Source of the DNA: Candidatus Poribacteria bacterium
GTDB taxonomy: Bacteria > Poribacteria > WGA-4E > WGA-3G
Assembly: GCA_964291315.2 (NCBI GenBank)
Contig: OZ219753.1
Coordinates: 2,368,001 to 2,432,000 of the forward strand
Direction of reading: 5' to 3'
Length of the DNA: 64,000 nt
Part shown: piece by piece, positions 1 to 64,000 of the stretch
Position numbering within the stretch: the stretch's first letter is position 1
Layout: each line of letters opens with the position of its first letter
Notes under the pieces: model-generated
What the model was told of the DNA's origin: nothing
The model's database searches: none
The model's input: the letters and a program-made list of their open reading frames with translations, nothing else
Program-made: the position numbers and the translations under genes

Positions 1-587
1 GCGTGTCTAACCCGTCTCTCCAAAGGCTCCAGCCACGCTGAACGAACAGGATCATACAAACCGAGAACCCCATCACGCTCGCCTAACTCTAAACCCAGCA
101 CAACCGACGGCAGACGATCCCCCACAAAACCTATCTCCTCATACACACCATCAACAAGACGATACCCGAGAAAAGAAGGCGACACCTCACCATAAGGATC
201 GTAAATGTAATACTCGCGCACCCCAAGCACCGACGCATACAGCTCACGCTTAGCAGTCAAGTCCTGCCTATACGTGCTGCGACTCGCTAACTCTAAGATA
301 AAATCGGGCGCATGTCCCTCTTCCCAGACCCGATAGGTGCGCCGCTGCTTTTTACTCACACCGAACACAACAAACACATCCGGCGATACCGATTTCCTCG
401 GGTTGCCCTCCTCATAATACAGCATCAGATTGCCAGAGACGTATGCATCGTTGACATCTTGGAAGTGGTGCTCCAGCATCTGAATGCAGTCGATCATAAG
501 TTTTCTGTGTTTGTCGGTTTCTGCCATAGGTTTATCGTCCGATTCGGGATAGACGAGCGTTGGAGCGGCTTTTATTTTGCTACACAT
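1..587 (-). CDS. Uma2 family (PD-(D/E)XK-like) endonuclease, copy 1; 3' end runs off the window
   Basis: Near-identical DNA to 931-1517 (offset 930); ATG at 587; same [17 protein letters not shown] start; not in the ORF track because it is truncated by the window edge. Confidence 0.9.
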   Translation of the reverse strand, partial: MCSKIKAAPTLVYPESDDKPMAETDKHRKLMIDCIQMLEHHFQDVNDAYVSGNLMLYYEEGNPRKSVSPDVFVVFGVSKKQRRTYRVWEEGHAPDFILELASRSTYRQDLTAKRELYASVLGVREYYIYDPYGEVSPSFLGYRLVDGVYEEIGFVGDRLPSVVLGLELGERDGVLGLYDPVRSAWLEPLERRVRH

Positions 588-632
588 AGGTCTGCCTCCT
601 GCCTCTACTATCGTAATGAACTTATAGAATAA

Positions 633-661
633 AGTATATCAGCAAAAGCTGGATATATCAA
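633..661 (-). promoter_or_regulatory. sigma70-like promoter of Uma2 copy 1 (repeated at 1563-1591 and 2535-2563)
   Basis: TTGATA-N17-TATACT on the minus strand; the spacer carries an imperfect palindrome (tatatcagc-aaaa-gctggatata). Confidence 0.6.
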
Positions 662-704
662 GTGGCTGATCTCAATAATTATCAAGGTTGCGTTGGGTAT
701 ATGA

Positions 705-1517
705 TTACGTGTCAGTTTTTAGGCGTTTGAGTTCAGCCAATGCGTCTGCGAGCTCTGCGTCTGCAGCGGCTGCTTGTTGTCGTGCTTCTTCTGCTTGATC
801 TTGAGCCTCTTGTCGTGCCTTTGCCTCTGCTTGTGCGCGGGCATCAGCCTCTTGTCGTGCCTTTGCCTCTGCTTGTGCGCGGGCATCAGCCTCTTGTCGT
901 GCCTTTGCCTCTGCGGCTGCGCGTGCATCGGCGTGTCTAACCCGTCTCTCCAAAGGCTCCAGCCACGCTGAACGAATAGGATCATACAACCCGAGAGCCC
1001 CATCACGCTCACCTAACTCTAAACCCAGCACAAGCGACGGCAGACGATCCCCCACAAAACCTATCTCCTCATACACACCATCAACAAGGCGATACCCGAG
1101 AAAAGAAGGCGACACCTCACCATAAGGATCGTAAATGTAATACTCGCGCACCCCAAGCACCGACGCATACAACTCACGCTTAGCAGTCAAGTCCTGCCGA
1201 TAGGTGCTGCGACTCGCTAACTCTAAGATAAAATCAGGCACCTGCCCCTCTTCCCAGACCCGATAGGTGCGCCGATCCTTTTTGCTGACACCGAAGACAA
1301 CAAACACATCCGGCGATACCGATTTCCTCGGGTTGCCCTCCTCATAATACAGCATCAGATTGCCAGAGACATATGCGTCGTTGACATCTTGGAAGTGGTG
1401 CTCCAGCATCTGAATGCAGTCGATCATAAGTTTTCTGTGTTTGTCGGTTTCTGCCATAGGTTTATCGTCCGATTCGGGATAGACGAGCGTTGGAGCGGCT
1501 TTTATTTTGCTACACAT
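705..1517 (-). CDS. Uma2 family endonuclease with C-terminal coiled-coil repeats, copy 2
   Basis: [29 protein letters not shown] and [15 protein letters not shown] motifs typical of Uma2/DUF820; Ala/Glu/Gln-rich tail. Confidence 0.9.
   Translation of the reverse strand: MCSKIKAAPTLVYPESDDKPMAETDKHRKLMIDCIQMLEHHFQDVNDAYVSGNLMLYYEEGNPRKSVSPDVFVVFGVSKKDRRTYRVWEEGQVPDFILELASRSTYRQDLTAKRELYASVLGVREYYIYDPYGEVSPSFLGYRLVDGVYEEIGFVGDRLPSLVLGLELGERDGALGLYDPIRSAWLEPLERRVRHADARAAAEAKARQEADARAQAEAKARQEADARAQAEAKARQEAQDQAEEARQQAAAADAELADALAELKRLKTDT
805..930. repeat. 42-bp tandem repeat x3 (encodes [14 protein letters not shown])
   Basis: Unit gcctcttgtcgtgcctttgcctctgcttgtgcgcgggcatca; third unit is variant. 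Confidence 0.95.
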
Positions 1518-1634
1518 AGGTCTGCCTCCTGCCTCTACTATCGTAATAAACTTATAGAATAAAGTATATCAGCAAAAGCTGGATATATCAAGTGGCTGAT
1601 CTCAATAATTATCAAGGTTGCGTTGGGTATATGA

Positions 1635-2489
1635 TTACGTGTCAGTTTTCAGGCGTTTGAGTTCAGCCAATGCGTCTGCGAGCTCTGCGTCTGCAGCGGC
1701 TGCTTGTTGTCGTGCTTCTTCTGCTTGATCTTGAGCCTCTTGTCGTGCCTTTGCCTCTGCTTGTGCGCGGGCATCAGCCTCTTGTCGTGCCTTTGCCTCT
1801 GCTTGTGCGCGGGCATCAGCCTCTTGTCGTGCCTTTGCCTCTGCTTGTGCGCGGGCATCAGCCTCTTGTCGTGCCTTTGCCTCTGCGGCTGCCCTGGCAT
1901 CGGCGTGTCTAACCCGTCTCTCCAAAGGCTCCAGCCACGCTGAACGAACAGGATCATACAAACCGAGAACCCCATCACGCTCACCTAACTCTAAACCCAG
2001 CACAAGCGACGGCAGACGATCCCCCACAAAACCTATCTCCTCATACACACCATCAACAAGACGATACCCGAGAAAAGAAGGCGACACCTCACCATAAAGA
2101 TCGTAAATGTAATACTCGCGCACCCCAAGCACCGACGCATACAGCTCACGCTTAGCAGTCAAGTCCTGCCGATACGTGCTGCGACTCGCCAACTCTAACA
2201 CAAAATCGGGCGAATGTCCCTCTTCCCAGACCCGATACGTCCGCCGCTGCTTTTTACTCACACCGAACACAACAAACACATCCGGCGATACCGATTTCCT
2301 CGGGTTGCCCTCCTCATAATACAGCATCAGATTGCCAGAGACGTATGCATCGTTGATATTTTCGAAGTGGTGCTTGAGCATTTGAATGCAATCCATCATG
2401 AGGTCTCTGTGTTTCTCGGTCTCTGCCATAGGTTTATCGTCCGATTCGGGATAGACGAGCGTTGGAGCGGCTTTTATTTTGCTACACAT
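1635..2489 (-). CDS. Uma2 family endonuclease with C-terminal coiled-coil repeats, copy 3
   Basis: Paralog of 705-1517 with one extra 14-aa repeat. Confidence 0.9.
1735..1902. repeat. 42-bp tandem repeat x4 (encodes [14 protein letters not shown])
   Basis: Same unit as 805-930 with one more copy. Confidence 0.95.
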
Positions 2490-2694
2490 AGGTCTGCCTC
2501 CTGCCTCTACTATCGTAATGAACTTATAGAATAAAGTATATCAGCAAAAGCGGGCTATATCAAGTTTTTTCATGAAGAGCAAAGTGGGGATATTCGTGTT
2601 ATTATCTGCCCCTAAAATTTCAGATAGATGGAGGTTAACGTATCTTGCCTTTCTGACGCTGCGTGAAGAAAACAAAATAGGCAGCGGCTGGGGT

Positions 2695-2737
2695 AAAAAA
2701 CGTTGGGGGTGAAACATACGTTCCACCCCCAACGTTT
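2695..2737 (-). terminator. Rho-independent terminator downstream of the lamin-tail gene
   Basis: Perfect inverted repeat aaacgttgggggtg...cacccccaacgttt, followed by a T-run on the minus strand. Confidence 0.85.
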
Positions 2738-2788
2738 GATACGTCAGATTCAGATATGTCTTTGTCTCTCTAGAACCGATGCGGTCTG

Positions 2789-5674
2789 CTATCTAGCAGA
2801 CGATTTCAGCTCTCCCCAACGCGTCGTGAGCTTACCCCTCGCAGAGACATCCCCACGCAGATGCGTCGTCCGTAAGGTTGTGCGCACCCCGTCCATAGAG
2901 ACATCTTCTATCTGGTAATAATACACCACGTTAGGTTTCGCAGTGGTATCTCTGTATTTATATACATGCTTCTCAGACGTCGTGCCGTGTCCCGCAATCA
3001 GACCCTCGGCGTTGATAACCGAAAACTCACCCGTCTTGCTCTCACTGCGTAGGATGTTGAACCCCGCATTGTTGAGTTCGGACTGCGTTACCCACGTAAT
3101 CTCAACGTGGCCTGTCGAGGCGTCGCGAACAGGACGGAAACTCGAGAGCGACACGGGCAGCGGGCCACCGAGCCGATAGCCGGGCGTGCCGATATCGTCA
3201 CGATGTCCGTAGTACGTCAATGAGGCATCCACAAGCTTCCGCCAAGAGGCTTTCATCAAACCAGGATCCGCATCATGCGGACCAGAACTCCCCCCTAGGG
3301 CGAAGATACCGCCATACTTGCGCACAATAGACATCCGCACATCCCCACGCTTCGGCAGCTCCCACGCACGCTTGCGCAGACCATCCGCTATCTCAACGTT
3401 GCCAGCTGTGTCTATGACCCGCAGCTGCGACTGACCGTCTTCGCTGACCTTCGCACGAAGCTCCAGATGGAAGCCCTCCGCACTTAGCAGCCGGCGACCG
3501 TTCGTCGTCAACCCGAGATCGCTACGATGCTTCTGCTGCAAATTGTATACGTAGTTCTCCGGCACATCGTTCACACCGCTCTTCGACACCAGCAGCAACG
3601 TCTGATTCGGCGGGATATACGTCTCCGCATCAAATGTGAACGACGCATCTACATACGCATCTACGTTTGTGTCCGAGTTGCGGATCTCAAACTCCCAACC
3701 CGCAAGGTTTACCGTCTCCATCATAGAACTATTGTAGAGCTCTATCCACTGCACCAAGTCCCACCGCGGTCCCGCATCATACATGATCTCGCTGATCGTC
3801 ACCGCACCCGCAAACGCGTAGTCGTCATCCGTCGACGAGGTATCTCTATCGTTAGCGATCATGCCCACTGCCATGTTCGGATACCCCGGCGTGCCAGGGG
3901 AACTCACCTTGTCAATCACTTTATCTTTGCCGCGATCGTAGCCAGCACCCATGAAACCAAACGACTGCCAGTCGTCTTTGTGGACACGATTCGCACGAGA
4001 CTTCGCCCAATACATCCCCTTCGCGTTTAAGTGCACACCGCGACCGAACGACGCACTCCGAGAAGAGAAGGTGTTCATACCACCGAAGTCGTTATCATCC
4101 ACATCTCCCGGCTTCGACCAGCCCACGAACGGCCAGAGGTACGTGTTGAACTTCTTATCTTCCATGCGCTTGAAGAAACCGTTGCCAGCGTAGTCTTTGA
4201 TGTTCGTCGGCTTGCCAACATCATCCGCATGATTCCGCGTGCGCAACAGGATCAGGAACTTGCCCGTAGCAGGCAGACTCAGATCCTTCGCAACCGCATA
4301 CTTGTGCGTCGCCCCCATGTTGACGTCCGTTCTGTCCAACAGGTTGCTAACGTTCACACCCCCAGCGAGCTTAACGCTCTTCCCAGGCTCCCGGTTATAG
4401 ACCACCAGATACTCCCCAGGCCGCATCTTGTATTTCGGCAGCACCGCAAGGCTCGTCTCCGTGAAGTTGGCATCCCCAGACTCGTTATACCCGCTACCAT
4501 CAGACTTCATCTTCCCCATCACCAAGCTCAACTTATAGTTCTCTATGCTTATAGGGGCAGCCGCCGCGTCATCGGTATTATAGAACAACTCTACCCAATC
4601 CAAGTTTGTGTTTGACGGGTCGTTGTACACCTCATTGATGATGATGCCAGTAGCCGCGATATCGGCAGGCGCCTTATCAAACCTCACTACACTTGGACCG
4701 CCAAAAGGCACGTGAACGCTGCCCGGGGAACCGATGAAGTGCTCGGTCATGTTTGCTTTGCTGAGCGACTCCTTCCAGGAGTCCAGTTTGCTGCCGTCAC
4801 CGAGGCCATCCAATTTACCATCTTTGAGCGCATACGCCTTCCCTGTGCTGTCGAGTTTGATATCCCGATACATAGAGACCAAAGGCTTCGGAGGCAGACC
4901 GACATTTGCGTTGCCATCGGTATCACCGTCTTGACCCGGCGCATCCGGGAACCAATTCCGCCCCCAACGATCGATCGTTGACATACTATCCAAAACGACA
5001 TAATACAGGGTCGACCTAGAGACTTGTCGTCCCCACCTCTCCCCCGGAGCAGGCATCTGGGTAGAATCACTATATGGCCATAGCTGGACGAGATCACCAT
5101 CTTTCAAAGGCTTATTGACGTAAGTTTCAACCCATTGGGCTGCTTCATCCGGCTCGGGGTGATCATCACCCTCAGTTCTCGCAGCGGCATTCTGCGCCCA
5201 CATTATCTCGCTGATAACTATTGCGTGCTTGAGCTCCATAAACTTGGCTTTTGTCTCGTCAGTAAGTTTATCGGCTGCTACTGTCAACTCTGCGTTTTCA
5301 TCGCTAAGCGTGAACTCTTTGCCCACGTTGAAAGCCCGGTCACTACTGGTCGCAATTTTCAGGGTAAGAAATAACCCGCCGCCTCCGCGGAATAGGTTCT
5401 GAAGCTCCTCCCACTCATTAAAGCCGCCCTGGTTCCGCTGTGTCCCTTTTACCGTGTCCACGATGCCGTGGTCTTCTATTTTGGGTTCTGTGTTAGCAGG
5501 AAGTCCTATGCCGGGTGTGAAAGTTCGTCCGGCTGTGAAAATGTAAAACCCTTTCTCCGCTTCCCATTCGTCATCAAGCGTAAGAGCGGAAACCTGGGAG
5601 GTTGCGAAGAGGCACACCAGCCCCAACCCTACAAACAGTCTCATTTTATTACATAACATTGACATTAGTCTCAT
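2789..5674 (-). CDS. Secreted protein with about 3 lamin-tail domains (LTD), a C-terminal Ig/Fn3-like module and a Poribacteria-type C-terminal motif
   Basis: Signal peptide; IVISEIMW, IIINEVYN..DWVEL and VTISEIMY..QWIELYN repeats closed by SPG/TPG; LPVSLSSF..NAGFNILRS; ARGKLTTRWGELK; GAGGAG RBS. Confidence 0.8.
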   Translation of the reverse strand: MRLMSMLCNKMRLFVGLGLVCLFATSQVSALTLDDEWEAEKGFYIFTAGRTFTPGIGLPANTEPKIEDHGIVDTVKGTQRNQGGFNEWEELQNLFRGGGGLFLTLKIATSSDRAFNVGKEFTLSDENAELTVAADKLTDETKAKFMELKHAIVISEIMWAQNAAARTEGDDHPEPDEAAQWVETYVNKPLKDGDLVQLWPYSDSTQMPAPGERWGRQVSRSTLYYVVLDSMSTIDRWGRNWFPDAPGQDGDTDGNANVGLPPKPLVSMYRDIKLDSTGKAYALKDGKLDGLGDGSKLDSWKESLSKANMTEHFIGSPGSVHVPFGGPSVVRFDKAPADIAATGIIINEVYNDPSNTNLDWVELFYNTDDAAAAPISIENYKLSLVMGKMKSDGSGYNESGDANFTETSLAVLPKYKMRPGEYLVVYNREPGKSVKLAGGVNVSNLLDRTDVNMGATHKYAVAKDLSLPATGKFLILLRTRNHADDVGKPTNIKDYAGNGFFKRMEDKKFNTYLWPFVGWSKPGDVDDNDFGGMNTFSSRSASFGRGVHLNAKGMYWAKSRANRVHKDDWQSFGFMGAGYDRGKDKVIDKVSSPGTPGYPNMAVGMIANDRDTSSTDDDYAFAGAVTISEIMYDAGPRWDLVQWIELYNSSMMETVNLAGWEFEIRNSDTNVDAYVDASFTFDAETYIPPNQTLLLVSKSGVNDVPENYVYNLQQKHRSDLGLTTNGRRLLSAEGFHLELRAKVSEDGQSQLRVIDTAGNVEIADGLRKRAWELPKRGDVRMSIVRKYGGIFALGGSSGPHDADPGLMKASWRKLVDASLTYYGHRDDIGTPGYRLGGPLPVSLSSFRPVRDASTGHVEITWVTQSELNNAGFNILRSESKTGEFSVINAEGLIAGHGTTSEKHVYKYRDTTAKPNVVYYYQIEDVSMDGVRTTLRTTHLRGDVSARGKLTTRWGELKSSAR

Positions 5675-5889
5675 TCTCCTCTGTTGTTAAGTTAAAGATA
5701 ACGTGAGTTTCAAAAAAGATTTAGCGGAGCTCTTTTGTAGCATGGCCTGTGCGCCTATGCCTCTTCGGCGCCTCTTACACAACCTGTTAGGCCATGTGAG
5801 TGCTCTCTTTATCCAAAGATGAACTCAATAATTATCAAACTCGCGTTAAAGATAGACAATATTATAGAGATGGAACAGAGGCCACAGAT

Positions 5890-5982
5890 CTATTCCGTCT
5901 CCATGGATCCGACTTTATGCTCAGGAACCGCCTCAGCCCCCGATATTAGTGTCGTTTTCTGTTGAAATTTTCTGATTTTCAT
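5890..5982 (-). CDS. Putative 30-aa uORF (MKIRKFQQKTTLISGAEAVPEHKVGSMETE) in the leader of the LTD gene
   Basis: ATG at 5982 downstream of TTGACT-N18-TATCAT (about 6025-6054); G5 tract at 5937-5941; the +1 frame encodes RFLSIK, shared with the leader at 62154-62171. Confidence 0.3.
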   Translation of the reverse strand: MKIRKFQQKTTLISGAEAVPEHKVGSMETE

Positions 5983-6182
5983 GTGCGTTCTCGTTGCGTC
6001 TTAAACGGTCAAAGAACGTTATAATATGATACAATACTATAACGCAAAAAGTCAACAAAAAATAACAGAATATTTTGTTAGCGGCGCGATTATCACTCCT
6101 GCTATCTTCTGCACACGATGCTCCTATGCTTCGGATTAAATAAACCGGTTAGAGAACCAAAACGGTGGGCAGTTTATGAAGT

Positions 6183-7271
6183 TCACGTTAAACTATAGCA
6201 TTCCCGCGCGTTTTCAGACAAGATTTTGCGTGTCAGCGATCGCGACAATTGTGTGGGGAGAGCGGCCTCGGGCGAGTCGAAATGCCAATGCGGGTAGTCG
6301 CTTGAAAACATCAACATATCTTCTGAGTCAAGCTGCCCCAAAATCTGAAGCAGTTCCGCGGCTGTTGGCGGTGCATCAATCGGTTGAAGAGTCATGCGGA
6401 TGTGTTCTCGGATATACGCTGATGGCGGCCGCTTTAACCAAGGCGTCAGTCCACGCAAACCTCGCCACTCTTTATCGAACCGCCACATCAACGAGGGCAT
6501 CCAAGTGACACCCGTTTCTATAAGCGCGACGCGCAAGTATGGAAATGTATCAAAAACACCCTCCGACACAAGGCTCAGCACCTGCGCCTGAAATACTTGT
6601 GACATGCCAACGTACTCCTCTAAATAGGTTGAGGGCCATCCGACAGAGGTCGGCGGCAGTCCCGGGGCACCACCGTAGTGGATACCGATGACCAGATTAT
6701 GACGAGCAGCCGCGGCATAGAGAGGATGATAACGTCTATTGCCGTAAGGCACTTGTGATCGAGCAGGCAGCAGTATCTGCACAAACCCCGGATGTGCGCC
6801 TAGACGCTCAACCTCCCGGGCAGCGAGTGCGGGGTTCTGACTTGGAACAATCAGTGAACCCCGTAGGCGCGGCTCCGGGTCGAGCCAGTGTTCAATCTGC
6901 CAATCATTGACTGCGGAAGCGAGCGCTGCCGCGAGGTCTTCGTTGTGCACGCTCTGGGCACGAAACCCACAAGTGAGTATACCGGTTTCAACCGCCCAGA
7001 AATCGAGGGCGTGCTTCCGCAACAGTGCAAGGTCCGATGCCGGGCGACCTTCTAACGGCTGCCTAATCTCCGGGCGCTTTGAAGTCGCCACACCGTCCGG
7101 ATAGTCGTTCGCATCTGGCCCAGGAAACCCCGACTCCTCACAATAGTCACACCAATAATCCGGTAAATAGGGGTAGAGCATCCGAAGCGACGGAAGACGG
7201 TTATGCAGGTCACAGTCAATTATAGACATGCCGTCTTGAACGAAACCGGGTTTGGAATTCTCCGTATCCAT
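6183..7271 (-). CDS. Amidohydrolase family 2 protein
   Basis: IIDCDLH, IGIH, LIETGVTW and MFSSDYPHW motifs. Confidence 0.85.
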   Translation of the reverse strand: MDTENSKPGFVQDGMSIIDCDLHNRLPSLRMLYPYLPDYWCDYCEESGFPGPDANDYPDGVATSKRPEIRQPLEGRPASDLALLRKHALDFWAVETGILTCGFRAQSVHNEDLAAALASAVNDWQIEHWLDPEPRLRGSLIVPSQNPALAAREVERLGAHPGFVQILLPARSQVPYGNRRYHPLYAAAARHNLVIGIHYGGAPGLPPTSVGWPSTYLEEYVGMSQVFQAQVLSLVSEGVFDTFPYLRVALIETGVTWMPSLMWRFDKEWRGLRGLTPWLKRPPSAYIREHIRMTLQPIDAPPTAAELLQILGQLDSEDMLMFSSDYPHWHFDSPEAALPTQLSRSLTRKILSENARECYSLT

Positions 7272-7307
7272 ATATTTTTCCTCTTAAATTTTTTTCTCCT
7301 TAACGCT

Positions 7308-8327
7308 CTATTTTCCACCATACGTGTGCCAAAATAGAATGTGTTCGCCTTCCCACCCGTGCGCTTTTATGTAATGAACGAGTGCCGCTAACGTTTTGCC
7401 GGTGTACGTATTTTCAAGCGTGATGCCTTCGTGCTCATGCATCATCTTGACAGCGTGTCTGCTGGCTTCTGTTGGTAGGGCGTATCCTTTGCCAAAATCC
7501 TCATGCCAGAGCTCCATGCGCTGGTACCTGATAGCATCGGTGTCCGCTGCATGGATAAGGCGCAAGGTCCGTTTTACCATGCGGGAGATTGCCCACGAAT
7601 TTGTGACCGCCCAATCCGCAACTCGTACCCCCACGATGTGCGTTTGCAGCCCCGCGATTCTCGTACCGACTATCAGGCCGGCGACCGTACCACAGGTTCC
7701 CACGGGTATGAAGATAAACCGTGGCTCAGGTAAGAGCCCCTCTTCAATTTGCGATTTCAACTCTGAAACCGCTTTTACATAGCCGATAGAGCCGAGCGGC
7801 GAGGAACCGCCGGCCGCGATGAAATAGCGTTTTGCGCCGAGCCGAAGAACCGTCTTCAGCCGTTCATACCCGTAAAGTGCAAACAGAGCACTGATGTGCT
7901 GAGCCACGTGGATCCGATCTGCCTGCTCACAAATTGTACGATAGTTTGCTTCAGAATATTCGGTACGCGGCTGCTTAAAAAGCAGACATTCTACTCGAAA
8001 ACCGGACACTTTACCGTAGACAACTGTTGCCCGGACGTGGTTAGAGCCTGTTGGACCGATTGTAAAGAGTGTTTCCCTTTCATCTCCCTTCGAGTCTGCC
8101 CGTGCTGCAGCGAACAGATACTCCAGTTTTCGTACTTTGTTGCCGCCGCCTAGCGGGCCACTCAAATCGTCTCGCTTAATCCAGAGCGATTTGAGACCCA
8201 GCGCGCGTCCAAGGTTCGAAAGCCGCTGCACAGGGGTTGGAAAATTTCCGAGCGGAAGACGTGGAATTGATTTAATCATTTCTTCGATGGAGACTCGCCT
8301 CTTTCTATTACACAATACCGCTTTCAA
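7308..8327 (-). CDS. PLP-dependent ACC deaminase/D-cysteine desulfhydrase family protein
   Basis: TPVQRL, WIKRDD, GGNKVRKLEY, VGTCGTVAGL, LENTYTGK and LFWHTYG motifs. Confidence 0.85.
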   Translation of the reverse strand: MKAVLCNRKRRVSIEEMIKSIPRLPLGNFPTPVQRLSNLGRALGLKSLWIKRDDLSGPLGGGNKVRKLEYLFAAARADSKGDERETLFTIGPTGSNHVRATVVYGKVSGFRVECLLFKQPRTEYSEANYRTICEQADRIHVAQHISALFALYGYERLKTVLRLGAKRYFIAAGGSSPLGSIGYVKAVSELKSQIEEGLLPEPRFIFIPVGTCGTVAGLIVGTRIAGLQTHIVGVRVADWAVTNSWAISRMVKRTLRLIHAADTDAIRYQRMELWHEDFGKGYALPTEASRHAVKMMHEHEGITLENTYTGKTLAALVHYIKAHGWEGEHILFWHTYGGK

Positions 8328-9864
8328 TTATCTGACCCGCCACGTGTCTGGCGAATGCGGCTATAGTCAACATCGGAGGCACCCCAACGGAGGTTGGAAA
8401 GAGACTCGCGTCGGCGACAAACAGACCACTCACTGCATGCGACTCCCCGGAGAGTTTGACGACGGCATCGTGTCGATTTTCACCCATCTGAAGCGTGCCT
8501 TGCGGGTGACTTGAAGCCAACGTGATGTCATTCGGCACGATGCCGCGTTGGCGGATAATCTCAAGCTCCTTCTCTGTTTTGATAGGAAGATGTTGTGTGT
8601 AGGGCATCAGAATTTCTGTTGCACCTGCAGCAAAAAGAAGCCGCGCGGCATTGATCGCCCCTTCTACAAGCACCTTTTTGTCCGAGCGTCGCAACCGGTA
8701 TGAAATACTGGGGGCGCCCTTATGATCTATTGATACGCGCCCGGTTGTTCTGTCGTGTAAAAGAACAAGCAGCGCAGCGATCTGTCGATACCGTTCCATC
8801 AATTCTCTATGGACGTTCCCAAACCCCGGCAAGCTCGCCGCAACTATCATCTCTGAACCGAAAGCCGGCATGAGCAGGTAACCACTATCCGGGTAGCGTC
8901 TTAAGTCAAGAAACTGATCGATATAGTAGCTTTGTGGAATACCGATATGTCCATCGACGGTCTCATCGAAAATACCGCCGACAAAAACAGCAGGATGCAA
9001 ATGGAGGTTCCGGCCTACTCGTCGATTCGCATTCGGGAGCCGACTTTTTAACCAGAGTTGCGGCGAATTAATCGCGCCGGCGGCTAATACGACCACCTTG
9101 CTTTGAACGTGCAATTTGCCCGAGGGCAGTTGTGCCGAGACCCCTACAGCCCTTCTCGACTTCACATGGATCTGTTCTGCTATGCAGTTGCTATAGAGTC
9201 GTGCACCCTCCGCAAGCGCCAAGGGCATGTATGTAACCGCCATGCTCTGCTTGCCTATTCTTCTTGTAGGATGCGTCTGAATCGATGTGGAAGCGGGGCA
9301 CCCAAACAGACATCTTGCACCGCACACAGTGCAGGCACCGCGGTTGTGTCTCTGCAGTCTACCACGCCATCGCATCGCTTCACATCCACGACGGATGACG
9401 TTATTTAATCCGTTCACATCTGTCTCTTCCATCTGTGTAACCCCGAGGATTTGCTCCACCGGGGCGAAGTGATGCCATAACTCTGGAACCCGCCATCTAT
9501 GGAGCACCGCTTGTGGGAGTCGAACCGCATAGCAGAGATTGTGCACGGTTGAACCGCCGACACCTCGCCCTTGGGAGATAACGATCCCGCCGTCCCGTGT
9601 AGATCGCAGCCCGTCGTCCCAGAAGAGACGGTGGAGCATCTCTGGCTCATACGCACCAAAGGTGCTCGGCTCGTTATCTTCGCCGGCTTCTAAAATGATT
9701 ACCGAGAGTCCTGCTTCCGCAAGTTCCTTTGCGACAACTGCACCGCCAGCCCCGGAACCGATAACGCACACGTCGGCAACCTCTTGCTGCTCTATCTTCT
9801 TCTTACCTAATGAAGCCCGCACAGTGTCAGTGATGCTGGAAATTCGAGATTGAGGTTTATTCAT
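8308..9864 (-). CDS. GMC family FAD oxidoreductase
   Basis: VIGSGAGG, GRGVGGST, LAAGAINSPQL, HPQGT and VADASLFPT motifs. Confidence 0.85.
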   Translation of the reverse strand: MNKPQSRISSITDTVRASLGKKKIEQQEVADVCVIGSGAGGAVVAKELAEAGLSVIILEAGEDNEPSTFGAYEPEMLHRLFWDDGLRSTRDGGIVISQGRGVGGSTVHNLCYAVRLPQAVLHRWRVPELWHHFAPVEQILGVTQMEETDVNGLNNVIRRGCEAMRWRGRLQRHNRGACTVCGARCLFGCPASTSIQTHPTRRIGKQSMAVTYMPLALAEGARLYSNCIAEQIHVKSRRAVGVSAQLPSGKLHVQSKVVVLAAGAINSPQLWLKSRLPNANRRVGRNLHLHPAVFVGGIFDETVDGHIGIPQSYYIDQFLDLRRYPDSGYLLMPAFGSEMIVAASLPGFGNVHRELMERYRQIAALLVLLHDRTTGRVSIDHKGAPSISYRLRRSDKKVLVEGAINAARLLFAAGATEILMPYTQHLPIKTEKELEIIRQRGIVPNDITLASSHPQGTLQMGENRHDAVVKLSGESHAVSGLFVADASLFPTSVGVPPMLTIAAFARHVAGQIIESGIV

Positions 9865-9967
9865 AACACGCTACTATTATTTAATAGACTTCCTTTCCTT
9901 TTTATGATAGCATATTCTCCTAGATCCATCAACCTACGACATGTTGAGAGATAAAGGAGAAGATTAA

Positions 9968-10996
9968 ATGAAAAAAGTTAAAGTAGGTATTATTGGGTGT
10001 GGCGGTATTGCCGGCGGCAAACACCTCCCCGGCCATCAGAAAGTCGAAGATGTTTCCATTATCGCGGCTTGCGATATTGACGAAGCGCGCGCAAAGGCGT
10101 TCGCTAAGAAACACGACATCCCCTACGTTTTCAGCAATTACGAAGAATTGACTGAAATGGATGAACTCGATGCAGTAAGCGTCTGTACACCGAATAACTT
10201 CCACGCGGCACCAACTATTGCTGCTTTAAATGCTGGCAAACACGTTATCTGTGAAAAACCGATTGCCGCGAATGCAAGAGACGGGCAAGCGATGGTAGAT
10301 GCACAAAAAGCCAGTGGGAAAGTGCTACAGATCGGGCTACAATCTCGATTTCGCGATGCATCACGTACCTTGAGAAAACACTATGATGACGGGTTTTTTG
10401 GCGACATCTACTATGCCCGAGCAGTGGCTATGCGCCGCCGCGGGGTACCCGCCTCACCATCGTTTCTCAGCAAAGCCATCGCCGGCGGCGGGCCACTGAT
10501 TGATATCGGGGTGCACATTCTTGATGTCTTGCTTTGGATGATCGGTTGCCCGAAACCGGTCGAAGCGTTCGGGATGACAACTCAGCGGTTTGGACACAAA
10601 GAGAACGTTATCAACCCCTGGGGCAAGTGGAACCCTGAAGAATTTGAGGTAGAAGATTTTGCGATGGGGACAATCCGTTTTGAAGGCGGGTTGACGGTTA
10701 CCCTAGAGACCGCATGGGCATCCCACATTGAGAACATCGGCGGCACTTTCTTCATGGGAGACTTAGCCGGAGCCACTTATGAACCCCTGCAGATTTACAG
10801 AGACAAGAAAGATGAGATGGTAAATTATAAACCGAAACTCCTCACCGGTTTGCCAGGCGAATTTGAATCATTCCACAAAGCCGTTCGGGAAGGATTACCC
10901 TCTCCGGTACCAGCGGAAGAAGTACTAAACGTAGCAAAAATCTTCGACGCAATCTATGAATCTGCTCGGATAGGACGTTCCGTACCTATCGAATAG
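9968..10996 (+). CDS. Gfo/Idh/MocA family oxidoreductase
   Basis: GIIGCGGIA, CEKP and GGGPLIDIGVH motifs. Confidence 0.9.
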   Translation: MKKVKVGIIGCGGIAGGKHLPGHQKVEDVSIIAACDIDEARAKAFAKKHDIPYVFSNYEELTEMDELDAVSVCTPNNFHAAPTIAALNAGKHVICEKPIAANARDGQAMVDAQKASGKVLQIGLQSRFRDASRTLRKHYDDGFFGDIYYARAVAMRRRGVPASPSFLSKAIAGGGPLIDIGVHILDVLLWMIGCPKPVEAFGMTTQRFGHKENVINPWGKWNPEEFEVEDFAMGTIRFEGGLTVTLETAWASHIENIGGTFFMGDLAGATYEPLQIYRDKKDEMVNYKPKLLTGLPGEFESFHKAVREGLPSPVPAEEVLNVAKIFDAIYESARIGRSVPIE

Positions 10997-11022
10997 CGTT
11001 GATCTCTCTCATTCAAGCGCGT

Positions 11023-11048
11023 GTAGGCGCGTTCGCAGAGCGCGCCTA
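11023..11048. repeat. REP-like palindrome between convergent genes; similar copy at 26746-26769
   Basis: gTAGGCGCG-ttcgcagag-CGCGCCTA; second copy taggcgcgtttttcaagcgcacct. Confidence 0.4.
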
Positions 11049-11450
11049 TTCTCGTGGCGGTTTCTCGTAAGTTGATCGCACAACTGTTTTGATACCGCCA
11101 CGAATGTTAAAAGTACCAACCACACCTGCCCTTCGGGGGCGACACGCCTCTACAAAATCCTCAAGCACCTTGTTGACTACATGTTCGTGAAAAATGCCGA
11201 TATCCCGGTAGAAGAGAAAATACTCCTTCAACGATTTCAGTTCGACACAGTCCCGGTGTGGCACATAGGTGATGCAGAGGGTCGCAAAATCCGGCAGTCC
11301 CGTTTTCGGACATACCGCAGTAAATTCTAAGTTGGTAATCTCGATTGTATAATCTCGGTCACTGTACTGATTTTCCCATGTCTCTATTGGCGGTGTTTTC
11401 AGCTGACGAATATGGGTTTGTAAGTGATCATAGTCGGTTGCTTGTTTCAT
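11046..11450 (-). CDS. queF: NADPH-dependent 7-cyano-7-deazaguanine reductase (preQ1 synthase)
   Basis: EFTAVCPKTGLPDFA, ELKSLKEY and FHEH motifs. Confidence 0.92.
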   Translation of the reverse strand: MKQATDYDHLQTHIRQLKTPPIETWENQYSDRDYTIEITNLEFTAVCPKTGLPDFATLCITYVPHRDCVELKSLKEYFLFYRDIGIFHEHVVNKVLEDFVEACRPRRAGVVGTFNIRGGIKTVVRSTYEKPPRE

Positions 11451-11490
11451 TCTTCACGTTCCCCCCCCCGTTTTTCTTCTGAATACTCGG

Positions 11491-12387
11491 CTAAACAGCG
11501 GTATGGTCGGGCGGCACCTTGGCGAGGACGAAGCGATCTTTCTTAGCATAGTCTTTGCGGAATTCATACACGGCATAGGCGGTTTCGGCATCCATGAGGG
11601 CGCGAACAGACTCGGCCTGTGTATCACCGATCTCAAAGAGTAGTTTTCCGTTGGGTGCCAGATGTTCCGGTGCTTCCACAATTAATCGGCGAATCACAGC
11701 TAGACCATCGTCGCCTGCAAAAAGAGCAACCTCGGGTTCATAGTCCCGGACATCTGGGCTCAGGTTGACTCGTTCCACGTTCTTAATATACGGTGGGTTA
11801 CAGACGATCCAATCAAATTGTCGCTCCTCAGGACTGTCTAGCATCCGTATCGGTTCAAACAGGTCCCCGGCCATGAACGTAATCTGTTCAGTACATGCAT
11901 GTGTCTCGGCATTCTGCCTTGCAACTGTGAGGGCGGGTTCAGATATATCGGTGGCAACGACAGTCCACTCTGGTCGTTGTACTGCAAGCCCGGTAGCGAC
12001 AGCGCCACTCCCGGTGCCAAGTTCAAGCAATCGCTGCGGTGTACTCGCTTTTGTTGCTAGCACCGTTTCGACGAGCTGTTCAGTTTCCGGCCTAGGAATG
12101 AGGACCCGTTCATCAACGTAGAAGTCTAGGGACAGAAATTCTTTTCGGTGTGTCAGATAACTAACAGGGGTGTGCTCAATCCGTTTTTTAATCAGTTCTC
12201 GAAATGAGTTGAGATGTTCTTGGAGGACCGGCATTTCAAAATGGAGATAGAGTTGCAGCCGCGTTTTGCTTAACAGATGACCGAGCAGCACTTCAGCGTC
12301 CAACCTCGGGTTTGGAATCCCGTGCTGTTTGAAATATTCAGAGGTCCAGTCGAGCAAATCCAAGACACGCCATATCTTCTTAGACAT
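11491..12387 (-). CDS. prmC: Release factor glutamine methyltransferase
   Basis: VLIPRPETE, ELGTGSG and NPPY motifs; follows prfA. Confidence 0.95.
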   Translation of the reverse strand: MSKKIWRVLDLLDWTSEYFKQHGIPNPRLDAEVLLGHLLSKTRLQLYLHFEMPVLQEHLNSFRELIKKRIEHTPVSYLTHRKEFLSLDFYVDERVLIPRPETEQLVETVLATKASTPQRLLELGTGSGAVATGLAVQRPEWTVVATDISEPALTVARQNAETHACTEQITFMAGDLFEPIRMLDSPEERQFDWIVCNPPYIKNVERVNLSPDVRDYEPEVALFAGDDGLAVIRRLIVEAPEHLAPNGKLLFEIGDTQAESVRALMDAETAYAVYEFRKDYAKKDRFVLAKVPPDHTAV

Positions 12388-12415
12388 GATTTAATATTTC
12401 CTTAGTGGGCGTGTA

Positions 12416-13483
12416 TCAAGTCTCGTCCAGTTTCTCTGTGTGATCGGCAGTTGTCAACTGATCGATAAATACCTGTAAGTCCCCATCTAGGACCGAGTCT
12501 AATTGATAGGAACTGAATTGGATTCGGTGGTCTGTGATGCGGGATTGCGGGAAATTGTAGGTGCGGATCTTCTCGCTCCTGTCTCCACTTCCGACCATTG
12601 ATCGACGTGTTTCGGCTCTTTCACTGTTAAGTTCAGCCTGTTTTTGATCGTGGAGGCGGGCCCGGAGAATCTTCATCGCCTTGGATCGATTCTTGTGCTG
12701 AGATTTTTCATCTTGACACGTTACAACCAGCCCTGTTGGAATGTGTGTAATGCGGATCGCTGAATCGGTTGTGTTAACGCTCTGCCCGCCTGGCCCCGAG
12801 GAGCGATACGTGTCAATCCGCAATTCAGTTGCTTCATCGATGGCTAGGTCAAGTTTTTCTGCTTCGGGCAGCACGGCTACCGTTGCGGCTGAAGTGTGAA
12901 TGCGCCCGCTGGTTTCCGTGGCTGGAATCCGCTGCACCCGATGAATGCCGCCCTCATATTTCAGTTGACTGTATGCGCCTGCCCCCTCGATTGAGAAGAT
13001 GATCTCTTTGAATCCTTTTAGCCCAGTCGCATTTGCGTTAAGAATTTCGAGTTTCCAATGTCGCCGCTCCGCGTATCGGGTGTACATCCGGAATAGCTCC
13101 GCGGCGAAAAGACTCGCCTCTTCGCCGCCGGTCCCCGCTCGAATCTCGATGAGAACGTTTTTTTCATCGTTCGGGTCTTTCGGAATTAGCAGCAGCTTCA
13201 GCGCCGCCGTTAACTCTTCCTTTTGCACCGTGAGCGTTTCCAATTCTTCTTCTGCTAAGGCAACTACTTCTGCATCCGTTTCCGATTCTATCATAAGCAG
13301 CGTCTCTTTGAGTGCCGATTCTAAATGTCGGTACTCCTGATACGCAGATACAATAGGCGAAAGTTCAGCGTGTGTTTTCGATAATTCTATGAGTCGTTGT
13401 TGATTTGAAATTTGCACCGGATCGCCGAGCGCCCTTTCAACTTCGACATATTTAGTTTCGATATCTCTGAGTTTTTCAAACAT
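12416..13483 (-). CDS. prfA: Peptide chain release factor 1
   Basis: GGQ motif, PAT (PxT) specificity motif, RTYNFPQ. Confidence 0.97.
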   Translation of the reverse strand: MFEKLRDIETKYVEVERALGDPVQISNQQRLIELSKTHAELSPIVSAYQEYRHLESALKETLLMIESETDAEVVALAEEELETLTVQKEELTAALKLLLIPKDPNDEKNVLIEIRAGTGGEEASLFAAELFRMYTRYAERRHWKLEILNANATGLKGFKEIIFSIEGAGAYSQLKYEGGIHRVQRIPATETSGRIHTSAATVAVLPEAEKLDLAIDEATELRIDTYRSSGPGGQSVNTTDSAIRITHIPTGLVVTCQDEKSQHKNRSKAMKILRARLHDQKQAELNSERAETRRSMVGSGDRSEKIRTYNFPQSRITDHRIQFSSYQLDSVLDGDLQVFIDQLTTADHTEKLDET

Positions 13484-13600
13484 TTTTTAACACCGTTTAT
13501 AGGCCGCAGTCTGCTATTCGCTGTTGAAAATAAAAGACGTTATCTTTATTTCGTAGAGACCACCTTGTGCCTGTTGTTCGGTTCTTGTTAGGCAATGTTT

Positions 13601-13816
13601 CTACGTTTTGTCTTCGCTAAGTCCATAGCGTCGACGGAAACTTTCAACGCGCCCGGCAGTGTCAATAAAACGTGCCTGCTGCCCGGTGTAGAACGGATGA
13701 CACTTCCCACAAATATCAACTCGCATCGTCGGTTGAATCGCGAGTGTTTCATGGGTCGCGCCACAGACGCATGTGATAACGCATTCTACCATTTCGGGGT
13801 GAATTTCGAGTTTCAT
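13601..13816 (-). CDS. rpmE: 50S ribosomal protein L31 (Zn-binding type)
   Basis: [22 protein letters not shown]. Confidence 0.97.
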
Positions 13817-13943
13817 GGTTTCCTTAGTTTCCTTTCTTTAATTTTTGGCTATCGGAATTACGGGTCCGTTATTCCGTTAGAACGTTTTCAATATTCTTGT
13901 GTGTATGCTTTTCAAGATGCCCGCGGGACATGTGGGAGCACAC

Positions 13944-15272
13944 TTACCGTTTCATACGCACACTGTTTCTGGCAGATGCCCCGCTGTAGTCAGCGTTATC
14001 GACCATCCGTTCGAGAAACTTTTCGTTCGTAGTATTTTTACCGAGTTGTTCAACGAGCATTTCCAACGCCTCCGCGCTATCCATCTGGCTTGTGAACCTC
14101 CGCAGCACCCAAACCTTATTAAGCACTCCAGGAGCTAACAGGAGTTCTTCGCGTCGTGTTTTGGATTTTTCAAGGTTAATGGATGGAAAAATTCGGCGAT
14201 CCAGCAAGGAACGTTCAAGATGTATCTCCATGTTAGCCGTTCCTTTGAATTCTTCGTAGATCGCCTCGTCTCCACGGCTCTCAGTACCTACGAGAACTGA
14301 TGCTATAATTGTAAGGCTGCCGCCCTCTTCAAATTTACGGGCTGCACCGCAGAATTGGCGTGGTTTCACAAGTCCCATCGCATCTAATCCGCCCGTTAAC
14401 GTTTTACCGCTCGGGGGCGCTGTCAAATTGTAGGCCCGTGCAAGCCGCGTCAGACTGTCTAAGAGGATGATAACATCTTTTCCGTACTCAGCCCACCGTT
14501 TCGCTTTCTCAACTGCCATTTCAGCAACCTGGATGTGTCGTTCTGGGTACTCATCGAACGTTGAACTAATGACTTCTCCTTTGACAGAGCGCGCCACATC
14601 TGTGACCTCTTCTGGGCGTTCGTCAATCAGGAGAAAGATCAGCGAGACCTCAGGATGATTGGCTTCAATGCCAGCAGCAATATTCTTCAAAAGTGTAGTT
14701 TTGCCGCTGTATGGCGGGGCAACGATTAGGCCACGTTGTCCTTTGCCGATAGGTGCCATCAAATCCACCATACGCGTCGCGAATTCCGAGGCGTTGTGCT
14801 CTAGCTTCAGTTGTTGGTGTGGATAGATAGGCGTGAGATTATCGAAGAGGATTTTCCGTTTCGCGGCTTCCGGTTTTTCCCCGTTGACCTTCTCGATCTG
14901 TAACATGGCGAAGTAGCGTTCCGCTTTGTTTTCCGTCTTTTTGGGTGGACGGATCACACCTTCAACGACATGCCCCGTCTGCAAATCAAACCTTCGAATT
15001 TGCGATGAAGATACGTAGATGTCTTCACTGCTTTGCAGATAATTGGAACGCGGTGAGCGGAGGAAACCGTAGTGTTGATCTCTGTCGTCTAATATTTCTA
15101 GAACGCCCCCACCATAAAATTGGGTATCGCCCTCAGATTTTGCCTCTATGATTTCGTTAATCAATTCCTCTTTCCGAAACCCGGTGTGTTCGCCTATCCC
15201 GAGTGTCAGCGCAAAGTCTTTGAGTTCCGAGAACTCCATTTCTTGGAGCTTGCCAAGGTCCAAGCTCTCCAT
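13944..15272 (-). CDS. rho: Transcription termination factor Rho
   Basis: YGFLR, DIYVSSSQIRRF, PIGKGQRGLIVAPP..GKT, LLDSLTRLARAYN. Confidence 0.98.
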   Translation of the reverse strand: MESLDLGKLQEMEFSELKDFALTLGIGEHTGFRKEELINEIIEAKSEGDTQFYGGGVLEILDDRDQHYGFLRSPRSNYLQSSEDIYVSSSQIRRFDLQTGHVVEGVIRPPKKTENKAERYFAMLQIEKVNGEKPEAAKRKILFDNLTPIYPHQQLKLEHNASEFATRMVDLMAPIGKGQRGLIVAPPYSGKTTLLKNIAAGIEANHPEVSLIFLLIDERPEEVTDVARSVKGEVISSTFDEYPERHIQVAEMAVEKAKRWAEYGKDVIILLDSLTRLARAYNLTAPPSGKTLTGGLDAMGLVKPRQFCGAARKFEEGGSLTIIASVLVGTESRGDEAIYEEFKGTANMEIHLERSLLDRRIFPSINLEKSKTRREELLLAPGVLNKVWVLRRFTSQMDSAEALEMLVEQLGKNTTNEKFLERMVDNADYSGASARNSVRMKR

Positions 15273-15985
15273 AATTTCTTATACTCCTCATTGTCCCCAG
15301 TTCCAAAATAGTCAGTGCACCGTGGTGTTTATCTGACCTCCCGCTGTCTCTTTTATTCCCAGCTATACCCATAGTATTTGCAAAATCTGATTGCAATTTC
15401 AGAACTATAGCTGATGTGGAATACGAAAGAAGAGGTTAAAAATGGAATTAGGGTAATCCTATAGAATAATTGACTGAAATTGATTTCTATCGCTTTCGGC
15501 ATACGATTGAAAACCGCATTTACCGGGTTCCCTAAGCTCACTATCGTTAGTAATTAGTAAGGTCGTCTAGGGGTTAATGCACGAAAACCGGGGGTTCCTA
15601 TAAAGCAGGTAAGCTAACATTTCTTAGGTTAACACACGAGAAATTATCATTGACGTACGCAACGCGGCACATTCAGAATATGCAAGGTATCGTAGGTATT
15701 GATGGAGTAGGTGCAGTGTTGCCCGCGGAAATGCCGTCTGTATGGCTGCTGCGCGACGCATGCGAATCGGCGGTTTCTACCTAAAGTTAAAGATGCCTCT
15801 TTTGGGTTTTTCATACTCGGAAAACAGATCGAAGCCGGTGTTTTATCTCATGTATAACAACCGTGACCTTATTTTTCCTCAAAGCACGCTTTTCTCAGCA
15901 GCTTGCGCTGTTTTGTGAGGTAAAGCCTATGAATAGAATTCTTAAAGCGTGCTTCCCGTTAGGAAGTTAAGAACCTTAATTGTTA

Positions 15986-16014
15986 ATTATACCTAATTAA
16001 CTTAAAAACGTCAA
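15986..16014 (-). promoter_or_regulatory. sigma70-like promoter about 710 nt upstream of rho
   Basis: TTGACG-N17-TATAAT. Confidence 0.7.
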
Positions 16015-16082
16015 GTTTTTTTCAAAAAACGTTTTTCTCAACGATTTATGTATCCGCACGGTTGAAAAACTGAGCATTTAAC

Positions 16083-18065
16083 TTATTCATCGCCTCGGTT
16101 TTTCAATGTTTCAAGCCGATGCCGGACGTTCTGGTTATTCTGGTTGTTTGTCAGATAACTTTGCCAAAGGGCAATTGCATCGTCATCATATCCTTGTGAA
16201 ACATAGTAATCGCCGAGGGCTATCAGCGCGATGTCAGATATGGGGTTTTTCTCAATTGATGTTTTAAATTCAGCAACCGCAGTTTCTGTATCGCCAGCGA
16301 GAAGAGCCAATTCACCTCTACCGTAAGGTATCAGATCATGTCCAGGGTATTCTGTTTCCAATGCCACAATCATTTTTTCTGCTTCTTCTGCTTTATTTAG
16401 ATGATGGGTTGCGCGTGCAGCGAGAATAGTTGCATAGACTATCTGATTACGGAGTTTTCGCTTCTCGGTGTCGTTCTCTGATTTGCCAAGTAGTCGTTTT
16501 GCTGTGCGAGCCGCAGCTCTATATTTCGCGCGGGATTGGACGTAGTTGCCGTACTTATAAGTGAGATCCCCGAGCGTTTTTGAACCGATATAGGAGTCGC
16601 CCTTCTGATCGACCAGGTCCTGAAATATTGCGGCAGCCTTCCGGTCCTTCAATCGATAGTGAAGTACTTCTGCAAGACTTTGCAGCGCATCCATATTCTG
16701 CGGGTTCGCCGCCACTGACCGTTCAAGAGCTTCACGTTCCTTTTCAGGCTGCTCCAGCTTCTTGTGCACTAATGCAATGAGCCAGTAAATCTCGGAATCC
16801 CTGCTGCGCACCAGCCCAACAACAGAATTATATGTTTCCAATGCCTGCTCATAGGATTCAGAAGTGTAGTGGTTGCGTCCCGTATCAATAACCGCTTGAA
16901 TGACGGTGCCATCTCGGCGGGTCGCTTGTTTGAGTACCTCTTTTGCCCGTTGATGCATCCCGACTTTTCGATAGCAAATTGAGAGGCGGAGGTAAGCGTA
17001 CGGGTCGATTTTTGCTTTTGCAGCTTCGGCGCGTGCGATTGCATCGAAGTATAACGCCCCGGCATCACGGTAGTTTTCATCGCCGTAGAAGAAACTCGCG
17101 ATTGTAAGCTCAGCGTCATAGTAGCTGCCTTGCTCGTCCCCTGAGATTCCGCCTTGACCCCCGAAGTTCCGCATAACTTCTGACGCGCTGATACCGAAAC
17201 CCGAGTCCGCAATTTCAGGATCGCTCCCCATCGCCCGGCTTCTCTCCACGCCGCCGCGCGGCCGGTCTCGTTGACGTGTCGCCTCCAGCTGTGCCAAAGC
17301 TCTACCGTGTTGGGTTGACAGCGGATCATCTGGTTCGGGTATGCTGGCATTGAGTGCAGTTAGTTCCTGCTTGGCTTTCGCGATTTCTTCTTCGGTACCT
17401 TCTATCTTTCCATATCTCTTAACGAGCGATTGGTAGGTACGCTTCGCTTGTTCCTCGTCTTTAAGATGTTCTTTCTGGATTTGCCCTTTACGAACGATGG
17501 CTAACGCGGCACGTTCACTGCGCGGGTTGCGATTCGCGAAATTATCATAAATCTCTATCGCTTGCTCAAAATTCTGTGCATCCTCGAAGCTTTTTGCTAA
17601 CATCAGCTGGGCATTGTGGCTTAATTCCAGATGCGGGAAGCTGTTAACAATCATATCAAATTGGGTTTGGGCACTCTTATAATCTTTTTCGCGATAGTAG
17701 TGCATGCCGAGTTCATAGTATGCCTCAGCTGCTTCGTCACTTTTCGGGGCAGCAGCAATGACAGCCTCATAGCTTTTGATACCTGCTGCCGATTGGTTGA
17801 GATGCTCAATCAACAACGCCGCCATGGCGAGCTGTGCTTTCAGAGCTATTGGCGTACCGGGTTTAGTATCTACAATATTTTGATAAGCCTCAAGCGCACC
17901 CCGGTAATCTTTCTTTACCGCAAGTTCTTCCGCTGAGCGCAGGCCACCGCCAGCGACACATCCGATGTGCGCAACTGCTACCAAAGTAACGACAATTAGG
18001 GCGCAATACTTCATACTTTTAACAGCACGTTTTCGGAAATTGGCAAGATATACCAAGAATTTCAC
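16083..18065 (-). CDS. Tetratricopeptide-repeat protein, probable lipoprotein
   Basis: Hydrophobic N-terminus ending in HIGC; multiple TPR-like helical repeats; AAGGAG RBS before GTG. Confidence 0.75.
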   Translation of the reverse strand: MKFLVYLANFRKRAVKSMKYCALIVVTLVAVAHIGCVAGGGLRSAEELAVKKDYRGALEAYQNIVDTKPGTPIALKAQLAMAALLIEHLNQSAAGIKSYEAVIAAAPKSDEAAEAYYELGMHYYREKDYKSAQTQFDMIVNSFPHLELSHNAQLMLAKSFEDAQNFEQAIEIYDNFANRNPRSERAALAIVRKGQIQKEHLKDEEQAKRTYQSLVKRYGKIEGTEEEIAKAKQELTALNASIPEPDDPLSTQHGRALAQLEATRQRDRPRGGVERSRAMGSDPEIADSGFGISASEVMRNFGGQGGISGDEQGSYYDAELTIASFFYGDENYRDAGALYFDAIARAEAAKAKIDPYAYLRLSICYRKVGMHQRAKEVLKQATRRDGTVIQAVIDTGRNHYTSESYEQALETYNSVVGLVRSRDSEIYWLIALVHKKLEQPEKEREALERSVAANPQNMDALQSLAEVLHYRLKDRKAAAIFQDLVDQKGDSYIGSKTLGDLTYKYGNYVQSRAKYRAAARTAKRLLGKSENDTEKRKLRNQIVYATILAARATHHLNKAEEAEKMIVALETEYPGHDLIPYGRGELALLAGDTETAVAEFKTSIEKNPISDIALIALGDYYVSQGYDDDAIALWQSYLTNNQNNQNVRHRLETLKNRGDE

Positions 18066-18162
18066 GATCTTTCTCCTTATTTTCTTGCTGACTTAACTTG
18101 AACCACCGACGAACATCAGCATCTCAAATACTTTACAGTAACCCAATTTAGAGGCACACACA

Positions 18163-18912
18163 TTAATTCTCTTGACGACTAAACACACGGAAAAGCTTCT
18201 TTATCGGATCGTAGAACTCGTCGACGACGCGCTCTTTAAGCGGGATGATAGCGTTATCGGTAATCGTGATATGCTCCGGACATACCTTTGTACAGCATTT
18301 CGTGATATTACAGTACCCGATACCGTCTGAATCCTTCAATTCTTCCAACCGATTTTCAGTATCAATCGGGTGCATCTCTAAGGAAGCCGCGTAGACGAAA
18401 AACCGCGGTCCGATAAATTCGTCATGAAGGTCATGTTCCCGGAGAACGTGGCAGACATCTTGGCAAAGGAAACACTCAATACACTTCCGAAACTCTTGGA
18501 CATGGTCGATGTCGCCCTGCTCCATCCGCCATGTGCCATCTTCGGCATCCGGGGGCCGCGGCGTAAACGGCTTCATTTTCTTTTTAACTTCAAAGTTCCA
18601 TGATACGTCAGTAACCAGGTCTTTGATGAGCGGGAATGCCCGCATCGGCTCGACTGTAACAGGTTCGTCAAGTGGTAAATCATTGAGACGAGCCATACAC
18701 ATCAATTTCGGCTGCCCGTTGATCTCAGCCGAGCATGACCCACATTTTCCCGCCTTGCAATTCCAGCGCACTGCCAGGTCATTCGCTTGCTCGGCTTGGA
18801 TACGGTGCACAGCGTCTAAGACCACCATACCTTCGGAGACCTCAGTATCGTAATCGACAAATTGAGCACCGTCCGAATTGCCTCGCCAGATTCTAAAAGT
18901 CGCTCTCGCCAT
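18163..18912 (-). CDS. sdhB: Succinate dehydrogenase/fumarate reductase iron-sulfur subunit (Sdh1-type)
   Basis: CKAGKCGSC, CIECFLCQDVC and CNITKCCTKVCP motifs. Confidence 0.92.
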   Translation of the reverse strand: MARATFRIWRGNSDGAQFVDYDTEVSEGMVVLDAVHRIQAEQANDLAVRWNCKAGKCGSCSAEINGQPKLMCMARLNDLPLDEPVTVEPMRAFPLIKDLVTDVSWNFEVKKKMKPFTPRPPDAEDGTWRMEQGDIDHVQEFRKCIECFLCQDVCHVLREHDLHDEFIGPRFFVYAASLEMHPIDTENRLEELKDSDGIGYCNITKCCTKVCPEHITITDNAIIPLKERVVDEFYDPIKKLFRVFSRQEN

Positions 18913-18990
18913 TTTGTGTTCCCTTTTCCGTTTAAGTGATGCCCATGTTTTTTATCAGTAGACAGCCTGTTTTAGATGCCCCCGGATCTG

Positions 18991-20823
18991 TTAACCTATT
19001 TCGTCTATGATTTCCTGCTGATCCGCCCGGAGTTTATCAACCGGATGCCGTCCGACCTGCATTGTACCATCGTCTGCTTTCTTGATAAGGGTGTTGTATT
19101 TCCCCGCGCCCGGCTCTTCTTTCTCAGGATAATCATCCCGTGAATGCGCACCGATGCTTGCCCTGCGCTCTAATGCCGCGAGTACAATTGCTTCAGAGAC
19201 CGTCAGGAGACAGTCAAGATCTAGTGCTGTATGCCATCCTGCATTGTACTCACGGTTGCCAATAGTGTGAACGTTCACTGCCTGTTCCCGTAAGCTCTGA
19301 ATCTCTTGCAGGGCTTGTGTGAGACTTTCTTGACTTCGAGCGATGCCTACAAGATCCTGCATTTTTTCTTGGAGTTGTGCCTGGATGTCATAGGGTCCCA
19401 TGTCTGCCCCGTGACTATTATCAGCAGGGTTCTCAAACGGTCTTAGTGTGTGGGCGGCGATTTCATCAATCTCTGATTCATTGAGTGGACTTGCCTCATT
19501 CTCCATCGCAAATTGTGCTGCATATTCCCCTGCGCGCTTACCGAAAACCAGGAGATCAGAGAGTGAATTGCCTCCAAGTCTGTTCGCGCCGTGTAGACCT
19601 GCCGCACACTCGCCGGCAGCAAAGAGCCCGGGAACCGCTGTCATCTGTGAGTCGGCATCGACACGAATACCGCCCATGATATAGTGCGTCGTTGGACCCA
19701 CCTCCATAGGCTGTTGTGTAATGTCGATATCAGCGAGTTCTTTGAATTGATGGTACATACTCGGCAGTTTTCTACGGATATGTTCAGCAGCGTTCGGGAT
19801 TTTTTCTTTAATCCATGCTATATCCAAGAATACGCCGCCGTGTGGACTGCCACGGCCCTCCTGCACTTCTCGGACGATACACCGGGCAACATGGTCGCGT
19901 GTCAGAAGCTCCGGCGGACGCCGCGCCTCCCGGTCGCCTTGCGTATACCGCCACCCTTCCTCTGGATTATCTGCCGTTTGGCTCACATAGAGGTCCGGAA
20001 TGTCGTCGAACATGAATCGGCTGCCTTGGTTGTTCGTGAGAATACCGCCTTCACCGCGGACCCCTTCTGTTACCAAAATACCTCGGACACTGGGGGGCCA
20101 CACCATACCGGTAGGGTGGAATTGGACGAACTCCATGTCTATGAGTTCTGCACCAGCATGATATGCCAGGGAGTGTCCATCGCCTGTATATTCCCAACTA
20201 TTGCTTGTGATTTTATACGCTTTTCCAACACCGCCGGTTGCTAAAACAACGGCTTTCGCAGCAAAGACCTTGAATCGCCCCTTTTCACGCTCATAGCCAA
20301 AGGCACCCGAGATCTTACCCCCGGTTTTCAGAAGCGAAACGATGGTATTCTCCATGTGCACTTCAATGCCCTGGTGGATACCGTAATCTTGTAAGGCGCG
20401 AATCATTTCCAGTCCAGTCCGATCACCGACGTGTGCAAGGCGCGGGTATTGATGTCCACCGAAGTTCCTTTGGAGGATACTGCCCTCTTGTGTCCGGTCG
20501 AAAAGTGCACCCCATGCTTCGAGCTCCCGCACCCGATCCGGTGATTCTTGGGCATGGAGCTCCGCCATTCGGGCATTAGAGAGATACTGGCCACCACGCA
20601 TAGTGTCAGCAAAGTGGACCCGCCAGCTGTCTCTTTCATCGACATTCGCTAGAGCCGCAGCAACACCGCCCTCCGCCATGACGGTGTGCGCCTTACCGAG
20701 TAAAGATTTACATACGAGTCCGACCCTGAGATCTCCCGTGGCAGCTTCTATAGCAGCGCGAAGTCCAGCTCCTCCCGCCCCGATTATTAGAATGTCATAC
20801 TCGTGAGTTTCGTAGGATGTCAC
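18991..20823 (-). CDS. sdhA: Succinate dehydrogenase/fumarate reductase flavoprotein subunit
   Basis: GAGGAGL, AHTVMAEGG, QFHPTG, TEGVRGEGG, HYIMGG and HGANRLGGNSL motifs. Confidence 0.93.
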   Translation of the reverse strand: MTSYETHEYDILIIGAGGAGLRAAIEAATGDLRVGLVCKSLLGKAHTVMAEGGVAAALANVDERDSWRVHFADTMRGGQYLSNARMAELHAQESPDRVRELEAWGALFDRTQEGSILQRNFGGHQYPRLAHVGDRTGLEMIRALQDYGIHQGIEVHMENTIVSLLKTGGKISGAFGYEREKGRFKVFAAKAVVLATGGVGKAYKITSNSWEYTGDGHSLAYHAGAELIDMEFVQFHPTGMVWPPSVRGILVTEGVRGEGGILTNNQGSRFMFDDIPDLYVSQTADNPEEGWRYTQGDREARRPPELLTRDHVARCIVREVQEGRGSPHGGVFLDIAWIKEKIPNAAEHIRRKLPSMYHQFKELADIDITQQPMEVGPTTHYIMGGIRVDADSQMTAVPGLFAAGECAAGLHGANRLGGNSLSDLLVFGKRAGEYAAQFAMENEASPLNESEIDEIAAHTLRPFENPADNSHGADMGPYDIQAQLQEKMQDLVGIARSQESLTQALQEIQSLREQAVNVHTIGNREYNAGWHTALDLDCLLTVSEAIVLAALERRASIGAHSRDDYPEKEEPGAGKYNTLIKKADDGTMQVGRHPVDKLRADQQEIIDEIG

Positions 20824-20844
20824 GCTAAAAATTCCTCTCTATCG

Positions 20845-21663
20845 TTAAAATGTGATCCAATCCTGACCTAAGGCAGGTGCTATAAAACGGACATATACGT
20901 CGGAAAAACCGACCCAACAAAGACTCAGCCACGCCCAAAGCATGTGGCGGCGGTTTAAACAGCTGACACAATCATACACTTGCCGGCGGATCGGGGCTTT
21001 GGAGAGCAGATCGACAACCCCGCCAACCAAGTGACGTAAAGAGTGACAGCCCAGGGTGTAACCGCCTAAAAGGACAACATTACCTGCCAAAACGATAGTG
21101 CCAACCCCAATGCCGAAGGTTTTTCCACCATTTCCATCGTCAAACCAGAGCGCTTTCCACACATCGTAAGCAAGGATACCCAGAACGATGATCGCAACAT
21201 AAAGAAAATATCGGTGGATGTTCTGTACAATTAGCGGAAAAGCGTGCTCACCTCGGTAACCTTTACGCGGTTCTGACACCGTGCAAGAGGGGGGATCCGC
21301 CCAAAACGCTTTATAATACGCACCACGATAGTAGTAGCATGTAAAACGAAATCCGAGCGGGGCCCATAAGATGAGAACAGCAGGGGTAATAAAACCGGGT
21401 ATCCAGGCCGGCATCATACCGAACCAACTGTGCTCAACGCTGCCCACCACCTCTTCTGTACCAAAAAGCAGCGGTGAGTAGAAAGGCGATAGGTAGGGTC
21501 CATAAAAAAAGTAATTCCCTTCAAAAACCCTGATAGTTGCATACACAATAAATGCACCCAAGCCGATAAATACGGCTAGCGGTTGCAACCACCAGGTATC
21601 TCGGCGCTGGGTTTGGAAAGCGCGACGTTCCGTCAACGTGAGTTCTGGGTGGTTCATAGACAA
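20845..21663 (-). CDS. Succinate dehydrogenase membrane anchor (mycobacterial Rv0249c-like)
   Basis: Multi-TM; YLSPFYSP, FRFTCYYYRGAYY, QNIHRY and GCHSLRH motifs; first gene of the sdh operon. Confidence 0.8.
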   Translation of the reverse strand: MSMNHPELTLTERRAFQTQRRDTWWLQPLAVFIGLGAFIVYATIRVFEGNYFFYGPYLSPFYSPLLFGTEEVVGSVEHSWFGMMPAWIPGFITPAVLILWAPLGFRFTCYYYRGAYYKAFWADPPSCTVSEPRKGYRGEHAFPLIVQNIHRYFLYVAIIVLGILAYDVWKALWFDDGNGGKTFGIGVGTIVLAGNVVLLGGYTLGCHSLRHLVGGVVDLLSKAPIRRQVYDCVSCLNRRHMLWAWLSLCWVGFSDVYVRFIAPALGQDWITF

Positions 21664-22123
21664 TTTCCTTATCTTAATCTTACACCTTAAAAAACAGAAT
21701 TAGCAATGAGTCTGAAGATCTTTATAACAAAGGCGTTTGGTCATGCTGTAATATTTTTCTCTAATTTTATAGGACACAAAACCTTGCAACACCGACTAGT
21801 CAAAACCGGAACTATATGAGTTGTGAAGTTTCCGGTGTGAACAGTTTGGTCTTTTTATTCGATCTCGGTTCGGGGCGGCTGCTTGTATTGCCAGCCGAGC
21901 GTTTTAAATTTTTACGCCTCTGACGATGATTGAATAATCGTGGAGTGCTTGAACAGATTTGCATTCGGTAGCAAATTCTTCTATCAGGCGATAACCTGCT
22001 TCGCAAGACCCGATCTATCCGTGTGTCCGGCTTCTCTTTTCTCTGGATTTCCGCAATGCCACTAAGTGGCCAACCACTGTTGCCTCAATAATGACGTAAT
22101 AAATTTCCGCTTGATTGTATTAT

Positions 22124-22152
22124 ATTGTATCATACAATGTTGTCTTTGTCAA
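22124..22152 (-). promoter_or_regulatory. sigma70-like promoter of the sdh operon, with a 7-1-7 palindrome over the -10 box
   Basis: TTGACA-N17-TACAAT; ATTGTAT-C-ATACAAT at 22124-22138. Confidence 0.6.
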
Positions 22153-22186
22153 ATTAACAGGGCAGTCGAAAACACAAGTGAACCTT

Positions 22187-22927
22187 TTAACGCACCAACG
22201 TGTGACTCAACGGTTCCCAACCGAGCAGACGTTTTGCCTTCGAGAGATTAATTTCTTTTTGTTCATGGTCGCCAGCAATGAAAAAGGCGTTAAAACCTTT
22301 ATGTTCAACCGAAATAGCAGCGAGATACGCACGCGCCAAATCTTCTTCATCTGTCCACCAGATGTGTACTGAGGGGTCTTTCGGCTGATCATAACGCTCA
22401 AGCCACTGTCGGCGTGTAGAGGGCCCTGTAATCCGCAGCGCAATCAAGGACATACCGTGTTCACGTGCAAAGTATTCACAGACTTGTTCCCCAAACCCCT
22501 TAGTGAGTCCATAGACACCCGGGTTATCACGCGGGACAACATCTTCATACGGGAAATTGTTGCGTGTGCGTTCATGCACAGTGAAAGTACTTGTATAGAC
22601 TGCCTGCCGGATGCCCAGCTCTTTCGCGGCGTGTAGCACGATATGCAACCCCTTTGCGTTCACTTCATAATTTGCAAGAATAGCGTTGAAATCTGCCACG
22701 GAGGATCGATCGCTTGTCGGACGCAGCATCACCATATAGACGAACGTATCCATCCCCTCCAATGCTCTCTGAACGATACTTGGATCGGTAACAGATCCTT
22801 GGATGTATTCTACCGAGTCGTCTTTAGGTGGCGAGAGATCCAGTACTCGAAAATTGTGAAGATGTTTCATATAAGGAAGAGTCATCGTTCCAACGTGCCC
22901 TGCCCCGCCTACAAGTAAAACATTCAT
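22187..22927 (-). CDS. NAD-dependent epimerase/dehydratase (uronate-dehydrogenase-like SDR)
   Basis: GGAGHVG and YGLTK motifs. Confidence 0.8.
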   Translation of the reverse strand: MNVLLVGGAGHVGTMTLPYMKHLHNFRVLDLSPPKDDSVEYIQGSVTDPSIVQRALEGMDTFVYMVMLRPTSDRSSVADFNAILANYEVNAKGLHIVLHAAKELGIRQAVYTSTFTVHERTRNNFPYEDVVPRDNPGVYGLTKGFGEQVCEYFAREHGMSLIALRITGPSTRRQWLERYDQPKDPSVHIWWTDEEDLARAYLAAISVEHKGFNAFFIAGDHEQKEINLSKAKRLLGWEPLSHTLVR

Positions 22928-23024
22928 TGTTGCATAGTCTCCTATCTTACCGATGTGGCGTGTGTTATCATATTGAACGTGAACACCATTTCAAACCGCC
23001 CCTACAGAACCTACAGACTATTTT

Positions 23025-23888
23025 TTATGCCTCTTGATACGTATACGCGTGGTGCTGAATGCACAAATCGAAATTGTCTTTTGGATCCCACGTGGGCATA
23101 GCTGGTGGCACTTTGTAAGCAAACTGCTCTGTGTCCGAAGGGTACGGATTCGTGCGCCGTTCATGAAGGGCGCGTTGATAGAGTTTACAGCGCTGCGTCA
23201 GGAACTCCGGCTGCCACCACTTATATGTTTCATTCCATCGCGGGGTGCGTTGATCGAAATAGATAACCCGGCGAAGTGTATCGCTTGTGTTAATTTTACT
23301 ACCGTGTAGCACCTTGGTATGATGAAGCAGAATGTCACCCGGTTCAACCGCCGCCGGCACTGCGTCCTCACGTTCAAAATTGACTTCACCCTTATCAATG
23401 ACCTCTTGAGCCTCTTCAATATCCCAAAGATGACTTTTAGGAATTACCCAAACACACCCATTATCAACAGTGGATGGATCTATGTAAATATCGATATTGA
23501 AAATCGGATGATTCTCACGGATCGCCTTGCCATCTCTATGCCATCGCACAGAGGAACCCTTCCTCGGTAGTTTGAAGACCAAAGATTCATAGCACGGTAT
23601 AAAATCCGGACCCACTATCCGATAGAGCAGGTCCCCGATGAAGGGATGTGCTAACAGCCTTAGCGAAAATTTGTTCGGATGGGCATGCAAATAGGTCAAA
23701 TAGTAAGGAACCCCTTCCGGGCCACGGTTGCACCACTTATTTGCCGGCCCACCCGCCAAAATCTCATCAATTAGACGCTGACTTTCTTGCTGTATAACGG
23801 CAAGCTCATCAGGTTGGATGACACGTTTCAAGATAAGATAGCCGTTTTCGTTAAAAAATTGAATTTCGTTGTCCGTAATTTTCTGCAT
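23025..23888 (-). CDS. Phytanoyl-CoA dioxygenase (PhyH) family protein
   Basis: FFNENGYL, WHRD, DNGCVWVIPKSH, GDILLHH..LHGS; start reassigned to MQKIT. Confidence 0.85.
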   Translation of the reverse strand: MQKITDNEIQFFNENGYLILKRVIQPDELAVIQQESQRLIDEILAGGPANKWCNRGPEGVPYYLTYLHAHPNKFSLRLLAHPFIGDLLYRIVGPDFIPCYESLVFKLPRKGSSVRWHRDGKAIRENHPIFNIDIYIDPSTVDNGCVWVIPKSHLWDIEEAQEVIDKGEVNFEREDAVPAAVEPGDILLHHTKVLHGSKINTSDTLRRVIYFDQRTPRWNETYKWWQPEFLTQRCKLYQRALHERRTNPYPSDTEQFAYKVPPAMPTWDPKDNFDLCIQHHAYTYQEA

Positions 23889-23917
23889 AAATATTTTCCT
23901 ACTTCTTCCCCAGCGGG

Positions 23918-24748
23918 TCAATCGGTTGAAATTTTGCCAGTAGCAATCGCGGCATGCCACGCTGAAACCAATTCTTTGACAGATTGATAACGCAACGTTT
24001 TATCTGTGTTTGTCGCCTTTCTAGCCACTTGCCACATAGTCTCATTTCCTTTCCAAGCCTCTCGCGAATCGCTGTTGTTAGCAAGCAGCACAAATGCTGT
24101 CCGTCCTAATGTGAAAACGTTTGTTCTTTCGTCAATCCGTTCACCTTTCTGAAACTCCTCTGGTGCCATAAAACGACTTGAGCCGTACAAGCGGCCTCGG
24201 TCATTCACAAAAGGTGCCGGATGGTAGTGGTCAAAATCGTACAGATGTATCTGTTTTTTCTCGAAATCATAAAGAATACAGCCGTCGTAGAAATCTTCAG
24301 CAATGAAACCTCTTTCTTCAATGAGGAGATGAACGTCGTAGATGACGTTAATTGCAGTGATGATCTCAGCCGCTGGCAATGCACAAAACCTATCACGCGG
24401 ATGGACTTCCCCATCCCTCAGTTTTCTTTCAGGACGCAACCCCTCGCCGGCTACCCAGTTGTAGACGAGTGTGAATCCACCGGGGTTCGTAAAGACATTA
24501 TGCAATTGAGGTAGCGCCTCGTGTTGGACAGCAGAGTGGAAACGGACAGCTTGCTTGAGCCACATGATGGTTTGCGGCGTGTTACCGTGTTTGACAAACC
24601 AATGTTGGCTATTCACCATCGTCCGGAAGGATTGACATCTTGAGTCGTGCTCCGGAAACTGAAATATGACTTTGCCCACATGCTTTAGGTAGTTTTCAAT
24701 ATCTGTATCAATTTCTGTGATATCCAGAAGCGGGTGCTCAATCGGCAT
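23918..24748 (-). CDS. Ser/Thr protein kinase-like protein
   Basis: WFVK, DFYDGCILYD, DFD, GSSRFMAPEE and TNVFTLG motifs. Confidence 0.7.
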   Translation of the reverse strand: MPIEHPLLDITEIDTDIENYLKHVGKVIFQFPEHDSRCQSFRTMVNSQHWFVKHGNTPQTIMWLKQAVRFHSAVQHEALPQLHNVFTNPGGFTLVYNWVAGEGLRPERKLRDGEVHPRDRFCALPAAEIITAINVIYDVHLLIEERGFIAEDFYDGCILYDFEKKQIHLYDFDHYHPAPFVNDRGRLYGSSRFMAPEEFQKGERIDERTNVFTLGRTAFVLLANNSDSREAWKGNETMWQVARKATNTDKTLRYQSVKELVSAWHAAIATGKISTD

Positions 24749-24982
24749 TCATTTATTCCTTACGCGTTAGCAAGACTACTTCAATATATACCGTGTTCTA
24801 AATCAGTAGACAGATGGTACGGGGACCCCTTCGAAGATGGCTGCACTTGCGCTAAAATATCTACTTGCAAGCTTTGATTAAAATAGTATATCATATATGT
24901 ATCAAAAATTTAACCTTTTTTCAAGGGAATCCCAAAATTATCTTTATATGAACGGTGTGCTGTAGAAAATATAGGAAATCTT

Positions 24983-25501
24983 TTGATGCGACATAACCTC
25001 TTCGTTCCGAACAAAATGCCTTATGCCAAGGGGAAAAACCGCCCGGACGTATCTTGTATTCTGTGTGCAATTGTCGAAAAAAGTGAAAAAGTCCAACGGC
25101 TTGAGGTACATCGAACTGACCGCTTTACAATTTCACTCAATCTCTACCCTTACAGTCCAGGGCACGTTTTAATTTTCCCGAATCGGCATATTGTTGATGT
25201 CCGGGAATTGCGTCAGGAGGAGGTACAAGAACTTCACACACTCCAATGCCTCTGTCTTGAGGTCTTGACATGTGCCTATCAGCCGCGCGGTTACAATGTC
25301 GGTTATAATATGGGCGATGCCTCCGGGGCCAGCATATCGCACTTGCACGTACATATCGTTCCTCGATATCCGCGCGAATTAGGATTTATGGACGTTATAA
25401 GCGGTGCACGTATTATCATAGAAGATCCGAATGCAACGCAGCAGAAACTCGTAGAGATATTTCAGAAACTGAAAACTACTCAAGAAAGGAAAACAGAATG
25501 A
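24983..25501 (+). CDS. HIT domain protein (Ap4A phosphorylase-like)
   Basis: [13 protein letters not shown] and HLHVHIVPR motifs. Confidence 0.88.
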
Positions 25502-26712
25502 GCAATCTCGCTTATGATCTCTTGGCCGAGAAACTCGAAAAGCAAGGAATTCAGATTGAGGCAGTCAAAGCCCAGCTCAAGCAGCAGCAGATTGAGACTC
25601 CCTCATGGGGCTACGGTAATTCCGGCACCCGGTTCGGTGTGTTTGAACAACCCGGTGCAGCCCGGAACGCCGCTGAACGTTTAGAGGATGCTGCTACCGT
25701 CCACCGCTTCACCGGCATCGCTCCGACCGTTGCCCTCCATATTCCATGGGATAAAACAGACGACTGGGGCGCACTGAAGCAGTACGCCGCCGAAGTCGGG
25801 ATCGCTATCGGGGCGATTAATCCAAACGTCTTCCAAGATCAAGTATATAAACTCGGAAGCGTCTGCAACCCGGACGCAGCTATTCGGGGACTCGCAATCG
25901 ACCACATGCTTGAGTGTGTTGACATCATGCAGAAAACAGGCTCTGATTTGCTGAGTCTGTGGTTCGCAGACGGCACGAACTTCCCAGGCCAATCAAACTT
26001 CAGGCAGCGCAAACGCTGGATGGAGAACGCTTTAACCCAAGTCTACGATGCACTTTCAGACACCCATCGGATGCTCATCGAATATAAATTTTTCGAACCC
26101 GCATTCTACCACACTGATCTTGCCGACTGGGGAACTGCCTACCTCATGGCCACAAAACTCGGTAAGAAAGCACAAGTACTCGTCGACCTGGGACACCATC
26201 CACAAGGAACGAATATTGAATTCATTGTCGCTTATCTGATCGACGAGGGCAAACTAGGTGGATTTCACTTCAATTGCCGGAAATATGCCGACGACGATCT
26301 TACCGTGGGATCCATTAACCCGCAGGAGCTGTTCCTGATTTATACCGAACTTGTTGCCGCAGAACTCGACCCTGAGACGGAGACTGACATTGCCTATATG
26401 ATTGACCAGAGCCACAACCTGAAACCGAAGGTCGAAGCAAGTATCCAATCAGTCTGCAATTTGCAAAAGGCGTACGCCAAAGCGTTACTCGTTGACCGGA
26501 AAGCGCTTGCAGTTGCACAAGATACCGCTGACTTAGTTGAGGCAGAGTCAATCCTCCAACGCGCTTATGAGACAGATGTCGCCCCCCTACTAGAGCAGGT
26601 GCGCTTGGAAATCGGGCGCGACCCACAACCCTTGGCAGCTTACAGGAAAAGCGGTTATTACGAAAAAATTAGGGACGCTCGCATCGGGGGCGAAAGCCAC
26701 GGATGGGCGTAG
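25498..26712 (+). CDS. rhaI: L-rhamnose isomerase (RhaI type)
   Basis: [36 protein letters not shown] and MIDQSH motifs. Confidence 0.88.
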
Positions 26713-26793
26713 ACATTACTCAAAATTAGTGAATAATTTTACCTATAGGCGCGTTTTTCAAGCGCACCTTACTTATGGAAACTTGAAAAAAAT

Positions 26794-27738
26794 ATGACGC
26801 AAATTAAAGTCGGTATTATCGGTTCAGGCGGTATGGCGCGGCACCACCTCACCCGATTTGCTGCGATGGAAACAGCCGAAGTCATCGCAATCGCTTCCAG
26901 AAATAGACAGACGGGAGCTCAACTTGCTACAGAACACAAAACAGCCTTTATGCCGGAATGGTTACCTCTCGTTGAACGTGACAACATAGATGCGATCGTT
27001 ATCTGCACACATAACGACAGCCACGGCGAGATGGCCGTCGCGGCATTGCAAGCCGATAAACACGTCTTCATAGAATATCCGCTCGCCAGTGATGTCAGTC
27101 AAGGAGAATTAGCATTGAGGCTTGCTAGAGAACGCGGGCTTGTTCTGCGGGTCTCCCATCCAGAAGCAGTCTCCAATACCCACAAGGCGCTTAAGCAGAA
27201 AATAGGCGAACTCGGCAATCTGCTACTCACCTCTTTTGTGCGCCTCACGCCCGGGCGCGGGGCCCGTCCCGAAATTCTCTTCAACCTACAAGTGTCTGGA
27301 ACACCCGCACACTTCTTTATCTACCATATCTATCCAATTGTCGATTTATTTGGCGGTGCGGCCTCTGTTAAAAAGAGGGCTGCCTACGAAGGCTTGAGAG
27401 AGAATGGACAGTACGATCGATGTGTTAACACGCTCACCGTCGAGTTCAAACGTGGGGGTATTGGACAGTGGACCTGGGCCGGCGGTGTCGCTATTAACAG
27501 TGCCGAACAGCATGAGCGATACGTCCTCACCGAGGGCACAATCAGCGACGCAGGCGGGGAATGGCGCTGCACAACACCGTCCGGTGTCACACCGATCTCG
27601 ATATCGGATGCCCCACAGCCAACGCTTCAAGAGTTGTGGTTCTCCGAGATTCAGGCGGCTGACCAGCAACCCCCGAATTTAGACGATGCTGCTGTTGCTT
27701 TGGAGGCAATTCGCATCAGTCTCGCGTCCGGAGAATGA
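26794..27738 (+). CDS. Gfo/Idh/MocA family oxidoreductase
   Basis: GIIGSGGMA and HVFIEYP motifs. Confidence 0.82.
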   Translation: MTQIKVGIIGSGGMARHHLTRFAAMETAEVIAIASRNRQTGAQLATEHKTAFMPEWLPLVERDNIDAIVICTHNDSHGEMAVAALQADKHVFIEYPLASDVSQGELALRLARERGLVLRVSHPEAVSNTHKALKQKIGELGNLLLTSFVRLTPGRGARPEILFNLQVSGTPAHFFIYHIYPIVDLFGGAASVKKRAAYEGLRENGQYDRCVNTLTVEFKRGGIGQWTWAGGVAINSAEQHERYVLTEGTISDAGGEWRCTTPSGVTPISISDAPQPTLQELWFSEIQAADQQPPNLDDAAVALEAIRISLASGE

Positions 27739-27828
27739 ATTGTCAGATAAGCACCGTTTTCTGTCTACACCATTATACCCAACGAACACCGTTCTACCAC
27801 ATTTTTATTCGTAAGTAAATTCGCGCGA

Positions 27829-28605
27829 TTATACCAACGTCCGTTGAAACCACTCGACCGATTTGGCAATGACGGCTTGCTCCCATGCAACAGCATTGAA
27901 GGTGTGATCTGCTTCATCGATGATTTCGAGTTGTGTGGGGGCATTGCGTTCGTGCATCAATTCATAATACCGTTTCCCGTGGGATACCGGCACCACATCG
28001 TCCCCGCTGCCGTGGATCACAAGAAGCGCACCCGTGAACGCCTGAATGGTAGCAGAGGGCGATAGTTTAGGAAGTTCCTCGTAGAATGCTTTGCCGACGA
28101 TGTTTGGGTTTAAAAGCGCTATCTCCTCCGGCGTGGGAGCGTTTTTGGCCCGCTCCAAAATTTCATTTTTCCGATCTGGCGGATCGTCCGAGAGTGGTGC
28201 CCACATTACTGTTGACTTCACGCGGGCATCTTGCCCGGAAACAAACGCTGCGACGCATCCGCCCATGCTCAATCCTAAAATCCCAATGCGCCCAGCGTCT
28301 ACGCCCGGCATAGCAGTAAGCACATCTATTGCCTTGATAGCATCCGAAACCTCGCCACCGATAGTCATCTCTGAAAAATCGCCTTCACTGTCCCCTGATC
28401 CGCGAAAATCAAACCGAAGCACATAAAAACCGGTAGCGGCAAGCTCCCGTGCTGTCTTAACGAATATCCTGTGCGGCTCAACCTTCGTGCCAGTGAAGCC
28501 GTGGAAAAAAGCGACCGCTGGACACGAACCCTCACAACCCGCTGGTGAATGCAGCATCCCATTTATCTGTTCGTCCCGATTGTAAAAGACTATAGGCCTT
28601 TCCAT
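27829..28605 (-). CDS. Alpha/beta hydrolase
   Basis: HGFTG, FDFRGSGDS, GLSMGG, HGSGD and DHTF motifs. Confidence 0.88.
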   Translation of the reverse strand: MERPIVFYNRDEQINGMLHSPAGCEGSCPAVAFFHGFTGTKVEPHRIFVKTARELAATGFYVLRFDFRGSGDSEGDFSEMTIGGEVSDAIKAIDVLTAMPGVDAGRIGILGLSMGGCVAAFVSGQDARVKSTVMWAPLSDDPPDRKNEILERAKNAPTPEEIALLNPNIVGKAFYEELPKLSPSATIQAFTGALLVIHGSGDDVVPVSHGKRYYELMHERNAPTQLEIIDEADHTFNAVAWEQAVIAKSVEWFQRTLV

Positions 28606-28620
28606 TTTATCTCCTTTTAC

Positions 28621-28649
28621 TTGACATTAAAACATATTTGTGATAAACT
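28621..28649 (+). promoter_or_regulatory. sigma70-like promoter
   Basis: TTGACA-N17-TAAACT upstream of the ComF-family gene. Confidence 0.5.
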
Positions 28650-28674
28650 TATTATATAATAACTTTTTATTCTC

Positions 28675-29466
28675 ATGTGGTGGAATCTTGTGGAATCAAG
28701 GTCGATCAAGTCACAAGTGTCTCATGTACTGCAGAACATATTTGGAACCGCGGTAGTTTTCCTCTATCCTACACAATGCCGCGTCTGTTGTCAAAAATTT
28801 CTTGAAGGCATCCCTTCAGCTTATATCTGTGCTGACTGCTGGCGCGATGATATTCAATTCCTCGAACCCCCTTGGTGCGATATATGCGGCACGCCAAATC
28901 CACATATTAAAGGGCTCTGTGATGAATGCGCTATCTCGCCGCCCCGCTACGGAAAATTAAGATCTATTGCATTTTATCAGGACACGGTTCGACGCGCAAT
29001 ACATCTCTTCAAATTTGAGCAGAAAAAGGTATTAGCGCCGCATCTCGTTCGACTGATAAACACGCATCTCCCAACTGATTGTTGTTTCGCAGACTACGAC
29101 TTTATTCTGCCTGTCCCGATTCATAAAAAACGGTTACGGGAACGCGGTTTCAATCAGGCTGAAATCCTTGCAAAAGGCATTTCACAAGCGAAACGTGTCC
29201 CGCTTTGCACAGACACCCTAGTGCGACATCAGCATACGGTTGCACAGAGCAGCCTAGGGTGGGAAGACCGCCAACGCAATATCGCCGGGGTTTTTAGCGT
29301 CTCGGACCCGAAAAAAAAGATACCCAACAAGCGCCTTCTCATCGTCGACGATGTTTTCACAACGGGTGCCACTGTTCATGAGGCGGTTAACGAATTGTGG
29401 AAAGTCAATCCTGCAGAGGTCGATGTACTCACCCTGGCGCGCACTTCAAACACAGCATCGTTGTGA
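28675..29466 (+). CDS. ComF family double zinc-ribbon phosphoribosyltransferase
   Basis: CxxC pairs, RGFNQA and VDDVFTTGAT motifs. Confidence 0.88.
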   Translation: MWWNLVESRSIKSQVSHVLQNIFGTAVVFLYPTQCRVCCQKFLEGIPSAYICADCWRDDIQFLEPPWCDICGTPNPHIKGLCDECAISPPRYGKLRSIAFYQDTVRRAIHLFKFEQKKVLAPHLVRLINTHLPTDCCFADYDFILPVPIHKKRLRERGFNQAEILAKGISQAKRVPLCTDTLVRHQHTVAQSSLGWEDRQRNIAGVFSVSDPKKKIPNKRLLIVDDVFTTGATVHEAVNELWKVNPAEVDVLTLARTSNTASL

Positions 29467-29829
29467 CATCCGTTGACCGACATTGGAATCGGCATGCGGA
29501 GCTCACCGAAAAATCATGAACCCTTTTTCATCTTTATTACGTTTTAATTATTTATATAAATATGCCCACGCTGCGGCGAGTAAGTCAGTTGCTAGATCCG
29601 TCTTTATTGGGCAACAAATTGGATACCTCTGAAAGAGCTTTGAAAACTACCTTACCGATCTGTTCAGCGAAGACCACATGTTTATGACTTCTCTTCAAAT
29701 GTCACACGATTAGAGTTTAGAGTGCTTCTATAGTGGCGACGTAAAGCCTACTATGGCGCACAACTGCTACGCTTGAACGTGTTAACTGTAGGCACTGACA
29801 TAGTTAAACTGATAGTGGAGGTTACACCT

Positions 29830-32800
29830 TTGCACTTAAATAGCATCAAAATTCGTGGTTTCAAGAGTTTCGCAGAAGAAGTTGAATTAATACTCGAACC
29901 CGGCATTACTGCTATTGTCGGCCCTAACGGTTGCGGGAAAAGCAACGTGTCCGATGCAATTCGCTGGGTACTTGGGGAACAGAGCGCTCGTTCCCTTCGG
30001 TGTGCTTCTATGCGCGACTTACTTTTTAACGGCGGGGCTAATTTCGTACCGGCGCAGGGGACAGAGGTAACGCTCCGCTTCTCAAATGGTTCGAGAAACC
30101 TGGACACCTCGGCCCAGACTGCGCCTGCTAAACTCGCCTTCGGATCGCCAGAGATTGAGGTTTCTCGGCGCCTCACACGCGACGGGGAAAGTCGCTACCT
30201 CATCAATCAAAATCTGTGTCGCCTCCGCGATATCACTGAACTCTTTATGGATACCGGCATCGGAGTCGACGCCTACTCCGTCATGGAGCAGAGCAAAATT
30301 GATATGATTCTCAATGTGCGTCCCGAAGATCGCAGATTTCTATTTGATGAGGTCGCCGGTATTACAAAATATAAACATCGAAAAAAAACTGCTCTCCGGA
30401 AACTTGAGCAGACCGATCAGAACCTCGTCCGCATCAACGATGTAATTCAGGAGTTGCAACGAGAAACTGAATCACTTAAAGAACAAGCGGAACAGGCGCG
30501 GCACTATAACGCCCAACAAGATCAGCTAAAACGGTTTGAATTAGAACTTGCTCATAGAGAATATGACAAACTCCGCACTGATTACTTGCAGCTGCAAAGC
30601 GAGCTGGATGAAATTTTAAATGCCTCCACGGATGCTTCTGAACAACTCAAAGCCGCCGAAGAACGTATCGAGAATGCCACACATCGACAGTCCGAATTAG
30701 ATGCAACCATACGGACAGGACAGACAGCGCTTCGCGAGATCGAAACGAAGATTGAGCAGGTTGAACGTCAGATAGTCCTACATAAGGAAAGACAACTCAA
30801 CATACAGCAGCAACGTCAACGCGCCATTCAAGCGCTTGAAGCTTTAAAGGCGCAACACACGAGTACTCTCGCCCAACAAAAACAGCGCACACAAGAACAT
30901 CAGAAGCTTGAAGCGTCCTTCAAGATAGAAGAGAGTCGCTTGACAGCGCGGCAACAGCTTCTAACACAGCTCACCGAACGTATCGATGTTTCCAAGAAAT
31001 CTGTTCGGGATGCTCAGACCGTTTTAACCCAAACCACAACCGAATTGACAGAACGCGAGCGAAAACGCTTGGCGATCGAGCATGAGTTGACGAGTCGCGA
31101 GGGCAATCTCAATCGTCTCAAAGAAAACAGAGAGACGTTGGCAGCCGAACTTAACACCGCTACTGAGACCCATGCGGCGGTACAGCGGGCTGAAACACAA
31201 TTAAAGGCAGATCTCATTCAGTTTGAAGCCGAAAGGAGTCAGGTAGAGGTTGAACTCGGGAAAAATCAGGACGCACTTCGTAAAATTGAGGCGGAAATCA
31301 GCGGGCTACAGAATACACTCGGTAGGAGTACCTCTCGATTGAGATCTCTACAAGAGTTACAAGCAGCCTATGAAGGATATTACCTCGGGGTTCGGGCGAT
31401 AATGCAAGCGAAAAGCCATTATCCGGCCCAATTCCGAGGCGTGTGTGGTGTTGTTGCTGAACTGCTTTCTATGGATGGCGAGTATGAGGGTGCCATAGAG
31501 GTGGCGCTCGGGAGCACTATCCAGAATGTCGTTACCGAAACCGCGGAGGATGCCGAGAACGGCATCGCTTTCCTTAGAAAGCATCGGGCCGGTCGAGTGA
31601 CATTTCTCCCGCTTGATATTTTACGTAAACGCAGATTTAATGATGATGTGTTGCTAAAGCAGACAGGGGTTATTGGCATCGCCCAAGAATTAGTGAATTA
31701 CGACCGCAAATATGAGATCGCCGTGCAGCATCTGCTCGGAAACACGCTTGTTGTTGAAGATTTGGATGCCGCAATCGCACTCACTCGTCGATTCCATCCA
31801 AACGCAAGGCTTGTAACCTTAGAGGGCGAGCTTATTAATACCTCGGGCGCTATTACCGGGGGCCAGACAAATCAACAGAAAAGTGGTCTACTCAGCCGCG
31901 CCCGTGAACTTGATGACCTTGAAGACAAGATCGGACAATTGACCCAGAGCAACAATCAGAAAGATCAGAAACGTAAAGCCTATGCAGCAACGATAGCGAA
32001 TTTACAAAAGACCAAGCAGACACTCACCACATATTGGCAAGATAAGCGCGTTGAAAAAGCCTCGCTAACCAAAGATATGGAGCAGGCGAACCTCCACGTC
32101 ACACGACTTAAGCAACAGCTTGCAACCGTCGAGGTTGAAAACAGAGAGCTGAAACAAGCGGTAGCCGGCTCACGCGAAGAACAAACCAATCTTGAGACCG
32201 ACATCGCGGCATTGACGCAAAATGTGAGCAGGTCCCAACGGTGGATTGAGCGTATGTCTGAACAGATTGAAAGCGAAGACCGAAAACGCTCCGAAGTCGC
32301 TAATGCCTGTCAGGAAATGCAAGTCTTCTTAGCAGGACAACGTCAGCGGCTAGAGGGCTTGGCATCCGAACTTCGAACGCTTGGAGAAACCCAACAGCGC
32401 ACAACAAAGGAAATCGCCGAACAGCAAAAGGTCATTGACTCGGATGAACAGACGCGAATCGACCTCGGTGAACAAGTAGCCGAAGCCCAACGTGAGTTCC
32501 TCTGTTTAGAAGGCGATCGCGCCGAGGCTGAATCGCGTGTTGACGACCTAACCCAAGAACGTGAGAACCTGCTCCAAGAGATAACCAGCCTCCAGAAGGA
32601 AATGCGCGCAACACGCAGACGGTTTGAGCAGCAGAACCGCGCACGGCATAAACTTGAAGTCACAATAACGCAGCTGGAGATGCGTATAAAATCGGTTTCG
32701 ACTCGCATTCACGATAAATACCAGATTTCGATTGATGCACTGCCTCTGCTGACGAATGACCAACAGACAATAGACGAAATTGATCTCCTTGACAATATTG

Positions 32801-33423
32801 AGAAGTTGAAGGCGAATCTAGCAGCAATGGGGGCTGTGAACCTCAAGGCAATTGAGGCTTACGAAGAACACAAGAAACGCCACGACTTTCTTATTGCACA
32901 ACGTGAGGATGTCCAACAGTCGATTCAAGCCACCTATCAGGCCATTCAGAAAATTAACCAAACCTCAAGAGACGTATTTCTTAAAACATTTGATCAAGTA
33001 CAGGCAAACTTCCAAGAGGTCTTTACCCAACTCTTCGGCGGTGGCGAAACAGAATTGTTACTGACGGATCCATCCAATGTTCTTGATTCAGGTATTGACA
33101 TTATCGCCCGTCCCCCGGGGAAACGTCCACAGAACATCACGCAACTTTCCGGTGGAGAACGATCGCTTGTAGCAATTGGGTTGCTGTTTGCTGTCTTCAA
33201 AATCAAGCCAAGCCCTTTCTGTGTGCTTGACGAAGTGGATGCCGCACTTGATGAAGCGAACGTGCTTCGCTTTGCCAATCTCATCGGAACCTATACCGAG
33301 AATACCCAATTTGTGATTATCACCCATAACCGGCGCACGATGGAGATCGCTGACGTAATGTACGGCGTAACGATGGAGCAGGCCGGCATCTCAAAAATTG
33401 TTTCCGCTAAGTTCGTTGAGTAA
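29830..33423 (+). CDS. smc: Chromosome segregation protein SMC
   Basis: GFKSF, GPNGCGKSN, hinge GRVTFLPL, LSGGE, LDEVDAALD; start reassigned to TTG at 29830 after GGAGG. Confidence 0.96.
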   Translation: MHLNSIKIRGFKSFAEEVELILEPGITAIVGPNGCGKSNVSDAIRWVLGEQSARSLRCASMRDLLFNGGANFVPAQGTEVTLRFSNGSRNLDTSAQTAPAKLAFGSPEIEVSRRLTRDGESRYLINQNLCRLRDITELFMDTGIGVDAYSVMEQSKIDMILNVRPEDRRFLFDEVAGITKYKHRKKTALRKLEQTDQNLVRINDVIQELQRETESLKEQAEQARHYNAQQDQLKRFELELAHREYDKLRTDYLQLQSELDEILNASTDASEQLKAAEERIENATHRQSELDATIRTGQTALREIETKIEQVERQIVLHKERQLNIQQQRQRAIQALEALKAQHTSTLAQQKQRTQEHQKLEASFKIEESRLTARQQLLTQLTERIDVSKKSVRDAQTVLTQTTTELTERERKRLAIEHELTSREGNLNRLKENRETLAAELNTATETHAAVQRAETQLKADLIQFEAERSQVEVELGKNQDALRKIEAEISGLQNTLGRSTSRLRSLQELQAAYEGYYLGVRAIMQAKSHYPAQFRGVCGVVAELLSMDGEYEGAIEVALGSTIQNVVTETAEDAENGIAFLRKHRAGRVTFLPLDILRKRRFNDDVLLKQTGVIGIAQELVNYDRKYEIAVQHLLGNTLVVEDLDAAIALTRRFHPNARLVTLEGELINTSGAITGGQTNQQKSGLLSRARELDDLEDKIGQLTQSNNQKDQKRKAYAATIANLQKTKQTLTTYWQDKRVEKASLTKDMEQANLHVTRLKQQLATVEVENRELKQAVAGSREEQTNLETDIAALTQNVSRSQRWIERMSEQIESEDRKRSEVANACQEMQVFLAGQRQRLEGLASELRTLGETQQRTTKEIAEQQKVIDSDEQTRIDLGEQVAEAQREFLCLEGDRAEAESRVDDLTQERENLLQEITSLQKEMRATRRRFEQQNRARHKLEVTITQLEMRIKSVSTRIHDKYQISIDALPLLTNDQQTIDEIDLLDNIEKLKANLAAMGAVNLKAIEAYEEHKKRHDFLIAQREDVQQSIQATYQAIQKINQTSRDVFLKTFDQVQANFQEVFTQLFGGGETELLLTDPSNVLDSGIDIIARPPGKRPQNITQLSGGERSLVAIGLLFAVFKIKPSPFCVLDEVDAALDEANVLRFANLIGTYTENTQFVIITHNRRTMEIADVMYGVTMEQAGISKIVSAKFVE

Positions 33424-33510
33424 GCATCAAGCACATAGCATCTATATTATCGCTGAATATCAAGTCATAAACACCATCCGACCCGGAAATAGGAGTCTCC
33501 AGCCCGAAAA

Positions 33511-34482
33511 ATGATGAACAAGCTGAATCGGAATCAACTTAGAGTTCTGCCGCTCTCTAAACGCCGACACAAAATGACGGTGGCGGATATCTATGCACTA
33601 GACGCAGAGACCTCACCTTACGATAATCCGCAGCTCTGCATCGTTGCGGATAGAATCGCTAAAGCACATCGCCAACGGAAACAAGTCATTTGGATGATGG
33701 GCGCGCACGTCATGCGTCGCGGCAACTCCCGATACATCATCGACTTAATGGAGCGGGGCGTTCTTACGCATCTCGCTACTAACGGCGCATGTGCTATCCA
33801 CGATTTTGAGCTTGCACATATCGGTGCAACCCTTGAAGATGTAGAGGATTACATCTCGGACGGTAAGTTCGGCAATTGGGAAGAAACAGGACGCTATTTG
33901 AACGAGGCGATTGTCCGAGGCCATCACGATAAAATTGGATTTGGAGAAGCGATCGGCAGGTTCATACAAGAAGCTGAGAAGGGCACCCCTTTCCCGCATC
34001 GCGATGTGAGTATCTTTGCAGCCGCTTACCGCCTCGGCATACCGTTCACTGTCCACAAAGGCATCGGTTTCGACATCATAGACCAACACCCGGCAGCCGA
34101 TTACGCCGCAATGGGATGGACAACAGGTGAGGATTTCCTCCGTTTTGCCCAAAGCGTGTCGCAATTGGAAAACGGGGTTTTTCTCAATTTAGGTTCTGCC
34201 GTAATGGGGCCTGAAGTCTACCTCAAAAGCCTCTCCATGGCCCGAAACATCGCAGCGCAACACGGTGAAGAGATCCGACATTTCACAACCGCAAACTTCG
34301 ATCTCATCGACTTCCCCGATTTCCAAGATGAAGGATCGCCTGCCGAGGCGCACTACTACCATCGCCCAAAAAAAACGATCCTCATCCGCACCGTGAAAGA
34401 CGGCGGGGAAGGTTATCATATCCCCGGCGATTTCTCAGTAACCATCCCGCAGTTATACCATTTGTTGGTAAAATCTCTATAA
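33511..34482 (+). CDS. Conserved protein, deoxyhypusine-synthase-like fold (function unknown)
   Basis: MGAHV, ATNGACAIHDFE and LNLGSAVMGPEVYLK resemble DHS-like NAD-binding proteins. Confidence 0.5.
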   Translation: MMNKLNRNQLRVLPLSKRRHKMTVADIYALDAETSPYDNPQLCIVADRIAKAHRQRKQVIWMMGAHVMRRGNSRYIIDLMERGVLTHLATNGACAIHDFELAHIGATLEDVEDYISDGKFGNWEETGRYLNEAIVRGHHDKIGFGEAIGRFIQEAEKGTPFPHRDVSIFAAAYRLGIPFTVHKGIGFDIIDQHPAADYAAMGWTTGEDFLRFAQSVSQLENGVFLNLGSAVMGPEVYLKSLSMARNIAAQHGEEIRHFTTANFDLIDFPDFQDEGSPAEAHYYHRPKKTILIRTVKDGGEGYHIPGDFSVTIPQLYHLLVKSL

Positions 34483-34599
34483 AGGCCTGTATCACGGCTA
34501 GTATAAAGCATCTAGATGCCGCGTGTCCTAATACGCTGATATAAAAATCTAAGGAGACGATGGTCAAAAGGGAATACCCGATCTTGGGTGAGAAAATAT

Positions 34600-34629
34600 T
34601 TGACATATCTTAACGACTTAAGGTATGAT
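34600..34629 (+). promoter_or_regulatory. sigma70-like promoter with a CTTAA-N4-TTAAG palindrome in the spacer
   Basis: TTGACA-N18-TATGAT; CTTAAcgacTTAAG at 34609-34622. Confidence 0.65.
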
Positions 34630-34708
34630 TAACGCAAAATCTTTTTTCAACTTCACGTTATATTACTTTTACAGAAACCGTTCACCGATAGCATCCGGTA
34701 CATTGCGA

Positions 34709-34840
34709 ATGAAAAGACACGCGAACATCCCATCGATCCAAATAGGTGCTCCTGAAACATCCACTTCCATGTGCCTAAGTGTGCGTAAAGATGAGTCTCT
34801 TTGCGTGCCTATACCAGATTACCCCCCCCGCTTTATGTAA
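34709..34840 (+). CDS. Putative leader peptide (43 aa, MKRHANIP...DYPPRFM) with a C8 tract; extends to 35075 if the tract is C7 or C10
   Basis: ATG at 34709; C8 at 34822-34829; the shifted frame encodes RLTAFAPV (34884-34907), homologous to the leader at 62208-62231. Confidence 0.5.
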   Translation: MKRHANIPSIQIGAPETSTSMCLSVRKDESLCVPIPDYPPRFM

Positions 34841-34900
34841 GTTAAGTTCTTTATACAATCAGGTAGGCTCGGAAACGTTACTCCGGCTTACCGCCTTCGC

Positions 34901-34950
34901 GCCCGTGCCCACTCCGTTTTGGACGGAGCCCCTCAGCACGGGCTTTTTTT
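34901..34950 (+). terminator. Intrinsic terminator/attenuator inside the leader of the DUF1156 gene
   Basis: GCCCGTGC (34901-34908) pairs with GCACGGGC (34936-34943), followed by T7; internal ctccgt/acggag stem. Confidence 0.75.
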
Positions 34951-35049
34951 GTTGCAGTAGCATTTCACTACTGCAGGCTCCCCCGTTACACCCAACGCAG
35001 ACAATCCGTCAATTAAAGGCTGCCACCGCACAATCCATGGCAGGTTCAT

Positions 35050-37839
35050 ATGCCGTACCGCAAAAAACTGATTGAAACGAATATACCGCTCCGAGACATC
35101 AATATGGAGTCAGCGAAAAATACTTCCTCTAGCCCCGGTCATCCGGCAACGTTACATCGCTACTGGGCGCGCCGACCGCTTGCCGCATGCCGCGCCGTTG
35201 TCTTCGCCAGCTTTGTCGACGACCCCGCCGAATGCGAAGACGAGTTCCGAACTGAATACGAACAGAGCGCCGAACGCAACCGGCTCTACGGCATCATAAA
35301 GCGACTTATCGTCTGGCAGAACAGCAACGACGCAAACCTGCTGGCAGAGGCACGCTATGAGATCGCCCTCTCCGTCGCCCGCAATAACGGAGAAGACCTT
35401 GCCGAGTTTCGCGAGCGACACAATGCCGATCCAGACGCTGTTTTGCGGTATCTGCGCGAGCACGCCCCCGCTGTCTACGATCCCTTCTGTGGCGGCGGCT
35501 CGGTTCCGCTCGAGGCACAGCGCTTGGGACTGCGGGCCCGGGGCTCCGACCTGAACCCACTCCCCGTGCTCCTGAACAAGGCGATGATTGAGCTGCCACC
35601 GAAGTTCCACAATCAGCAACCGGTCAACCCGGAGGCGGACCCGATGCACATGTTCACAGACCGTGGCAAAAGCAAGGCTCGCGCGCCTTGGAGAGGCACT
35701 GCGGGCTTAGCAGCGGACATCCGCTACTATGGTGCGTGGATGCGTGAGCAGGCATACAAACGGATTGGGCATCTCTATCCGAAGGCAGAGTTGCCGGACG
35801 GTACTTCAGCCACTGTGGTTGCGTGGCTCTGGGCACGCACGGTGCTGTGTATTAACCCAGCGTGCGGTCTACAGATACCGTTGATAAAGACATTCCAGTT
35901 GTCGAAAAAGAGGGGACATGAGCGCTACATTAAGCCGGTGGTTGACAGAGAGACGAACACCATATCGTGGCAGGTGCAGACCAATCCTGACGGGTTGCCG
36001 GCGCCCACGGTGATGCGAACGGGGGCGTATTGTTGCGGTTGCGGCACCGCTGCGAAGCTGCCTTACGTCCGGGAGCAGGCAAAAACAGGCAGAATGGGAG
36101 AGACGATGACAACGATAGTCGCTGAGGGAGACAGCAAAAAAATATTCTTGGCACCCGCTGAAACACACGTCCAAATTGCCCAGTCTGCTGAGCCCGAACG
36201 AAGACCGCGTCTAGCAATGCCGAATAGCCCGACTTTGGTCAGTGGGCGTGGATACGGCATCACACATTGGCATCAACTTTTCACAAAACGGCAGTTGACT
36301 GCACTCAACACCTTCTCTGACCTATTAGTCGAAGTGCATGCCCGGCTCACTGAGGATGGCGCGCCCCCAGCGTATGCCGATGCTGTTTCCACCTATCTCT
36401 CCCTCGCCATCGGCAGAACTGCGGAGAGTCATTGCAGTTTTGCATGGTGGTACAATGGAGCGGAGCAGATCTCAAAAGTTTTTTCACGGCATGCGATTCC
36501 GATGAATTGGAGCTTTGCTGAAGCCAATCCGTTCTCTACATCAGCACAGAATTGGATAGGGCAAGTAGAGTGGGTTGCAAAGGGAGTAGAAAACCTGCCC
36601 GCATCTGTAAACCTTGGCCAGGCACATCAGGCGAATGTGTGCACCACGCCGCACGCCCAAGATGCACCTGTTATTATCACCGATCCGCCCTACTACGATA
36701 ACATCGACTACGCCACCCTCTCTGATTTCTTTTACGTCTGGCTCAGACCCCTCCTGCGCAACACCTACCCAGATCTGTTCGCTGGCATGACAACACCAAA
36801 GACGGAAGAGATCGTCGCCAGCTCACGATTCGAAGACCCTAAACAGCATTTTGAAGATTTGCTGAGCAAGTCGTTTCGGCAGATGCGCCGCTACTGTTCG
36901 GATAAATACCCAACGTCTATCTTCTATGCCTATAAACAGCAGGAAAAAGGACGGGGCGGGAAAACCTCTACCGGATGGGAGACGATGCTCGAGGCAACTA
37001 TCAACACCGGCTTTCAGATCGTCGCCACCTGGCCACTGCGAACGGAAAAAACCAGCGGTTTTAAGACAGAGATTAACGCCTTGGCATCTTCTATGCTGCT
37101 GGTGTGCAGACCGCGCCCCGAAGACGCACCCCGCAGCGACAGAAACACCTTCATACGCGCACTCGAAAACGAGATGCCCGCTGCTCTCGACCGACTCACC
37201 CGCATCGCAAACATCAGACCCGTCGACCTCGCACAAGCCGCCATCGGCCCAGGCATGGAGATCTATTCCCGCTATCGCAGCGTCACGCGCATCAGCGGCG
37301 AAGTCGTCTCCATACGAGAGGCACTCCAACATATCAACAACGCAATCACCGCTTATCGCGAAAAGATAATCGGGGAACTCGACGCAGAGACGCAGTTCTG
37401 CCTCACTTGGCTGCAGCAACACGGATACCTGCCGGGCAGCTTCGGGGATGCCGATGGACTTTCAAAAGCAAGAGGCGTTTATGTGCCAGCGATGCACGAC
37501 AGACTGCTCATTGTAGACCGTGGCAAAGTCCGTTTATTGAAACCGGAAGAATACGCGGATCGCGAGGAGCATCCAGAGATGTCAGCGTGGGAGGGGTGTC
37601 TGCGGATGATCTGGCATCTCTCGTTCACAGAGTTCAGCGGTGGCATTCAGGGGTGTGCAAGGGTTGCACGCTTGATGCGTGACTATCACAGTGCGAGACG
37701 TTTGGCTCTGGTGTTGTACAGCTACTATGAGGCGCTGGGGCACACGGAGGATGCTGCACGCTATAACTACCTTGTGACACAGTGGACGTATATCTGGCAG
37801 ACGATGGGCTCCGCAGAGCAGATAGAGGCGGACGTTTAA
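35050..37839 (+). CDS. DUF1156 domain adenine-specific DNA methyltransferase (orphan)
   Basis: KKLIE..IPL..GHPATLHRYWARRPLAACRA; motif I DPFCGGGS; motif IV TDPPYYDN; Zn-finger CxxxxC/CxxC. Confidence 0.88.
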   Translation: MPYRKKLIETNIPLRDINMESAKNTSSSPGHPATLHRYWARRPLAACRAVVFASFVDDPAECEDEFRTEYEQSAERNRLYGIIKRLIVWQNSNDANLLAEARYEIALSVARNNGEDLAEFRERHNADPDAVLRYLREHAPAVYDPFCGGGSVPLEAQRLGLRARGSDLNPLPVLLNKAMIELPPKFHNQQPVNPEADPMHMFTDRGKSKARAPWRGTAGLAADIRYYGAWMREQAYKRIGHLYPKAELPDGTSATVVAWLWARTVLCINPACGLQIPLIKTFQLSKKRGHERYIKPVVDRETNTISWQVQTNPDGLPAPTVMRTGAYCCGCGTAAKLPYVREQAKTGRMGETMTTIVAEGDSKKIFLAPAETHVQIAQSAEPERRPRLAMPNSPTLVSGRGYGITHWHQLFTKRQLTALNTFSDLLVEVHARLTEDGAPPAYADAVSTYLSLAIGRTAESHCSFAWWYNGAEQISKVFSRHAIPMNWSFAEANPFSTSAQNWIGQVEWVAKGVENLPASVNLGQAHQANVCTTPHAQDAPVIITDPPYYDNIDYATLSDFFYVWLRPLLRNTYPDLFAGMTTPKTEEIVASSRFEDPKQHFEDLLSKSFRQMRRYCSDKYPTSIFYAYKQQEKGRGGKTSTGWETMLEATINTGFQIVATWPLRTEKTSGFKTEINALASSMLLVCRPRPEDAPRSDRNTFIRALENEMPAALDRLTRIANIRPVDLAQAAIGPGMEIYSRYRSVTRISGEVVSIREALQHINNAITAYREKIIGELDAETQFCLTWLQQHGYLPGSFGDADGLSKARGVYVPAMHDRLLIVDRGKVRLLKPEEYADREEHPEMSAWEGCLRMIWHLSFTEFSGGIQGCARVARLMRDYHSARRLALVLYSYYEALGHTEDAARYNYLVTQWTYIWQTMGSAEQIEADV

Positions 37840-37899
37840 TGCAGGTTCGTAGCATCACCTATTCGGGTGTGCACACACGCCAAGGGGGCTCCATAAGCT

Positions 37900-38154
37900 C
37901 TAGAAACACTGCAGTTCAGTAGACACAGACGTGCCAGAGATAAAAGTGCCTGGAAGTGTGATACTTGTTGTTATAGAAAACGCCGAGGATCGCCAGCACC
38001 GCGATCGGATCTACGGGGCTTTCTCTAACATGTGAGAAAAAAGTCGTCTATTTTGCAGAAGAGTGATACAATACACATGAGAGAATGCCTTCGCGGAAAG
38101 GTATAATAACCTTATTTTTTATACCAAGGTGGCTCTCTTTAGACAAAGGAAACA
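37900..38154 (+). repeat. Dispersed ~255-bp repeat element, copy A (MITE-like or ncRNA; carries TGATACAAT)
   Basis: Aligns along its length with the reverse complement of 40891-41167. Confidence 0.85.
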
Positions 38155-38210
38155 CTTTATTCAACCTTGCGGTAGACAGACTCAAAAACGAAATCACATA
38201 GGAGAAGCTC

Positions 38211-38927
38211 ATGAAACTTGAGAGCATCACACCGAGCACACAGTTTAGTTCCTGCTCTGAATTGAACGACATATTCAGAGCAGCAGGGTATAGACGGTAC
38301 GACCGAACCATAACAGAACTCTACGGGTACACAGAACGCTCAGTAGTTAAAACAGAATATGAGAGTCGTGCATGGAAACAGACAAGAGGAGAAGTACCGT
38401 ACCATCTACTCACACCCAGGTATTGGAAAGTGCAAGAACAGGTTCGCATCATGATAGAAGAATGCTTTGACAGATTCTGCATATTAGAACTAGACGAAGA
38501 ACCATTCGGAGTCGCCTTAAAAGTCGGCGTAAGGAGCAATCCGTTGACAGAAATAGCCCTCTACGAAGAGATCATCCAACTCATAAACCCAATCACCTTA
38601 GACTTCCCTGAAGTAGATACATTAGACTACAATCCACAAACACAGAAATACGAAAGCAGGTTAGAAACGCCCATCCGCTTAAGAGGTCTCCGCTTCATCA
38701 GTCCTGATGAGAGCTTAGAGGCTTTTACAGATGAACCGTGGTATGAAAACGGCGATGGCACACACTGGCAGAACGGGTATGAGATGTTAAACGAAGTTGT
38801 CTATTATGATATCTTTGAAAAATACATCCCAAAGGCATTTTACGACCTCAGATACATCTACGAAGAGGCATCAGAAGAGGTCAAAGAAATCCTATTTAAC
38901 GGCCAAAACATTGAGTGGGAAATATAA
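38211..38927 (+). CDS. Hypothetical protein
   Basis: 238-aa ORF with AGGAG RBS; A-rich, acidic and aromatic; no recognised motif. Confidence 0.65.
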   Translation: MKLESITPSTQFSSCSELNDIFRAAGYRRYDRTITELYGYTERSVVKTEYESRAWKQTRGEVPYHLLTPRYWKVQEQVRIMIEECFDRFCILELDEEPFGVALKVGVRSNPLTEIALYEEIIQLINPITLDFPEVDTLDYNPQTQKYESRLETPIRLRGLRFISPDESLEAFTDEPWYENGDGTHWQNGYEMLNEVVYYDIFEKYIPKAFYDLRYIYEEASEEVKEILFNGQNIEWEI

Positions 38928-38958
38928 TCTAAAGGCGCTAAAGTGTCTACCCGAACAA

Positions 38959-39903
38959 TTAGATCGTCCGCTCAAGTAATGTTACGTCGGGCCCACCGCG
39001 GTAGAGAACAACACTATACTGCAGTTTCAAGATTTCATCGGAAGCAAGACGGAACGGCTCGTAGTAAACAAACGAAGGATGGATCAAGCAGTAGTTCTCG
39101 CGATTACGCACCCACCACGTTGTCGGGTAGCGAGGGTTATCAGGATGGTCAACGATTGCAACACCGTAGGTTTCGTCGTCTCTTGGATGCTGTGAAGTGA
39201 AGCTGCACCAACGACTCCGTTTACCGAAGATATCCATCGGTTCAGTGCGTCCATCGGCATTTAAAAGCTTGCCCGGTGTGATGATATTATCAAATCGGAT
39301 TGCCAATCCGCTGTAGAATCTACCTTCTGCCCCCGGCTCCCCGCGCCGTAAATCTAGGACAACTTCACGTTCATGCGGCTGAAGTGTTAAAGAGACAGCG
39401 ATTTGCATTGCATCATTTGTGGGCGGATGAACAGTTATCTCGCGCTGTTCTGTCAAATGCGTTGTGCCTTGCCAATCTGTCCAAGTGTTTGCTGTCGTTA
39501 AACCGGCACTGTCAGCATCTGCATTTTGCACAACGATCCGCTGATGGACGATCTTGCCGAAACCTGCTGGATCATCCCCGGGGCCCGGTTGTTCCCAGAA
39601 ATTGACCCCGTTAACCTTTTTCCACGCAACCCATAAGCCTTGGTGATGCACATGATCGCCGGGTTCGTTCATTGTGAGCGGTGGTGCACCGGGTAGATTC
39701 AACGGGTGGCAGAACGGACGGTTACCGTTTTCAGGGAAATGGTAACCCAAGACCTGTTGCTTGTTCCAAGCGATGCTTAAACTATTTTGTGTATGTGAAA
39801 GTGAGAACATATTTTTATCCGTAACATTAAGAATGCCACATCTGAATTGCAGCTTTGAGTTTCCAATTATCAGGTGCCCAATTCCGTCGAACATTTTCGG
39901 CAT
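38959..39903 (-). CDS. PmoA-like (DUF6807) putative carbohydrate-active protein; true start may be near 39810
   Basis: RPFCHPL, DHVHHQGLWVAW..VNGVNFWE and DHPDNPRYPTTW motifs. Confidence 0.7.
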   Translation of the reverse strand: MPKMFDGIGHLIIGNSKLQFRCGILNVTDKNMFSLSHTQNSLSIAWNKQQVLGYHFPENGNRPFCHPLNLPGAPPLTMNEPGDHVHHQGLWVAWKKVNGVNFWEQPGPGDDPAGFGKIVHQRIVVQNADADSAGLTTANTWTDWQGTTHLTEQREITVHPPTNDAMQIAVSLTLQPHEREVVLDLRRGEPGAEGRFYSGLAIRFDNIITPGKLLNADGRTEPMDIFGKRSRWCSFTSQHPRDDETYGVAIVDHPDNPRYPTTWWVRNRENYCLIHPSFVYYEPFRLASDEILKLQYSVVLYRGGPDVTLLERTI

Positions 39904-39968
39904 AGCACAACTACCGAGCGGTATCTATAAAATTATAACGCCTGTATGCCCGAGTGCCGAAGCCAGCT

Positions 39969-40793
39969 CTAATTGAGATATCGGTTCACAACCTCGCGTT
40001 CCAATGATAAACCCTCCCACTCGTCATCGCCAGGTCCATCATAGATAAGCGTATGCGGTCCGGCAAAACCCGCTTCTTGGGTGAGCTCAAGACATCGCAC
40101 GTAATCTTCCTTGTCCATTTGGCGCGGTGCTGCGAAATGTGCTTTGGTATGACACGACTCTGCCCATGATGCAATCGCAGCAAGGTCTTCATATTTCGTG
40201 GCACCTCGCCAATTGCCGAAGTCTAGACAGAGTCCTACTTTACCGTCTAATCCAGCTAAAATGGTATTGACATTTTCAGGCGTGGAAAAGATGGAAAACC
40301 AGTTTTCGCTCATCACACGAATACCCGCGGTGTCCGCACGTTCTGTGAATTGGGCGAGAACATCACGACTCTGCGCAAGCGACTCTTCAGACGGTTCAGC
40401 TTTCCCACCGATAACCCGTGCACACCTCGCGCCGAGTTGGCCGGCAATATCAATCCATTTCTCAATCCACGCAATATCGCGTGCCGCCTCAGACGGATGC
40501 GTAATATCGCCATCGTCAATAAGCAGAGAAAAAAGTTCTACCTCTGCGTCCGCAAGCGCTCCGCGGAATTCGCAGAGATAAGACCCCTCAACAGAAGGCA
40601 GATGGAAATGACAAACTTCCAAGGTACGAATGCCGAATTCTGCTACCCGCGCCGGTAATTCCAAAAGTGAGATAGGACCGTTATTGTGGGTTTCGATCGG
40701 AATCTGCATGTCATGCTTGGGACCGGTGAATCCGGGTTTCCCGAGTTGCCGATGCAAACTCCACGTTGAGACTGAGAGACGAGGTGTCGACAT
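39969..40793 (-). CDS. Sugar phosphate isomerase/epimerase (xylose-isomerase-like TIM barrel)
   Basis: SENW, LCLDFGNW and CHTK motifs; GGAGG RBS. Confidence 0.8.
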   Translation of the reverse strand: MSTPRLSVSTWSLHRQLGKPGFTGPKHDMQIPIETHNNGPISLLELPARVAEFGIRTLEVCHFHLPSVEGSYLCEFRGALADAEVELFSLLIDDGDITHPSEAARDIAWIEKWIDIAGQLGARCARVIGGKAEPSEESLAQSRDVLAQFTERADTAGIRVMSENWFSIFSTPENVNTILAGLDGKVGLCLDFGNWRGATKYEDLAAIASWAESCHTKAHFAAPRQMDKEDYVRCLELTQEAGFAGPHTLIYDGPGDDEWEGLSLEREVVNRYLN

Positions 40794-40890
40794 AATCCAA
40801 ATCCTCCAAAATTGCAGATATAAACGTTAAGGGTGCGGATAGATCTCGGAGACTCACGCTATTATAATGTGAGCTTGATAAGTAGCTCCA

Positions 40891-41167
40891 TGTTTTCTTT
40901 ATCTAAAGAGAATCCGTTTGGTATAATAATACTCTTGTACTTTCTGAAAAGGAATTTTCTCATATGTATTGTATCACTTTTCTGCAAAATAGACACCTTT
41001 TTTCTTGCTTATTAGAGAAAGCTCCGCCGGCAGAGCCGCGCGGCCGCGGAGACTACATCCGCGCGAGGGGTTGACGTGCCTTATCGCCTTTCATTACAAC
41101 GGATACTGTACCTTCAAGCCGCTTTGTCTCCGGCACGTCTGTGTCTATTGGACTGCAGCATTTCTAG
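40891..41167 (-). repeat. Dispersed repeat element, copy B (inverted relative to copy A, with an ~20-bp GC-rich insertion)
   Basis: Minus strand reads ctagaaatgctgcagtccaatagacacagacgtgcc...tttctctaa...gtctattttgcagaaaagtgatacaatac...ctctttagataaagaaaaca. Confidence 0.85.
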
Positions 41168-41390
41168 GTTAATATCTACCCGGCGGGCTAGCGTATCAGC
41201 TCTCAGAGCATAAACCCTCGCTGAACGACTTTGAGCTTCAGCAGGGACACGCGGGACCTAGCAGCCTTAAAACCTAGACGTTTTATCAAACGCACGTTAT
41301 TTCAAATTTGATATATTGGCTTGACTGTTCCGCGTTTTTCTGATACACTATCAATCCGTAAATTATCCGTGTGACACAGAAGGAGTGAAT

Positions 41391-42176
41391 ATGGCAACAG
41401 AAAAAATGTTTTCTGCGCAGCAAATCGCAGCACAGCTCTACACAGTTAGAGAATTTACGAAGACCGAGGCTGATATTGCAGAAACGATGAAAAAAGTCCG
41501 ACAACTTGGATATGAAGCGGTGCAATGTTCTGCGCTCGGCCCAATCCCGCCCGCTACATTAAAAAGTATAGTTGATGGCGAAGGCATTCGCATCATCGCC
41601 ACACATACCAACTACGTTCGGATGCGCGACGAGCCGCAATCTGTCATTGATGAACATCAATTGTGGGGATGCAAGCACGCCGCAATCGGCGGAATTCCGG
41701 GGGAATATCGGACAGCTGAAGGATATATCAAATTCGCAAAAGAAGCCTCCGAAGTCGCAGAGCGCCTTGCTGAAGGCGGTCTAACCTTTTCCTATCACAA
41801 CCATAGTTTTGAATTGGAACGTTTTAACGGGCGCACAGGTCTAGAAATTTTGTATGCCGAGAGCGATCCAAACTATTTTAAGAGCGAATTAGACACCTAT
41901 TGGATTCAACACGGCGGCGGCGACCCAGCAGCATGGATTCGAAACCTGAAGGGACGTGCTGACATCATTCATCTGAAAGATATGGCGATGCAAGGTTCCA
42001 CACAACGTTTTGCAGAAGTCGGTGAAGGCAATCTCAACTGGTCCGCTATCTTAAGTGCGTGTAACTATGCAGGCGTTGAATGGTACATCATCGAACAAGA
42101 CACCTGTTATGAACGTGACCCGTTTGAGAGCTTAGGCATCAGTCTGCAAAATCTGCAAGAGATGGGTTTCGCCTAA
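41391..42176 (+). CDS. Sugar phosphate isomerase/epimerase (TIM barrel)
   Basis: QLYTVR, YHNHSFE, ELDTYW, HLKD and IIEQD motifs; promoter TTGACT-N17-TACACT near 41321-41349. Confidence 0.85.
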   Translation: MATEKMFSAQQIAAQLYTVREFTKTEADIAETMKKVRQLGYEAVQCSALGPIPPATLKSIVDGEGIRIIATHTNYVRMRDEPQSVIDEHQLWGCKHAAIGGIPGEYRTAEGYIKFAKEASEVAERLAEGGLTFSYHNHSFELERFNGRTGLEILYAESDPNYFKSELDTYWIQHGGGDPAAWIRNLKGRADIIHLKDMAMQGSTQRFAEVGEGNLNWSAILSACNYAGVEWYIIEQDTCYERDPFESLGISLQNLQEMGFA

Positions 42177-42200
42177 GCGAATCATTTTTCGCCAATGCCG

Positions 42201-42271
42201 CGGACGAGGCTTCTTACATGACACTCACGGGGTGTCCGAAACACGAACGCGAGGTAGGAAGCACTCGTCCG
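42201..42271. other. Structured intergenic element (outer stem with internal hairpin)
   Basis: cggacgaggcttcttac pairs with gtaggaagcactcgtccg; inner gacactc/gggtgtc stem. Confidence 0.45.
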
Positions 42272-42365
42272 ATAACTGAGACAATACACTTCTGATTCAA
42301 GACAGAAAAACAGTTGGATAGTGCTGAATAAGCCGAACATTGCTAAAAACCGGCATATTTTTATT

Positions 42366-42394
42366 TGACATTCCCGGCGAGTTATGATACAATT
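42366..42394 (+). promoter_or_regulatory. sigma70-like promoter of tRNA-Pro/hom
   Basis: TTGACA-N17-TACAAT with a TG extension. Confidence 0.65.
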
Positions 42395-42437
42395 AGAAAT
42401 GAATGGATAAAAAATAAATAGGATCTAATCCAGTTAA

Positions 42438-42511
42438 CGGGGCGTGGCGCAGCCCGGAAGCGCGCTTGAATGGGGTTCAAGAGGTCGCTGGTTCGAATCC
42501 AGTCGCCCCGA
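42438..42511 (+). tRNA. tRNA-Pro (GGG); CCA not encoded
   Basis: Acceptor stem cggggcg/cgccccg; anticodon stem cttga/tcaag with loop atGGGgt; T-loop GTTCGAATC. Confidence 0.95.
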
Positions 42512-42607
42512 TTTTTGATATGTACTCTCGGCTTGCAAATTGTGTGAGTCCCAGGCCCACCTGCCAGCCGAGCAGTGGATGTACAGAGAAAATAGGGAGT
42601 CGTAGCC

Positions 42608-43927
42608 GTGGGTAAGTCTATTAATGTGGGCATTTTAGGGTGGGGGACCGTCGGAACCGGGGTCTCCAAGATTCTGATCAACCAGCATGCCCTTATTGCC
42701 AAAAACAGTGGTACAGAATTACGTCTAAAAAAAATAGTAAAACGAACGCTTCCGGCTACTCGTCAAGGCGTTGAACTTCCGGCCGGTTGTCTGACAGACA
42801 ACCCCTCGGAAGTTGTTGATGATCCAGATATTGACATCGTTGTTGAACTTATCGGTGGTGTTACAGAAGCACATGGCCACATCAAGCGTGCTATTCAAAA
42901 TGGTAAGCATGTTGTTACAGCTAATAAAGCCCTTTTAGCAGAACATGGCGGTGAATTGTTCCAACTTGCCTCGGAACATCAGGTAAGTTTGAATTTTGAA
43001 GCAAGCACAGCGGGCGGGATCCCCATTATTAAAACGTTGCAGGAAAGTTTCGCGGGTAACCAGATCCGATCTCTCTACGGTATTGTAAACGGTACCTGCA
43101 ATTATATTTTAACTGAAATGCACAAACGTGCAGTCGATTTTTCGGACGTGCTTCAAGCAGCTCAAGCCATGGGCTACGCTGAAGCCGATCCGACGCTTGA
43201 TGTTGAAGGCATCGATGCTGCTCAGAAACTCATCCTCCTGATTGCTCTCGCCTATAGAAGTAGTATTTCCCTGTCACAACTCCACGTTGAAGGCATCACA
43301 AACATCACACAGAAAGAGATTCAATATGCTCGTGAATTAGGGTATGTCATCAAACTGCTTGCTATCGTGAAGCTGAGTGATGGAAGCTGTGTGGAGGCGC
43401 GCGTGCATCCCACACTTGTGCCGGAGCGGAGCTTGCTCGCGAACGTCGGCGGTGCATTCAACGCAGTTTGTGTCATAGGGGATGCAGTCGGGCCGACCCT
43501 CTTTTATGGACAAGGCGCCGGCGAAATGCCGACCGCTAGTGCGGTTGTTGCGGACATCATAGACGCTGCGAAATCTATACAACGAGGAATGAGTTCACCG
43601 ATTTCACAAGCATGGCTCGCCGGGGCCCAAGCAGAAGTCGACGTTTGTTCTATTGACGATATAGAGACCCGCTATTATCTCCGCTTCGTTGTTGCTGATC
43701 GTCCCGGTGTTCTCGCGAAAATCGGTACCATTTTGGGAAACTGGCAGATTAGCGTCGCCTCTGTCATCCAGAAGGATCCACACGGCATGGATATAGTTTC
43801 CCTTGTTATGCTAACCCACACAGCGCGGGAAAAAAATATAAGAGCAGCACTTGCACAAATTCATACGCTCGAGAGTGTGAAAGGAGAAACACAACTTATT
43901 AGGATTGAAGAACAAGTTGACTGTTAA
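42608..43927 (+). CDS. hom: Homoserine dehydrogenase with ACT domain
   Basis: GWGTVG, VTANKA, EASTAGGIP, GYAEADP and DRPGVLA motifs. Confidence 0.95.
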   Translation: MGKSINVGILGWGTVGTGVSKILINQHALIAKNSGTELRLKKIVKRTLPATRQGVELPAGCLTDNPSEVVDDPDIDIVVELIGGVTEAHGHIKRAIQNGKHVVTANKALLAEHGGELFQLASEHQVSLNFEASTAGGIPIIKTLQESFAGNQIRSLYGIVNGTCNYILTEMHKRAVDFSDVLQAAQAMGYAEADPTLDVEGIDAAQKLILLIALAYRSSISLSQLHVEGITNITQKEIQYARELGYVIKLLAIVKLSDGSCVEARVHPTLVPERSLLANVGGAFNAVCVIGDAVGPTLFYGQGAGEMPTASAVVADIIDAAKSIQRGMSSPISQAWLAGAQAEVDVCSIDDIETRYYLRFVVADRPGVLAKIGTILGNWQISVASVIQKDPHGMDIVSLVMLTHTAREKNIRAALAQIHTLESVKGETQLIRIEEQVDC

Positions 43928-44153
43928 CAGGGCAAAATTCTATCACAAGATCCATCTGAAAACTCTTATTTATATCTTTATTAAGGTGAACTCGAGGAGA
44001 ACCCCGACAATTTCACGCTATTCTATCTACTTAGAAATGTTATTTGCACAATACCCTCTACTATTAGGTATCGTAATACGCTCTGCTGTTTATTTTGAGC
44101 AGCACCGGGTTCTTTTAATTGCTCGCAACAGATACTTGAGGTGAGAATTAAAT

Positions 44154-44726
44154 ATGAAGGAAGATATGAAAAGTACGTTGGTGTTCGAGGTGAAAGACCT
44201 TCGACATGAGGACTTCAAGAGATATGAGGCGCTTGTGGCCCCCGAGACGCTCGGTCTGATTTATGAGGAGGCAGATTTTGTTAGCCCCCTCTCCTGCACA
44301 GTCCTTTTATGCCGTCAAGGCGACAACAATATTTTCGCGACAGCCGATATCACCTCAACCCTTTCAGTGGAGTGCAGACGTTGTGTTAAAGTTTTCAATA
44401 TTGACGTAGCAACTACCCTTAACTTATTTTTCTCTTTTAGAACCAAGTCTTTGGAATCTGATGAAGCGGATGAACGATATTACGATGGGGAGACCTTAGA
44501 TATTTCAGAGGATGTTCGGCAGGATCTTATTGTTGAAATGCCGATGTGGCCGCTCTGTGCTGACACCTGTGAAGGATTATGTCCAGGGTGCGGGGCAAAC
44601 CTCAATGATGGAATCTGTGCTTGTAATACAGAAAATGAGGAACCAGTGTCAACTTCTAATCCGCTTAGCGCGCAGCTCACGGACCTATTCTCCAAAGCTG
44701 ACCCGCTCAAAGACGCTAGAAAATAG
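44154..44726 (+). CDS. DUF177 (YceD) domain protein
   Basis: CRRC...LCADTCEGLCPGCGANLN..C.C; upstream of rpmF. Confidence 0.88.
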   Translation: MKEDMKSTLVFEVKDLRHEDFKRYEALVAPETLGLIYEEADFVSPLSCTVLLCRQGDNNIFATADITSTLSVECRRCVKVFNIDVATTLNLFFSFRTKSLESDEADERYYDGETLDISEDVRQDLIVEMPMWPLCADTCEGLCPGCGANLNDGICACNTENEEPVSTSNPLSAQLTDLFSKADPLKDARK

Positions 44727-44800
44727 CTGGAACCCTAATAAATTCGGTTTGTGGAAGCGACTTTGAATCACAATTTTTACAACTAAGGAGACAATAATCC

Positions 44801-44986
44801 ATGGCACATCCAAAACGCAGAACGTCAAGATCGAAAAAAAGAATGCGGAGAAGCCATAACGCCCTCTACGATAAAGCAATAAGCGTCTGTTCATACTGTG
44901 GAGAGACTATGATATCCCACCATGTCTGTATGGAATGCGGATACTACAATGGAAGGCCTGTACTCAAATCTGCCGATGAGGCATAG
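44801..44986 (+). CDS. rpmF: 50S ribosomal protein L32
   Basis: MAHPKRRTSRSKKRMRRSH; CxxCG..HHVCxxCGYY. Confidence 0.96.
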   Translation: MAHPKRRTSRSKKRMRRSHNALYDKAISVCSYCGETMISHHVCMECGYYNGRPVLKSADEA

Positions 44987-45086
44987 GCGAATCAAGAGTT
45001 TTTAAAGTTGTCCGCTTAGGAAGTGGTATATTGTTACAGAAACACTTTATTAACTGAAAATGGGCAACTACCAAAAGAGATAAACA

Positions 45087-46082
45087 ATGACGCAACTTCG
45101 ACGGGCAACAATTACGGGGACAGGCTCTTACCTTCCTGATCGAGTGGTCACTAACCTCGATCTTGAAAAAATGGTTAATACTAGCGATGAGTGGATTCGC
45201 CAGCGCACCGGCATTAGAGAGCGGCGCATTGCTGAAGACAACGTTGCTACTTCAGATATTTGCGTGCCTGCTGCTCGCTGGGCTATTAAGAATGCCAATA
45301 TTAATCCGCTTGATATTCAGATGATTCTGGTTGCCACTGTTACGCCGGATACGTTCTTCCCGTCAACAGCGTGTTACGTTCAGAGAGGCATCGGGGCAAA
45401 AAACGCCTCTGCAATGGATATTTCTGCTGCATGCGCAGGATTCCTTTACGGGCTAGATGTGGCAGATGGAATGATTAGATCAGGGCGATACGACACTATC
45501 CTTGTTGTCGGCGGCGAGGTCTTTAACAAAATCGTTGATTGGGAAGACAGAACAACATGTGTCCTCTTTGGAGATGGCGCCGGTGCTGCTGTCGTTCAAG
45601 CTACCGATGAACCCAAGGGTATCCTTGCCTCTTATATTGGGTCTGATGGCGATTATGCAGACATTGAACTCCTCGGTATCCCCGCAGGTGGCACCCGGAT
45701 GCCGGTCACCCCAGAAGCGATCGAGCAAAAACTAGACAAAATTCAGATGAATGGACGCGAAGTCTTCAAATTGGGCGTTCGGCTCATGCCGGAAGCCGCA
45801 CAACGAGTGCTCCGTGAGGCAAACGTTAGCATTGAAGATATCGACCTGTTAATTCCGCATCAAGCAAACTTACGCATCATTAAAGCCGTGGGCGATAGGC
45901 TGGGACTCCCGCAAGAAAAAGTCTATATCAATGTCGATAAATACGGGAACACTTCAGCCGCAACGGTGATTATTGCATTAGATGAGGCGATCCGTGAAGG
46001 TAGAGCGAAACCAGGCGATCTGCTTCTGTTTGTGACTTTTGGTGCTGGTTTAACATGGGGAAGCACCCTTCTACGATTATAG
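45087..46082 (+). CDS. fabH: 3-oxoacyl-ACP synthase III
   Basis: AACAGF, FGDGAG, HQAN and GNTSAA motifs. Confidence 0.95.
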   Translation: MTQLRRATITGTGSYLPDRVVTNLDLEKMVNTSDEWIRQRTGIRERRIAEDNVATSDICVPAARWAIKNANINPLDIQMILVATVTPDTFFPSTACYVQRGIGAKNASAMDISAACAGFLYGLDVADGMIRSGRYDTILVVGGEVFNKIVDWEDRTTCVLFGDGAGAAVVQATDEPKGILASYIGSDGDYADIELLGIPAGGTRMPVTPEAIEQKLDKIQMNGREVFKLGVRLMPEAAQRVLREANVSIEDIDLLIPHQANLRIIKAVGDRLGLPQEKVYINVDKYGNTSAATVIIALDEAIREGRAKPGDLLLFVTFGAGLTWGSTLLRL

Positions 46083-46241
46083 CCGCAGGTCACAAACAGT
46101 CAGCATTAGCAGAGAGACCTTTCTAATTAGCCTCAGTTTCTTATGCGATTTGAAGGTCACAGGTTGTGAGAAAGAAGGCCGGAAAACTATTAATCGAACC
46201 ACTATGGAATCAAATGGTGTGGGATCGAATTTGAGAAGAAA

Positions 46242-47180
46242 ATGAGACAGGTAGCATTCACTTTTCCGGGGCAAGGTTCACAACACGTGGGTATGGGAGC
46301 AGAATTAGCACAAAACTATTCTGTTGCCGAGGCTGTTTTTGAGGAAGCCGATGTTACCCTTGGATGTGAATTGCGGAAGCTGTGTTTTGAAGGGCCGGAG
46401 ACAGATTTAAAGCGGACTGAACATACACAACCTGCTATTTTGACATGCAGCATCGCGGCGTTGCGGGTGCTTGGAGAACATGGCATTTTTCCGCGCGCCG
46501 TCGCTGGACATAGCTTAGGAGAGTATTCCGCACTCGTGGCTGCGGGAGTGCTTAAGTTCTCAGATGCGTTGCGTTTGGTGCACGCCCGAGCGAGTTTGAT
46601 GGCAGAAGCAGGTGAAACACAGCAAGGAGCAATGGCGGCTATCCTCGGAATGGAAACCGAACGGCTCCAAAAGCTCTGTGAGACGACGGATGGAATTGTA
46701 GATATCGCTAATTACAACTGCCCCGGGCAACTGGTTATCTCTGGAGAGGTCAAGGCGGTTAACCACGTCGTTTCTCTTGCCAAAACCGAAATCGGGGCGA
46801 GGCGGTGTCAACTGCTCCCCGTGAGCGGGGCGTTTCATTCTGTACTGATGGCACCCGCGCAACAAAGGTTCGAATCCGTGCTCGCTTCAGTACCGCTGTA
46901 TCCGCCTCAAGTTAACATAGCGATGAACGTAACGGGCAGGTTCGCGAAAGATGCAAATGATGTTAGGCACGTCCTATTTCAACAGATAACACAACCTGTT
47001 CAGTGGAAAAAAACGTTGCACACAATCACAAATATGGGCATCACAGATTTTGTCGAAGTAGGACCAGGGAAGGTTTTGTCAGGTTTGCTGAAGCGCACGC
47101 TTCCTGAAAGCCGGGCAATGAATGTTGAAGACCTTAAAACGCTATCTCTCGTGAGAGATACATATGAATGCGGTGAATAA
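46242..47180 (+). CDS. fabD: Malonyl-CoA:ACP transacylase
   Basis: FPGQGSQ, GHSLGEY and AFHS motifs. Confidence 0.95.
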   Translation: MRQVAFTFPGQGSQHVGMGAELAQNYSVAEAVFEEADVTLGCELRKLCFEGPETDLKRTEHTQPAILTCSIAALRVLGEHGIFPRAVAGHSLGEYSALVAAGVLKFSDALRLVHARASLMAEAGETQQGAMAAILGMETERLQKLCETTDGIVDIANYNCPGQLVISGEVKAVNHVVSLAKTEIGARRCQLLPVSGAFHSVLMAPAQQRFESVLASVPLYPPQVNIAMNVTGRFAKDANDVRHVLFQQITQPVQWKKTLHTITNMGITDFVEVGPGKVLSGLLKRTLPESRAMNVEDLKTLSLVRDTYECGE

Positions 47181-47185
47181 AAACA

Positions 47186-47962
47186 GTGGATCTAACAATA
47201 AAACAGAGCGTTTTTAGAGAAGACTTGCTGAGCGGCAAAACCGCGATTGTCACGGGTGCTTCCCGCGGCATTGGGGCTGCAATTGCACAGAGACTCTGTG
47301 AAATTGGGGCCAACGTGGTTATTTGCTCACGTTCTGCAGATGCCGTTGGACAAGTCGCTGATACACTCCAAGACGCAGGCTATACTGTTCATGCAATGGC
47401 TGCCGATATTTCCAAGAAGACAGCTGTTCAAAACTTAATAGAAAAAACCCTTGATCAATTTTCGAGAATTGATATTCTTGTTAACAACGCCGGGATTACC
47501 CGCGACATGCTGCTCATGCGTCTCAAAGATGAGGACTGGGACGCTGTACTACAGACGAATCTGACCGGCACAATGTACTGCACGCGCGCGGTCCTTCGCC
47601 CGATGGTCAGTCAAAAAAGTGGACGTATTATTAACATCTCATCAGTAGTTGGATTAATGGGCAACGCCGGGCAAGCAAGTTACGCTGCTGCGAAGGCAGG
47701 CATTATCGGTTTGACGAAGGCTACCGCTAAAGAGATCGGTACCCGCGGCATTACTGTGAACGGTATCGCCCCTGGCTTTATTACAACGGACATGACAGCA
47801 CAAATACCGGAACAGAATCAGAAACGGCTGCTTGAAATGATTCCGTTACGAGGGTTTGGGCATCCAGAAGACGTAGCAGACGCTGTCTGTTTTTTGGCAT
47901 CGGACGCTGCACGCTATATCACGGGACATATACTCCAGGTTGACGGCGGTATGGCGATGTAA
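47186..47962 (+). CDS. fabG: 3-oxoacyl-ACP reductase
   Basis: TGASRGIG, NNAGITRD and YAAAK motifs. Confidence 0.95.
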   Translation: MDLTIKQSVFREDLLSGKTAIVTGASRGIGAAIAQRLCEIGANVVICSRSADAVGQVADTLQDAGYTVHAMAADISKKTAVQNLIEKTLDQFSRIDILVNNAGITRDMLLMRLKDEDWDAVLQTNLTGTMYCTRAVLRPMVSQKSGRIINISSVVGLMGNAGQASYAAAKAGIIGLTKATAKEIGTRGITVNGIAPGFITTDMTAQIPEQNQKRLLEMIPLRGFGHPEDVADAVCFLASDAARYITGHILQVDGGMAM

Positions 47963-48117
47963 TTCGAGTGCACTTGGGCCTCTCCGAGGGCACTTACAAA
48001 CAAAACGTATAGTGGGCAAAATTCAGAACGCCCACACTCGTATTAATTAATAACATACTTTTAGCCCGAAGACCAATTTTGCGGGCAAACATTTTATAGG
48101 AGATCCGAAAAACACTT

Positions 48118-48351
48118 ATGGCAACGAACCAAGAACGTCTTATTGAAATTATCGCAAAGCAGCTCAGCGTTGACGAAAATAATGTAACACCAGATGCCTC
48201 TTTTATGGAAGATCTGGGAGCTGATTCACTAGATACTGTTGAACTGGTTATGGCTCTTGAAGAGGAATTTGATATCGAAATTCCGGACAGTGATGCCGAG
48301 AAAATTCAGACTGTTCAAGACGCTTTGAGTTATCTAGACGAACATCTATAG
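48118..48351 (+). CDS. acpP: Acyl carrier protein
   Basis: [20 protein letters not shown]. Confidence 0.97.
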
Positions 48352-48458
48352 TAAATATCTTGATGGAATGGATATACGGAAAACTATAAGACTTTCTAAG
48401 GGTGCGCTGGGTCATGTCCTAAGCACACCTGCAACCTAAACAAAAAAGGATCGGTCTC

Positions 48459-49697
48459 GTGGAGCGTGTAGCTATTACAGGAATCGGTGTTGTCAATGCA
48501 ATTGGCAATACGAAAGAAGAATATTGGGATGCGCTTGCTATTGGGAAAAACGGAATCGGACCTTTGACCTACTTCGATGCCTCCGAGCATCGTAGCCAAA
48601 TCGCTGGAGAGGTAAAAAACTTCCAAGCGGAAGTGTACATGGATCGTCGAACTGCGTCTCGGGTACCACTTTTTATCCAATATGCTCTTGCCGCTGCGAT
48701 CATGGCTCATCAAGACGCAGGTTTGGAACTCGACAGCGTTGACCCTTACCGCGCAGGCGTTCAAATCGGCTCCGGGATCGGGGGCATCGGGGTACTCGAA
48801 GACAACGCAAAGATCCTCGCTGAAAAAGGGGTTAAACGTGTGAGCCCGTTTCTTGTGCCGTACATGATTATTAACATGGCGGCAGGACGGATCTCAATTC
48901 ACTTTAACCTCAAAGGCCCCAATTCCACATCCGTTACTGCTTGTGCAAGCGCGAACCACTCCATTGGTGACTCTTTCCGTATCATTCAACGCGGTGAGGC
49001 AGATGTGATGTTTACCGGGGGCACCGAATCAGCGATTACGCCGCTCGCTTTTGCAGGTTTCTGCTCAATGCGTGCCATGTCGGCACGGAATCATGAGCCC
49101 GAGCGAGCCTCGCGTCCGTTCACTAAAGATAGGGACGGTTTTGTGATGGGGGACGGAGCCGGGGTTCTCATCCTCGAATCACTATCGCATGCTAAAAAAC
49201 GGGGCGCACCTATCTATGCAGAAATAATCGGTTACGGAATGACTTCAGATGCACACGACATGGTGAGCCCGCCTGAGAACGGCGAGGGGGCAGCCAAAGC
49301 GATGGAATTTGCCCTTCAAGACGCAGGCGTGTCACTAGATGCCGTCGATTATATCAATGCCCACGGCACTTCTACTCCAATTGGGGACGCGGCCGAAACC
49401 AACGCTATTAAAACGCTCTTCGGCGAATACGCATATAAAATCCCTGTCAGTTCGACCAAATCCATGATCGGGCACCTGCTAGGGGCTGCTGGAGCCGTGG
49501 AACTCATCGCCTGCTTAGGATCAATGGAAAAGGGCTTTCTGCCACCCACTATCAATTACGACATGCCAGACGAAGCCTGCGATTTAGATTACGTTCCCAA
49601 TGAAAGTCGGGACGCAAAAATCGAGATTGCCCTTTCCAACGCTTTCGGTTTCGGCGGGCACAATACCGCTATCGCCATCCGCAGATTTTCAGGCTAG
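48459..49697 (+). CDS. fabF: 3-oxoacyl-ACP synthase II
   Basis: [18 protein letters not shown] and FGFGGHN motifs. Confidence 0.95.
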
Positions 49698-49750
49698 CTG
49701 TAGCAGACTTCCCTGTGTTTAAGTGGGTTGAGAGTGCGAAATAGATCGAA

Positions 49751-50251
49751 ATGTGTGTAGCCTATATCGGCTTCGGAAGCAACATTGACGACCGACTAAA
49801 GCACCTCCAGAACGCTATCCATCTCTTATCGAAGACTGACGGAATCACTTTAGAACAGATTTCCACCATTTACGAAACAGCACCTGTCGGATATGAAGAG
49901 CAGGCAGAATTCCTGAACGGGGTTGCTTCCATCCAAACCTCCATTTCACCCTTCCATTTACTGCAGACCTTGAAAGCCATCGAAACCGCTGTCGGCAGAC
50001 AGCATCGCATACACTGGGGACCCAGAGAAATCGACTTAGACTTATTAATCTATGCAGATGTGTGTATCCAGACAGAGAAGCTTGTCGTGCCACACCCGGA
50101 GATGCATCTCCGGCGTTTTGTGTTGGCCCCGCTTGCAGAAATTGCACCGACCCTTGTGCACCCTATCTTTCAGAAAAGTGTCCAAGCTCTACTTGCGCAT
50201 CTTAAGGATGATAAATCTGTATTGAAAACAACGTTGCCCTTGTGTTGCTGA
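49751..50251 (+). CDS. folK: HPPK (2-amino-4-hydroxy-6-hydroxymethyldihydropteridine diphosphokinase)
   Basis: [17 protein letters not shown] and PHP motifs. Confidence 0.93.
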
Positions 50252-50287
50252 CCTACCGTAAAAGCAACCTTTACAGATTTGAAAAAC

Positions 50288-50316
50288 TTGCAATTCTCGC
50301 GCAAGTATGGTATAAT
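50288..50316 (+). promoter_or_regulatory. sigma70-like promoter of sucC
   Basis: TTGCAA-N17-TATAAT with a TG extension. Confidence 0.55.
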
Positions 50317-50398
50317 TCCTAATGCTTTTCTGAACATGCTAAACAGATAGACTCTAATTGTAAATGCCCAAGGAACCTTATCGCAGATTATAGAAGAA

Positions 50399-51583
50399 AT
50401 GAACATCCACGAATACCAAGCAAGACAAATTTTAGAATCTTATGGCGTTAACACGCTACCGGGGAAGGTCGCTGAAACGCCGGCGGAAGCGGAGATTATC
50501 GCCCAAGAACTCAATTGTCCGGCCTACGTTATCAAAGCACAAATCCACGCAGGCGGCCGCGGCAAGGGGGGCGGCGTGAAACTCGCGAGCTCGCCTGCTG
50601 AAGTAAAACAGCGTACCGAAGCAATTCTTGGCATGCAGCTTGTAACACCACAGACAGGCTCCGAGGGAAAACTCGTCCGAAAAGTGCTGGTTGCCGAAGC
50701 GGCTGAGATAGAGAAAGAGTTTTATCTCGCTATACTTCTTGATAGAGAAACCTCACAGATCACTTTAATCGGTAGCGAAGAGGGCGGCGTTAATATTGAG
50801 GAAGTTGCAGCAGAAACCCCGGAAAAGATTATTAGGGCACAGGTGCATCCTGCCTTTGGATTAGCGGAATTTCAGGCACGCGAGTTCGCATATAAGCTCA
50901 TCACCGATTCAGGCTACCGTCCGGTCATGCCGAAAGCCGTTAAACTGATCCGTTCACTTTATGCTGCTTTCACGGCGTGTGATTGTTCACTCATAGAGAT
51001 TAACCCGTTGGCAATTGTGAAAACGGGTGGCGAATTAGATATTGTCGCCCTCGATTCCAAAGTTAACCTCGACGATAACTCGCTCTGGCGGCACCCTGAT
51101 ATTGCCAAAATGCGCGACCCATACGAAGAAGACCCTAGCGAATTGGAAGCAAGCGAATCAGGTTTGAGTTACATCCGCCTTGAAGGCGACATCGGCTGTA
51201 TGGTAAACGGCGCGGGACTCGCTATGGCGACAATGGACATCATCAAACAAAACGGCGGCGAACCGGCAAACTTCCTTGATGTCGGCGGGGGGGCCTCCGT
51301 AGAAGCTGTCACGCATGCTTTTCGGCTCATCTTGGCAGACAAAAACGTGAAAGCTGTTCTCGTTAATATCTTCGGGGGTATCATGAAATGTGACACAATC
51401 GCGAACGGTATTGTTGAAGCAGCCAAACAGGTAGAGCTCACAGTCCCACTTGTAGTTCGGTTGGAAGGCACAAACGTAGACCTTGGAAAACAGATTATCT
51501 CCGAATCCGATCTGAATGTCCAACAAGCGGAAGGACTAACCGAAGCCGCACAACTCGCAGTAGGAGCCGCAACCTCCGCATAA
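50399..51583 (+). CDS. sucC: Succinyl-CoA synthetase beta subunit
   Basis: [33 protein letters not shown] and NFLDVGGG motifs. Confidence 0.96.
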
Positions 51584-51633
51584 GGTCCTATTAGCTAAAA
51601 CTTGCAGCAGCCAGATTTTGGGAGAATAAATAG

Positions 51634-52824
51634 GTGTCAAAACTTGAACTAAAGAATATAGACGTTACCGGAAAACGTGTTCTCGTCCGTGTGGACTTTA
51701 ACGTTCCAATGAAAGATGGAAAAATCACAGACGAAACGCGGATCACTGCTGCTCTGCCAACGCTTTTAGCACTTATCAACGCGGACGCCAAAACTATTTT
51801 GGTGACACATTTGGGTAGACCTGATGTTCGTTCATCTACCGATCGAGAGACGCTCTCGACCAAACCGATTGCTATCGCACTCAGCCAGAAACTTGGCCGG
51901 CGCGTCTCCCACGTCAAGGATTGTATCGGTGAATCTGTCCAAAATACTGTGGACTCGATGCAAAATGGAGAGGTACTGCTTCTTGAGAACGTCCGTTTTT
52001 ACACCGAAGAGACCCAAAATGATCCAAAGTTTTCCCAGGAACTTGCCTCACTTGCGGATGTCTATGTCAACGATGCTTTCGGAACAGCGCATCGCGCCCA
52101 CGCCTCAACGGAAGGTGTGACACACTATCTCAACCCGTGCGCGGCGGGTATCTTAATGGCCCGTGAAATCTATTATCTCAGTACCACCCTCGAAAACCCA
52201 AAACGTCCTTACGTCGCTATCCTCGGCGGTGCCAAAATATCGGATAAAATTACATTGATTGAGAATCTCCTTGGACGAGTTGATAAACTCCTTATCGGCG
52301 GCGGTATGGCATATACATTTCTGTCAGCAATGGGGGTACGCATCGGCAATTCAATTGTCGAAACCGAGAAACTCGTCGTTGCAACCTCGCTCGTTGAAAA
52401 GCAAGGGTTTTCGGAGTCCATCTGTCTACCGATAGACCATGTTGTGGGGAAATCGTTTGATTCCGGAACGGAATCTCAGATCGTTGGCGAACAGAATATT
52501 CCGGATGGATGGCAGGGATTAGATATTGGGCCTGAAACAGTAGCCGCCTTCGGTGAACAAATCGCAGCGGCGAAGACAGTGGTGTGGAACGGTCCGCTAG
52601 GAGTCTATGAATTCGAAAAGTTCGCGCAAGGTACGATAGCGGTGGCACAACAGCTCGCAGAATCCGAGGCGGTCAGTATCATTGGCGGCGGTGACTGTGT
52701 TGCAGCAGTACAACACGCCGGTGCCGCAGATCGGATGACGCATATTTCAACGGGCGGCGGCGCCTCATTAGAATTTTTAGAAGGTAAAGCTCTACCGGGT
52801 ATTGCTGCGTTAACGGATTCCTGA
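51634..52824 (+). CDS. pgk: Phosphoglycerate kinase
   Basis: RVDFNVP, HLGRP, NDAFGTAHRAH, GGGD and STGGGASLE motifs. Confidence 0.97.
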   Translation: MSKLELKNIDVTGKRVLVRVDFNVPMKDGKITDETRITAALPTLLALINADAKTILVTHLGRPDVRSSTDRETLSTKPIAIALSQKLGRRVSHVKDCIGESVQNTVDSMQNGEVLLLENVRFYTEETQNDPKFSQELASLADVYVNDAFGTAHRAHASTEGVTHYLNPCAAGILMAREIYYLSTTLENPKRPYVAILGGAKISDKITLIENLLGRVDKLLIGGGMAYTFLSAMGVRIGNSIVETEKLVVATSLVEKQGFSESICLPIDHVVGKSFDSGTESQIVGEQNIPDGWQGLDIGPETVAAFGEQIAAAKTVVWNGPLGVYEFEKFAQGTIAVAQQLAESEAVSIIGGGDCVAAVQHAGAADRMTHISTGGGASLEFLEGKALPGIAALTDS

Positions 52825-52947
52825 AGTGTTAACCCTGGACGTTGTTGGCATCAATCGGAAATCACCGCCAAACAAAGTGAAGCAATCCCTGATCTCACAA
52901 AAGTTGTCGCGAAAATACGCACAATCTAAAAACGCAAGAATTATATT

Positions 52948-54384
52948 ATGTTTGATAAAATAGTTCCACGTAGTGAAGACTACGCAAAGTGGTATACACA
53001 GGTTATCCGTCAAGCTGAAATGGCAGATTATGCGCCTGTACGGGGTTGTATGGTAGTCCGTCCTTACGGGTACGCACTCTGGGAGAATGTCAAAGAGCAA
53101 TTAGACCGCCGTTTTAAAGAGACAGGGCACCAAAATGCCGCCTTCCCGCTCTTTATTCCGATGAGTTTCATTGAGAAAGAGGCAGAACACGTCGAAGGTT
53201 TTAAACCGGAGCTTGCCGTTGTCACACATGGCGGCGGAAAACAGTTGGAAGAACCGCTTGTGATCCGGCCAACCTCCGAGACTATCATCGGGCACATGTA
53301 TAGTCAATGGATCCAATCTTACCGCGACTTACCTGTGCTTATCAACCAGTGGGCGAACGTCGTCCGGTGGGAGCTGCGTACCCGGCTCTTTCTAAGAACG
53401 ATGGAATTTTTCTGGCAGGAAGGGCATACTGCACACGCAACCCACGAAGAAGCGAAAGAAGAAACGCTCCGTATCCTGGATCTCTACACAGATTTTGCAC
53501 TCAACGAAGCCGCTATACCTGTGATACCCGGGCAAAAAAGCGAAAGCGAAAAGTTCCCGGGGGCCCTGACCTCCTATACGATCGAGGCGATGATGGGCGA
53601 CAAACGCGCACTCCAAGCCGGAACATCACACGATCTCGGACAAAATTTCGCCAAAGCCTTCGATATTCAATACCTCGACGCAAATCAGAAACAACAGTAC
53701 TGTTGGACAACCAGCTGGGGCGTGAGTACCCGAATGATTGGCGCAATCATCATGACACACGGAGATGACCAGGGGCTAGTCCTTCCACCCAGACTTGCCC
53801 CAATACAACTCGTCATCGTCCCAATCATTCCAAAAAACAGAAACGACGATAAACAGTCTGTCATGCAAGCCCTTGACGGTATCTGTAAGACCCTGGGCGA
53901 TATCCGTTACCACGTTGATGACAGGCACGACTATTCACCAGGGTGGCGATTCAACGAATGGGAGCTTAAAGGGGTCCCACTGCGTATAGAGATAGGACCC
54001 CGCGACTTGAAAAACCAGCAAATCGTCCTCGCGCGCCGCGATATACCCGGTAAAGAAGGAAAAACGTTTGTGCCGATCGCCAATGCTCTTAAAACAGTGA
54101 CGCAGATGCTAGATACGATTCAAGCAGATATGCTTAAACGGGCAACAGATTTCCGAGAGGCGAACACCTTCGAACCCGATACTTACGATACTTTCAAAGA
54201 GGTTATCGCAGACGGGTTTGCCCGTGCATACTGGTGTGGTGATGCCGCATGTGAAGATCAAGCAAGAGAGGAAACACAAGCGACAATCCGGTGTCTTCCA
54301 ATAGAGCAACCCGACGGAAATAGAGCCTGTATTGTTTGTAGTCAACCTGCGGAAAATATCGCGGTTTTTGCCCATGCCTATTAA
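52948..54384 (+). CDS. proS: Proline--tRNA ligase (archaeal/eukaryotic-type, no INS editing domain)
   Basis: RPTSET, NQWANVVRWE, EFFWQEGHT, TSHDLGQNF, SWGVSTR; C-terminal AY. Confidence 0.95.
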   Translation: MFDKIVPRSEDYAKWYTQVIRQAEMADYAPVRGCMVVRPYGYALWENVKEQLDRRFKETGHQNAAFPLFIPMSFIEKEAEHVEGFKPELAVVTHGGGKQLEEPLVIRPTSETIIGHMYSQWIQSYRDLPVLINQWANVVRWELRTRLFLRTMEFFWQEGHTAHATHEEAKEETLRILDLYTDFALNEAAIPVIPGQKSESEKFPGALTSYTIEAMMGDKRALQAGTSHDLGQNFAKAFDIQYLDANQKQQYCWTTSWGVSTRMIGAIIMTHGDDQGLVLPPRLAPIQLVIVPIIPKNRNDDKQSVMQALDGICKTLGDIRYHVDDRHDYSPGWRFNEWELKGVPLRIEIGPRDLKNQQIVLARRDIPGKEGKTFVPIANALKTVTQMLDTIQADMLKRATDFREANTFEPDTYDTFKEVIADGFARAYWCGDAACEDQAREETQATIRCLPIEQPDGNRACIVCSQPAENIAVFAHAY

Positions 54385-54465
54385 AGTGAAGAGGAACTTG
54401 TAAACGCCTATAGCTTCAATCGTCCGATTGAGGTATACCTATAGAATTAATATATTTACGAAAAT

Positions 54466-55338
54466 ATGAGCATACTGGTTAATAAAGACACAAAAGTGAT
54501 CGTTCAAGGCATCACAGGGCGCTCTGGACGCTTTCACACGGAGCTGTGCAAAGCTTACGGCACCCAAATTGTGGCAGGTTCAGTTCCGGGTAGAGGCGGA
54601 ACCGATGTGAACGGCATACCTGTATATGACACGGTAGCAGAAGGCATCGCAGCAACCGGCGCGGACACATCAATGATTTTTGTTCCAGCACGTTTCAACG
54701 CTGCGGATTCCGTCATGGAAGCTGCCGAGGCAGGCGTCGATCTGATTGTCTGTATATCCGAACATATCCCTGTTCTGGACATGGTCAAAGCAAAGGCGTT
54801 CCTTCAAGGAAAACCGACTCGGTTGATCGGACCAAACTGTCCGGGTATCATCACCCCCGGTGAATGCAAAATCGGGGTGATGCCCGAGTTTGCCTACAGC
54901 CCCGGGCCCGTGGGTATCGTTTCCCGAAGCGGAACGTTAACGTACGAAGCCGCTTATCAACTGAAACGCCTCGGTATCGGTCAGTCCACCTGTGTTGGCA
55001 TCGGCGGTGATCCGGTGATTGGCACAAATTTCGTTGACATCCTCAAACTCTTTGAAGCGGACGATGACACGCAGGCTGTCGTTTTAATCGGTGAAATCGG
55101 GGGAACGGCAGAGGAAAAAGCAGCAGAATTTGTGAAAAACGAAATGACAAAACCGGTCGTCGGTTTTATCGCTGGGCAAACCGCTCCACCGGGGAAACGA
55201 ATGGGACACGCCGGGGCAATCATTTCCGGCGGGCAAGGGACAGCTGTGGAAAAAATTCGAGCTCTCAAAAATGCAGGAATCGTCGTAGCAGATAACCTCG
55301 ACACCATTGGCGAAACCGTAGCAGGAATCTTGGATTAA
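54466..55338 (+). CDS. sucD: Succinyl-CoA synthetase alpha subunit
   Basis: [20 protein letters not shown] and MGHAGA motifs. Confidence 0.96.
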
Positions 55339-55380
55339 CCCTGTTTTGGTCTCCATTTTGCGCGAACGTGAGAGGGAAAA

Positions 55381-56211
55381 GTGAAGAAAGACATCACCTA
55401 CCTGCAGACTAAAAAGCGCGAGCGGCAACCCATCACTGTGTTAACCTGCTACGATTATCCGACTGCTTGCTTGCAAGAGGCAGCCGGCATCGATATCGTC
55501 TTTGTTGGCGACAGCGTTGGCACAAATATTCTCGGCTATAAGAGCGAGGTAGAGGTGACGATGGCGGACATGCGCCACCATCTCAAAGCCGTGCGACGGG
55601 GCGTGACAAATGCGTATCTCCTCGTCGATATGCCTTACGCCGCCGACACGGACGCAAAGCAGGCCCTTGAAAATGCGAATTCCTTCTTAGCCGACGGCGC
55701 GGACGCGGTAAAATTGGAAGGCGGTATAGAGAAACTCCCTATTGTTAACGCCCTCACCGAACACGGCATAGAGGTCTGTGCCCATATCGGACATAACCCG
55801 CAAATTCACGGCACCAAAGCCACAACACACGGCAAAACGTTTGCCAAAGCCAAACACCTCATCGAAACCGCCTCAACCCTTGCAGAGGCAGGCGCCAAGC
55901 TCATCGTCCTCGAAAAAATCACCGAAGAGGTCAGCCAAATCATAACCGATACCCTCAACATTCCCACCATCGGTATCGGCGCAGGACGTTTCTGCAACGG
56001 ACAGGTGCTGGTCATTAACGATATATTAGGAATGGGGGCCCCTTTCAAACACGCCAAACGCTACCAAAATTACAAGCATCTGACCTCTGAAGCGATTCGT
56101 AGGTATGAAGAGGAGGTCACGAATGGCACCTTTCCGACAGAAGCCAACGTTTCGAACATTCCTGCAGATAAACTGGCGCGGGTGCGGAAGTGGTTGAAAT
56201 CAGAGCGTTAG
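55381..56211 (+). CDS. panB: 3-methyl-2-oxobutanoate hydroxymethyltransferase
   Basis: LTCYD, VGDS, VKLEGG and TIGIGAG..GQVLV motifs. Confidence 0.92.
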   Translation: MKKDITYLQTKKRERQPITVLTCYDYPTACLQEAAGIDIVFVGDSVGTNILGYKSEVEVTMADMRHHLKAVRRGVTNAYLLVDMPYAADTDAKQALENANSFLADGADAVKLEGGIEKLPIVNALTEHGIEVCAHIGHNPQIHGTKATTHGKTFAKAKHLIETASTLAEAGAKLIVLEKITEEVSQIITDTLNIPTIGIGAGRFCNGQVLVINDILGMGAPFKHAKRYQNYKHLTSEAIRRYEEEVTNGTFPTEANVSNIPADKLARVRKWLKSER

Positions 56212-56278
56212 CACCTTCCGACCTCATAGCGCTCTGACCACCTCTTAGAGCAACCCCGCGCCAGTATACAGCCTCTCT

Positions 56279-59200
56279 CTATTTCCGGATGAGCATCTTC
56301 CGTGTAGCCGTGAAGTTGCGTGCGGTGAACGTATAGAAATAGACCCCGCTCGCAACAGACTCGCCCACCTCATTTTTGCCATCCCAATGCACAGCACGAG
56401 TCCGGGTGTTGTAGCGACCTGCGGGTTGATGCCCGACATCCAAAGTGCGCACCAACGCCCCGTTGGTTGCGTAGATACGCACCGTCACATCCGCAGCTTC
56501 GGAAAGTTGATACGGTATCCACGTCTCCGGATTGAACGGGTTCGGGTAGTTATGCAGAAGCACTGTCTTTTCAGGCAAGACAGGGCGAATGGGGCCATTA
56601 CCGGCGACCCTCGGGGTGCCGGGGGGAATCACCTCATAGTCGGTGCCACGGGCGAACCCGAAAAATCCACTCCACCCTCCAGATCTCTCGTAGACGGCAA
56701 CTAATAAAATGTTGTAGCCCTCTCTCAAGGTAACGGAGAACTGATCTTGGTAACCATTGGATCCTCGGTCCACAGGATTGGTGTGGACGAGTGTTCCGTT
56801 GAGCCAGACTTTCACAGCATCGTCGCTGCCAACAAACATTGTTGTCTTTTGTTCGCTCGGTGATTCCAAGGTGAGCGAGCCGTAGGCGACGTGATCGTCT
56901 ATATTGCCGGATCCCAAGCCGGTGTCGTTCGCCATTCGATTGAGGTCACCGTCGTCTGGGGATAATTCGCCTACTTTCCAGACCTTACCTCCGACCGGGC
57001 TCCCTTCCGTTGCGCCGTTATTGGCGATTTTGAGTTCCGTTACTTGTCCGCCGCTGGCTAACGCAAGGTAATCCTTGCCGGAAAGTGCCGCCGCTGCGCC
57101 CCCACTATTGCCTGTGGGGACGATCATCCAGAGCCATGGTCCTGCCATAGGTCCCCCAAAATCCCCAAAGCAAGGATTGCCTGCTATCCGGATATTAGTT
57201 CTGATAGGGAGTGCCTCTAAAGGCGAACAGTCCTCTATATCGTTGTTCCGCAAATCAAGCCTCTCCAAGTTTATTAAGCCTGCAAGGGACGAAACATCTG
57301 ATATATCGTTGTTCTCAAGGTACAACACCTTTAAACCGGTTAACCCTGCAAGCGGTGAGACATCTGATATATCGTTCGCATCCAGCTTCAATGTCCGCAA
57401 ACTGGTTAGAGAACGCAACGCAGAAATATCTTGTATGTCGTTGTTGATGAGTTCTAACCAGTCAAGCCGCGTCAGTGTCGCCAACGCAGACAGACCCCTG
57501 ACATTCGGGTTGTTTCGCAACTTAAGCCGTTGCAACTTTTTTAATCCCACGAGGGGCGAAACATCTGATATGACGTTGTTCTCAAGGTACAACACCTCTA
57601 AGTTTGTTAGACCTGCGAGCGGTGAGACATCTGATATGGCATTAGCGTCCAGATTCAACGTTTGCAAACTGGTTAGAGAGCGCAACGCCGAAATATCTGT
57701 GATTGCGTTATTAATGAGTTCCAACCATTCAAGTCGAGGGAGTTCCGCCAACGCAGACAGATCCTTGATACTGCAGTTGTTAAGTATGAGTCGCTCCAGT
57801 GCTTTTAAACCCCTTAGGGAGGGAACGGCGGAGATAGAGGCTTCGTTTCCCATTTCTATCCAATTCAGGTTGGGTAATTTGGCTAACGCGGAAAAATCCG
57901 AGATACGTGTGCGCCATGCATCTATCCGCTCTAAGCTGGTTAAACTAGCAAGAGATGACACGTCCGTGACGGGGTTGCCTGAAATACCTATCCCGTTCAA
58001 TTTGACGAGTCCGCTTAGCGGTGACACATCGGAGATGGCATTCTCCTCAAGCCCCATCCAATCTACATTGAGCAGGTCCGAAAGAGGCGATACATCGGTG
58101 ATGGCATTGTCCCGCAATTTAATGTTGTTCAATCTGGACAATTTAGCCAGCGGGGTCAAGTCGGAGATAGCGTTGTGACGGAGCTCTATCCGCTCCAGGT
58201 TTATCGCCTTCTCCAATCCTGTTAGGTCGCGGATGCCTTTACGATCGGCGACCAAACGCGTCAAACGTTTCATAGTTTCCACAGTAATTAACTCGTTTGG
58301 AGCTGGACGGAGGGTTTCCACAATCGCTGCTCGGAGGTTCGGGTCTGGCATGTAGAAGTCGAACCGAGTATCGTCCGGCTCGCACGTATCTGTTTCATGG
58401 CAGTCCACAGGCTTCTCGCCTGAAAACTCCGGAAACAGTTCGGTCCACACATCGCGTTTTACGTTCTTGCCATCTAGGAAAGGCGCTGAACCAAGGCTCT
58501 GTAACCTAGAGTCCTCACGGATCTTGGAGAGGAACACATTCATCTCCAAACCGACCGATGCGGCTGCATATGCCCTATCTACGTCCCCCCGGTACGCCTC
58601 GTAGAAGCGATGCACCGGTTCAATGCCGCCCAAAACGCCACCTGTCTTTTCCAAGGCAGCCTTGTAGCGCGCCGTGTCTTCATCTAAGAGACGATCCATC
58701 GCAGCCTGAGGTACATAAAGACGCAATGCCTGAGCCTTATCAAACGCCGGTTGCCTCGTCTGGTTAACAACTGAACGTACTTCATCTTCAAACCGCTTCA
58801 TCCCTTCCGTGTGGCAGCCGAAGCAGGATAAACCGTTGCGAACAACCGGATCATCCGCTGCTGGGTTGGATACGATCTCCGTCGGGGCAGCATTCAGTCG
58901 ATTGCCTGTCGCATCCGAGATATAGTACGCCTGCAGACCGTTCGGCAGATTGAACACCACTTCCCCACCGTCTTGTTGGAAAGACAACGGATGCGTGAAA
59001 ACGTTCTGTGCTCCCGTGCTACCCGCGAAGTCGTAGCTCTTCCAATACGCACCGTATCGGGACGTGTGGCGCTCCACAACGCGGTTATGATTGGAGACGC
59101 CCGAGTCATTCATACCCGCACGCCAGACACGCACGCCCGGCGCAGTCTGGAGGTTACGCTGAACATCTACGTCCAGCTTGCGTTCTAATTCCCGGTCTGT

Positions 59201-60049
59201 CCCCGGTAGGTCGAGGATGTCGTGATAAAGCGGGGGAAGCACAGCGGTTGCCAGAAACCAGTCGGCGTAGACATAAGGCACCTCGGTGCCCGTCACCTCG
59301 CGGAGTTTCGCGAGTTTCTCGCGTAATTGAGGTTTATCTTCGAATTCCATGCCGTATGGATAGTCCCTCTCAATTTTAGACCATGCGTCTCGTATCTCCC
59401 ATTCGTAGTTACGCACGTCGATATAGAACACCGTTTCAGCAGCATCAACGGGTTGCGGGTTGTGTATATCAAACCCCCACGAGAGGCTATTGACCAATTT
59501 TGCAAGGGCAACTTTGTAGGCGTTGAGTGCTTCGACCGTCTCCCCTGCATTGTAGAGGTGTGTCATCGTGAAATAGCGGGCGTAAGGTCGGTCGAACAGA
59601 TCGAGCGTCTGAAGATGTTGTTGCATCGCCGTAAGCATCTTGTTCGGGTTGATGAAGGTTACATAATGCTCGACCACCCAGGTAGGTGCGCCCGCTAAGA
59701 TCCAATTGCCAATCGTGCGGATGGAGGCATCGTCGAGTTTGGGTTGTCCGAGGGGCATCCGTTTTGCAAGATTTTTCGTAGTCAACCGCGTATAGAGTTT
59801 AGAGATGAGCGGTATTCCCGGCACGACGGCACCGCTTTCGATGAGAGTGGCGGGACCGGCTTCGTCAATGACGAGGTTTTCGGTAAAGGATCCGTGTTTG
59901 CCGTGGCAATTGAGACAGTTCTGTTCGAGGACGAGGAACGCTTTTTGAGCAATGTCTTGTTGCGCGTGTGCCGTCGTCCAGCTTATAGACACAAATGCTA
60001 AAACCGTTAGTATGTAAAAGAGTGGATAGCTCTCTTTCGCTGTTTTCAT
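56279..60049 (-). CDS. Secreted multidomain protein: c-type cytochrome region, internalin-like LRRs, PA14-like module, T9SS/FlgD-like C-terminal domain
   Basis: Signal peptide; CLNCH and CFGCH heme motifs; many LxxLxLxxNxIxDxSxL repeats; GSDDAVKVWLNG; NYPNPFNPETWIPYQL..SGVYFY. Confidence 0.8.
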   Translation of the reverse strand: MKTAKESYPLFYILTVLAFVSISWTTAHAQQDIAQKAFLVLEQNCLNCHGKHGSFTENLVIDEAGPATLIESGAVVPGIPLISKLYTRLTTKNLAKRMPLGQPKLDDASIRTIGNWILAGAPTWVVEHYVTFINPNKMLTAMQQHLQTLDLFDRPYARYFTMTHLYNAGETVEALNAYKVALAKLVNSLSWGFDIHNPQPVDAAETVFYIDVRNYEWEIRDAWSKIERDYPYGMEFEDKPQLREKLAKLREVTGTEVPYVYADWFLATAVLPPLYHDILDLPGTDRELERKLDVDVQRNLQTAPGVRVWRAGMNDSGVSNHNRVVERHTSRYGAYWKSYDFAGSTGAQNVFTHPLSFQQDGGEVVFNLPNGLQAYYISDATGNRLNAAPTEIVSNPAADDPVVRNGLSCFGCHTEGMKRFEDEVRSVVNQTRQPAFDKAQALRLYVPQAAMDRLLDEDTARYKAALEKTGGVLGGIEPVHRFYEAYRGDVDRAYAAASVGLEMNVFLSKIREDSRLQSLGSAPFLDGKNVKRDVWTELFPEFSGEKPVDCHETDTCEPDDTRFDFYMPDPNLRAAIVETLRPAPNELITVETMKRLTRLVADRKGIRDLTGLEKAINLERIELRHNAISDLTPLAKLSRLNNIKLRDNAITDVSPLSDLLNVDWMGLEENAISDVSPLSGLVKLNGIGISGNPVTDVSSLASLTSLERIDAWRTRISDFSALAKLPNLNWIEMGNEASISAVPSLRGLKALERLILNNCSIKDLSALAELPRLEWLELINNAITDISALRSLTSLQTLNLDANAISDVSPLAGLTNLEVLYLENNVISDVSPLVGLKKLQRLKLRNNPNVRGLSALATLTRLDWLELINNDIQDISALRSLTSLRTLKLDANDISDVSPLAGLTGLKVLYLENNDISDVSSLAGLINLERLDLRNNDIEDCSPLEALPIRTNIRIAGNPCFGDFGGPMAGPWLWMIVPTGNSGGAAAALSGKDYLALASGGQVTELKIANNGATEGSPVGGKVWKVGELSPDDGDLNRMANDTGLGSGNIDDHVAYGSLTLESPSEQKTTMFVGSDDAVKVWLNGTLVHTNPVDRGSNGYQDQFSVTLREGYNILLVAVYERSGGWSGFFGFARGTDYEVIPPGTPRVAGNGPIRPVLPEKTVLLHNYPNPFNPETWIPYQLSEAADVTVRIYATNGALVRTLDVGHQPAGRYNTRTRAVHWDGKNEVGESVASGVYFYTFTARNFTATRKMLIRK
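57290..57760. repeat. Internal tandem duplication of an LRR block (period about 267 bp)
   Basis: 57292-57493 is highly similar in DNA to 57559-57760. Confidence 0.75.
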
Positions 60050-60282
60050 AATGTTTCTCCTTTGGTGGAAAGTTGAGTTAACGTAAATTTGAAAAAAGTT
60101 TAGTGTTTAGGAAACTTAGCCCCTTCTCTGCTGAAGTGGTTAGACCCACTTGCGGAGAGGGGTTCCGCTAAGTTGGCGCACCCGAAGGGTGGACACGAAC
60201 TGCGACCGGTTGTTTGATCCGATATTCGCGACCCTCGGTTTATCAGACGGATCTCCGTATGGCAGAACGTCCGAAACCCGTG

Positions 60283-60864
60283 TCATTCCTTCACCCCAGT
60301 CACAAATGTGATAATCCCCCCCGGATCCCAGTTGCCGGCTTTGTCTGCCCATGAAATTTCTATTGTATAGACCTCACTGGCTTGTAGGGGGAGCCCTTCC
60401 AGAAATCTCAGTAGCGTTATCTCTTTGCCAACTATGAATTTTTCCCAATTCATATCGAAATTTCTGGTATCGTTCCTTAGCTTTACCTTTGCATCATCGA
60501 TGTTTTCGTCAAAAGTAAAGGTAAAACGGTCTGTGTCTAGGTCAACGTCTACATCTCCATGGCTTATGGTGGTCCCGACAAGGAGCGGGGCTTGATTATC
60601 TTCTGGTTCTCTCTTTTCTTCTTCAATAGGCTCCGGCTCTGGCTCCGGCTCCGGCTTTTCCACAACCGGTTCCTCTATAACGGGATTCTCTACGACTGGT
60701 TGTGGCATAGGAGGGTTTGCCCTCTCGTCGTCAACTACGGGTGGAGTGGCTTCTTCCTCAATGATAGGTGGTACGGGGAATAACGAATCATCCTCCGTGT
60801 TGTCCGTAGAGCATCCAACTATGCAACCCATCAATAAGCATACAGCTAGAAACTTATATAACAT
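60283..60864 (-). CDS. Lipoprotein with Pro/Glu-rich linker and Ig-like (Big_5-like) domain
   Basis: MLYKFLAVCLLMGCIVGC lipobox; PEPEPEP linker; TFTFDE..YTI..DKAGN; start reassigned. Confidence 0.7.
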   Translation of the reverse strand: MLYKFLAVCLLMGCIVGCSTDNTEDDSLFPVPPIIEEEATPPVVDDERANPPMPQPVVENPVIEEPVVEKPEPEPEPEPIEEEKREPEDNQAPLLVGTTISHGDVDVDLDTDRFTFTFDENIDDAKVKLRNDTRNFDMNWEKFIVGKEITLLRFLEGLPLQASEVYTIEISWADKAGNWDPGGIITFVTGVKE

Positions 60865-60964
60865 ACGCTCACCTGTTAAATTTTCCTTGTATCGTATCTT
60901 ACGCATCAAAAGACACGTTTTTCGTTAAGATTTTCGCCAAAACGCTATCGCAAACACACCGAGG

Positions 60965-62074
60965 TCATTGATTCTTTTTTATATTGAATGTGTAAGTAAT
61001 AGTAACCCGAGTAGCGATTGGCGTTCCATTCCATATAGCGGGATAGAAAGTGGTTTTCTTCAACGCCTCGGCCGCTGCTGCCTCCAATCCAAATCCGAGG
61101 GTTGTACGTTCTACGATGTCTATCGGGATACCCTCTTCATTGATAGTGGCTTCTAAAACGACCTCACCGGTCTTCTCTGCATTTTTTGCGTCCTCTGGAT
61201 ACACCGGATCAACTTTGAATTTGTACTGGGGCCCAGCAACCTCAATATGGGGATCGTAGTCGATGGCGCTCGCTTCGCCGACATGTTCTCGATCCTCCTG
61301 CACAATCCCGCCAGTTTGCACTTCCGCTTGGACTGCTCCATTACGAGTGGAGGCTTGGTGAAAATTCAATCCGAAGCGATACAGCAATTCCGAGTTCTCG
61401 AACGAGAACTCAATGCTCCCGAGTGCGCTCATCGTGGGTGACAACTCTATTTCTAATCCTGCTTCGCCGGTGAAAAAATTCTGCGCGCTGTTCACATGTA
61501 CTTTCTTGGTCGTAGAGACGTTATTCCACGCCTGTGTATAGAATAGCCCAAAGAACGGTTTGAGGTTCCATTCATAGCCTGTATCAAGCAGGTGTAAGAA
61601 GCCCATACCGCCTCGAAGTGCCATATTTATAGAGTGCAGCGGTAAGTTTCCAGTTCTACCAATGTTTGTGTACTGCGTCCTAAAACCGCCTGAGAGGAAA
61701 AATTTCAGCCCCGTCATATTCATGTCGTTGACGTTTAAGAATCGGAGATCTAGAGAAGGACTGGGTGCTATCTGATAGGGATTTTGGGTGTCGGTCTCAA
61801 AAAAGGAGATACCGGGCAGCAGCGACATCTTCAAGTCAGGACTGAAGGTATAATCGAGACTACCTAAAATTGTTTGCGCACTAAAACGAAACGGGGCTTC
61901 GGTGCGTTCCGGAGGCCTATAACGTTGGTATCCCATACCGACCGCCGTTTTCCCAGCTGGCGATCTATAAAAGCCTGTTTGTGCAGATGTGGGTACAGAA
62001 AACACTGCCAGCACGAAAAACATTGCAAACCCCAAAATTCGATGATTGAATCGCATAGAAAATTCTCTTTCCAT
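60965..62074 (-). CDS. Predicted outer-membrane beta-barrel fused to a TonB C-terminal domain
   Basis: Signal peptide; alternating aromatic beta-strands ending YRFGLNF; C-terminal PVYPEDAK..GEVVLEATI..FYPA..NG.P. Confidence 0.65.
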   Translation of the reverse strand: MEREFSMRFNHRILGFAMFFVLAVFSVPTSAQTGFYRSPAGKTAVGMGYQRYRPPERTEAPFRFSAQTILGSLDYTFSPDLKMSLLPGISFFETDTQNPYQIAPSPSLDLRFLNVNDMNMTGLKFFLSGGFRTQYTNIGRTGNLPLHSINMALRGGMGFLHLLDTGYEWNLKPFFGLFYTQAWNNVSTTKKVHVNSAQNFFTGEAGLEIELSPTMSALGSIEFSFENSELLYRFGLNFHQASTRNGAVQAEVQTGGIVQEDREHVGEASAIDYDPHIEVAGPQYKFKVDPVYPEDAKNAEKTGEVVLEATINEEGIPIDIVERTTLGFGLEAAAAEALKKTTFYPAIWNGTPIATRVTITYTFNIKKNQ

Positions 62075-62272
62075 TTGTTATTGATAAGTTAAACATAGAG
62101 AAAATAAAAATGAAATTAGAGATGACACATCTGTCTTCTCTTATTAAAACCAACTTTATGCTGAGAAACCTCAGCAACGGCGCAATTTGCTGCTGGGGAA
62201 GCAGGCAAACAGGCGCAAAGTGGGTAACTCGGTGGATCGTGGACGTGTTTTCGGATAAACGGAATGAATTAC

Positions 62273-62419
62273 TTATTGTATGTGATGTAGGGGGGGGGGT
62301 GAATCGCTAAAAAGTAGGGTAGCAGCAGAACCTACGGAAGACAGAGACCGCTGCGCAGGATTAGTGTGACTAAATACCGCCGCCGTTTCGGATATGATGT
62401 TGATGGACAAATCTTTCAT
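62273..62419 (-). CDS. Putative leader peptide (48 aa, MKDLSINI...DSPPPLHHIQ) with a C10 tract; extends to 61965 if the tract is C8 or C11
   Basis: ATG at 62419 after GAGG; G10 at 62290-62299 on the plus strand; the shifted frame encodes RVTHFAPV and RFLSIK. Confidence 0.5.
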   Translation of the reverse strand: MKDLSINIISETAAVFSHTNPAQRSLSSVGSAATLLFSDSPPPLHHIQ

Positions 62420-62504
62420 GCGCCTCACTGATTAACACTGATAGGATTAACGGAGCCTATCAATGTTACCTTCGGATTCTCTTTTTTCACAATTTTCATT
62501 TTCA

Positions 62505-62533
62505 ATTATACCTTAAACTGTTAAGTATGTCAA
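62505..62533 (-). promoter_or_regulatory. Consensus sigma70 promoter with a CTTAA-N4-TTAAG palindrome
   Basis: TTGACA-N17-TATAAT; palindrome at 62512-62525. Confidence 0.75.
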
Positions 62534-62668
62534 GGACTTAATTTTTAATTATATCTTAACCGCAAATATAGGTCAACTCCTTTTAGAAAACGAAATAGGG
62601 GAATCTGTCAAAGAAGCACAGGAGCATCAACAGTATCTATTAGCAGTTCTTTCGAGAAATTACGCGGT

Positions 62669-64000
62669 CTAAACCGCATCAAACAGAGACGCTTCCATCG
62701 GCTTGCCTGTCCAAGGATTCGTCAACGGCGGCAACCTTAGCAGGACGTCCCAACGCTTCCCACAACTATAGTATTCCTCTATAGAAAAACACTGGATTGG
62801 ATCGTAAGTAGTGATCCCCATTTGGATCGCAGGCAGCTGATGTTGCCAACGCTTCTGAGCCGTCTGGGCATCGCGGGTGATAAGGATGCCCATCGCAGCG
62901 TTATGGTTGCGAATCGTTGTCTGCAGACGTTCATACTTCGACTTTTGCTGTCCCTTTGCCCCGGTGACCTGCACTAATATCGCTCGCTGATCCATATTGT
63001 CGGGTTTATCGCGCATCATGCCGAAGCCGTCGATGCCGTCGTCGGCTGTCTTCTTCGGGTTCGCCGCAAACCCATCTATTAGGGATACCGCCCAATCTTG
63101 AAATTTAAAGGGTTCTGTATCTGCAAGTTGATATGCTGTTGTGGTATCAATAGGCAAACCTAAGATGGGCATTGTAGGGAATCCATTGGGTTTGAGTCGG
63201 TAGTTATTGACGAGTTCTAAGGCGAAGGGTAGTATGTCTATGCCTATAGCGTATCTGTTGTGCTTTTTTGCTGCTTCTATGGTTGTGCCGCATCCACAAA
63301 AGGGGTCTAAGACGATGTGGTTAGGATTGGAGGAGGCTTTGATAATCCGTTCGTAGAGAGCCAGCGGCTTTTGCGTTGGATAACCCAGACGTTCATCAGA
63401 CATTGGATTAATGATCGGTATATCCCAGACATCGTCTACAGGTGTACCTTTTGGATGTGGCATGTATCTTTTACCTGAACTACTCACGATGCCTTCCTTG
63501 GCATACCCACTTGTTGGTTTATACGGGACTCTCACTTCGTCAATGTTAAAACAATAATCTACGGTAGCAGAACGAACATACCACAAAATAATATCATGTT
63601 TTCGCGAAAAATAGGTTTTAGACCTGCCTCCGCCTGTGTAATGCCAGACAATTTCGTTACGGAAATTCTTTTCATCGAATATAGCATCCATCACGAGTTT
63701 AAGGTAATGACTGGCATACGGGTCGCAATGCAGATAAACGCTCCCAGTCGGCTTGAGAATACGCTGCATCTCAAATAACCTTTCCGCCATATAAGAGGTA
63801 TAGGAAAGCATCTTGGACTTCGGAATACAGAGATCAAACGCTTGTATCACCTTTGACGCAGGATTCGCAATCGCAGACTTTACACGCTCCACGCGTTCGG
63901 CTGACGCATCGTCCCAGTCCCAGATATCATCAAACGCTTTTATCTGTGGATCAATATTCCGTAATCCGCTGCCTTTGAAGATGGTGTTGTAGGTGCGGTT
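62669..64000 (-). CDS. Site-specific DNA methyltransferase (N6-A/N4-C, beta class) with C-terminal Mrr-like domain; 5' end beyond the window
   Basis: Frame open to the window edge (NRTYNTIF..AFDDIWDW); GSVYLHCD, FRNEIVW, YPTQKP, DPFCGCGTT; C-terminal FQDWAV..DDGIDG..VQV. Confidence 0.85.
   Translation of the reverse strand, partial: NRTYNTIFKGSGLRNIDPQIKAFDDIWDWDDASAERVERVKSAIANPASKVIQAFDLCIPKSKMLSYTSYMAERLFEMQRILKPTGSVYLHCDPYASHYLKLVMDAIFDEKNFRNEIVWHYTGGGRSKTYFSRKHDIILWYVRSATVDYCFNIDEVRVPYKPTSGYAKEGIVSSSGKRYMPHPKGTPVDDVWDIPIINPMSDERLGYPTQKPLALYERIIKASSNPNHIVLDPFCGCGTTIEAAKKHNRYAIGIDILPFALELVNNYRLKPNGFPTMPILGLPIDTTTAYQLADTEPFKFQDWAVSLIDGFAANPKKTADDGIDGFGMMRDKPDNMDQRAILVQVTGAKGQQKSKYERLQTTIRNHNAAMGILITRDAQTAQKRWQHQLPAIQMGITTYDPIQCFSIEEYYSCGKRWDVLLRLPPLTNPWTGKPMEASLFDAV

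Follow-up and report, generated by a model that had tools for sequence, protein, structure and literature searches.

In trp/his-type and pyrBI-type attenuation, the position of the ribosome on a leader peptide decides whether a terminator forms, and in pyrBI the ribosome itself blocks the terminator. Phasevarions involve phase-variable mod and Type IIG methyltransferase genes, as in Haemophilus, Neisseria and Helicobacter, with the repeats inside the open reading frame (ORF). The closest architecture described is that of pil1 (the Pil1 pilus) in Streptococcus gallolyticus, where a simple repeat, GCAGA in ~22 copies, lies in a promoter-proximal leader ORF (Danne et al. 2014, PMC3894217). There, the peptide of the short phases stops 39 bp ahead of a stem-loop terminator and expression is low; in the long phases the ORF extends into the terminator or beyond it, and expression is high because the translating ribosome does not let the stem-loop fold; the majority of the population is OFF. 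Two further systems are described in PMC12721329: the Helicobacter pylori sRNA RepG pairs with the G-repeat of tlpB, the length of which in the 5′ UTR tunes expression, and a hairpin in the heptamer repeat of Haemophilus influenzae hmw1A is cut by RNase III.

We analysed a 64,000-nt stretch of a Candidatus Poribacteria genome (the window), in which a leader carrying a run of eight cytosines, leader A, precedes a DNA methyltransferase gene. The features of this locus are, in window coordinates:

34600..34629, + strand: sigma-70-type promoter (TTGACA, 18 nt, TATGAT; 11/12 consensus positions)
Within the spacer of this promoter, + strand: inverted repeat CTTAA-CGAC-TTAAG
~34636-34638, + strand: predicted transcription start
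34709..34840, + strand: upstream ORF (uORF), ATG 34709 to TAA 34838-34840, 43 aa with C8 (MKRHANIPSIQIGAPETSTSMCLSVRKDESLCVPIPDYPPRFM)
34781..34809, + strand: hairpin within the uORF, directly upstream of the tract (GCGTAAAGA...TCTTTGCGT; minimum-free-energy fold)
34822..34829, + strand: C8 homopolymer, candidate slipped-strand switch setting the uORF frame
34838..34845, + strand: two staggered TAA codons, 34838-34840 for C8 and 34843-34845 for C9, inside a conserved TAAGTTAAGT block
34830..35075, + strand: long post-tract frame, stop TGA 35073-35075, 26 nt into the DUF1156 ORF
34862..34892, + strand: hairpin P2, between tract and terminator (GGTAGGC...GCTTACC; fold)
34901..34950, + strand: intrinsic terminator, stem GCCCGTGC 34901-34908 / GCACGGGC 34936-34943, then T7 34944-34950
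34954..34974, + strand: post-terminator hairpin (GCAGTAG...CTACTGC; fold)
35050..37839, + strand: stand-alone DUF1156/HmaB-type DNA adenine methyltransferase gene (929 aa; Pfam DUF1156)

Every item that the original prediction had listed for leader A was found where it had been placed, namely the promoter, the uORF, the C8 tract, the long frame opened as far as 35075 by C7 or C10, and the terminator. The tract begins 193 nt downstream of the -10 box and is not a promoter-spacer repeat, and the promoter scan returned no further promoter-like site on the + strand between 34630 and 35200. No clear Shine-Dalgarno sequence was found upstream of the uORF. The staggered TAA pair shuts two of the three frames immediately after the C8 tract, so that C8 or C9 leads to a stop 55–60 nt upstream of the terminator stem. 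The long frame (34779..35075 in the ORF listing) requires C7 or C10 to be entered from ATG 34709, and crosses the hairpins and the terminator. The latter scored -23.7 kcal/mol in the terminator scan and holds a nested hairpin, CTCCGT...ACGGAG, within its outer stem; P2 and the terminator lie side by side in both the minimum-free-energy and the centroid fold. Taken alone, the long frame of leader A is unremarkable against chance, as 45% of dinucleotide shuffles leave a frame open across the terminator (P = 0.45) and 31.5% leave one open as far as the gene start (P = 0.315). Significance arises only across the leader family described below.

The methylase behind the leader is covered over its full length by the PADLOC HmaB profile (E = 4e-266) and has six paralogs, with ~82–88% nucleotide identity restricted to the ORF. 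Its neighbours encode an SMC protein, a 323-aa protein and a 238-aa protein without a match to any defence profile. No DUF499 partner was found near the gene, the closest match on the contig being >800 kb away, and the methylase, predicted to be an 'orphan', does stand alone. An Hma (helicase-methylase-ATPase) defence system, which requires adjacent HmaA and HmaC/DUF499, was therefore rejected in favour of a stand-alone paralog.

Leader A shares with pil1 (PMC3894217) a promoter and a co-oriented leader ORF upstream of the gene, a repeat within that ORF, and a terminator between leader stop and gene; reading from sequence alone, the phase of the repeat likewise decides whether the leader ORF stops short of the terminator or past it. 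The likeness is one of architecture, and sequence homology is not expected. The original prediction knew of no described family with such an architecture. As the pil1 logic has been shown experimentally, the mechanism is not unprecedented. The pil1 repeat is a pentanucleotide and the Poribacteria repeat a C homopolymer; pil1 is described at the pilus loci of one Gram-positive species, whereas there are ~30 leaders per genome here and hundreds across the family; and pil1 serves pilus genes, whereas the Poribacteria leaders precede methylase and surface-protein genes. Unlike in pil1, moreover, a conserved stop block closes two of the three phases, and the stop of the long frame often coincides with the main start (ATGA), which would add translational coupling. 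The homopolymer, the frequent coupling to the main gene start and the genome-wide use before methylase and surface-protein genes would set the Poribacteria leaders apart.

Like the trp, his and pyrBI leaders, leader A places a leader peptide upstream of an intrinsic terminator, with ribosome position as the decisive variable; the input would be a heritable frame change and not charged tRNA or nucleotide supply. As to the trp/his features, the one fold examined shows no antiterminator hairpin, the 5′ arm of the terminator having no alternative partner there, and no run of candidate regulatory codons is present besides the prolines of the tract. As in phasevarions, the on/off state of a DNA methyltransferase would depend on a hypermutable repeat. 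The intact 929-aa ORF, however, begins at ATG 35050, 221 nt downstream of the tract, so that a classical intragenic-repeat phasevarion was rejected for this gene, and the repeat would act through the uORF and the terminator. With RepG–tlpB and hmw1A (PMC12721329), leader A would have in common a variable repeat in a long 5′ leader that leaves ORF and promoter untouched; those systems act by RNA pairing or processing, whereas the proposal here uses the reading frame of a leader peptide.

We propose that leader A is a cis-acting, three-state, phase-variable leader-peptide attenuator, and put the probability of this reading at roughly 55%. The strong promoter at 34600–34629 would launch the transcript, and ribosomes would initiate at ATG 34709 and translate into the C run. 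A C8 or C9 tract would bring them to a stop at the staggered TAAs, the terminator at 34901–34950 would fold, and most transcripts would end ahead of the methylase (OFF). Slipped-strand gain or loss of C within a population would produce tracts of 3n+1 (C7, C10), on which ribosomes would traverse P2 and the terminator; their passage would block terminator folding, giving the presumed ON state. Ribosomes in the long frame would finish at or just inside the methylase start and so aid its weak ribosome site. The DUF1156 methylase would then be the gene under the control of leader A.

By sequence comparison, leader A is a member of a conserved leader family with ~30 loci in this 4.4-Mb genome. The genome contains 65 C or G runs of at least 8, of which ~30 sit in co-oriented 5′ leaders; the genes behind them encode methylases and LTD-domain, FGE-sulfatase and TonB_C proteins. 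An ATG uORF of ~40 codons enters the tract in 28 of the 30 leaders, and in 20 of 22 representative leaders against 2.7 expected from dinucleotide shuffles. Of 34 tract loci examined in this genome, 21 have the motif TTGAC-N18-20-TAnnnT at a distance of 188–286 nt ahead of the tract. Within the A family, the tracts are C8 in leader A, C9 in paralog L002, C8 in L003 and CAT-C6 in L004, and the uORF is intact in all three paralogs; that of L003 carries a 3-nt indel, which keeps the frame. Upstream of the tract, conservation among these four is highest in the hairpin at 34781..34809, whose sole change falls in the loop. In alignments read by eye, P2 pairing survives the changes in L002 through G-U pairs, and the post-terminator hairpin is present in L032 with other stem letters (GCAGTGAGG...CCTCACTGC); P2 covariation was not countable family-wide, the alignment being out of register there. 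In L002, the stop of the long frame and the start codon of the methylase overlap as ATGA. All three A-type leaders of this genome are in predicted OFF phases. Among the contigs listed for the four sequencing runs that contain the region, none spanned the tract and no length variant appeared.

A search across Poribacteria found the leader family in most congeners. The pattern TTCGCGCCCG-N30-36-CGGGCTWTTTT matched 33 loci in 185,579 species genomes. All 14 loci in records titled Ca. Poribacteria had a C6–C12 run 61–84 nt upstream together with a uORF and a frame open across the terminator; in other named taxa 0/18 had at least five Cs at that place, and one 'uncultured bacterium' record had C5. 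A covariance model of the tract-to-terminator part of the leader (R1) matched 55 of the 60 congeners and, within the family, 81 of 92 genomes, compared with 4/24 and 0/24 genomes in other families of the phylum.

We compared 130 distinct leaders, the homologous leaders coming from ~49 genomes. The C run is 3–30 long at the homologous position. An ATG uORF enters the tract in 117 leaders, at least one frame runs through the terminator in 127, and exactly one long and two short frames are present in 89, with the short-frame stops 30–72 nt (median 53) upstream of the stem. Among the first 29 leaders, 21 had the one-long/two-short layout and 26 the uORF, against 6.9 and 6.3 expected from shuffles; the two short frames depend on a single TAAGT block, conserved across the family. 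In the 82 leaders of clean layout, the uORF is in frame with the long frame in 14, needs one more C in 30 and one fewer in 38. In-frame phases thus fall below one third (P = 0.0014, a value that, like the other family statistics, overstates independence because the sequences are homologous), and both OFF phases are used, which suits an ordinary gene as little as it does a recoding site of fixed direction. The stem of the terminator covaries: in 30 leaders, 94.5% of cells were paired, against 40–50% in slid controls, and 6 of 14 pairs had changed on both sides. Near-identical paralogs of a single genome are distinguished by tract length alone (L316 C9, L317 C11 and L320 C8; L244 C12 and L249 C11), so that their predicted switch state differs. 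We predicted decayed tracts to be locked ON; this held in the first 29 leaders (5/7 vs 2/19) and failed in 100 more (4/18 vs 16/73).

A second leader in the window, leader B, had been predicted to parallel leader A. Its features are:

62502..62533, - strand: promoter (TTGACA 62533-62528, 17 nt, TATAAT 62510-62505)
62576-62548, - strand: second similar promoter, ~43 nt upstream of the first
62273..62419, - strand: uORF, ATG 62419, 48 aa with C10
62299-62290, - strand: C10 tract, entered by the uORF; two frames stop 17–21 nt past the tract
61965..62289, - strand: long frame, accessible with C11 or C8
62227-62204, - strand: TTTGCGCC block in the long frame
62176-62159, - strand: hairpin, plus TAAAGTTGGTTTT, within the long frame
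62074-60965, - strand: TonB_C-domain gene (Pfam TonB_C), its start overlapped by the long frame

The order of the parts is the same as in leader A, with promoter motifs at -234 and -277 relative to the tract. The parallel does not extend to the terminator, as the terminator scan found in leader B a weak compound hairpin followed by TTTT and not a canonical terminator. Leaders of the B and LTD types were without a canonical terminator in that scan, and terminator melting is therefore not the whole story for them. BLAST did not pair the A and B leaders, and the single Rfam match for leader B, on the opposite strand, was sub-threshold, scoring 17.5 bits where the gathering score is 37.8.

The peptides RLTAFAPV of leader A and RVTHFAPV of leader B had been taken as a sign of coding selection in the shifted frame. 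The four third-position differences between them are real. Long frames of congeners, however, read this block in another frame (SSRPRP and SSRAFF; L033 and L036), and of the 21 A-family substitutions in the FAPV frame 7 are synonymous, near the neutral expectation (alignment read by eye). The codons GCG-CCC-GTG at 34899–34907 overlap the 5′ arm of the terminator, and as the FAPV block is this conserved arm, its conservation is one of nucleotides and not of coding. Substitutions in the A-family uORF were likewise not enriched at third positions (read by eye), and by our own count amino-acid-level conservation is absent from both uORF and long frame in the A-family alignment, as expected for a regulatory ORF and equally for an untranslated one. 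The interpretation as a switch therefore loses its coding argument, along with the claim to lack a precedent, and retains the arrangement of uORF, tract and terminator, which recurs beyond shuffles.

Such nucleotide-level conservation, in blocks and hairpins, would also suit an RNA element in which the ORFs are incidental, either a structured 5′ leader or a ~310-nt small RNA with its own promoter and terminator. The C run could then be, for instance, a Rho loading site, a protein-binding site or the pairing partner of a G-rich sequence, its length tuning the interaction. A strong promoter and a strong terminator would give an abundant short RNA, the leader A fold is more stable than those of shuffles (z = -2.7), and 5′ UTR homopolymers that act via RNA have precedents, cited in PMC12721329. 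We nevertheless consider this reading unlikely. The uORF has stayed open in most leaders despite diverging sequence, the one-long/two-short layout is enriched and in-frame states are depleted. Moreover, the stops of the long frame cluster at the main start codon, lying within 20 nt of it in 34 of 111 leaders with eight exact ATGA-type overlaps, and the downstream gene was co-oriented in all seven tract-leader groups examined in this genome. Rfam 15 returned only a tRNA for the whole window at the gathering score, and no family for leader A at E ≤ 1.

Non-genetic recoding was also considered. C runs are shift-prone for tRNA-Pro, and polyproline requires EF-P. The run could be slippery for ribosomes (tRNA-Pro on CCC-C) or for RNA polymerase and give every cell a constant low level of long-frame translation and of read-through, on which proline-tRNA, EF-P or the modification of tRNA might have an influence; tract length would then set a rate and not a heritable switch. 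The tract always encodes Pro-Pro(-Pro) in the leaders examined, and several multi-copy families in this genome show no variation in length, with C8 in 8/8, 6/6 and 3/3 copies. The shift needed, however, has no fixed direction among the 82 leaders, differs even between the close paralogs A and L002, and would have to be served by tracts of 3–30 at one position, which together make recoding quite improbable. That uORF and long frame are an ordinary ~122-aa gene with a miscalled homopolymer and no switch is very improbable: many genomes of the genus are single-contig, probably long-read assemblies in which homopolymer lengths can be wrong, and one leader has an implausible C30, but just 14 of the 82 leaders have the uORF in frame, and the required errors go both ways; the spread is equal in fragmented assemblies (e.g. 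G013, G072 and G049); 33 of 47 C7/G7 runs in this genome are flanked on either side by at least 60 codons of open frame, and the same holds for several C8 runs in ordinary genes outside repeat families; and the putative gene holds a covarying intrinsic terminator and has no Pfam family (neither uORF nor long frame matched), no homolog of near length (53–172 aa) for the long frame in a collection of 5.8 billion proteins, and no amino-acid conservation.

Under the attenuator reading, whether the gene behind a leader is on in a given cell would probably be decided by the length of its C run, across hundreds of leaders. More tentatively, these may constitute a lineage-wide, hitherto undescribed cis-regulatory family of poly-C 'frame-switch' leaders that combine slippage, ribosome-dependent antitermination and translational coupling, and that would generate random per-cell combinations of surface proteins and methyltransferases with phasevarion-like resetting of the methylome. 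If so, a mechanism shown so far, in the literature searched, only at the pilus loci of one streptococcal species would be the main contingency-gene strategy of a symbiont lineage, resting on a single reusable leader module. Each cell of the sponge symbiont would draw a random set of LTD, FGE-sulfatase and TonB-like proteins and methyltransferases. The ON/OFF state of dozens of surface and methylase genes per genome would become readable from sequence, and phase variation of an uncultivated symbiont testable from reads and long-read cDNA. RNA catalogues would gain a well-populated, covarying leader family, and annotators would be cautioned that a small ORF or a 'frameshifted' methylase gene in such a genome is probably a switch and not an error.

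The classical form of phase variation is also present in this genome, where multi-copy methylase genes of Type IIG and Type III are split by G8–G9 runs. A 27-nt flank is common to the tracts and occurs, in either orientation, within unrelated methylase genes; it could be the mark of dedicated machinery or of a mobile 'switch cassette'.

Leader A, the poly-C leader in front of a DUF1156 methylase ORF, was confirmed as originally described, and all of its predicted coordinates were correct. Its elements are listed below.

Features of leader A (window coordinates)
34600-34629: promoter TTGACA-18-TATGAT, near-consensus, 11/12 matches
34709 (ATG) to 34838-34840 (TAA): upstream ORF (uORF) of 43 codons, running into C8
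Immediately 5′ of the tract: predicted hairpin
34822-34829: C8 tract, inside the uORF
34843-34845: second TAA, which would close the frame at C9
Open to 35075: third frame, entered with C7 or C10
34862-34892: predicted hairpin 3′ of the tract
34901-34943, with T7 at 34944-34950: strong, two-level intrinsic terminator, -23.7 kcal/mol

The leader occupies 420 nt before the methylase ORF (35050-37839), whose 929-aa product carries the Pfam domain DUF1156 and is a full-length PADLOC match to the DNA-adenine methylase HmaB (E=4e-266). The genome has six HmaB paralogs that stand alone, this one included; elsewhere on the contig, three further DUF1156 genes adjoin DUF499 genes. Among the Logan contigs listed for four runs of one study over positions 33001-53000, there is a gap from 34547 to 34917 that takes in the tract; no indel is listed at the tract, which carries no weight either way on length heterogeneity. 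Directly 3′ of the methylase gene lies a repeat of ~140 nt (38014-38154), present in ~20 copies genome-wide at 70-90% identity, that looks like a MITE or REP element. The promoter of leader A has an inverted repeat, CTTAA-N4-TTAAG, between its -35 and -10 elements (34606-34623). It has this repeat (62527-62511 in B) and a conserved TTTAAGGTATAAT in common with the promoter of leader B, the minus-strand leader of a TonB_C gene, and the two elements are possibly an operator for a common regulator.

The genome contains 112 C/G runs of at least 7 (47 of length 7, 45 of 8, 18 of 9 and 2 of 10). Of the runs of length 7, 33/47 are flanked within an open frame by 60 or more codons on either side, and repeat families take in most runs of at least 8. 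Within the window, G7 at 51287 and C7 at 60316 fall in ordinary genes, and intact ORFs with an internal C8 run also occur. Two classes of tracts can be told apart: one disrupts Type IIG and Type III methylase genes present in several copies, the other (~30 loci) is organised like leader A. The closest copies, L002 (C9) and L003 (C8), precede paralogous methylase genes and are 91-95% identical to leader A, and the coding sequences that follow are less well conserved (83-88%); L004 is a partial copy with an interrupted tract. An ATG-initiated uORF is present in 28 of 30 leader-type loci, mostly starting 113-143 nt 5′ of the tract, and a TTGAC-N18-20-TAnnnT motif occurs 188-286 nt 5′ of the tract in 21 of the 34 loci examined. 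A conserved TAAGT block closes two frames within a few codons after the tract, leaving a single long one. Downstream of these leaders are genes for methylases (DUF1156 and N6_N4), for LTD-domain proteins of ~950 aa, for an FGE-sulfatase protein of 1177 aa and for a TonB_C protein. The last of these follows leader B (62533-61965, minus strand), a member of the LTD-type subgroup; a basic scan for terminators detected none of canonical form in LTD-type (c0) leaders. Tract length does not vary in some families of this genome, every copy having C8.

To follow the leaders beyond this genome, the terminator block was used as a search pattern, which gave 33 loci in 185,579 species genomes. All 14 loci from Candidatus Poribacteria records had a C6-C12 run 61-84 nt upstream, as well as a uORF and a frame that crosses the terminator. 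No run of at least 5 C was found at that position in the 18 loci from other named taxa, and one 'uncultured bacterium' record had C5. The contrast also supports the assignment of the window to Poribacteria. A covariance model built from 21 tract-to-terminator sequences had matches in 55 of the 60 other genomes in the genus, at 1-22 per matching genome. In a phylum sample of 140 genomes it matched 81/92 of the same family, 4/24 of one other family and 0/24 of the remaining seven families. BLAST with leader A DNA in 40 relatives returned only six short matches, in the terminator region, and no orthologous A locus was found. A looser pattern, ATTAC8-N8-22-TAAGT, was rejected as a family marker because it was too unspecific, with many phyla among the matches listed from all species genomes. 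We regard it as nearly certain that these sequences form a genuine, conserved and previously uncatalogued leader family. Leader A had no match to an Rfam model; a 'Poribacteria-1' RNA motif has reportedly been named in the literature.

Across 30 leaders, both terminator stems covaried: 94.5% of cells were paired, versus 40-50% with the partner slid, and 6/14 pairs had changed on both sides. The score was reached by none of 500 shuffles, though it is somewhat favoured by the alignment having been fitted to the outer stem of the model. The original prediction had read the likeness of RLTAFAPV and RVTHFAPV in leaders A and B as coding selection on a peptide. The likeness is real in letters, yet there is no coding signature, and the TTCGCGCCCG block is the 5′ arm of the terminator. 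As counted by eye from the alignment, synonymous changes made up 7/21 substitutions in the long frame of the A family, which is no synonymous excess, and changes in the uORF fell 8, 6 and 5 times at codon positions 1, 2 and 3. FAPV was also rejected as a conserved peptide by two further leaders, L033 and L036, in which the only long frame reads the block as SSRPRP and SSRAFF. Neither the uORF nor the long frame matched a Pfam family, and the 98-aa long frame had no homolog among proteins of 53-172 aa.

Whether the reading frames matter was assessed in a set of 130 leaders, all distinct and drawn from about 49 genomes. Tract lengths ranged from 3 to 30, with modes at 9 and 11; the run of 30 C (L327, G096:C1:132867-134021) may be real, as an extreme expansion, or an error of assembly. 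A uORF of 25-75 codons entered the tract in 117 leaders, and in 127 one or more frames continued without a stop from the tract to beyond the T run. The layout of precisely one long and two short frames was seen in 89/130, the two early stops resting on a single conserved block. Short frames ended 30-72 nt (median 53) 5′ of the stem. Compared with dinucleotide shuffles, the uORF was found in 20/22 representatives (expected 2.7) and 26/29 leaders (expected 6.3), and the arrangement of one long and two short frames in 9/11 (expected 2.45) and 21/29 (expected 6.9). For leader A by itself, the long frame is no more than chance would give (P=0.45 and P=0.315).

The phase of the uORF bears on what the frames do. 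In 82 leaders with a uORF and a clean layout, the uORF was in phase with the long frame in 14, needed one additional C in 30 and one fewer in 38. If the frames had no consequence, one third would be expected in phase; the observed 17% departs from this (P=0.0014), although P values here overstate independence because the leaders are homologs. A programmed frameshift site predicts one fixed direction, whereas both directions occurred (30 and 38). Ordinary genes would nearly all be in frame, and not 14 of 82. A promoter-spacer switch was rejected for leader A, as the tract does not fit the -35/-10 spacing. Among 111 leaders, the long frame ended within 20 nt of the likely main start in 34, with a spike of eight exact ATGA-type overlaps; cases in the genome under study include L002, both leaders of tract group c8 and C4:939127. 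The idea that decayed tracts are locked ON arose from the first 29 leaders (5/7 for runs of at most 7, versus 2/19 for runs of at least 8) and was rejected on 100 further leaders (4/18 versus 16/73, P=1).

The anatomy of leader A matches the model of Danne et al. (PMC3894217) for Streptococcus gallolyticus pil1. There, it was proved genetically that the repeat number in a leader peptide sets where the ribosome stops. Low expression follows from a stop 39 bp before the terminator, and high expression from a ribosome that enters the terminator and prevents its folding. Given this match, leader A is read as a three-state switch, in which C8 and C9 would be OFF and C7 and C10 would be ON. In the ON state, coupling of translation to the methylase ORF, which is weakly initiated, would add a second layer. 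We estimate the probability that leader A acts as a phase-variable leader-peptide attenuator at roughly 0.55, as judged from sequence. The core of the original prediction is plausible and backed by the family-wide comparison, while its claims of peptide selection and of no described family with this architecture were wrong, pil1 being a precedent. The poly-C leaders differ from pil1 in repeat type, in their conserved stop block, in the coupling to the main gene and in scale, one module being reused ahead of dozens of genes per genome throughout a bacterial family. Leader A is also not a classical phasevarion, because the repeat lies outside the ORF. In the literature searched, repeat, leader peptide and terminator were combined only in the studies of S. 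gallolyticus and in papers that cite them, and no paper linked Poribacteria to phase variation.

Several other arrangements were observed. Upstream of leader B is an N6_N4 methylase gene (62669-64000, minus strand) that extends beyond the edge of the window. The C8 leader of this gene lies just past the window end (about 64114 and 64405-64412), so two switch leaders would stand in tandem on the minus strand; the long frame of this leader has an ATGA overlap with the methylase start. In the three FGE-sulfatase leaders (C4:330232, C4:775135 and C4:2769968, L027), C9 would fuse the uORF in frame with the main ORF, 5′ of its signal peptide (MKRT...) and with no intervening terminator, which makes them, by their sequence, a variant with a putative translational switch. 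In front of two further stand-alone HmaB paralogs (C4:1804180-1804700 and C1:104110-104630) is a leader of another kind, ~330 nt long, which lacks a C run, carries a TTGACA promoter of its own and ends in ATAAAGTTG immediately 5′ of the ATG. Its ATAAAGTT motif is also found after a hairpin in leader B (62158-62150) and in LTD-type leaders.

Tracts within methylase genes were represented by L021 (C4:1054000-1060000), L022 (C1:429500-435500), L023 (C4:3028500-3034500) and L024 (C4:1872000-1878000). Here, multi-copy methyltransferase genes, Type IIG (Eco57I/MmeI-like) or Type III-like, are each broken by a G8-G9/C8 run into a pair of ORFs. The families have 6-8 near-identical copies, with C8 in every copy for two of them, and look like classical phase-variable restriction-modification genes held OFF. 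C7 runs at C4:517291-517297 and C4:1515222-1515228 lie at the 5′ end of DUF1156 genes paired with DUF499 (canonical Hma-like loci), and one such frame is open for only 131 aa. An intragenic switch may therefore act there too, and complete Hma-like systems may also be under classical control of this kind. Genome-wide, unrelated tract families have a common flank, CTTATCA-S-AGATTA-Cn-GCT(T/C), whose orientation differs between families: it follows the coding strand in the methylase family c4 but not in c1 and c2, where it lies on the other strand; in leader A it reads CCAGATTA-C8-GCTT (34811-34834). A motif shared in this way at the DNA level suggests a recombination site, a mobile 'switch cassette' or machinery common to these tracts. 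At 11461-11469, just beyond the 3′ end of the minus-strand ORF 11491-12387, is a C9 run that belongs to none of the repeat families.

Follow-up and report, generated by a model that had tools for sequence, protein, structure and literature searches.

A poly-C leader ahead of envelope genes in a Poribacteria genome is a candidate phase-variable attenuator

Introduction

In the genome of an uncultivated Candidatus Poribacteria bacterium, a run of ten cytosines lies within a short open reading frame (ORF) between a consensus promoter and a gene for an envelope protein, which raises the question of what such a run might do in front of the genes that follow it. We analysed this locus, leader B, within a window of 64,000 nucleotides (the whole stretch of DNA under study, to which all coordinates refer), and compared it with related leaders in the same genome, in the genus and across the phylum. 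The reading that we favour, with moderate confidence, is that leader B is a phase-variable leader-peptide attenuator in which the length of the tract would set the frame of the leader.

Results

Anatomy of leader B

The features of leader B all lie on the minus strand. They are given here with the genes behind them and with leader A, another member of the same family in the window.

62548..62576, minus strand: upstream second promoter-like site, TTGACC-N17-TATAAT, 11 of 12 consensus positions, absent from an earlier note on this DNA
62505..62533, minus strand: main promoter, TTGACA-N17-TATAAT, 12 of 12 positions, spacer conserved among copies
62433..62468, minus strand: 5' hairpin of the leader RNA, 13 pairs including one G-U, conserved in a subset of copies
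62426-62423, minus strand: GAGG before the leader ATG at 62419
62273..62428, minus strand: leader B ORF as assembled, 51 amino acids from GTG 62428, with ATG 62419 as an alternative start in the same frame
62307..62309, minus strand: TAG that shuts the long frame directly ahead of the tract, leaving it open for just 7 nt before the tract
62290..62299, minus strand: C10 tract (G10 on the plus strand), the presumed slippery switch
62265..62289, minus strand: conserved post-tract motif with quick stops, including a conserved RTAAGT
61965..62306, minus strand: long frame, read only with C8, C11 or C14, stop at 61967-61965
62154..62221, minus strand: structured RNA ('FAPV' region), two hairpins inside an outer stem, then UUGGUUUU; homologous to the terminator of orthologous leaders
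62098..62141, minus strand: hairpin gagaagaca/tgtcatctc with a U-rich run, terminator-like, not called by a strict terminator scan
60965..62074, minus strand: first controlled gene, envelope protein with a TonB C-terminal domain (TonB_C, 5.5e-12)
60283..60909, minus strand: second gene, protein with a bacterial Ig-like Big_5 domain (domain match)
56279..60049, minus strand: third gene, large leucine-rich-repeat (LRR) protein with a C-terminal sorting-type domain (domain match)
34600..35049, plus strand: leader A, tract C8 at 34822-34829, ahead of a DUF1156 DNA methylase

The earlier note had described the main promoter, the 5' hairpin, the GAGG, the ATG at 62419, the tract and the stop at 62273, and we found each of them where it had been placed. 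From ATG 62419 the leader runs through 40 codons to the tract, then through the Pro codons of the tract itself and five further codons to TAA 62275-62273, while the second frame is closed by TAA 62271-62269; in the three frames the first stops after the tract stand at +14, +18 and +322 nt. The claim that with C8 or C11 the frame stays open past 62074 to 61965 was likewise borne out, as was the TAG ahead of the tract, and the first start codon within this long frame does not occur until TTG 62177. Over its 322 nt the long frame crosses the structured region, the U-run hairpin, the ribosome-binding site and the gene start, passing both candidate starts of the TonB_C gene, 62074 and 62056. The true start is likely to be ATG 62056, which follows ggaaagag (62072-62065) and agrees with the start context of the orthologues. 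A tandem promoter pair similar to that of leader B is found at locus C4:2515k of the same genome.

The leader RNA is predicted to fold more stably than shuffled sequences (minimum energy −46.8 kcal/mol against −34.0 ± 3.7 kcal/mol, z = −3.45, with none of 200 shuffles as good), and the minimum-energy fold contains the stems tttgcctgct/agcagcaaa, gctgagg/cctcagc and gagaagaca/tgtcatctc. The earlier note had arranged stems of this kind into a 1:2, 2:3, 3:4 scheme of alternative pairings; the stems are present in the fold, but the scheme itself is unsupported, the orthologous leaders having one plain terminator, which the long frame crosses from end to end. Similarly, what had been taken for a conserved 'FAPV' reading frame is conserved as nucleotides and not as peptide, and corresponds to the 5' stem arm of the terminator in orthologous leaders. 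We considered separately whether the long frame might encode a real protein and rejected this, its translation being poorly conserved and close orthologues holding different frames open.

A strict scan for canonical intrinsic terminators in leader B returned none; what it does have is the structured region, with UUUU behind it, and a weak U-run hairpin, the gagaagaca/tgtcatctc module, which recurs at at least eight loci of the genome. Leader A has a clear intrinsic terminator (−29.3 kcal/mol, T-run 114 nt after the tract). Rechecking of the frames upheld the statement that leader A needs one C fewer and leader B one C more, and added that two more or two fewer, respectively, would serve equally. 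Across the window, the three runs of at least C8 amount to six overlapping matches where 1.06 are expected, a number reached by 2 of 100 shuffles.

Leader B belongs to a large family

The earlier note had presented leader B as the second copy of a two-copy system. This proved wrong, as a profile search returned 31 matches in the same genome, 23 of them with at least C8 at the same position, and detected the family in 45 of 60 further genomes from the genus. We put the number of copies in this genome at about 25-31. Across a sample drawn from the phylum, the family was found in 35 of 81 genomes of the same taxonomic family and in none of 39 genomes from seven other families. The same promoter (searched as TTGAYA-N16-18-TAYAHT) accompanies 22 of the 31 matches in this genome. 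The members share a common layout, in which a near-consensus promoter is followed by a leader ORF of ~42 codons that enters the C tract, after which two frames are stopped quickly and one is open through the terminator, often as far as the start codon of the downstream gene.

Products of the genes that follow the leaders include secreted lamin-tail, FGE-sulfatase and LamG proteins, a TonB-dependent receptor, DUF4007 and DUF499 proteins, and N6_N4 and DUF1156 methylases, classes that are typical of contingency loci. Members of the family precede genes for envelope and secreted proteins, methylases and defence, which are important inside a host and under phage attack.

Other searches were less productive. 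Rfam 15 gave a single tRNA for the whole window, nothing meaningful in the leader region up to E = 10 and no match at 20 leader loci, and BLAST of the leader B DNA against the 60 relatives gave no match. Since the profile model found the family in these relatives, the BLAST result reflects limited sensitivity. An IUPAC pattern around the tract matched just 5 of ~24 loci in the genome and was set aside as insensitive.

Taken at face value, the lack of BLAST matches and the separate recurrence of leader modules at other loci would fit a locus that is merely a remnant, a decaying copy of a dispersed promoter cassette, or a tract whose length is a homopolymer miscall and which has no regulatory role; homopolymer lengths are error-prone in long-read assemblies. 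We regard this as very unlikely. Orthologous loci in species with 63-76% protein identity retain both the tract and its flanks, whereas a C8-C17 run under no selection would be expected to decay, as the tract has in L050, and contigs of run X1 reproduce C10 without a difference over 706 nt. At the loci of TonB_C orthologues in other species, a poly-C leader followed by a terminator is found in 6 of 9 cases. Together with the 23 copies in this genome and the 34 instances in other genomes (foreign instances), these loci indicate a repeat tract that exceeds chance length and is maintained in evolution. A mobile-element end or MITE was also considered and rejected; modules do recur, but neither a transposase nor terminal repeats were seen, and the leaders occupy orthologous positions across species.

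The reading frames around the tract are constrained

In each of the 59 instances the tract is entered by an ORF that has a start codon and is at least 34 codons long. The same is true of all 33 cluster representatives, compared with a mean chance of 0.145 for shuffled sequences. The middle of this ORF has diverged, and close copies read it in different frames, yet an ORF into the tract is kept; ribosome-binding sites ahead of it are weak or missing in many copies. Beyond the tract, 26 of 34 foreign instances have two frames closed within 33 nt, and 26 of 34 have a hairpin and T-run 89-124 nt downstream of it. A stop-free frame leads from the tract to the end of the terminator in 53 of 59 instances, none being open in the other 6, and in 15 of 59 the leader ORF is currently in the long frame, so that the states are mixed. 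In 16 of 33 foreign instances, representing three gene families, the long frame ends between −8 and +5 nt from the predicted start codon; in three copies of this genome it is in frame with the gene behind.

A combined shuffle test of the frame design over the 33 representatives gave P ~1e-7, a value that is overstated since the representatives are related. Taken alone, the openness of the long frame is only moderately beyond chance (single-sequence shuffle P of 0.01-0.68); outside the early stops the G+C-rich terminator region is poor in stops in all three frames, and the other two frames average 1.9 stops.

These frame data bear on the possibility that the C run and its flanks form a binding element in RNA or DNA, for instance one where Rho or a poly(C)-binding protein would load, with the frames incidental. 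Rho classically binds poly(C), the RNA beyond the tract is C-rich and G-poor, and a common flank, GATTA-Cn-GCT, surrounds the tract in unrelated genes in either orientation, which hints at constraint at the DNA level. A binding element would leave unexplained, however, why a leader ORF of constant length enters the tract in every one of the 59 instances, why quick stops are conserved in two frames and why the long frame so often ends at the gene start, and the lack of an Rfam match also speaks against it. We consider it improbable.

Tract length varies between genomes and between runs

Tract length ranges from C8 to C17 in the 34 foreign instances (two of which are the same sequence) and from C8 to C10 in this genome, and is thus polymorphic within conserved flanks. 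For leader B itself, lengths were taken from Logan contigs of three runs of one study, a kind of data that cannot show switching within a clone. No RNA run was listed among the sequencing runs containing this stretch. Run X1 contigs carry C10, as the assembly does, and run X2 contigs carry C9 (depth 2348) and C8 (depth 305); at a depth of ~3000-fold, the minor C8 contig may stem from sequencing error, or else from a second strain. Of the four indels seen over 2 kb, two fall at the tract. Metagenome contigs were also scanned for flanks specific to leader B around a tract of variable length, and no match was returned. By the frame arithmetic, C10 is predicted to place leader B in a short frame, the OFF state, as would C9, with C8 or C11 predicted to be ON.

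Long tracts of the same kind also lie within genes. In this genome, 28 pairs of restriction-modification ORFs are split exactly at a G or C run of 8-9, all 28 genes being out of frame as assembled and all in frame at 10 or 7. Such uniformity may mean that homopolymers are under-called in the assembly and that the present states are wrong; against this, the frame is intact at 5 of 5 other G8 runs within long ORFs. The flank GATTA-Cn-GCT is common to tracts in unrelated genes in both orientations, and the same tract and flank occur in methylase genes as a Gly-coding G run.

The length data also weigh on a non-heritable switch, in which the C run would act on RNA polymerase or the ribosome, making the leader a sensing attenuator with a graded, condition-dependent share of ribosomes reading the long frame. 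Possible routes are polyproline stalling (through EF-P or the supply or modification of tRNA-Pro), ribosomal +1 or −1 slippage on CCC, and transcriptional slippage. The tract, which lies close to the end of the leader ORF, is always read as at least two Pro codons, proline-codon leader ORFs control termination in Salmonella mgtL and mgtP, and CCC-C is a known slippery site; the frame design would fit equally well, and slippage in expression could rescue the 28 out-of-frame restriction-modification genes. Nevertheless, tracts of up to C17 far exceed what stalling needs, the DNA length does differ among genomes and runs, the same tract and flank encode Gly, as a G run, in methylase genes, and the regulated genes are unconnected to proline. 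We judge this alternative unlikely, although it deserves more weight than the binding element, and it can coexist with switching at the DNA level. An amino-acid-sensing attenuator of the trp or his type was rejected: Pro codons are present, but the genes concern the envelope, secretion and defence, and the orthologues have a single terminator with no conserved alternative pairing.

Discussion

A model for leader B

The anatomy of leader B, its conservation and the variability of its tract are observed. From the sequence we infer that the leader is translated, that transcription can end within it and in which direction the switch would work. In the model that we favour, of a phase-variable attenuator, the strong constitutive promoter would produce a leader RNA on which ribosomes initiate at the ~42-codon ORF and then enter the C tract. 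The length of the tract would alter easily during DNA replication, and its value modulo 3 would determine the frame in which ribosomes leave it. In two frames they would meet a stop within ~20 nt and be released, after which the RNA could fold and either transcription would end or the ribosome-binding site of the gene would go unused (OFF). In the third frame, which crosses the structured or terminator region without a stop and reaches the gene start, ribosomes would block folding of the terminator (ON) and would also be brought to the start codon of the gene. As assembled, C10 would leave the TonB_C, Big_5 and LRR genes OFF. In leader B the long frame continues for 89 nt beyond the gene start, an overrun that might hinder initiation rather than help it.

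The earlier note had preferred DNA-level phase variation, and its core idea, that the frame after the tract matters, is strengthened by the other copies and genomes. Its trp-like scheme does not survive the comparison, and the terminator of leader B is non-canonical.

Comparison with known systems

In classical contingency loci and phasevarions, G or C tracts lie in surface-protein genes and Type III mod genes of Neisseria, Haemophilus, Helicobacter and Campylobacter. The Poribacteria leaders resemble these loci in having a selected long homopolymer of strain-variable length, one predicted ON frame in three and the same classes of target, and the 28 tract-bearing restriction-modification genes of this genome are a further likeness. 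They differ in that the tract sits in a separate upstream ORF instead of the regulated gene or its promoter, the predicted output being read-through or coupling and not truncation of a protein. In pyrBI of E. coli the leader ORF spans the attenuator, so that the hairpin is blocked by a ribosome following the polymerase closely. The Poribacteria leaders likewise have a frame that runs through the presumed attenuator and, as in mgtL and mgtP, proline codons in the leader ORF; however, pyrBI, mgtL and mgtP sense a metabolite or the state of translation, whereas here the variable would be the frame set by tract length.

The closest precedent is pil1 of Streptococcus gallolyticus, for which the logic of a leader-frame switch was shown by experiment (Danne et al. 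2014, PMC3894217). As that paper sets out, pil1 and pil3 have a promoter, a leader-peptide ORF with a GCAGA repeat and a terminator, and repeat numbers that shift the frame extend the peptide into or past the terminator; in the long frame ribosomes prevent termination (ON), in the short frame they do not (OFF), and the targets are surface structures (PMC3894217). On that description, the leader B family has the same order of promoter, repeat-bearing leader ORF and downstream terminator, here read from the DNA, and leader B has an alternative frame, open for 322 nt, that would carry the leader ORF through its terminator-like region, as in pil1-type attenuation. The Poribacteria leaders differ in using a homopolymer of C8-C17 in place of GCAGA units; they belong to an uncultivated Gram-negative sponge symbiont and number dozens per genome, compared with two pil loci; they share a promoter-leader cassette whose targets also include DNA methylases and defence operons; and their long frame commonly stops at the gene's start codon, a hint of additional coupling at the level of translation.

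Invertible DNA achieves phase variation through leader termination at E. coli fim and C. difficile flgB (PMC12360218). These loci are comparable to the model proposed here in that a stochastic change in leader DNA decides whether transcription stops before the operon, but they use site-specific inversion and Rho, with neither a repeat tract nor a leader ORF (PMC12360218).

Among the literature that we found, switching that is driven by a repeat and acts via leader peptide and terminator is shown only for the two pilus loci of one streptococcus. A literature search on phase variation in Poribacteria returned nothing relevant, and one on phase variation combined with a leader peptide, homopolymeric tract and terminator returned only a paper on H. 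pylori LPS genes. In the Poribacteria, pil1-type logic would be used by a large, homopolymer-based family in an uncultivated phylum of sponge symbionts.

Implications for Poribacteria

The number of copies raises a broader idea, which we put forward tentatively and hold to be somewhat less than an even chance: that the genome carries a switchboard, in which one reusable cassette has been copied ahead of dozens of operons, each flipping independently by tract length. Such a cassette would run from a strong promoter through a leader ORF of ~42 codons and the C tract to a terminator, with a stop-start overlap joining it to the gene, and would act on surface proteins, nutrient uptake, DNA methylases and phage defence. 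The occurrence of GATTA-Cn-GCT in both orientations could then reflect a tract module that spreads by recombination.

If the leaders work as modelled above, they would constitute a compact and portable stochastic switch. They would also explain heterogeneity of surface and defence in symbionts without dedicated regulators. Annotators would then have to treat tract lengths and 'frameshifted' genes of these genomes as states and not as errors. On the switchboard reading, the leaders together with the ~28 tract-bearing restriction-modification genes would allow clonal symbionts to show combinatorial surfaces and defences to their host and to phages.

Architecture of leader B

Leader B lies on the minus strand at about 62533-61965, 5' of three genes assigned by domain search: the first encodes a TonB C-terminal domain protein, the second a Big_5 Ig-like protein and the third a 1256-residue leucine-rich-repeat protein with a C-terminal sorting-type domain. 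The promoter, hairpin, ORF, C10 tract, stop and long frame that an earlier note had listed on this strand are all present. The long frame is the one that stays open through the leader after the tract; the two short frames meet stops quickly.

Sequence features of leader B (window positions)
62576-62548, minus strand: second promoter-like site, TTGACC-N17-TATAAT, 11/12 positions, 43 nt upstream of the main promoter
62533-62505, minus strand: main promoter, sigma-70-type, 12/12 positions
62468-62433, minus strand: hairpin of 13 pairs, read from the sequence
62428 (GTG) or 62419 (ATG), minus strand: start of the leader ORF, 40 codons ahead of the tract
62309-62307, minus strand: TAG that shuts the long frame immediately 5' of the tract, from frame analysis
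62290-62299, minus strand: C10 tract
62275-62273, minus strand: stop TAA of the leader ORF as assembled

Frame analysis showed that the long frame of leader B, which needs C8 or C11, runs for 322 nt without a stop, as far as 61965. Along its path lie a structured region, a hairpin plus U-rich run and the next gene's ribosome-binding site and start, the last of which it passes by 89 nt. The longest-ORF start of this gene is 62074; the start that is preceded by a ribosome-binding site and agrees with the orthologues is ATG 62056. The post-tract RNA folds at −46.8 kcal/mol, compared with −34.0 ± 3.7 kcal/mol for shuffled sequences (z = −3.45; better than 200/200 shuffles), and a strict terminator scan found no canonical terminator in leader B.

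A tandem promoter pair resembling that of leader B occurs in the same genome at C4:2515037-2515121. Copies of the last module of leader B (hairpin, U-run, AT-rich stretch and ribosome-binding site) are also found there without leader ORF and tract, for example at C4:148574-148673, C4:1026036-1026130 and C4:2515k, 5' of MLWNK... lamin-tail family genes; some have an apparent internal promoter. Within the window, the leucine-rich-repeat gene carries an internal 267-nt tandem duplication (57242-57775), and the left end (1-2202) holds a repeat of about 930-970 nt in three copies.

A large family of poly-C leaders

BLAST searches of the own genome (4.4 Mb, 4 contigs) returned many partial and full copies of leader B and of leader A, the family member at 34600-35049 on the plus strand, made of recurring modules. 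In leader A the tract is C8, at 34822-34829, and a clear intrinsic terminator precedes the gene of a 929-residue DUF1156 methylase, with near-identical paralogues at C4:3144k (C9) and C1:9k (C8) and one diverged paralogue at C4:342k (C6). The earlier note took leader B for the second copy of a two-copy system; a profile of leader ORF plus tract instead gave 31 own-genome matches, 23 of them with a tract of at least C8 in the same place and 22 with a promoter TTGAYA-N16-18-TAYAHT on the 5' side. A sequence-only covariance model made from 20 own-genome copies matched 45/60 other genomes of the genus (E ≤ 1e-3) and, in a sample of the phylum, 35/81 genomes of the same family and 0/39 genomes of seven other families (E ≤ 1e-4); these counts are lower bounds because the model is biased towards the own genome. 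No Rfam family matched the leaders: the window gave only a tRNA, the leader region nothing meaningful up to E = 10, and 20 leader loci no match.

Among nine TonB_C orthologue loci in other genomes, six have a poly-C leader with a clear terminator 175-193 nt ahead of the gene, two have no leader and one, L050, has a leader with a decayed tract. In the last (L050:2216-2600), inserted DNA splits the promoter from the body of the leader, and the decayed C tract now reads ctctttcct.

Own-genome leaders precede genes for secreted proteins (lamin-tail-domain, FGE-sulfatase and LamG), a TonB-dependent receptor, and defence or methylation proteins (DUF4007, DUF499 with a HEPN domain, and N6_N4 and DUF1156 DNA methylases). 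About 405 nt past the right end of the window, a G8 tract with leader-like flanks (C4:2432405-2432412, twin of C4:1500959) precedes an N6_N4 methylase gene (window 62669-63892, minus strand), so that two tract-bearing units stand head to tail.

The leaders conserve openness, not a peptide

We analysed 59 instances, 25 from the own genome (6 of the 31 matches were omitted, as the span searched held no run of six or more C) and 34 from other genomes (38 loci inspected; three lacked the tract and one a C run; L048 and L072 are identical in sequence). An ORF of at least 34 codons with a start codon enters the tract in all 59, and in 33/33 cluster representatives (75% identity) where dinucleotide shuffles give a mean chance of 0.145. 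In many copies the leader ORF has a weak ribosome-binding site. Two of the three frames are shut within 33 nt 3' of the tract in 26/34 foreign and 12/25 own instances; the motif RTAAGT supplies one of these quick stops, a conserved TAA. It is quite improbable that the C run serves instead as an RNA- or DNA-binding element, a reading that leaves the maintained ORF and stop pattern unexplained.

A hairpin with a T-run lies 89-124 nt 3' of the tract in 26/34 foreign instances, and one frame runs without stops from the tract through the whole predicted terminator in 53/59, the other 6 having no open frame. The terminator region has few stops in all three frames, and in single sequences the openness of the long frame is only moderately unusual (P = 0.01 to 0.68). 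Fisher's combination over the 33 representatives gave P of about 1e-7, which overstates the significance because the sequences are related. In 16/33 foreign instances, from three gene families, the long frame ends −8 to +5 nt from the predicted start codon; in two unrelated families the start context is of the TTGAnTAA type, with stops held in both other frames. In three own copies, whose tract lies 64 nt 5' of the ATG, the long frame and the gene share one reading frame.

Close orthologues differ in which frame stays open, and thus it is openness that is conserved and not a peptide. The 'FAPV' stretch, part of the frame that had been put forward as conserved, is homologous at the nucleotide level to the terminator stem's 5' arm.

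Tract length varies between and within genomes

Tract lengths (number of instances)
Other genomes: 8 (4), 9 (8), 10 (8), 11 (3), 12 (4), 13 (3), 14 (2), 16 (1), 17 (1)
Own genome: 6 (2), 8 (11), 9 (10), 10 (2)

The leader ORF is in the long frame in 15/59 instances, so states are mixed. At leader B itself we compared contigs, not reads, of two sequencing runs from a single study. The X1 contig spans 61608-62313 without any difference and hence has C10. The strain in X2 diverges at about 2.5% of sites; there, a unitig of depth 3208 reaches the tract, and the contigs that continue from it lack one base (depth 2348) or two bases (depth 305). At this depth, the minor form could be sequencing error or another strain. 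Two of the four indels listed in 2 kb fall at this tract. On these comparisons, the C tract of the leader family is unstable in length. Slippage of RNA polymerase or of the ribosome at the C run, or stalling at proline, could shift the frame without a change in the DNA; we regard this as rather unlikely, and it is compatible with DNA switching.

Of 65 own-genome runs of eight or more G or C, 23 lie in profile-detected leaders. A further 28 (G or C of 8-9) sit exactly where two long restriction-modification ORFs abut in different frames (Type III mod, Eco57I/MmeI-type IIG and N6_N4 methylase, grouped in four or five multi-copy families of near-identical members; for example C4:1055979, C4:180511, C4:461879 and C1:431360, outside the window). 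All 28 are out of frame as assembled and would be in frame with a tract of 10 or 7; the other G8 runs within long ORFs are in frame (5/5). In repeated genes, this assembly may record long tracts as too short. The flank GATTA-Cn-GCT is common to leaders and split genes, in opposite orientation relative to the gene. Judged by sequence, this pattern identifies contingency tracts of the classical type in the organism. A C9 run at 11461-11469 (G9 on the minus strand) lies 10 nt 5' of the ATG of an ORF that resembles QueF by eye; it is not of the leader type and may be a ribosome-binding site or another tract.

A probable variant of a known switch

Leader B is best explained as a leader-peptide-driven phase-variable attenuator. 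Tract length modulo 3 would direct ribosomes into one of the two short frames or the long frame. Ribosomes in a short frame would be released, and the terminator would form or the gene start go unused, leaving the genes OFF; in the long frame ribosomes would traverse the terminator up to the gene start, turning them ON. For leader B, C10 and C9 are predicted to be OFF and C8 or C11 ON. The core of the earlier interpretation is retained, with its scope and detail corrected as to family size, the openness of the frame and the lack of a canonical terminator.

The same logic, in which a repeat sets the frame that takes a leader peptide through a terminator, was shown experimentally for pil1/pil3 of Streptococcus gallolyticus, where GCAGA repeats in the leader-peptide gene lengthen the peptide (PMC3894217). 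Relative to that account, the Poribacteria repeat is a homopolymer, the leaders stand at dozens of loci and share one cassette, some features hint at stop-start coupling with the gene, and targets include methylases and defence genes. Leader-termination phase variation can also proceed through invertible DNA, as described for fim and C. difficile flgB (PMC12360218). The poly-C leaders form a large family in a symbiont lineage that is uncultivated, and appear to be a variant of known switch logic.
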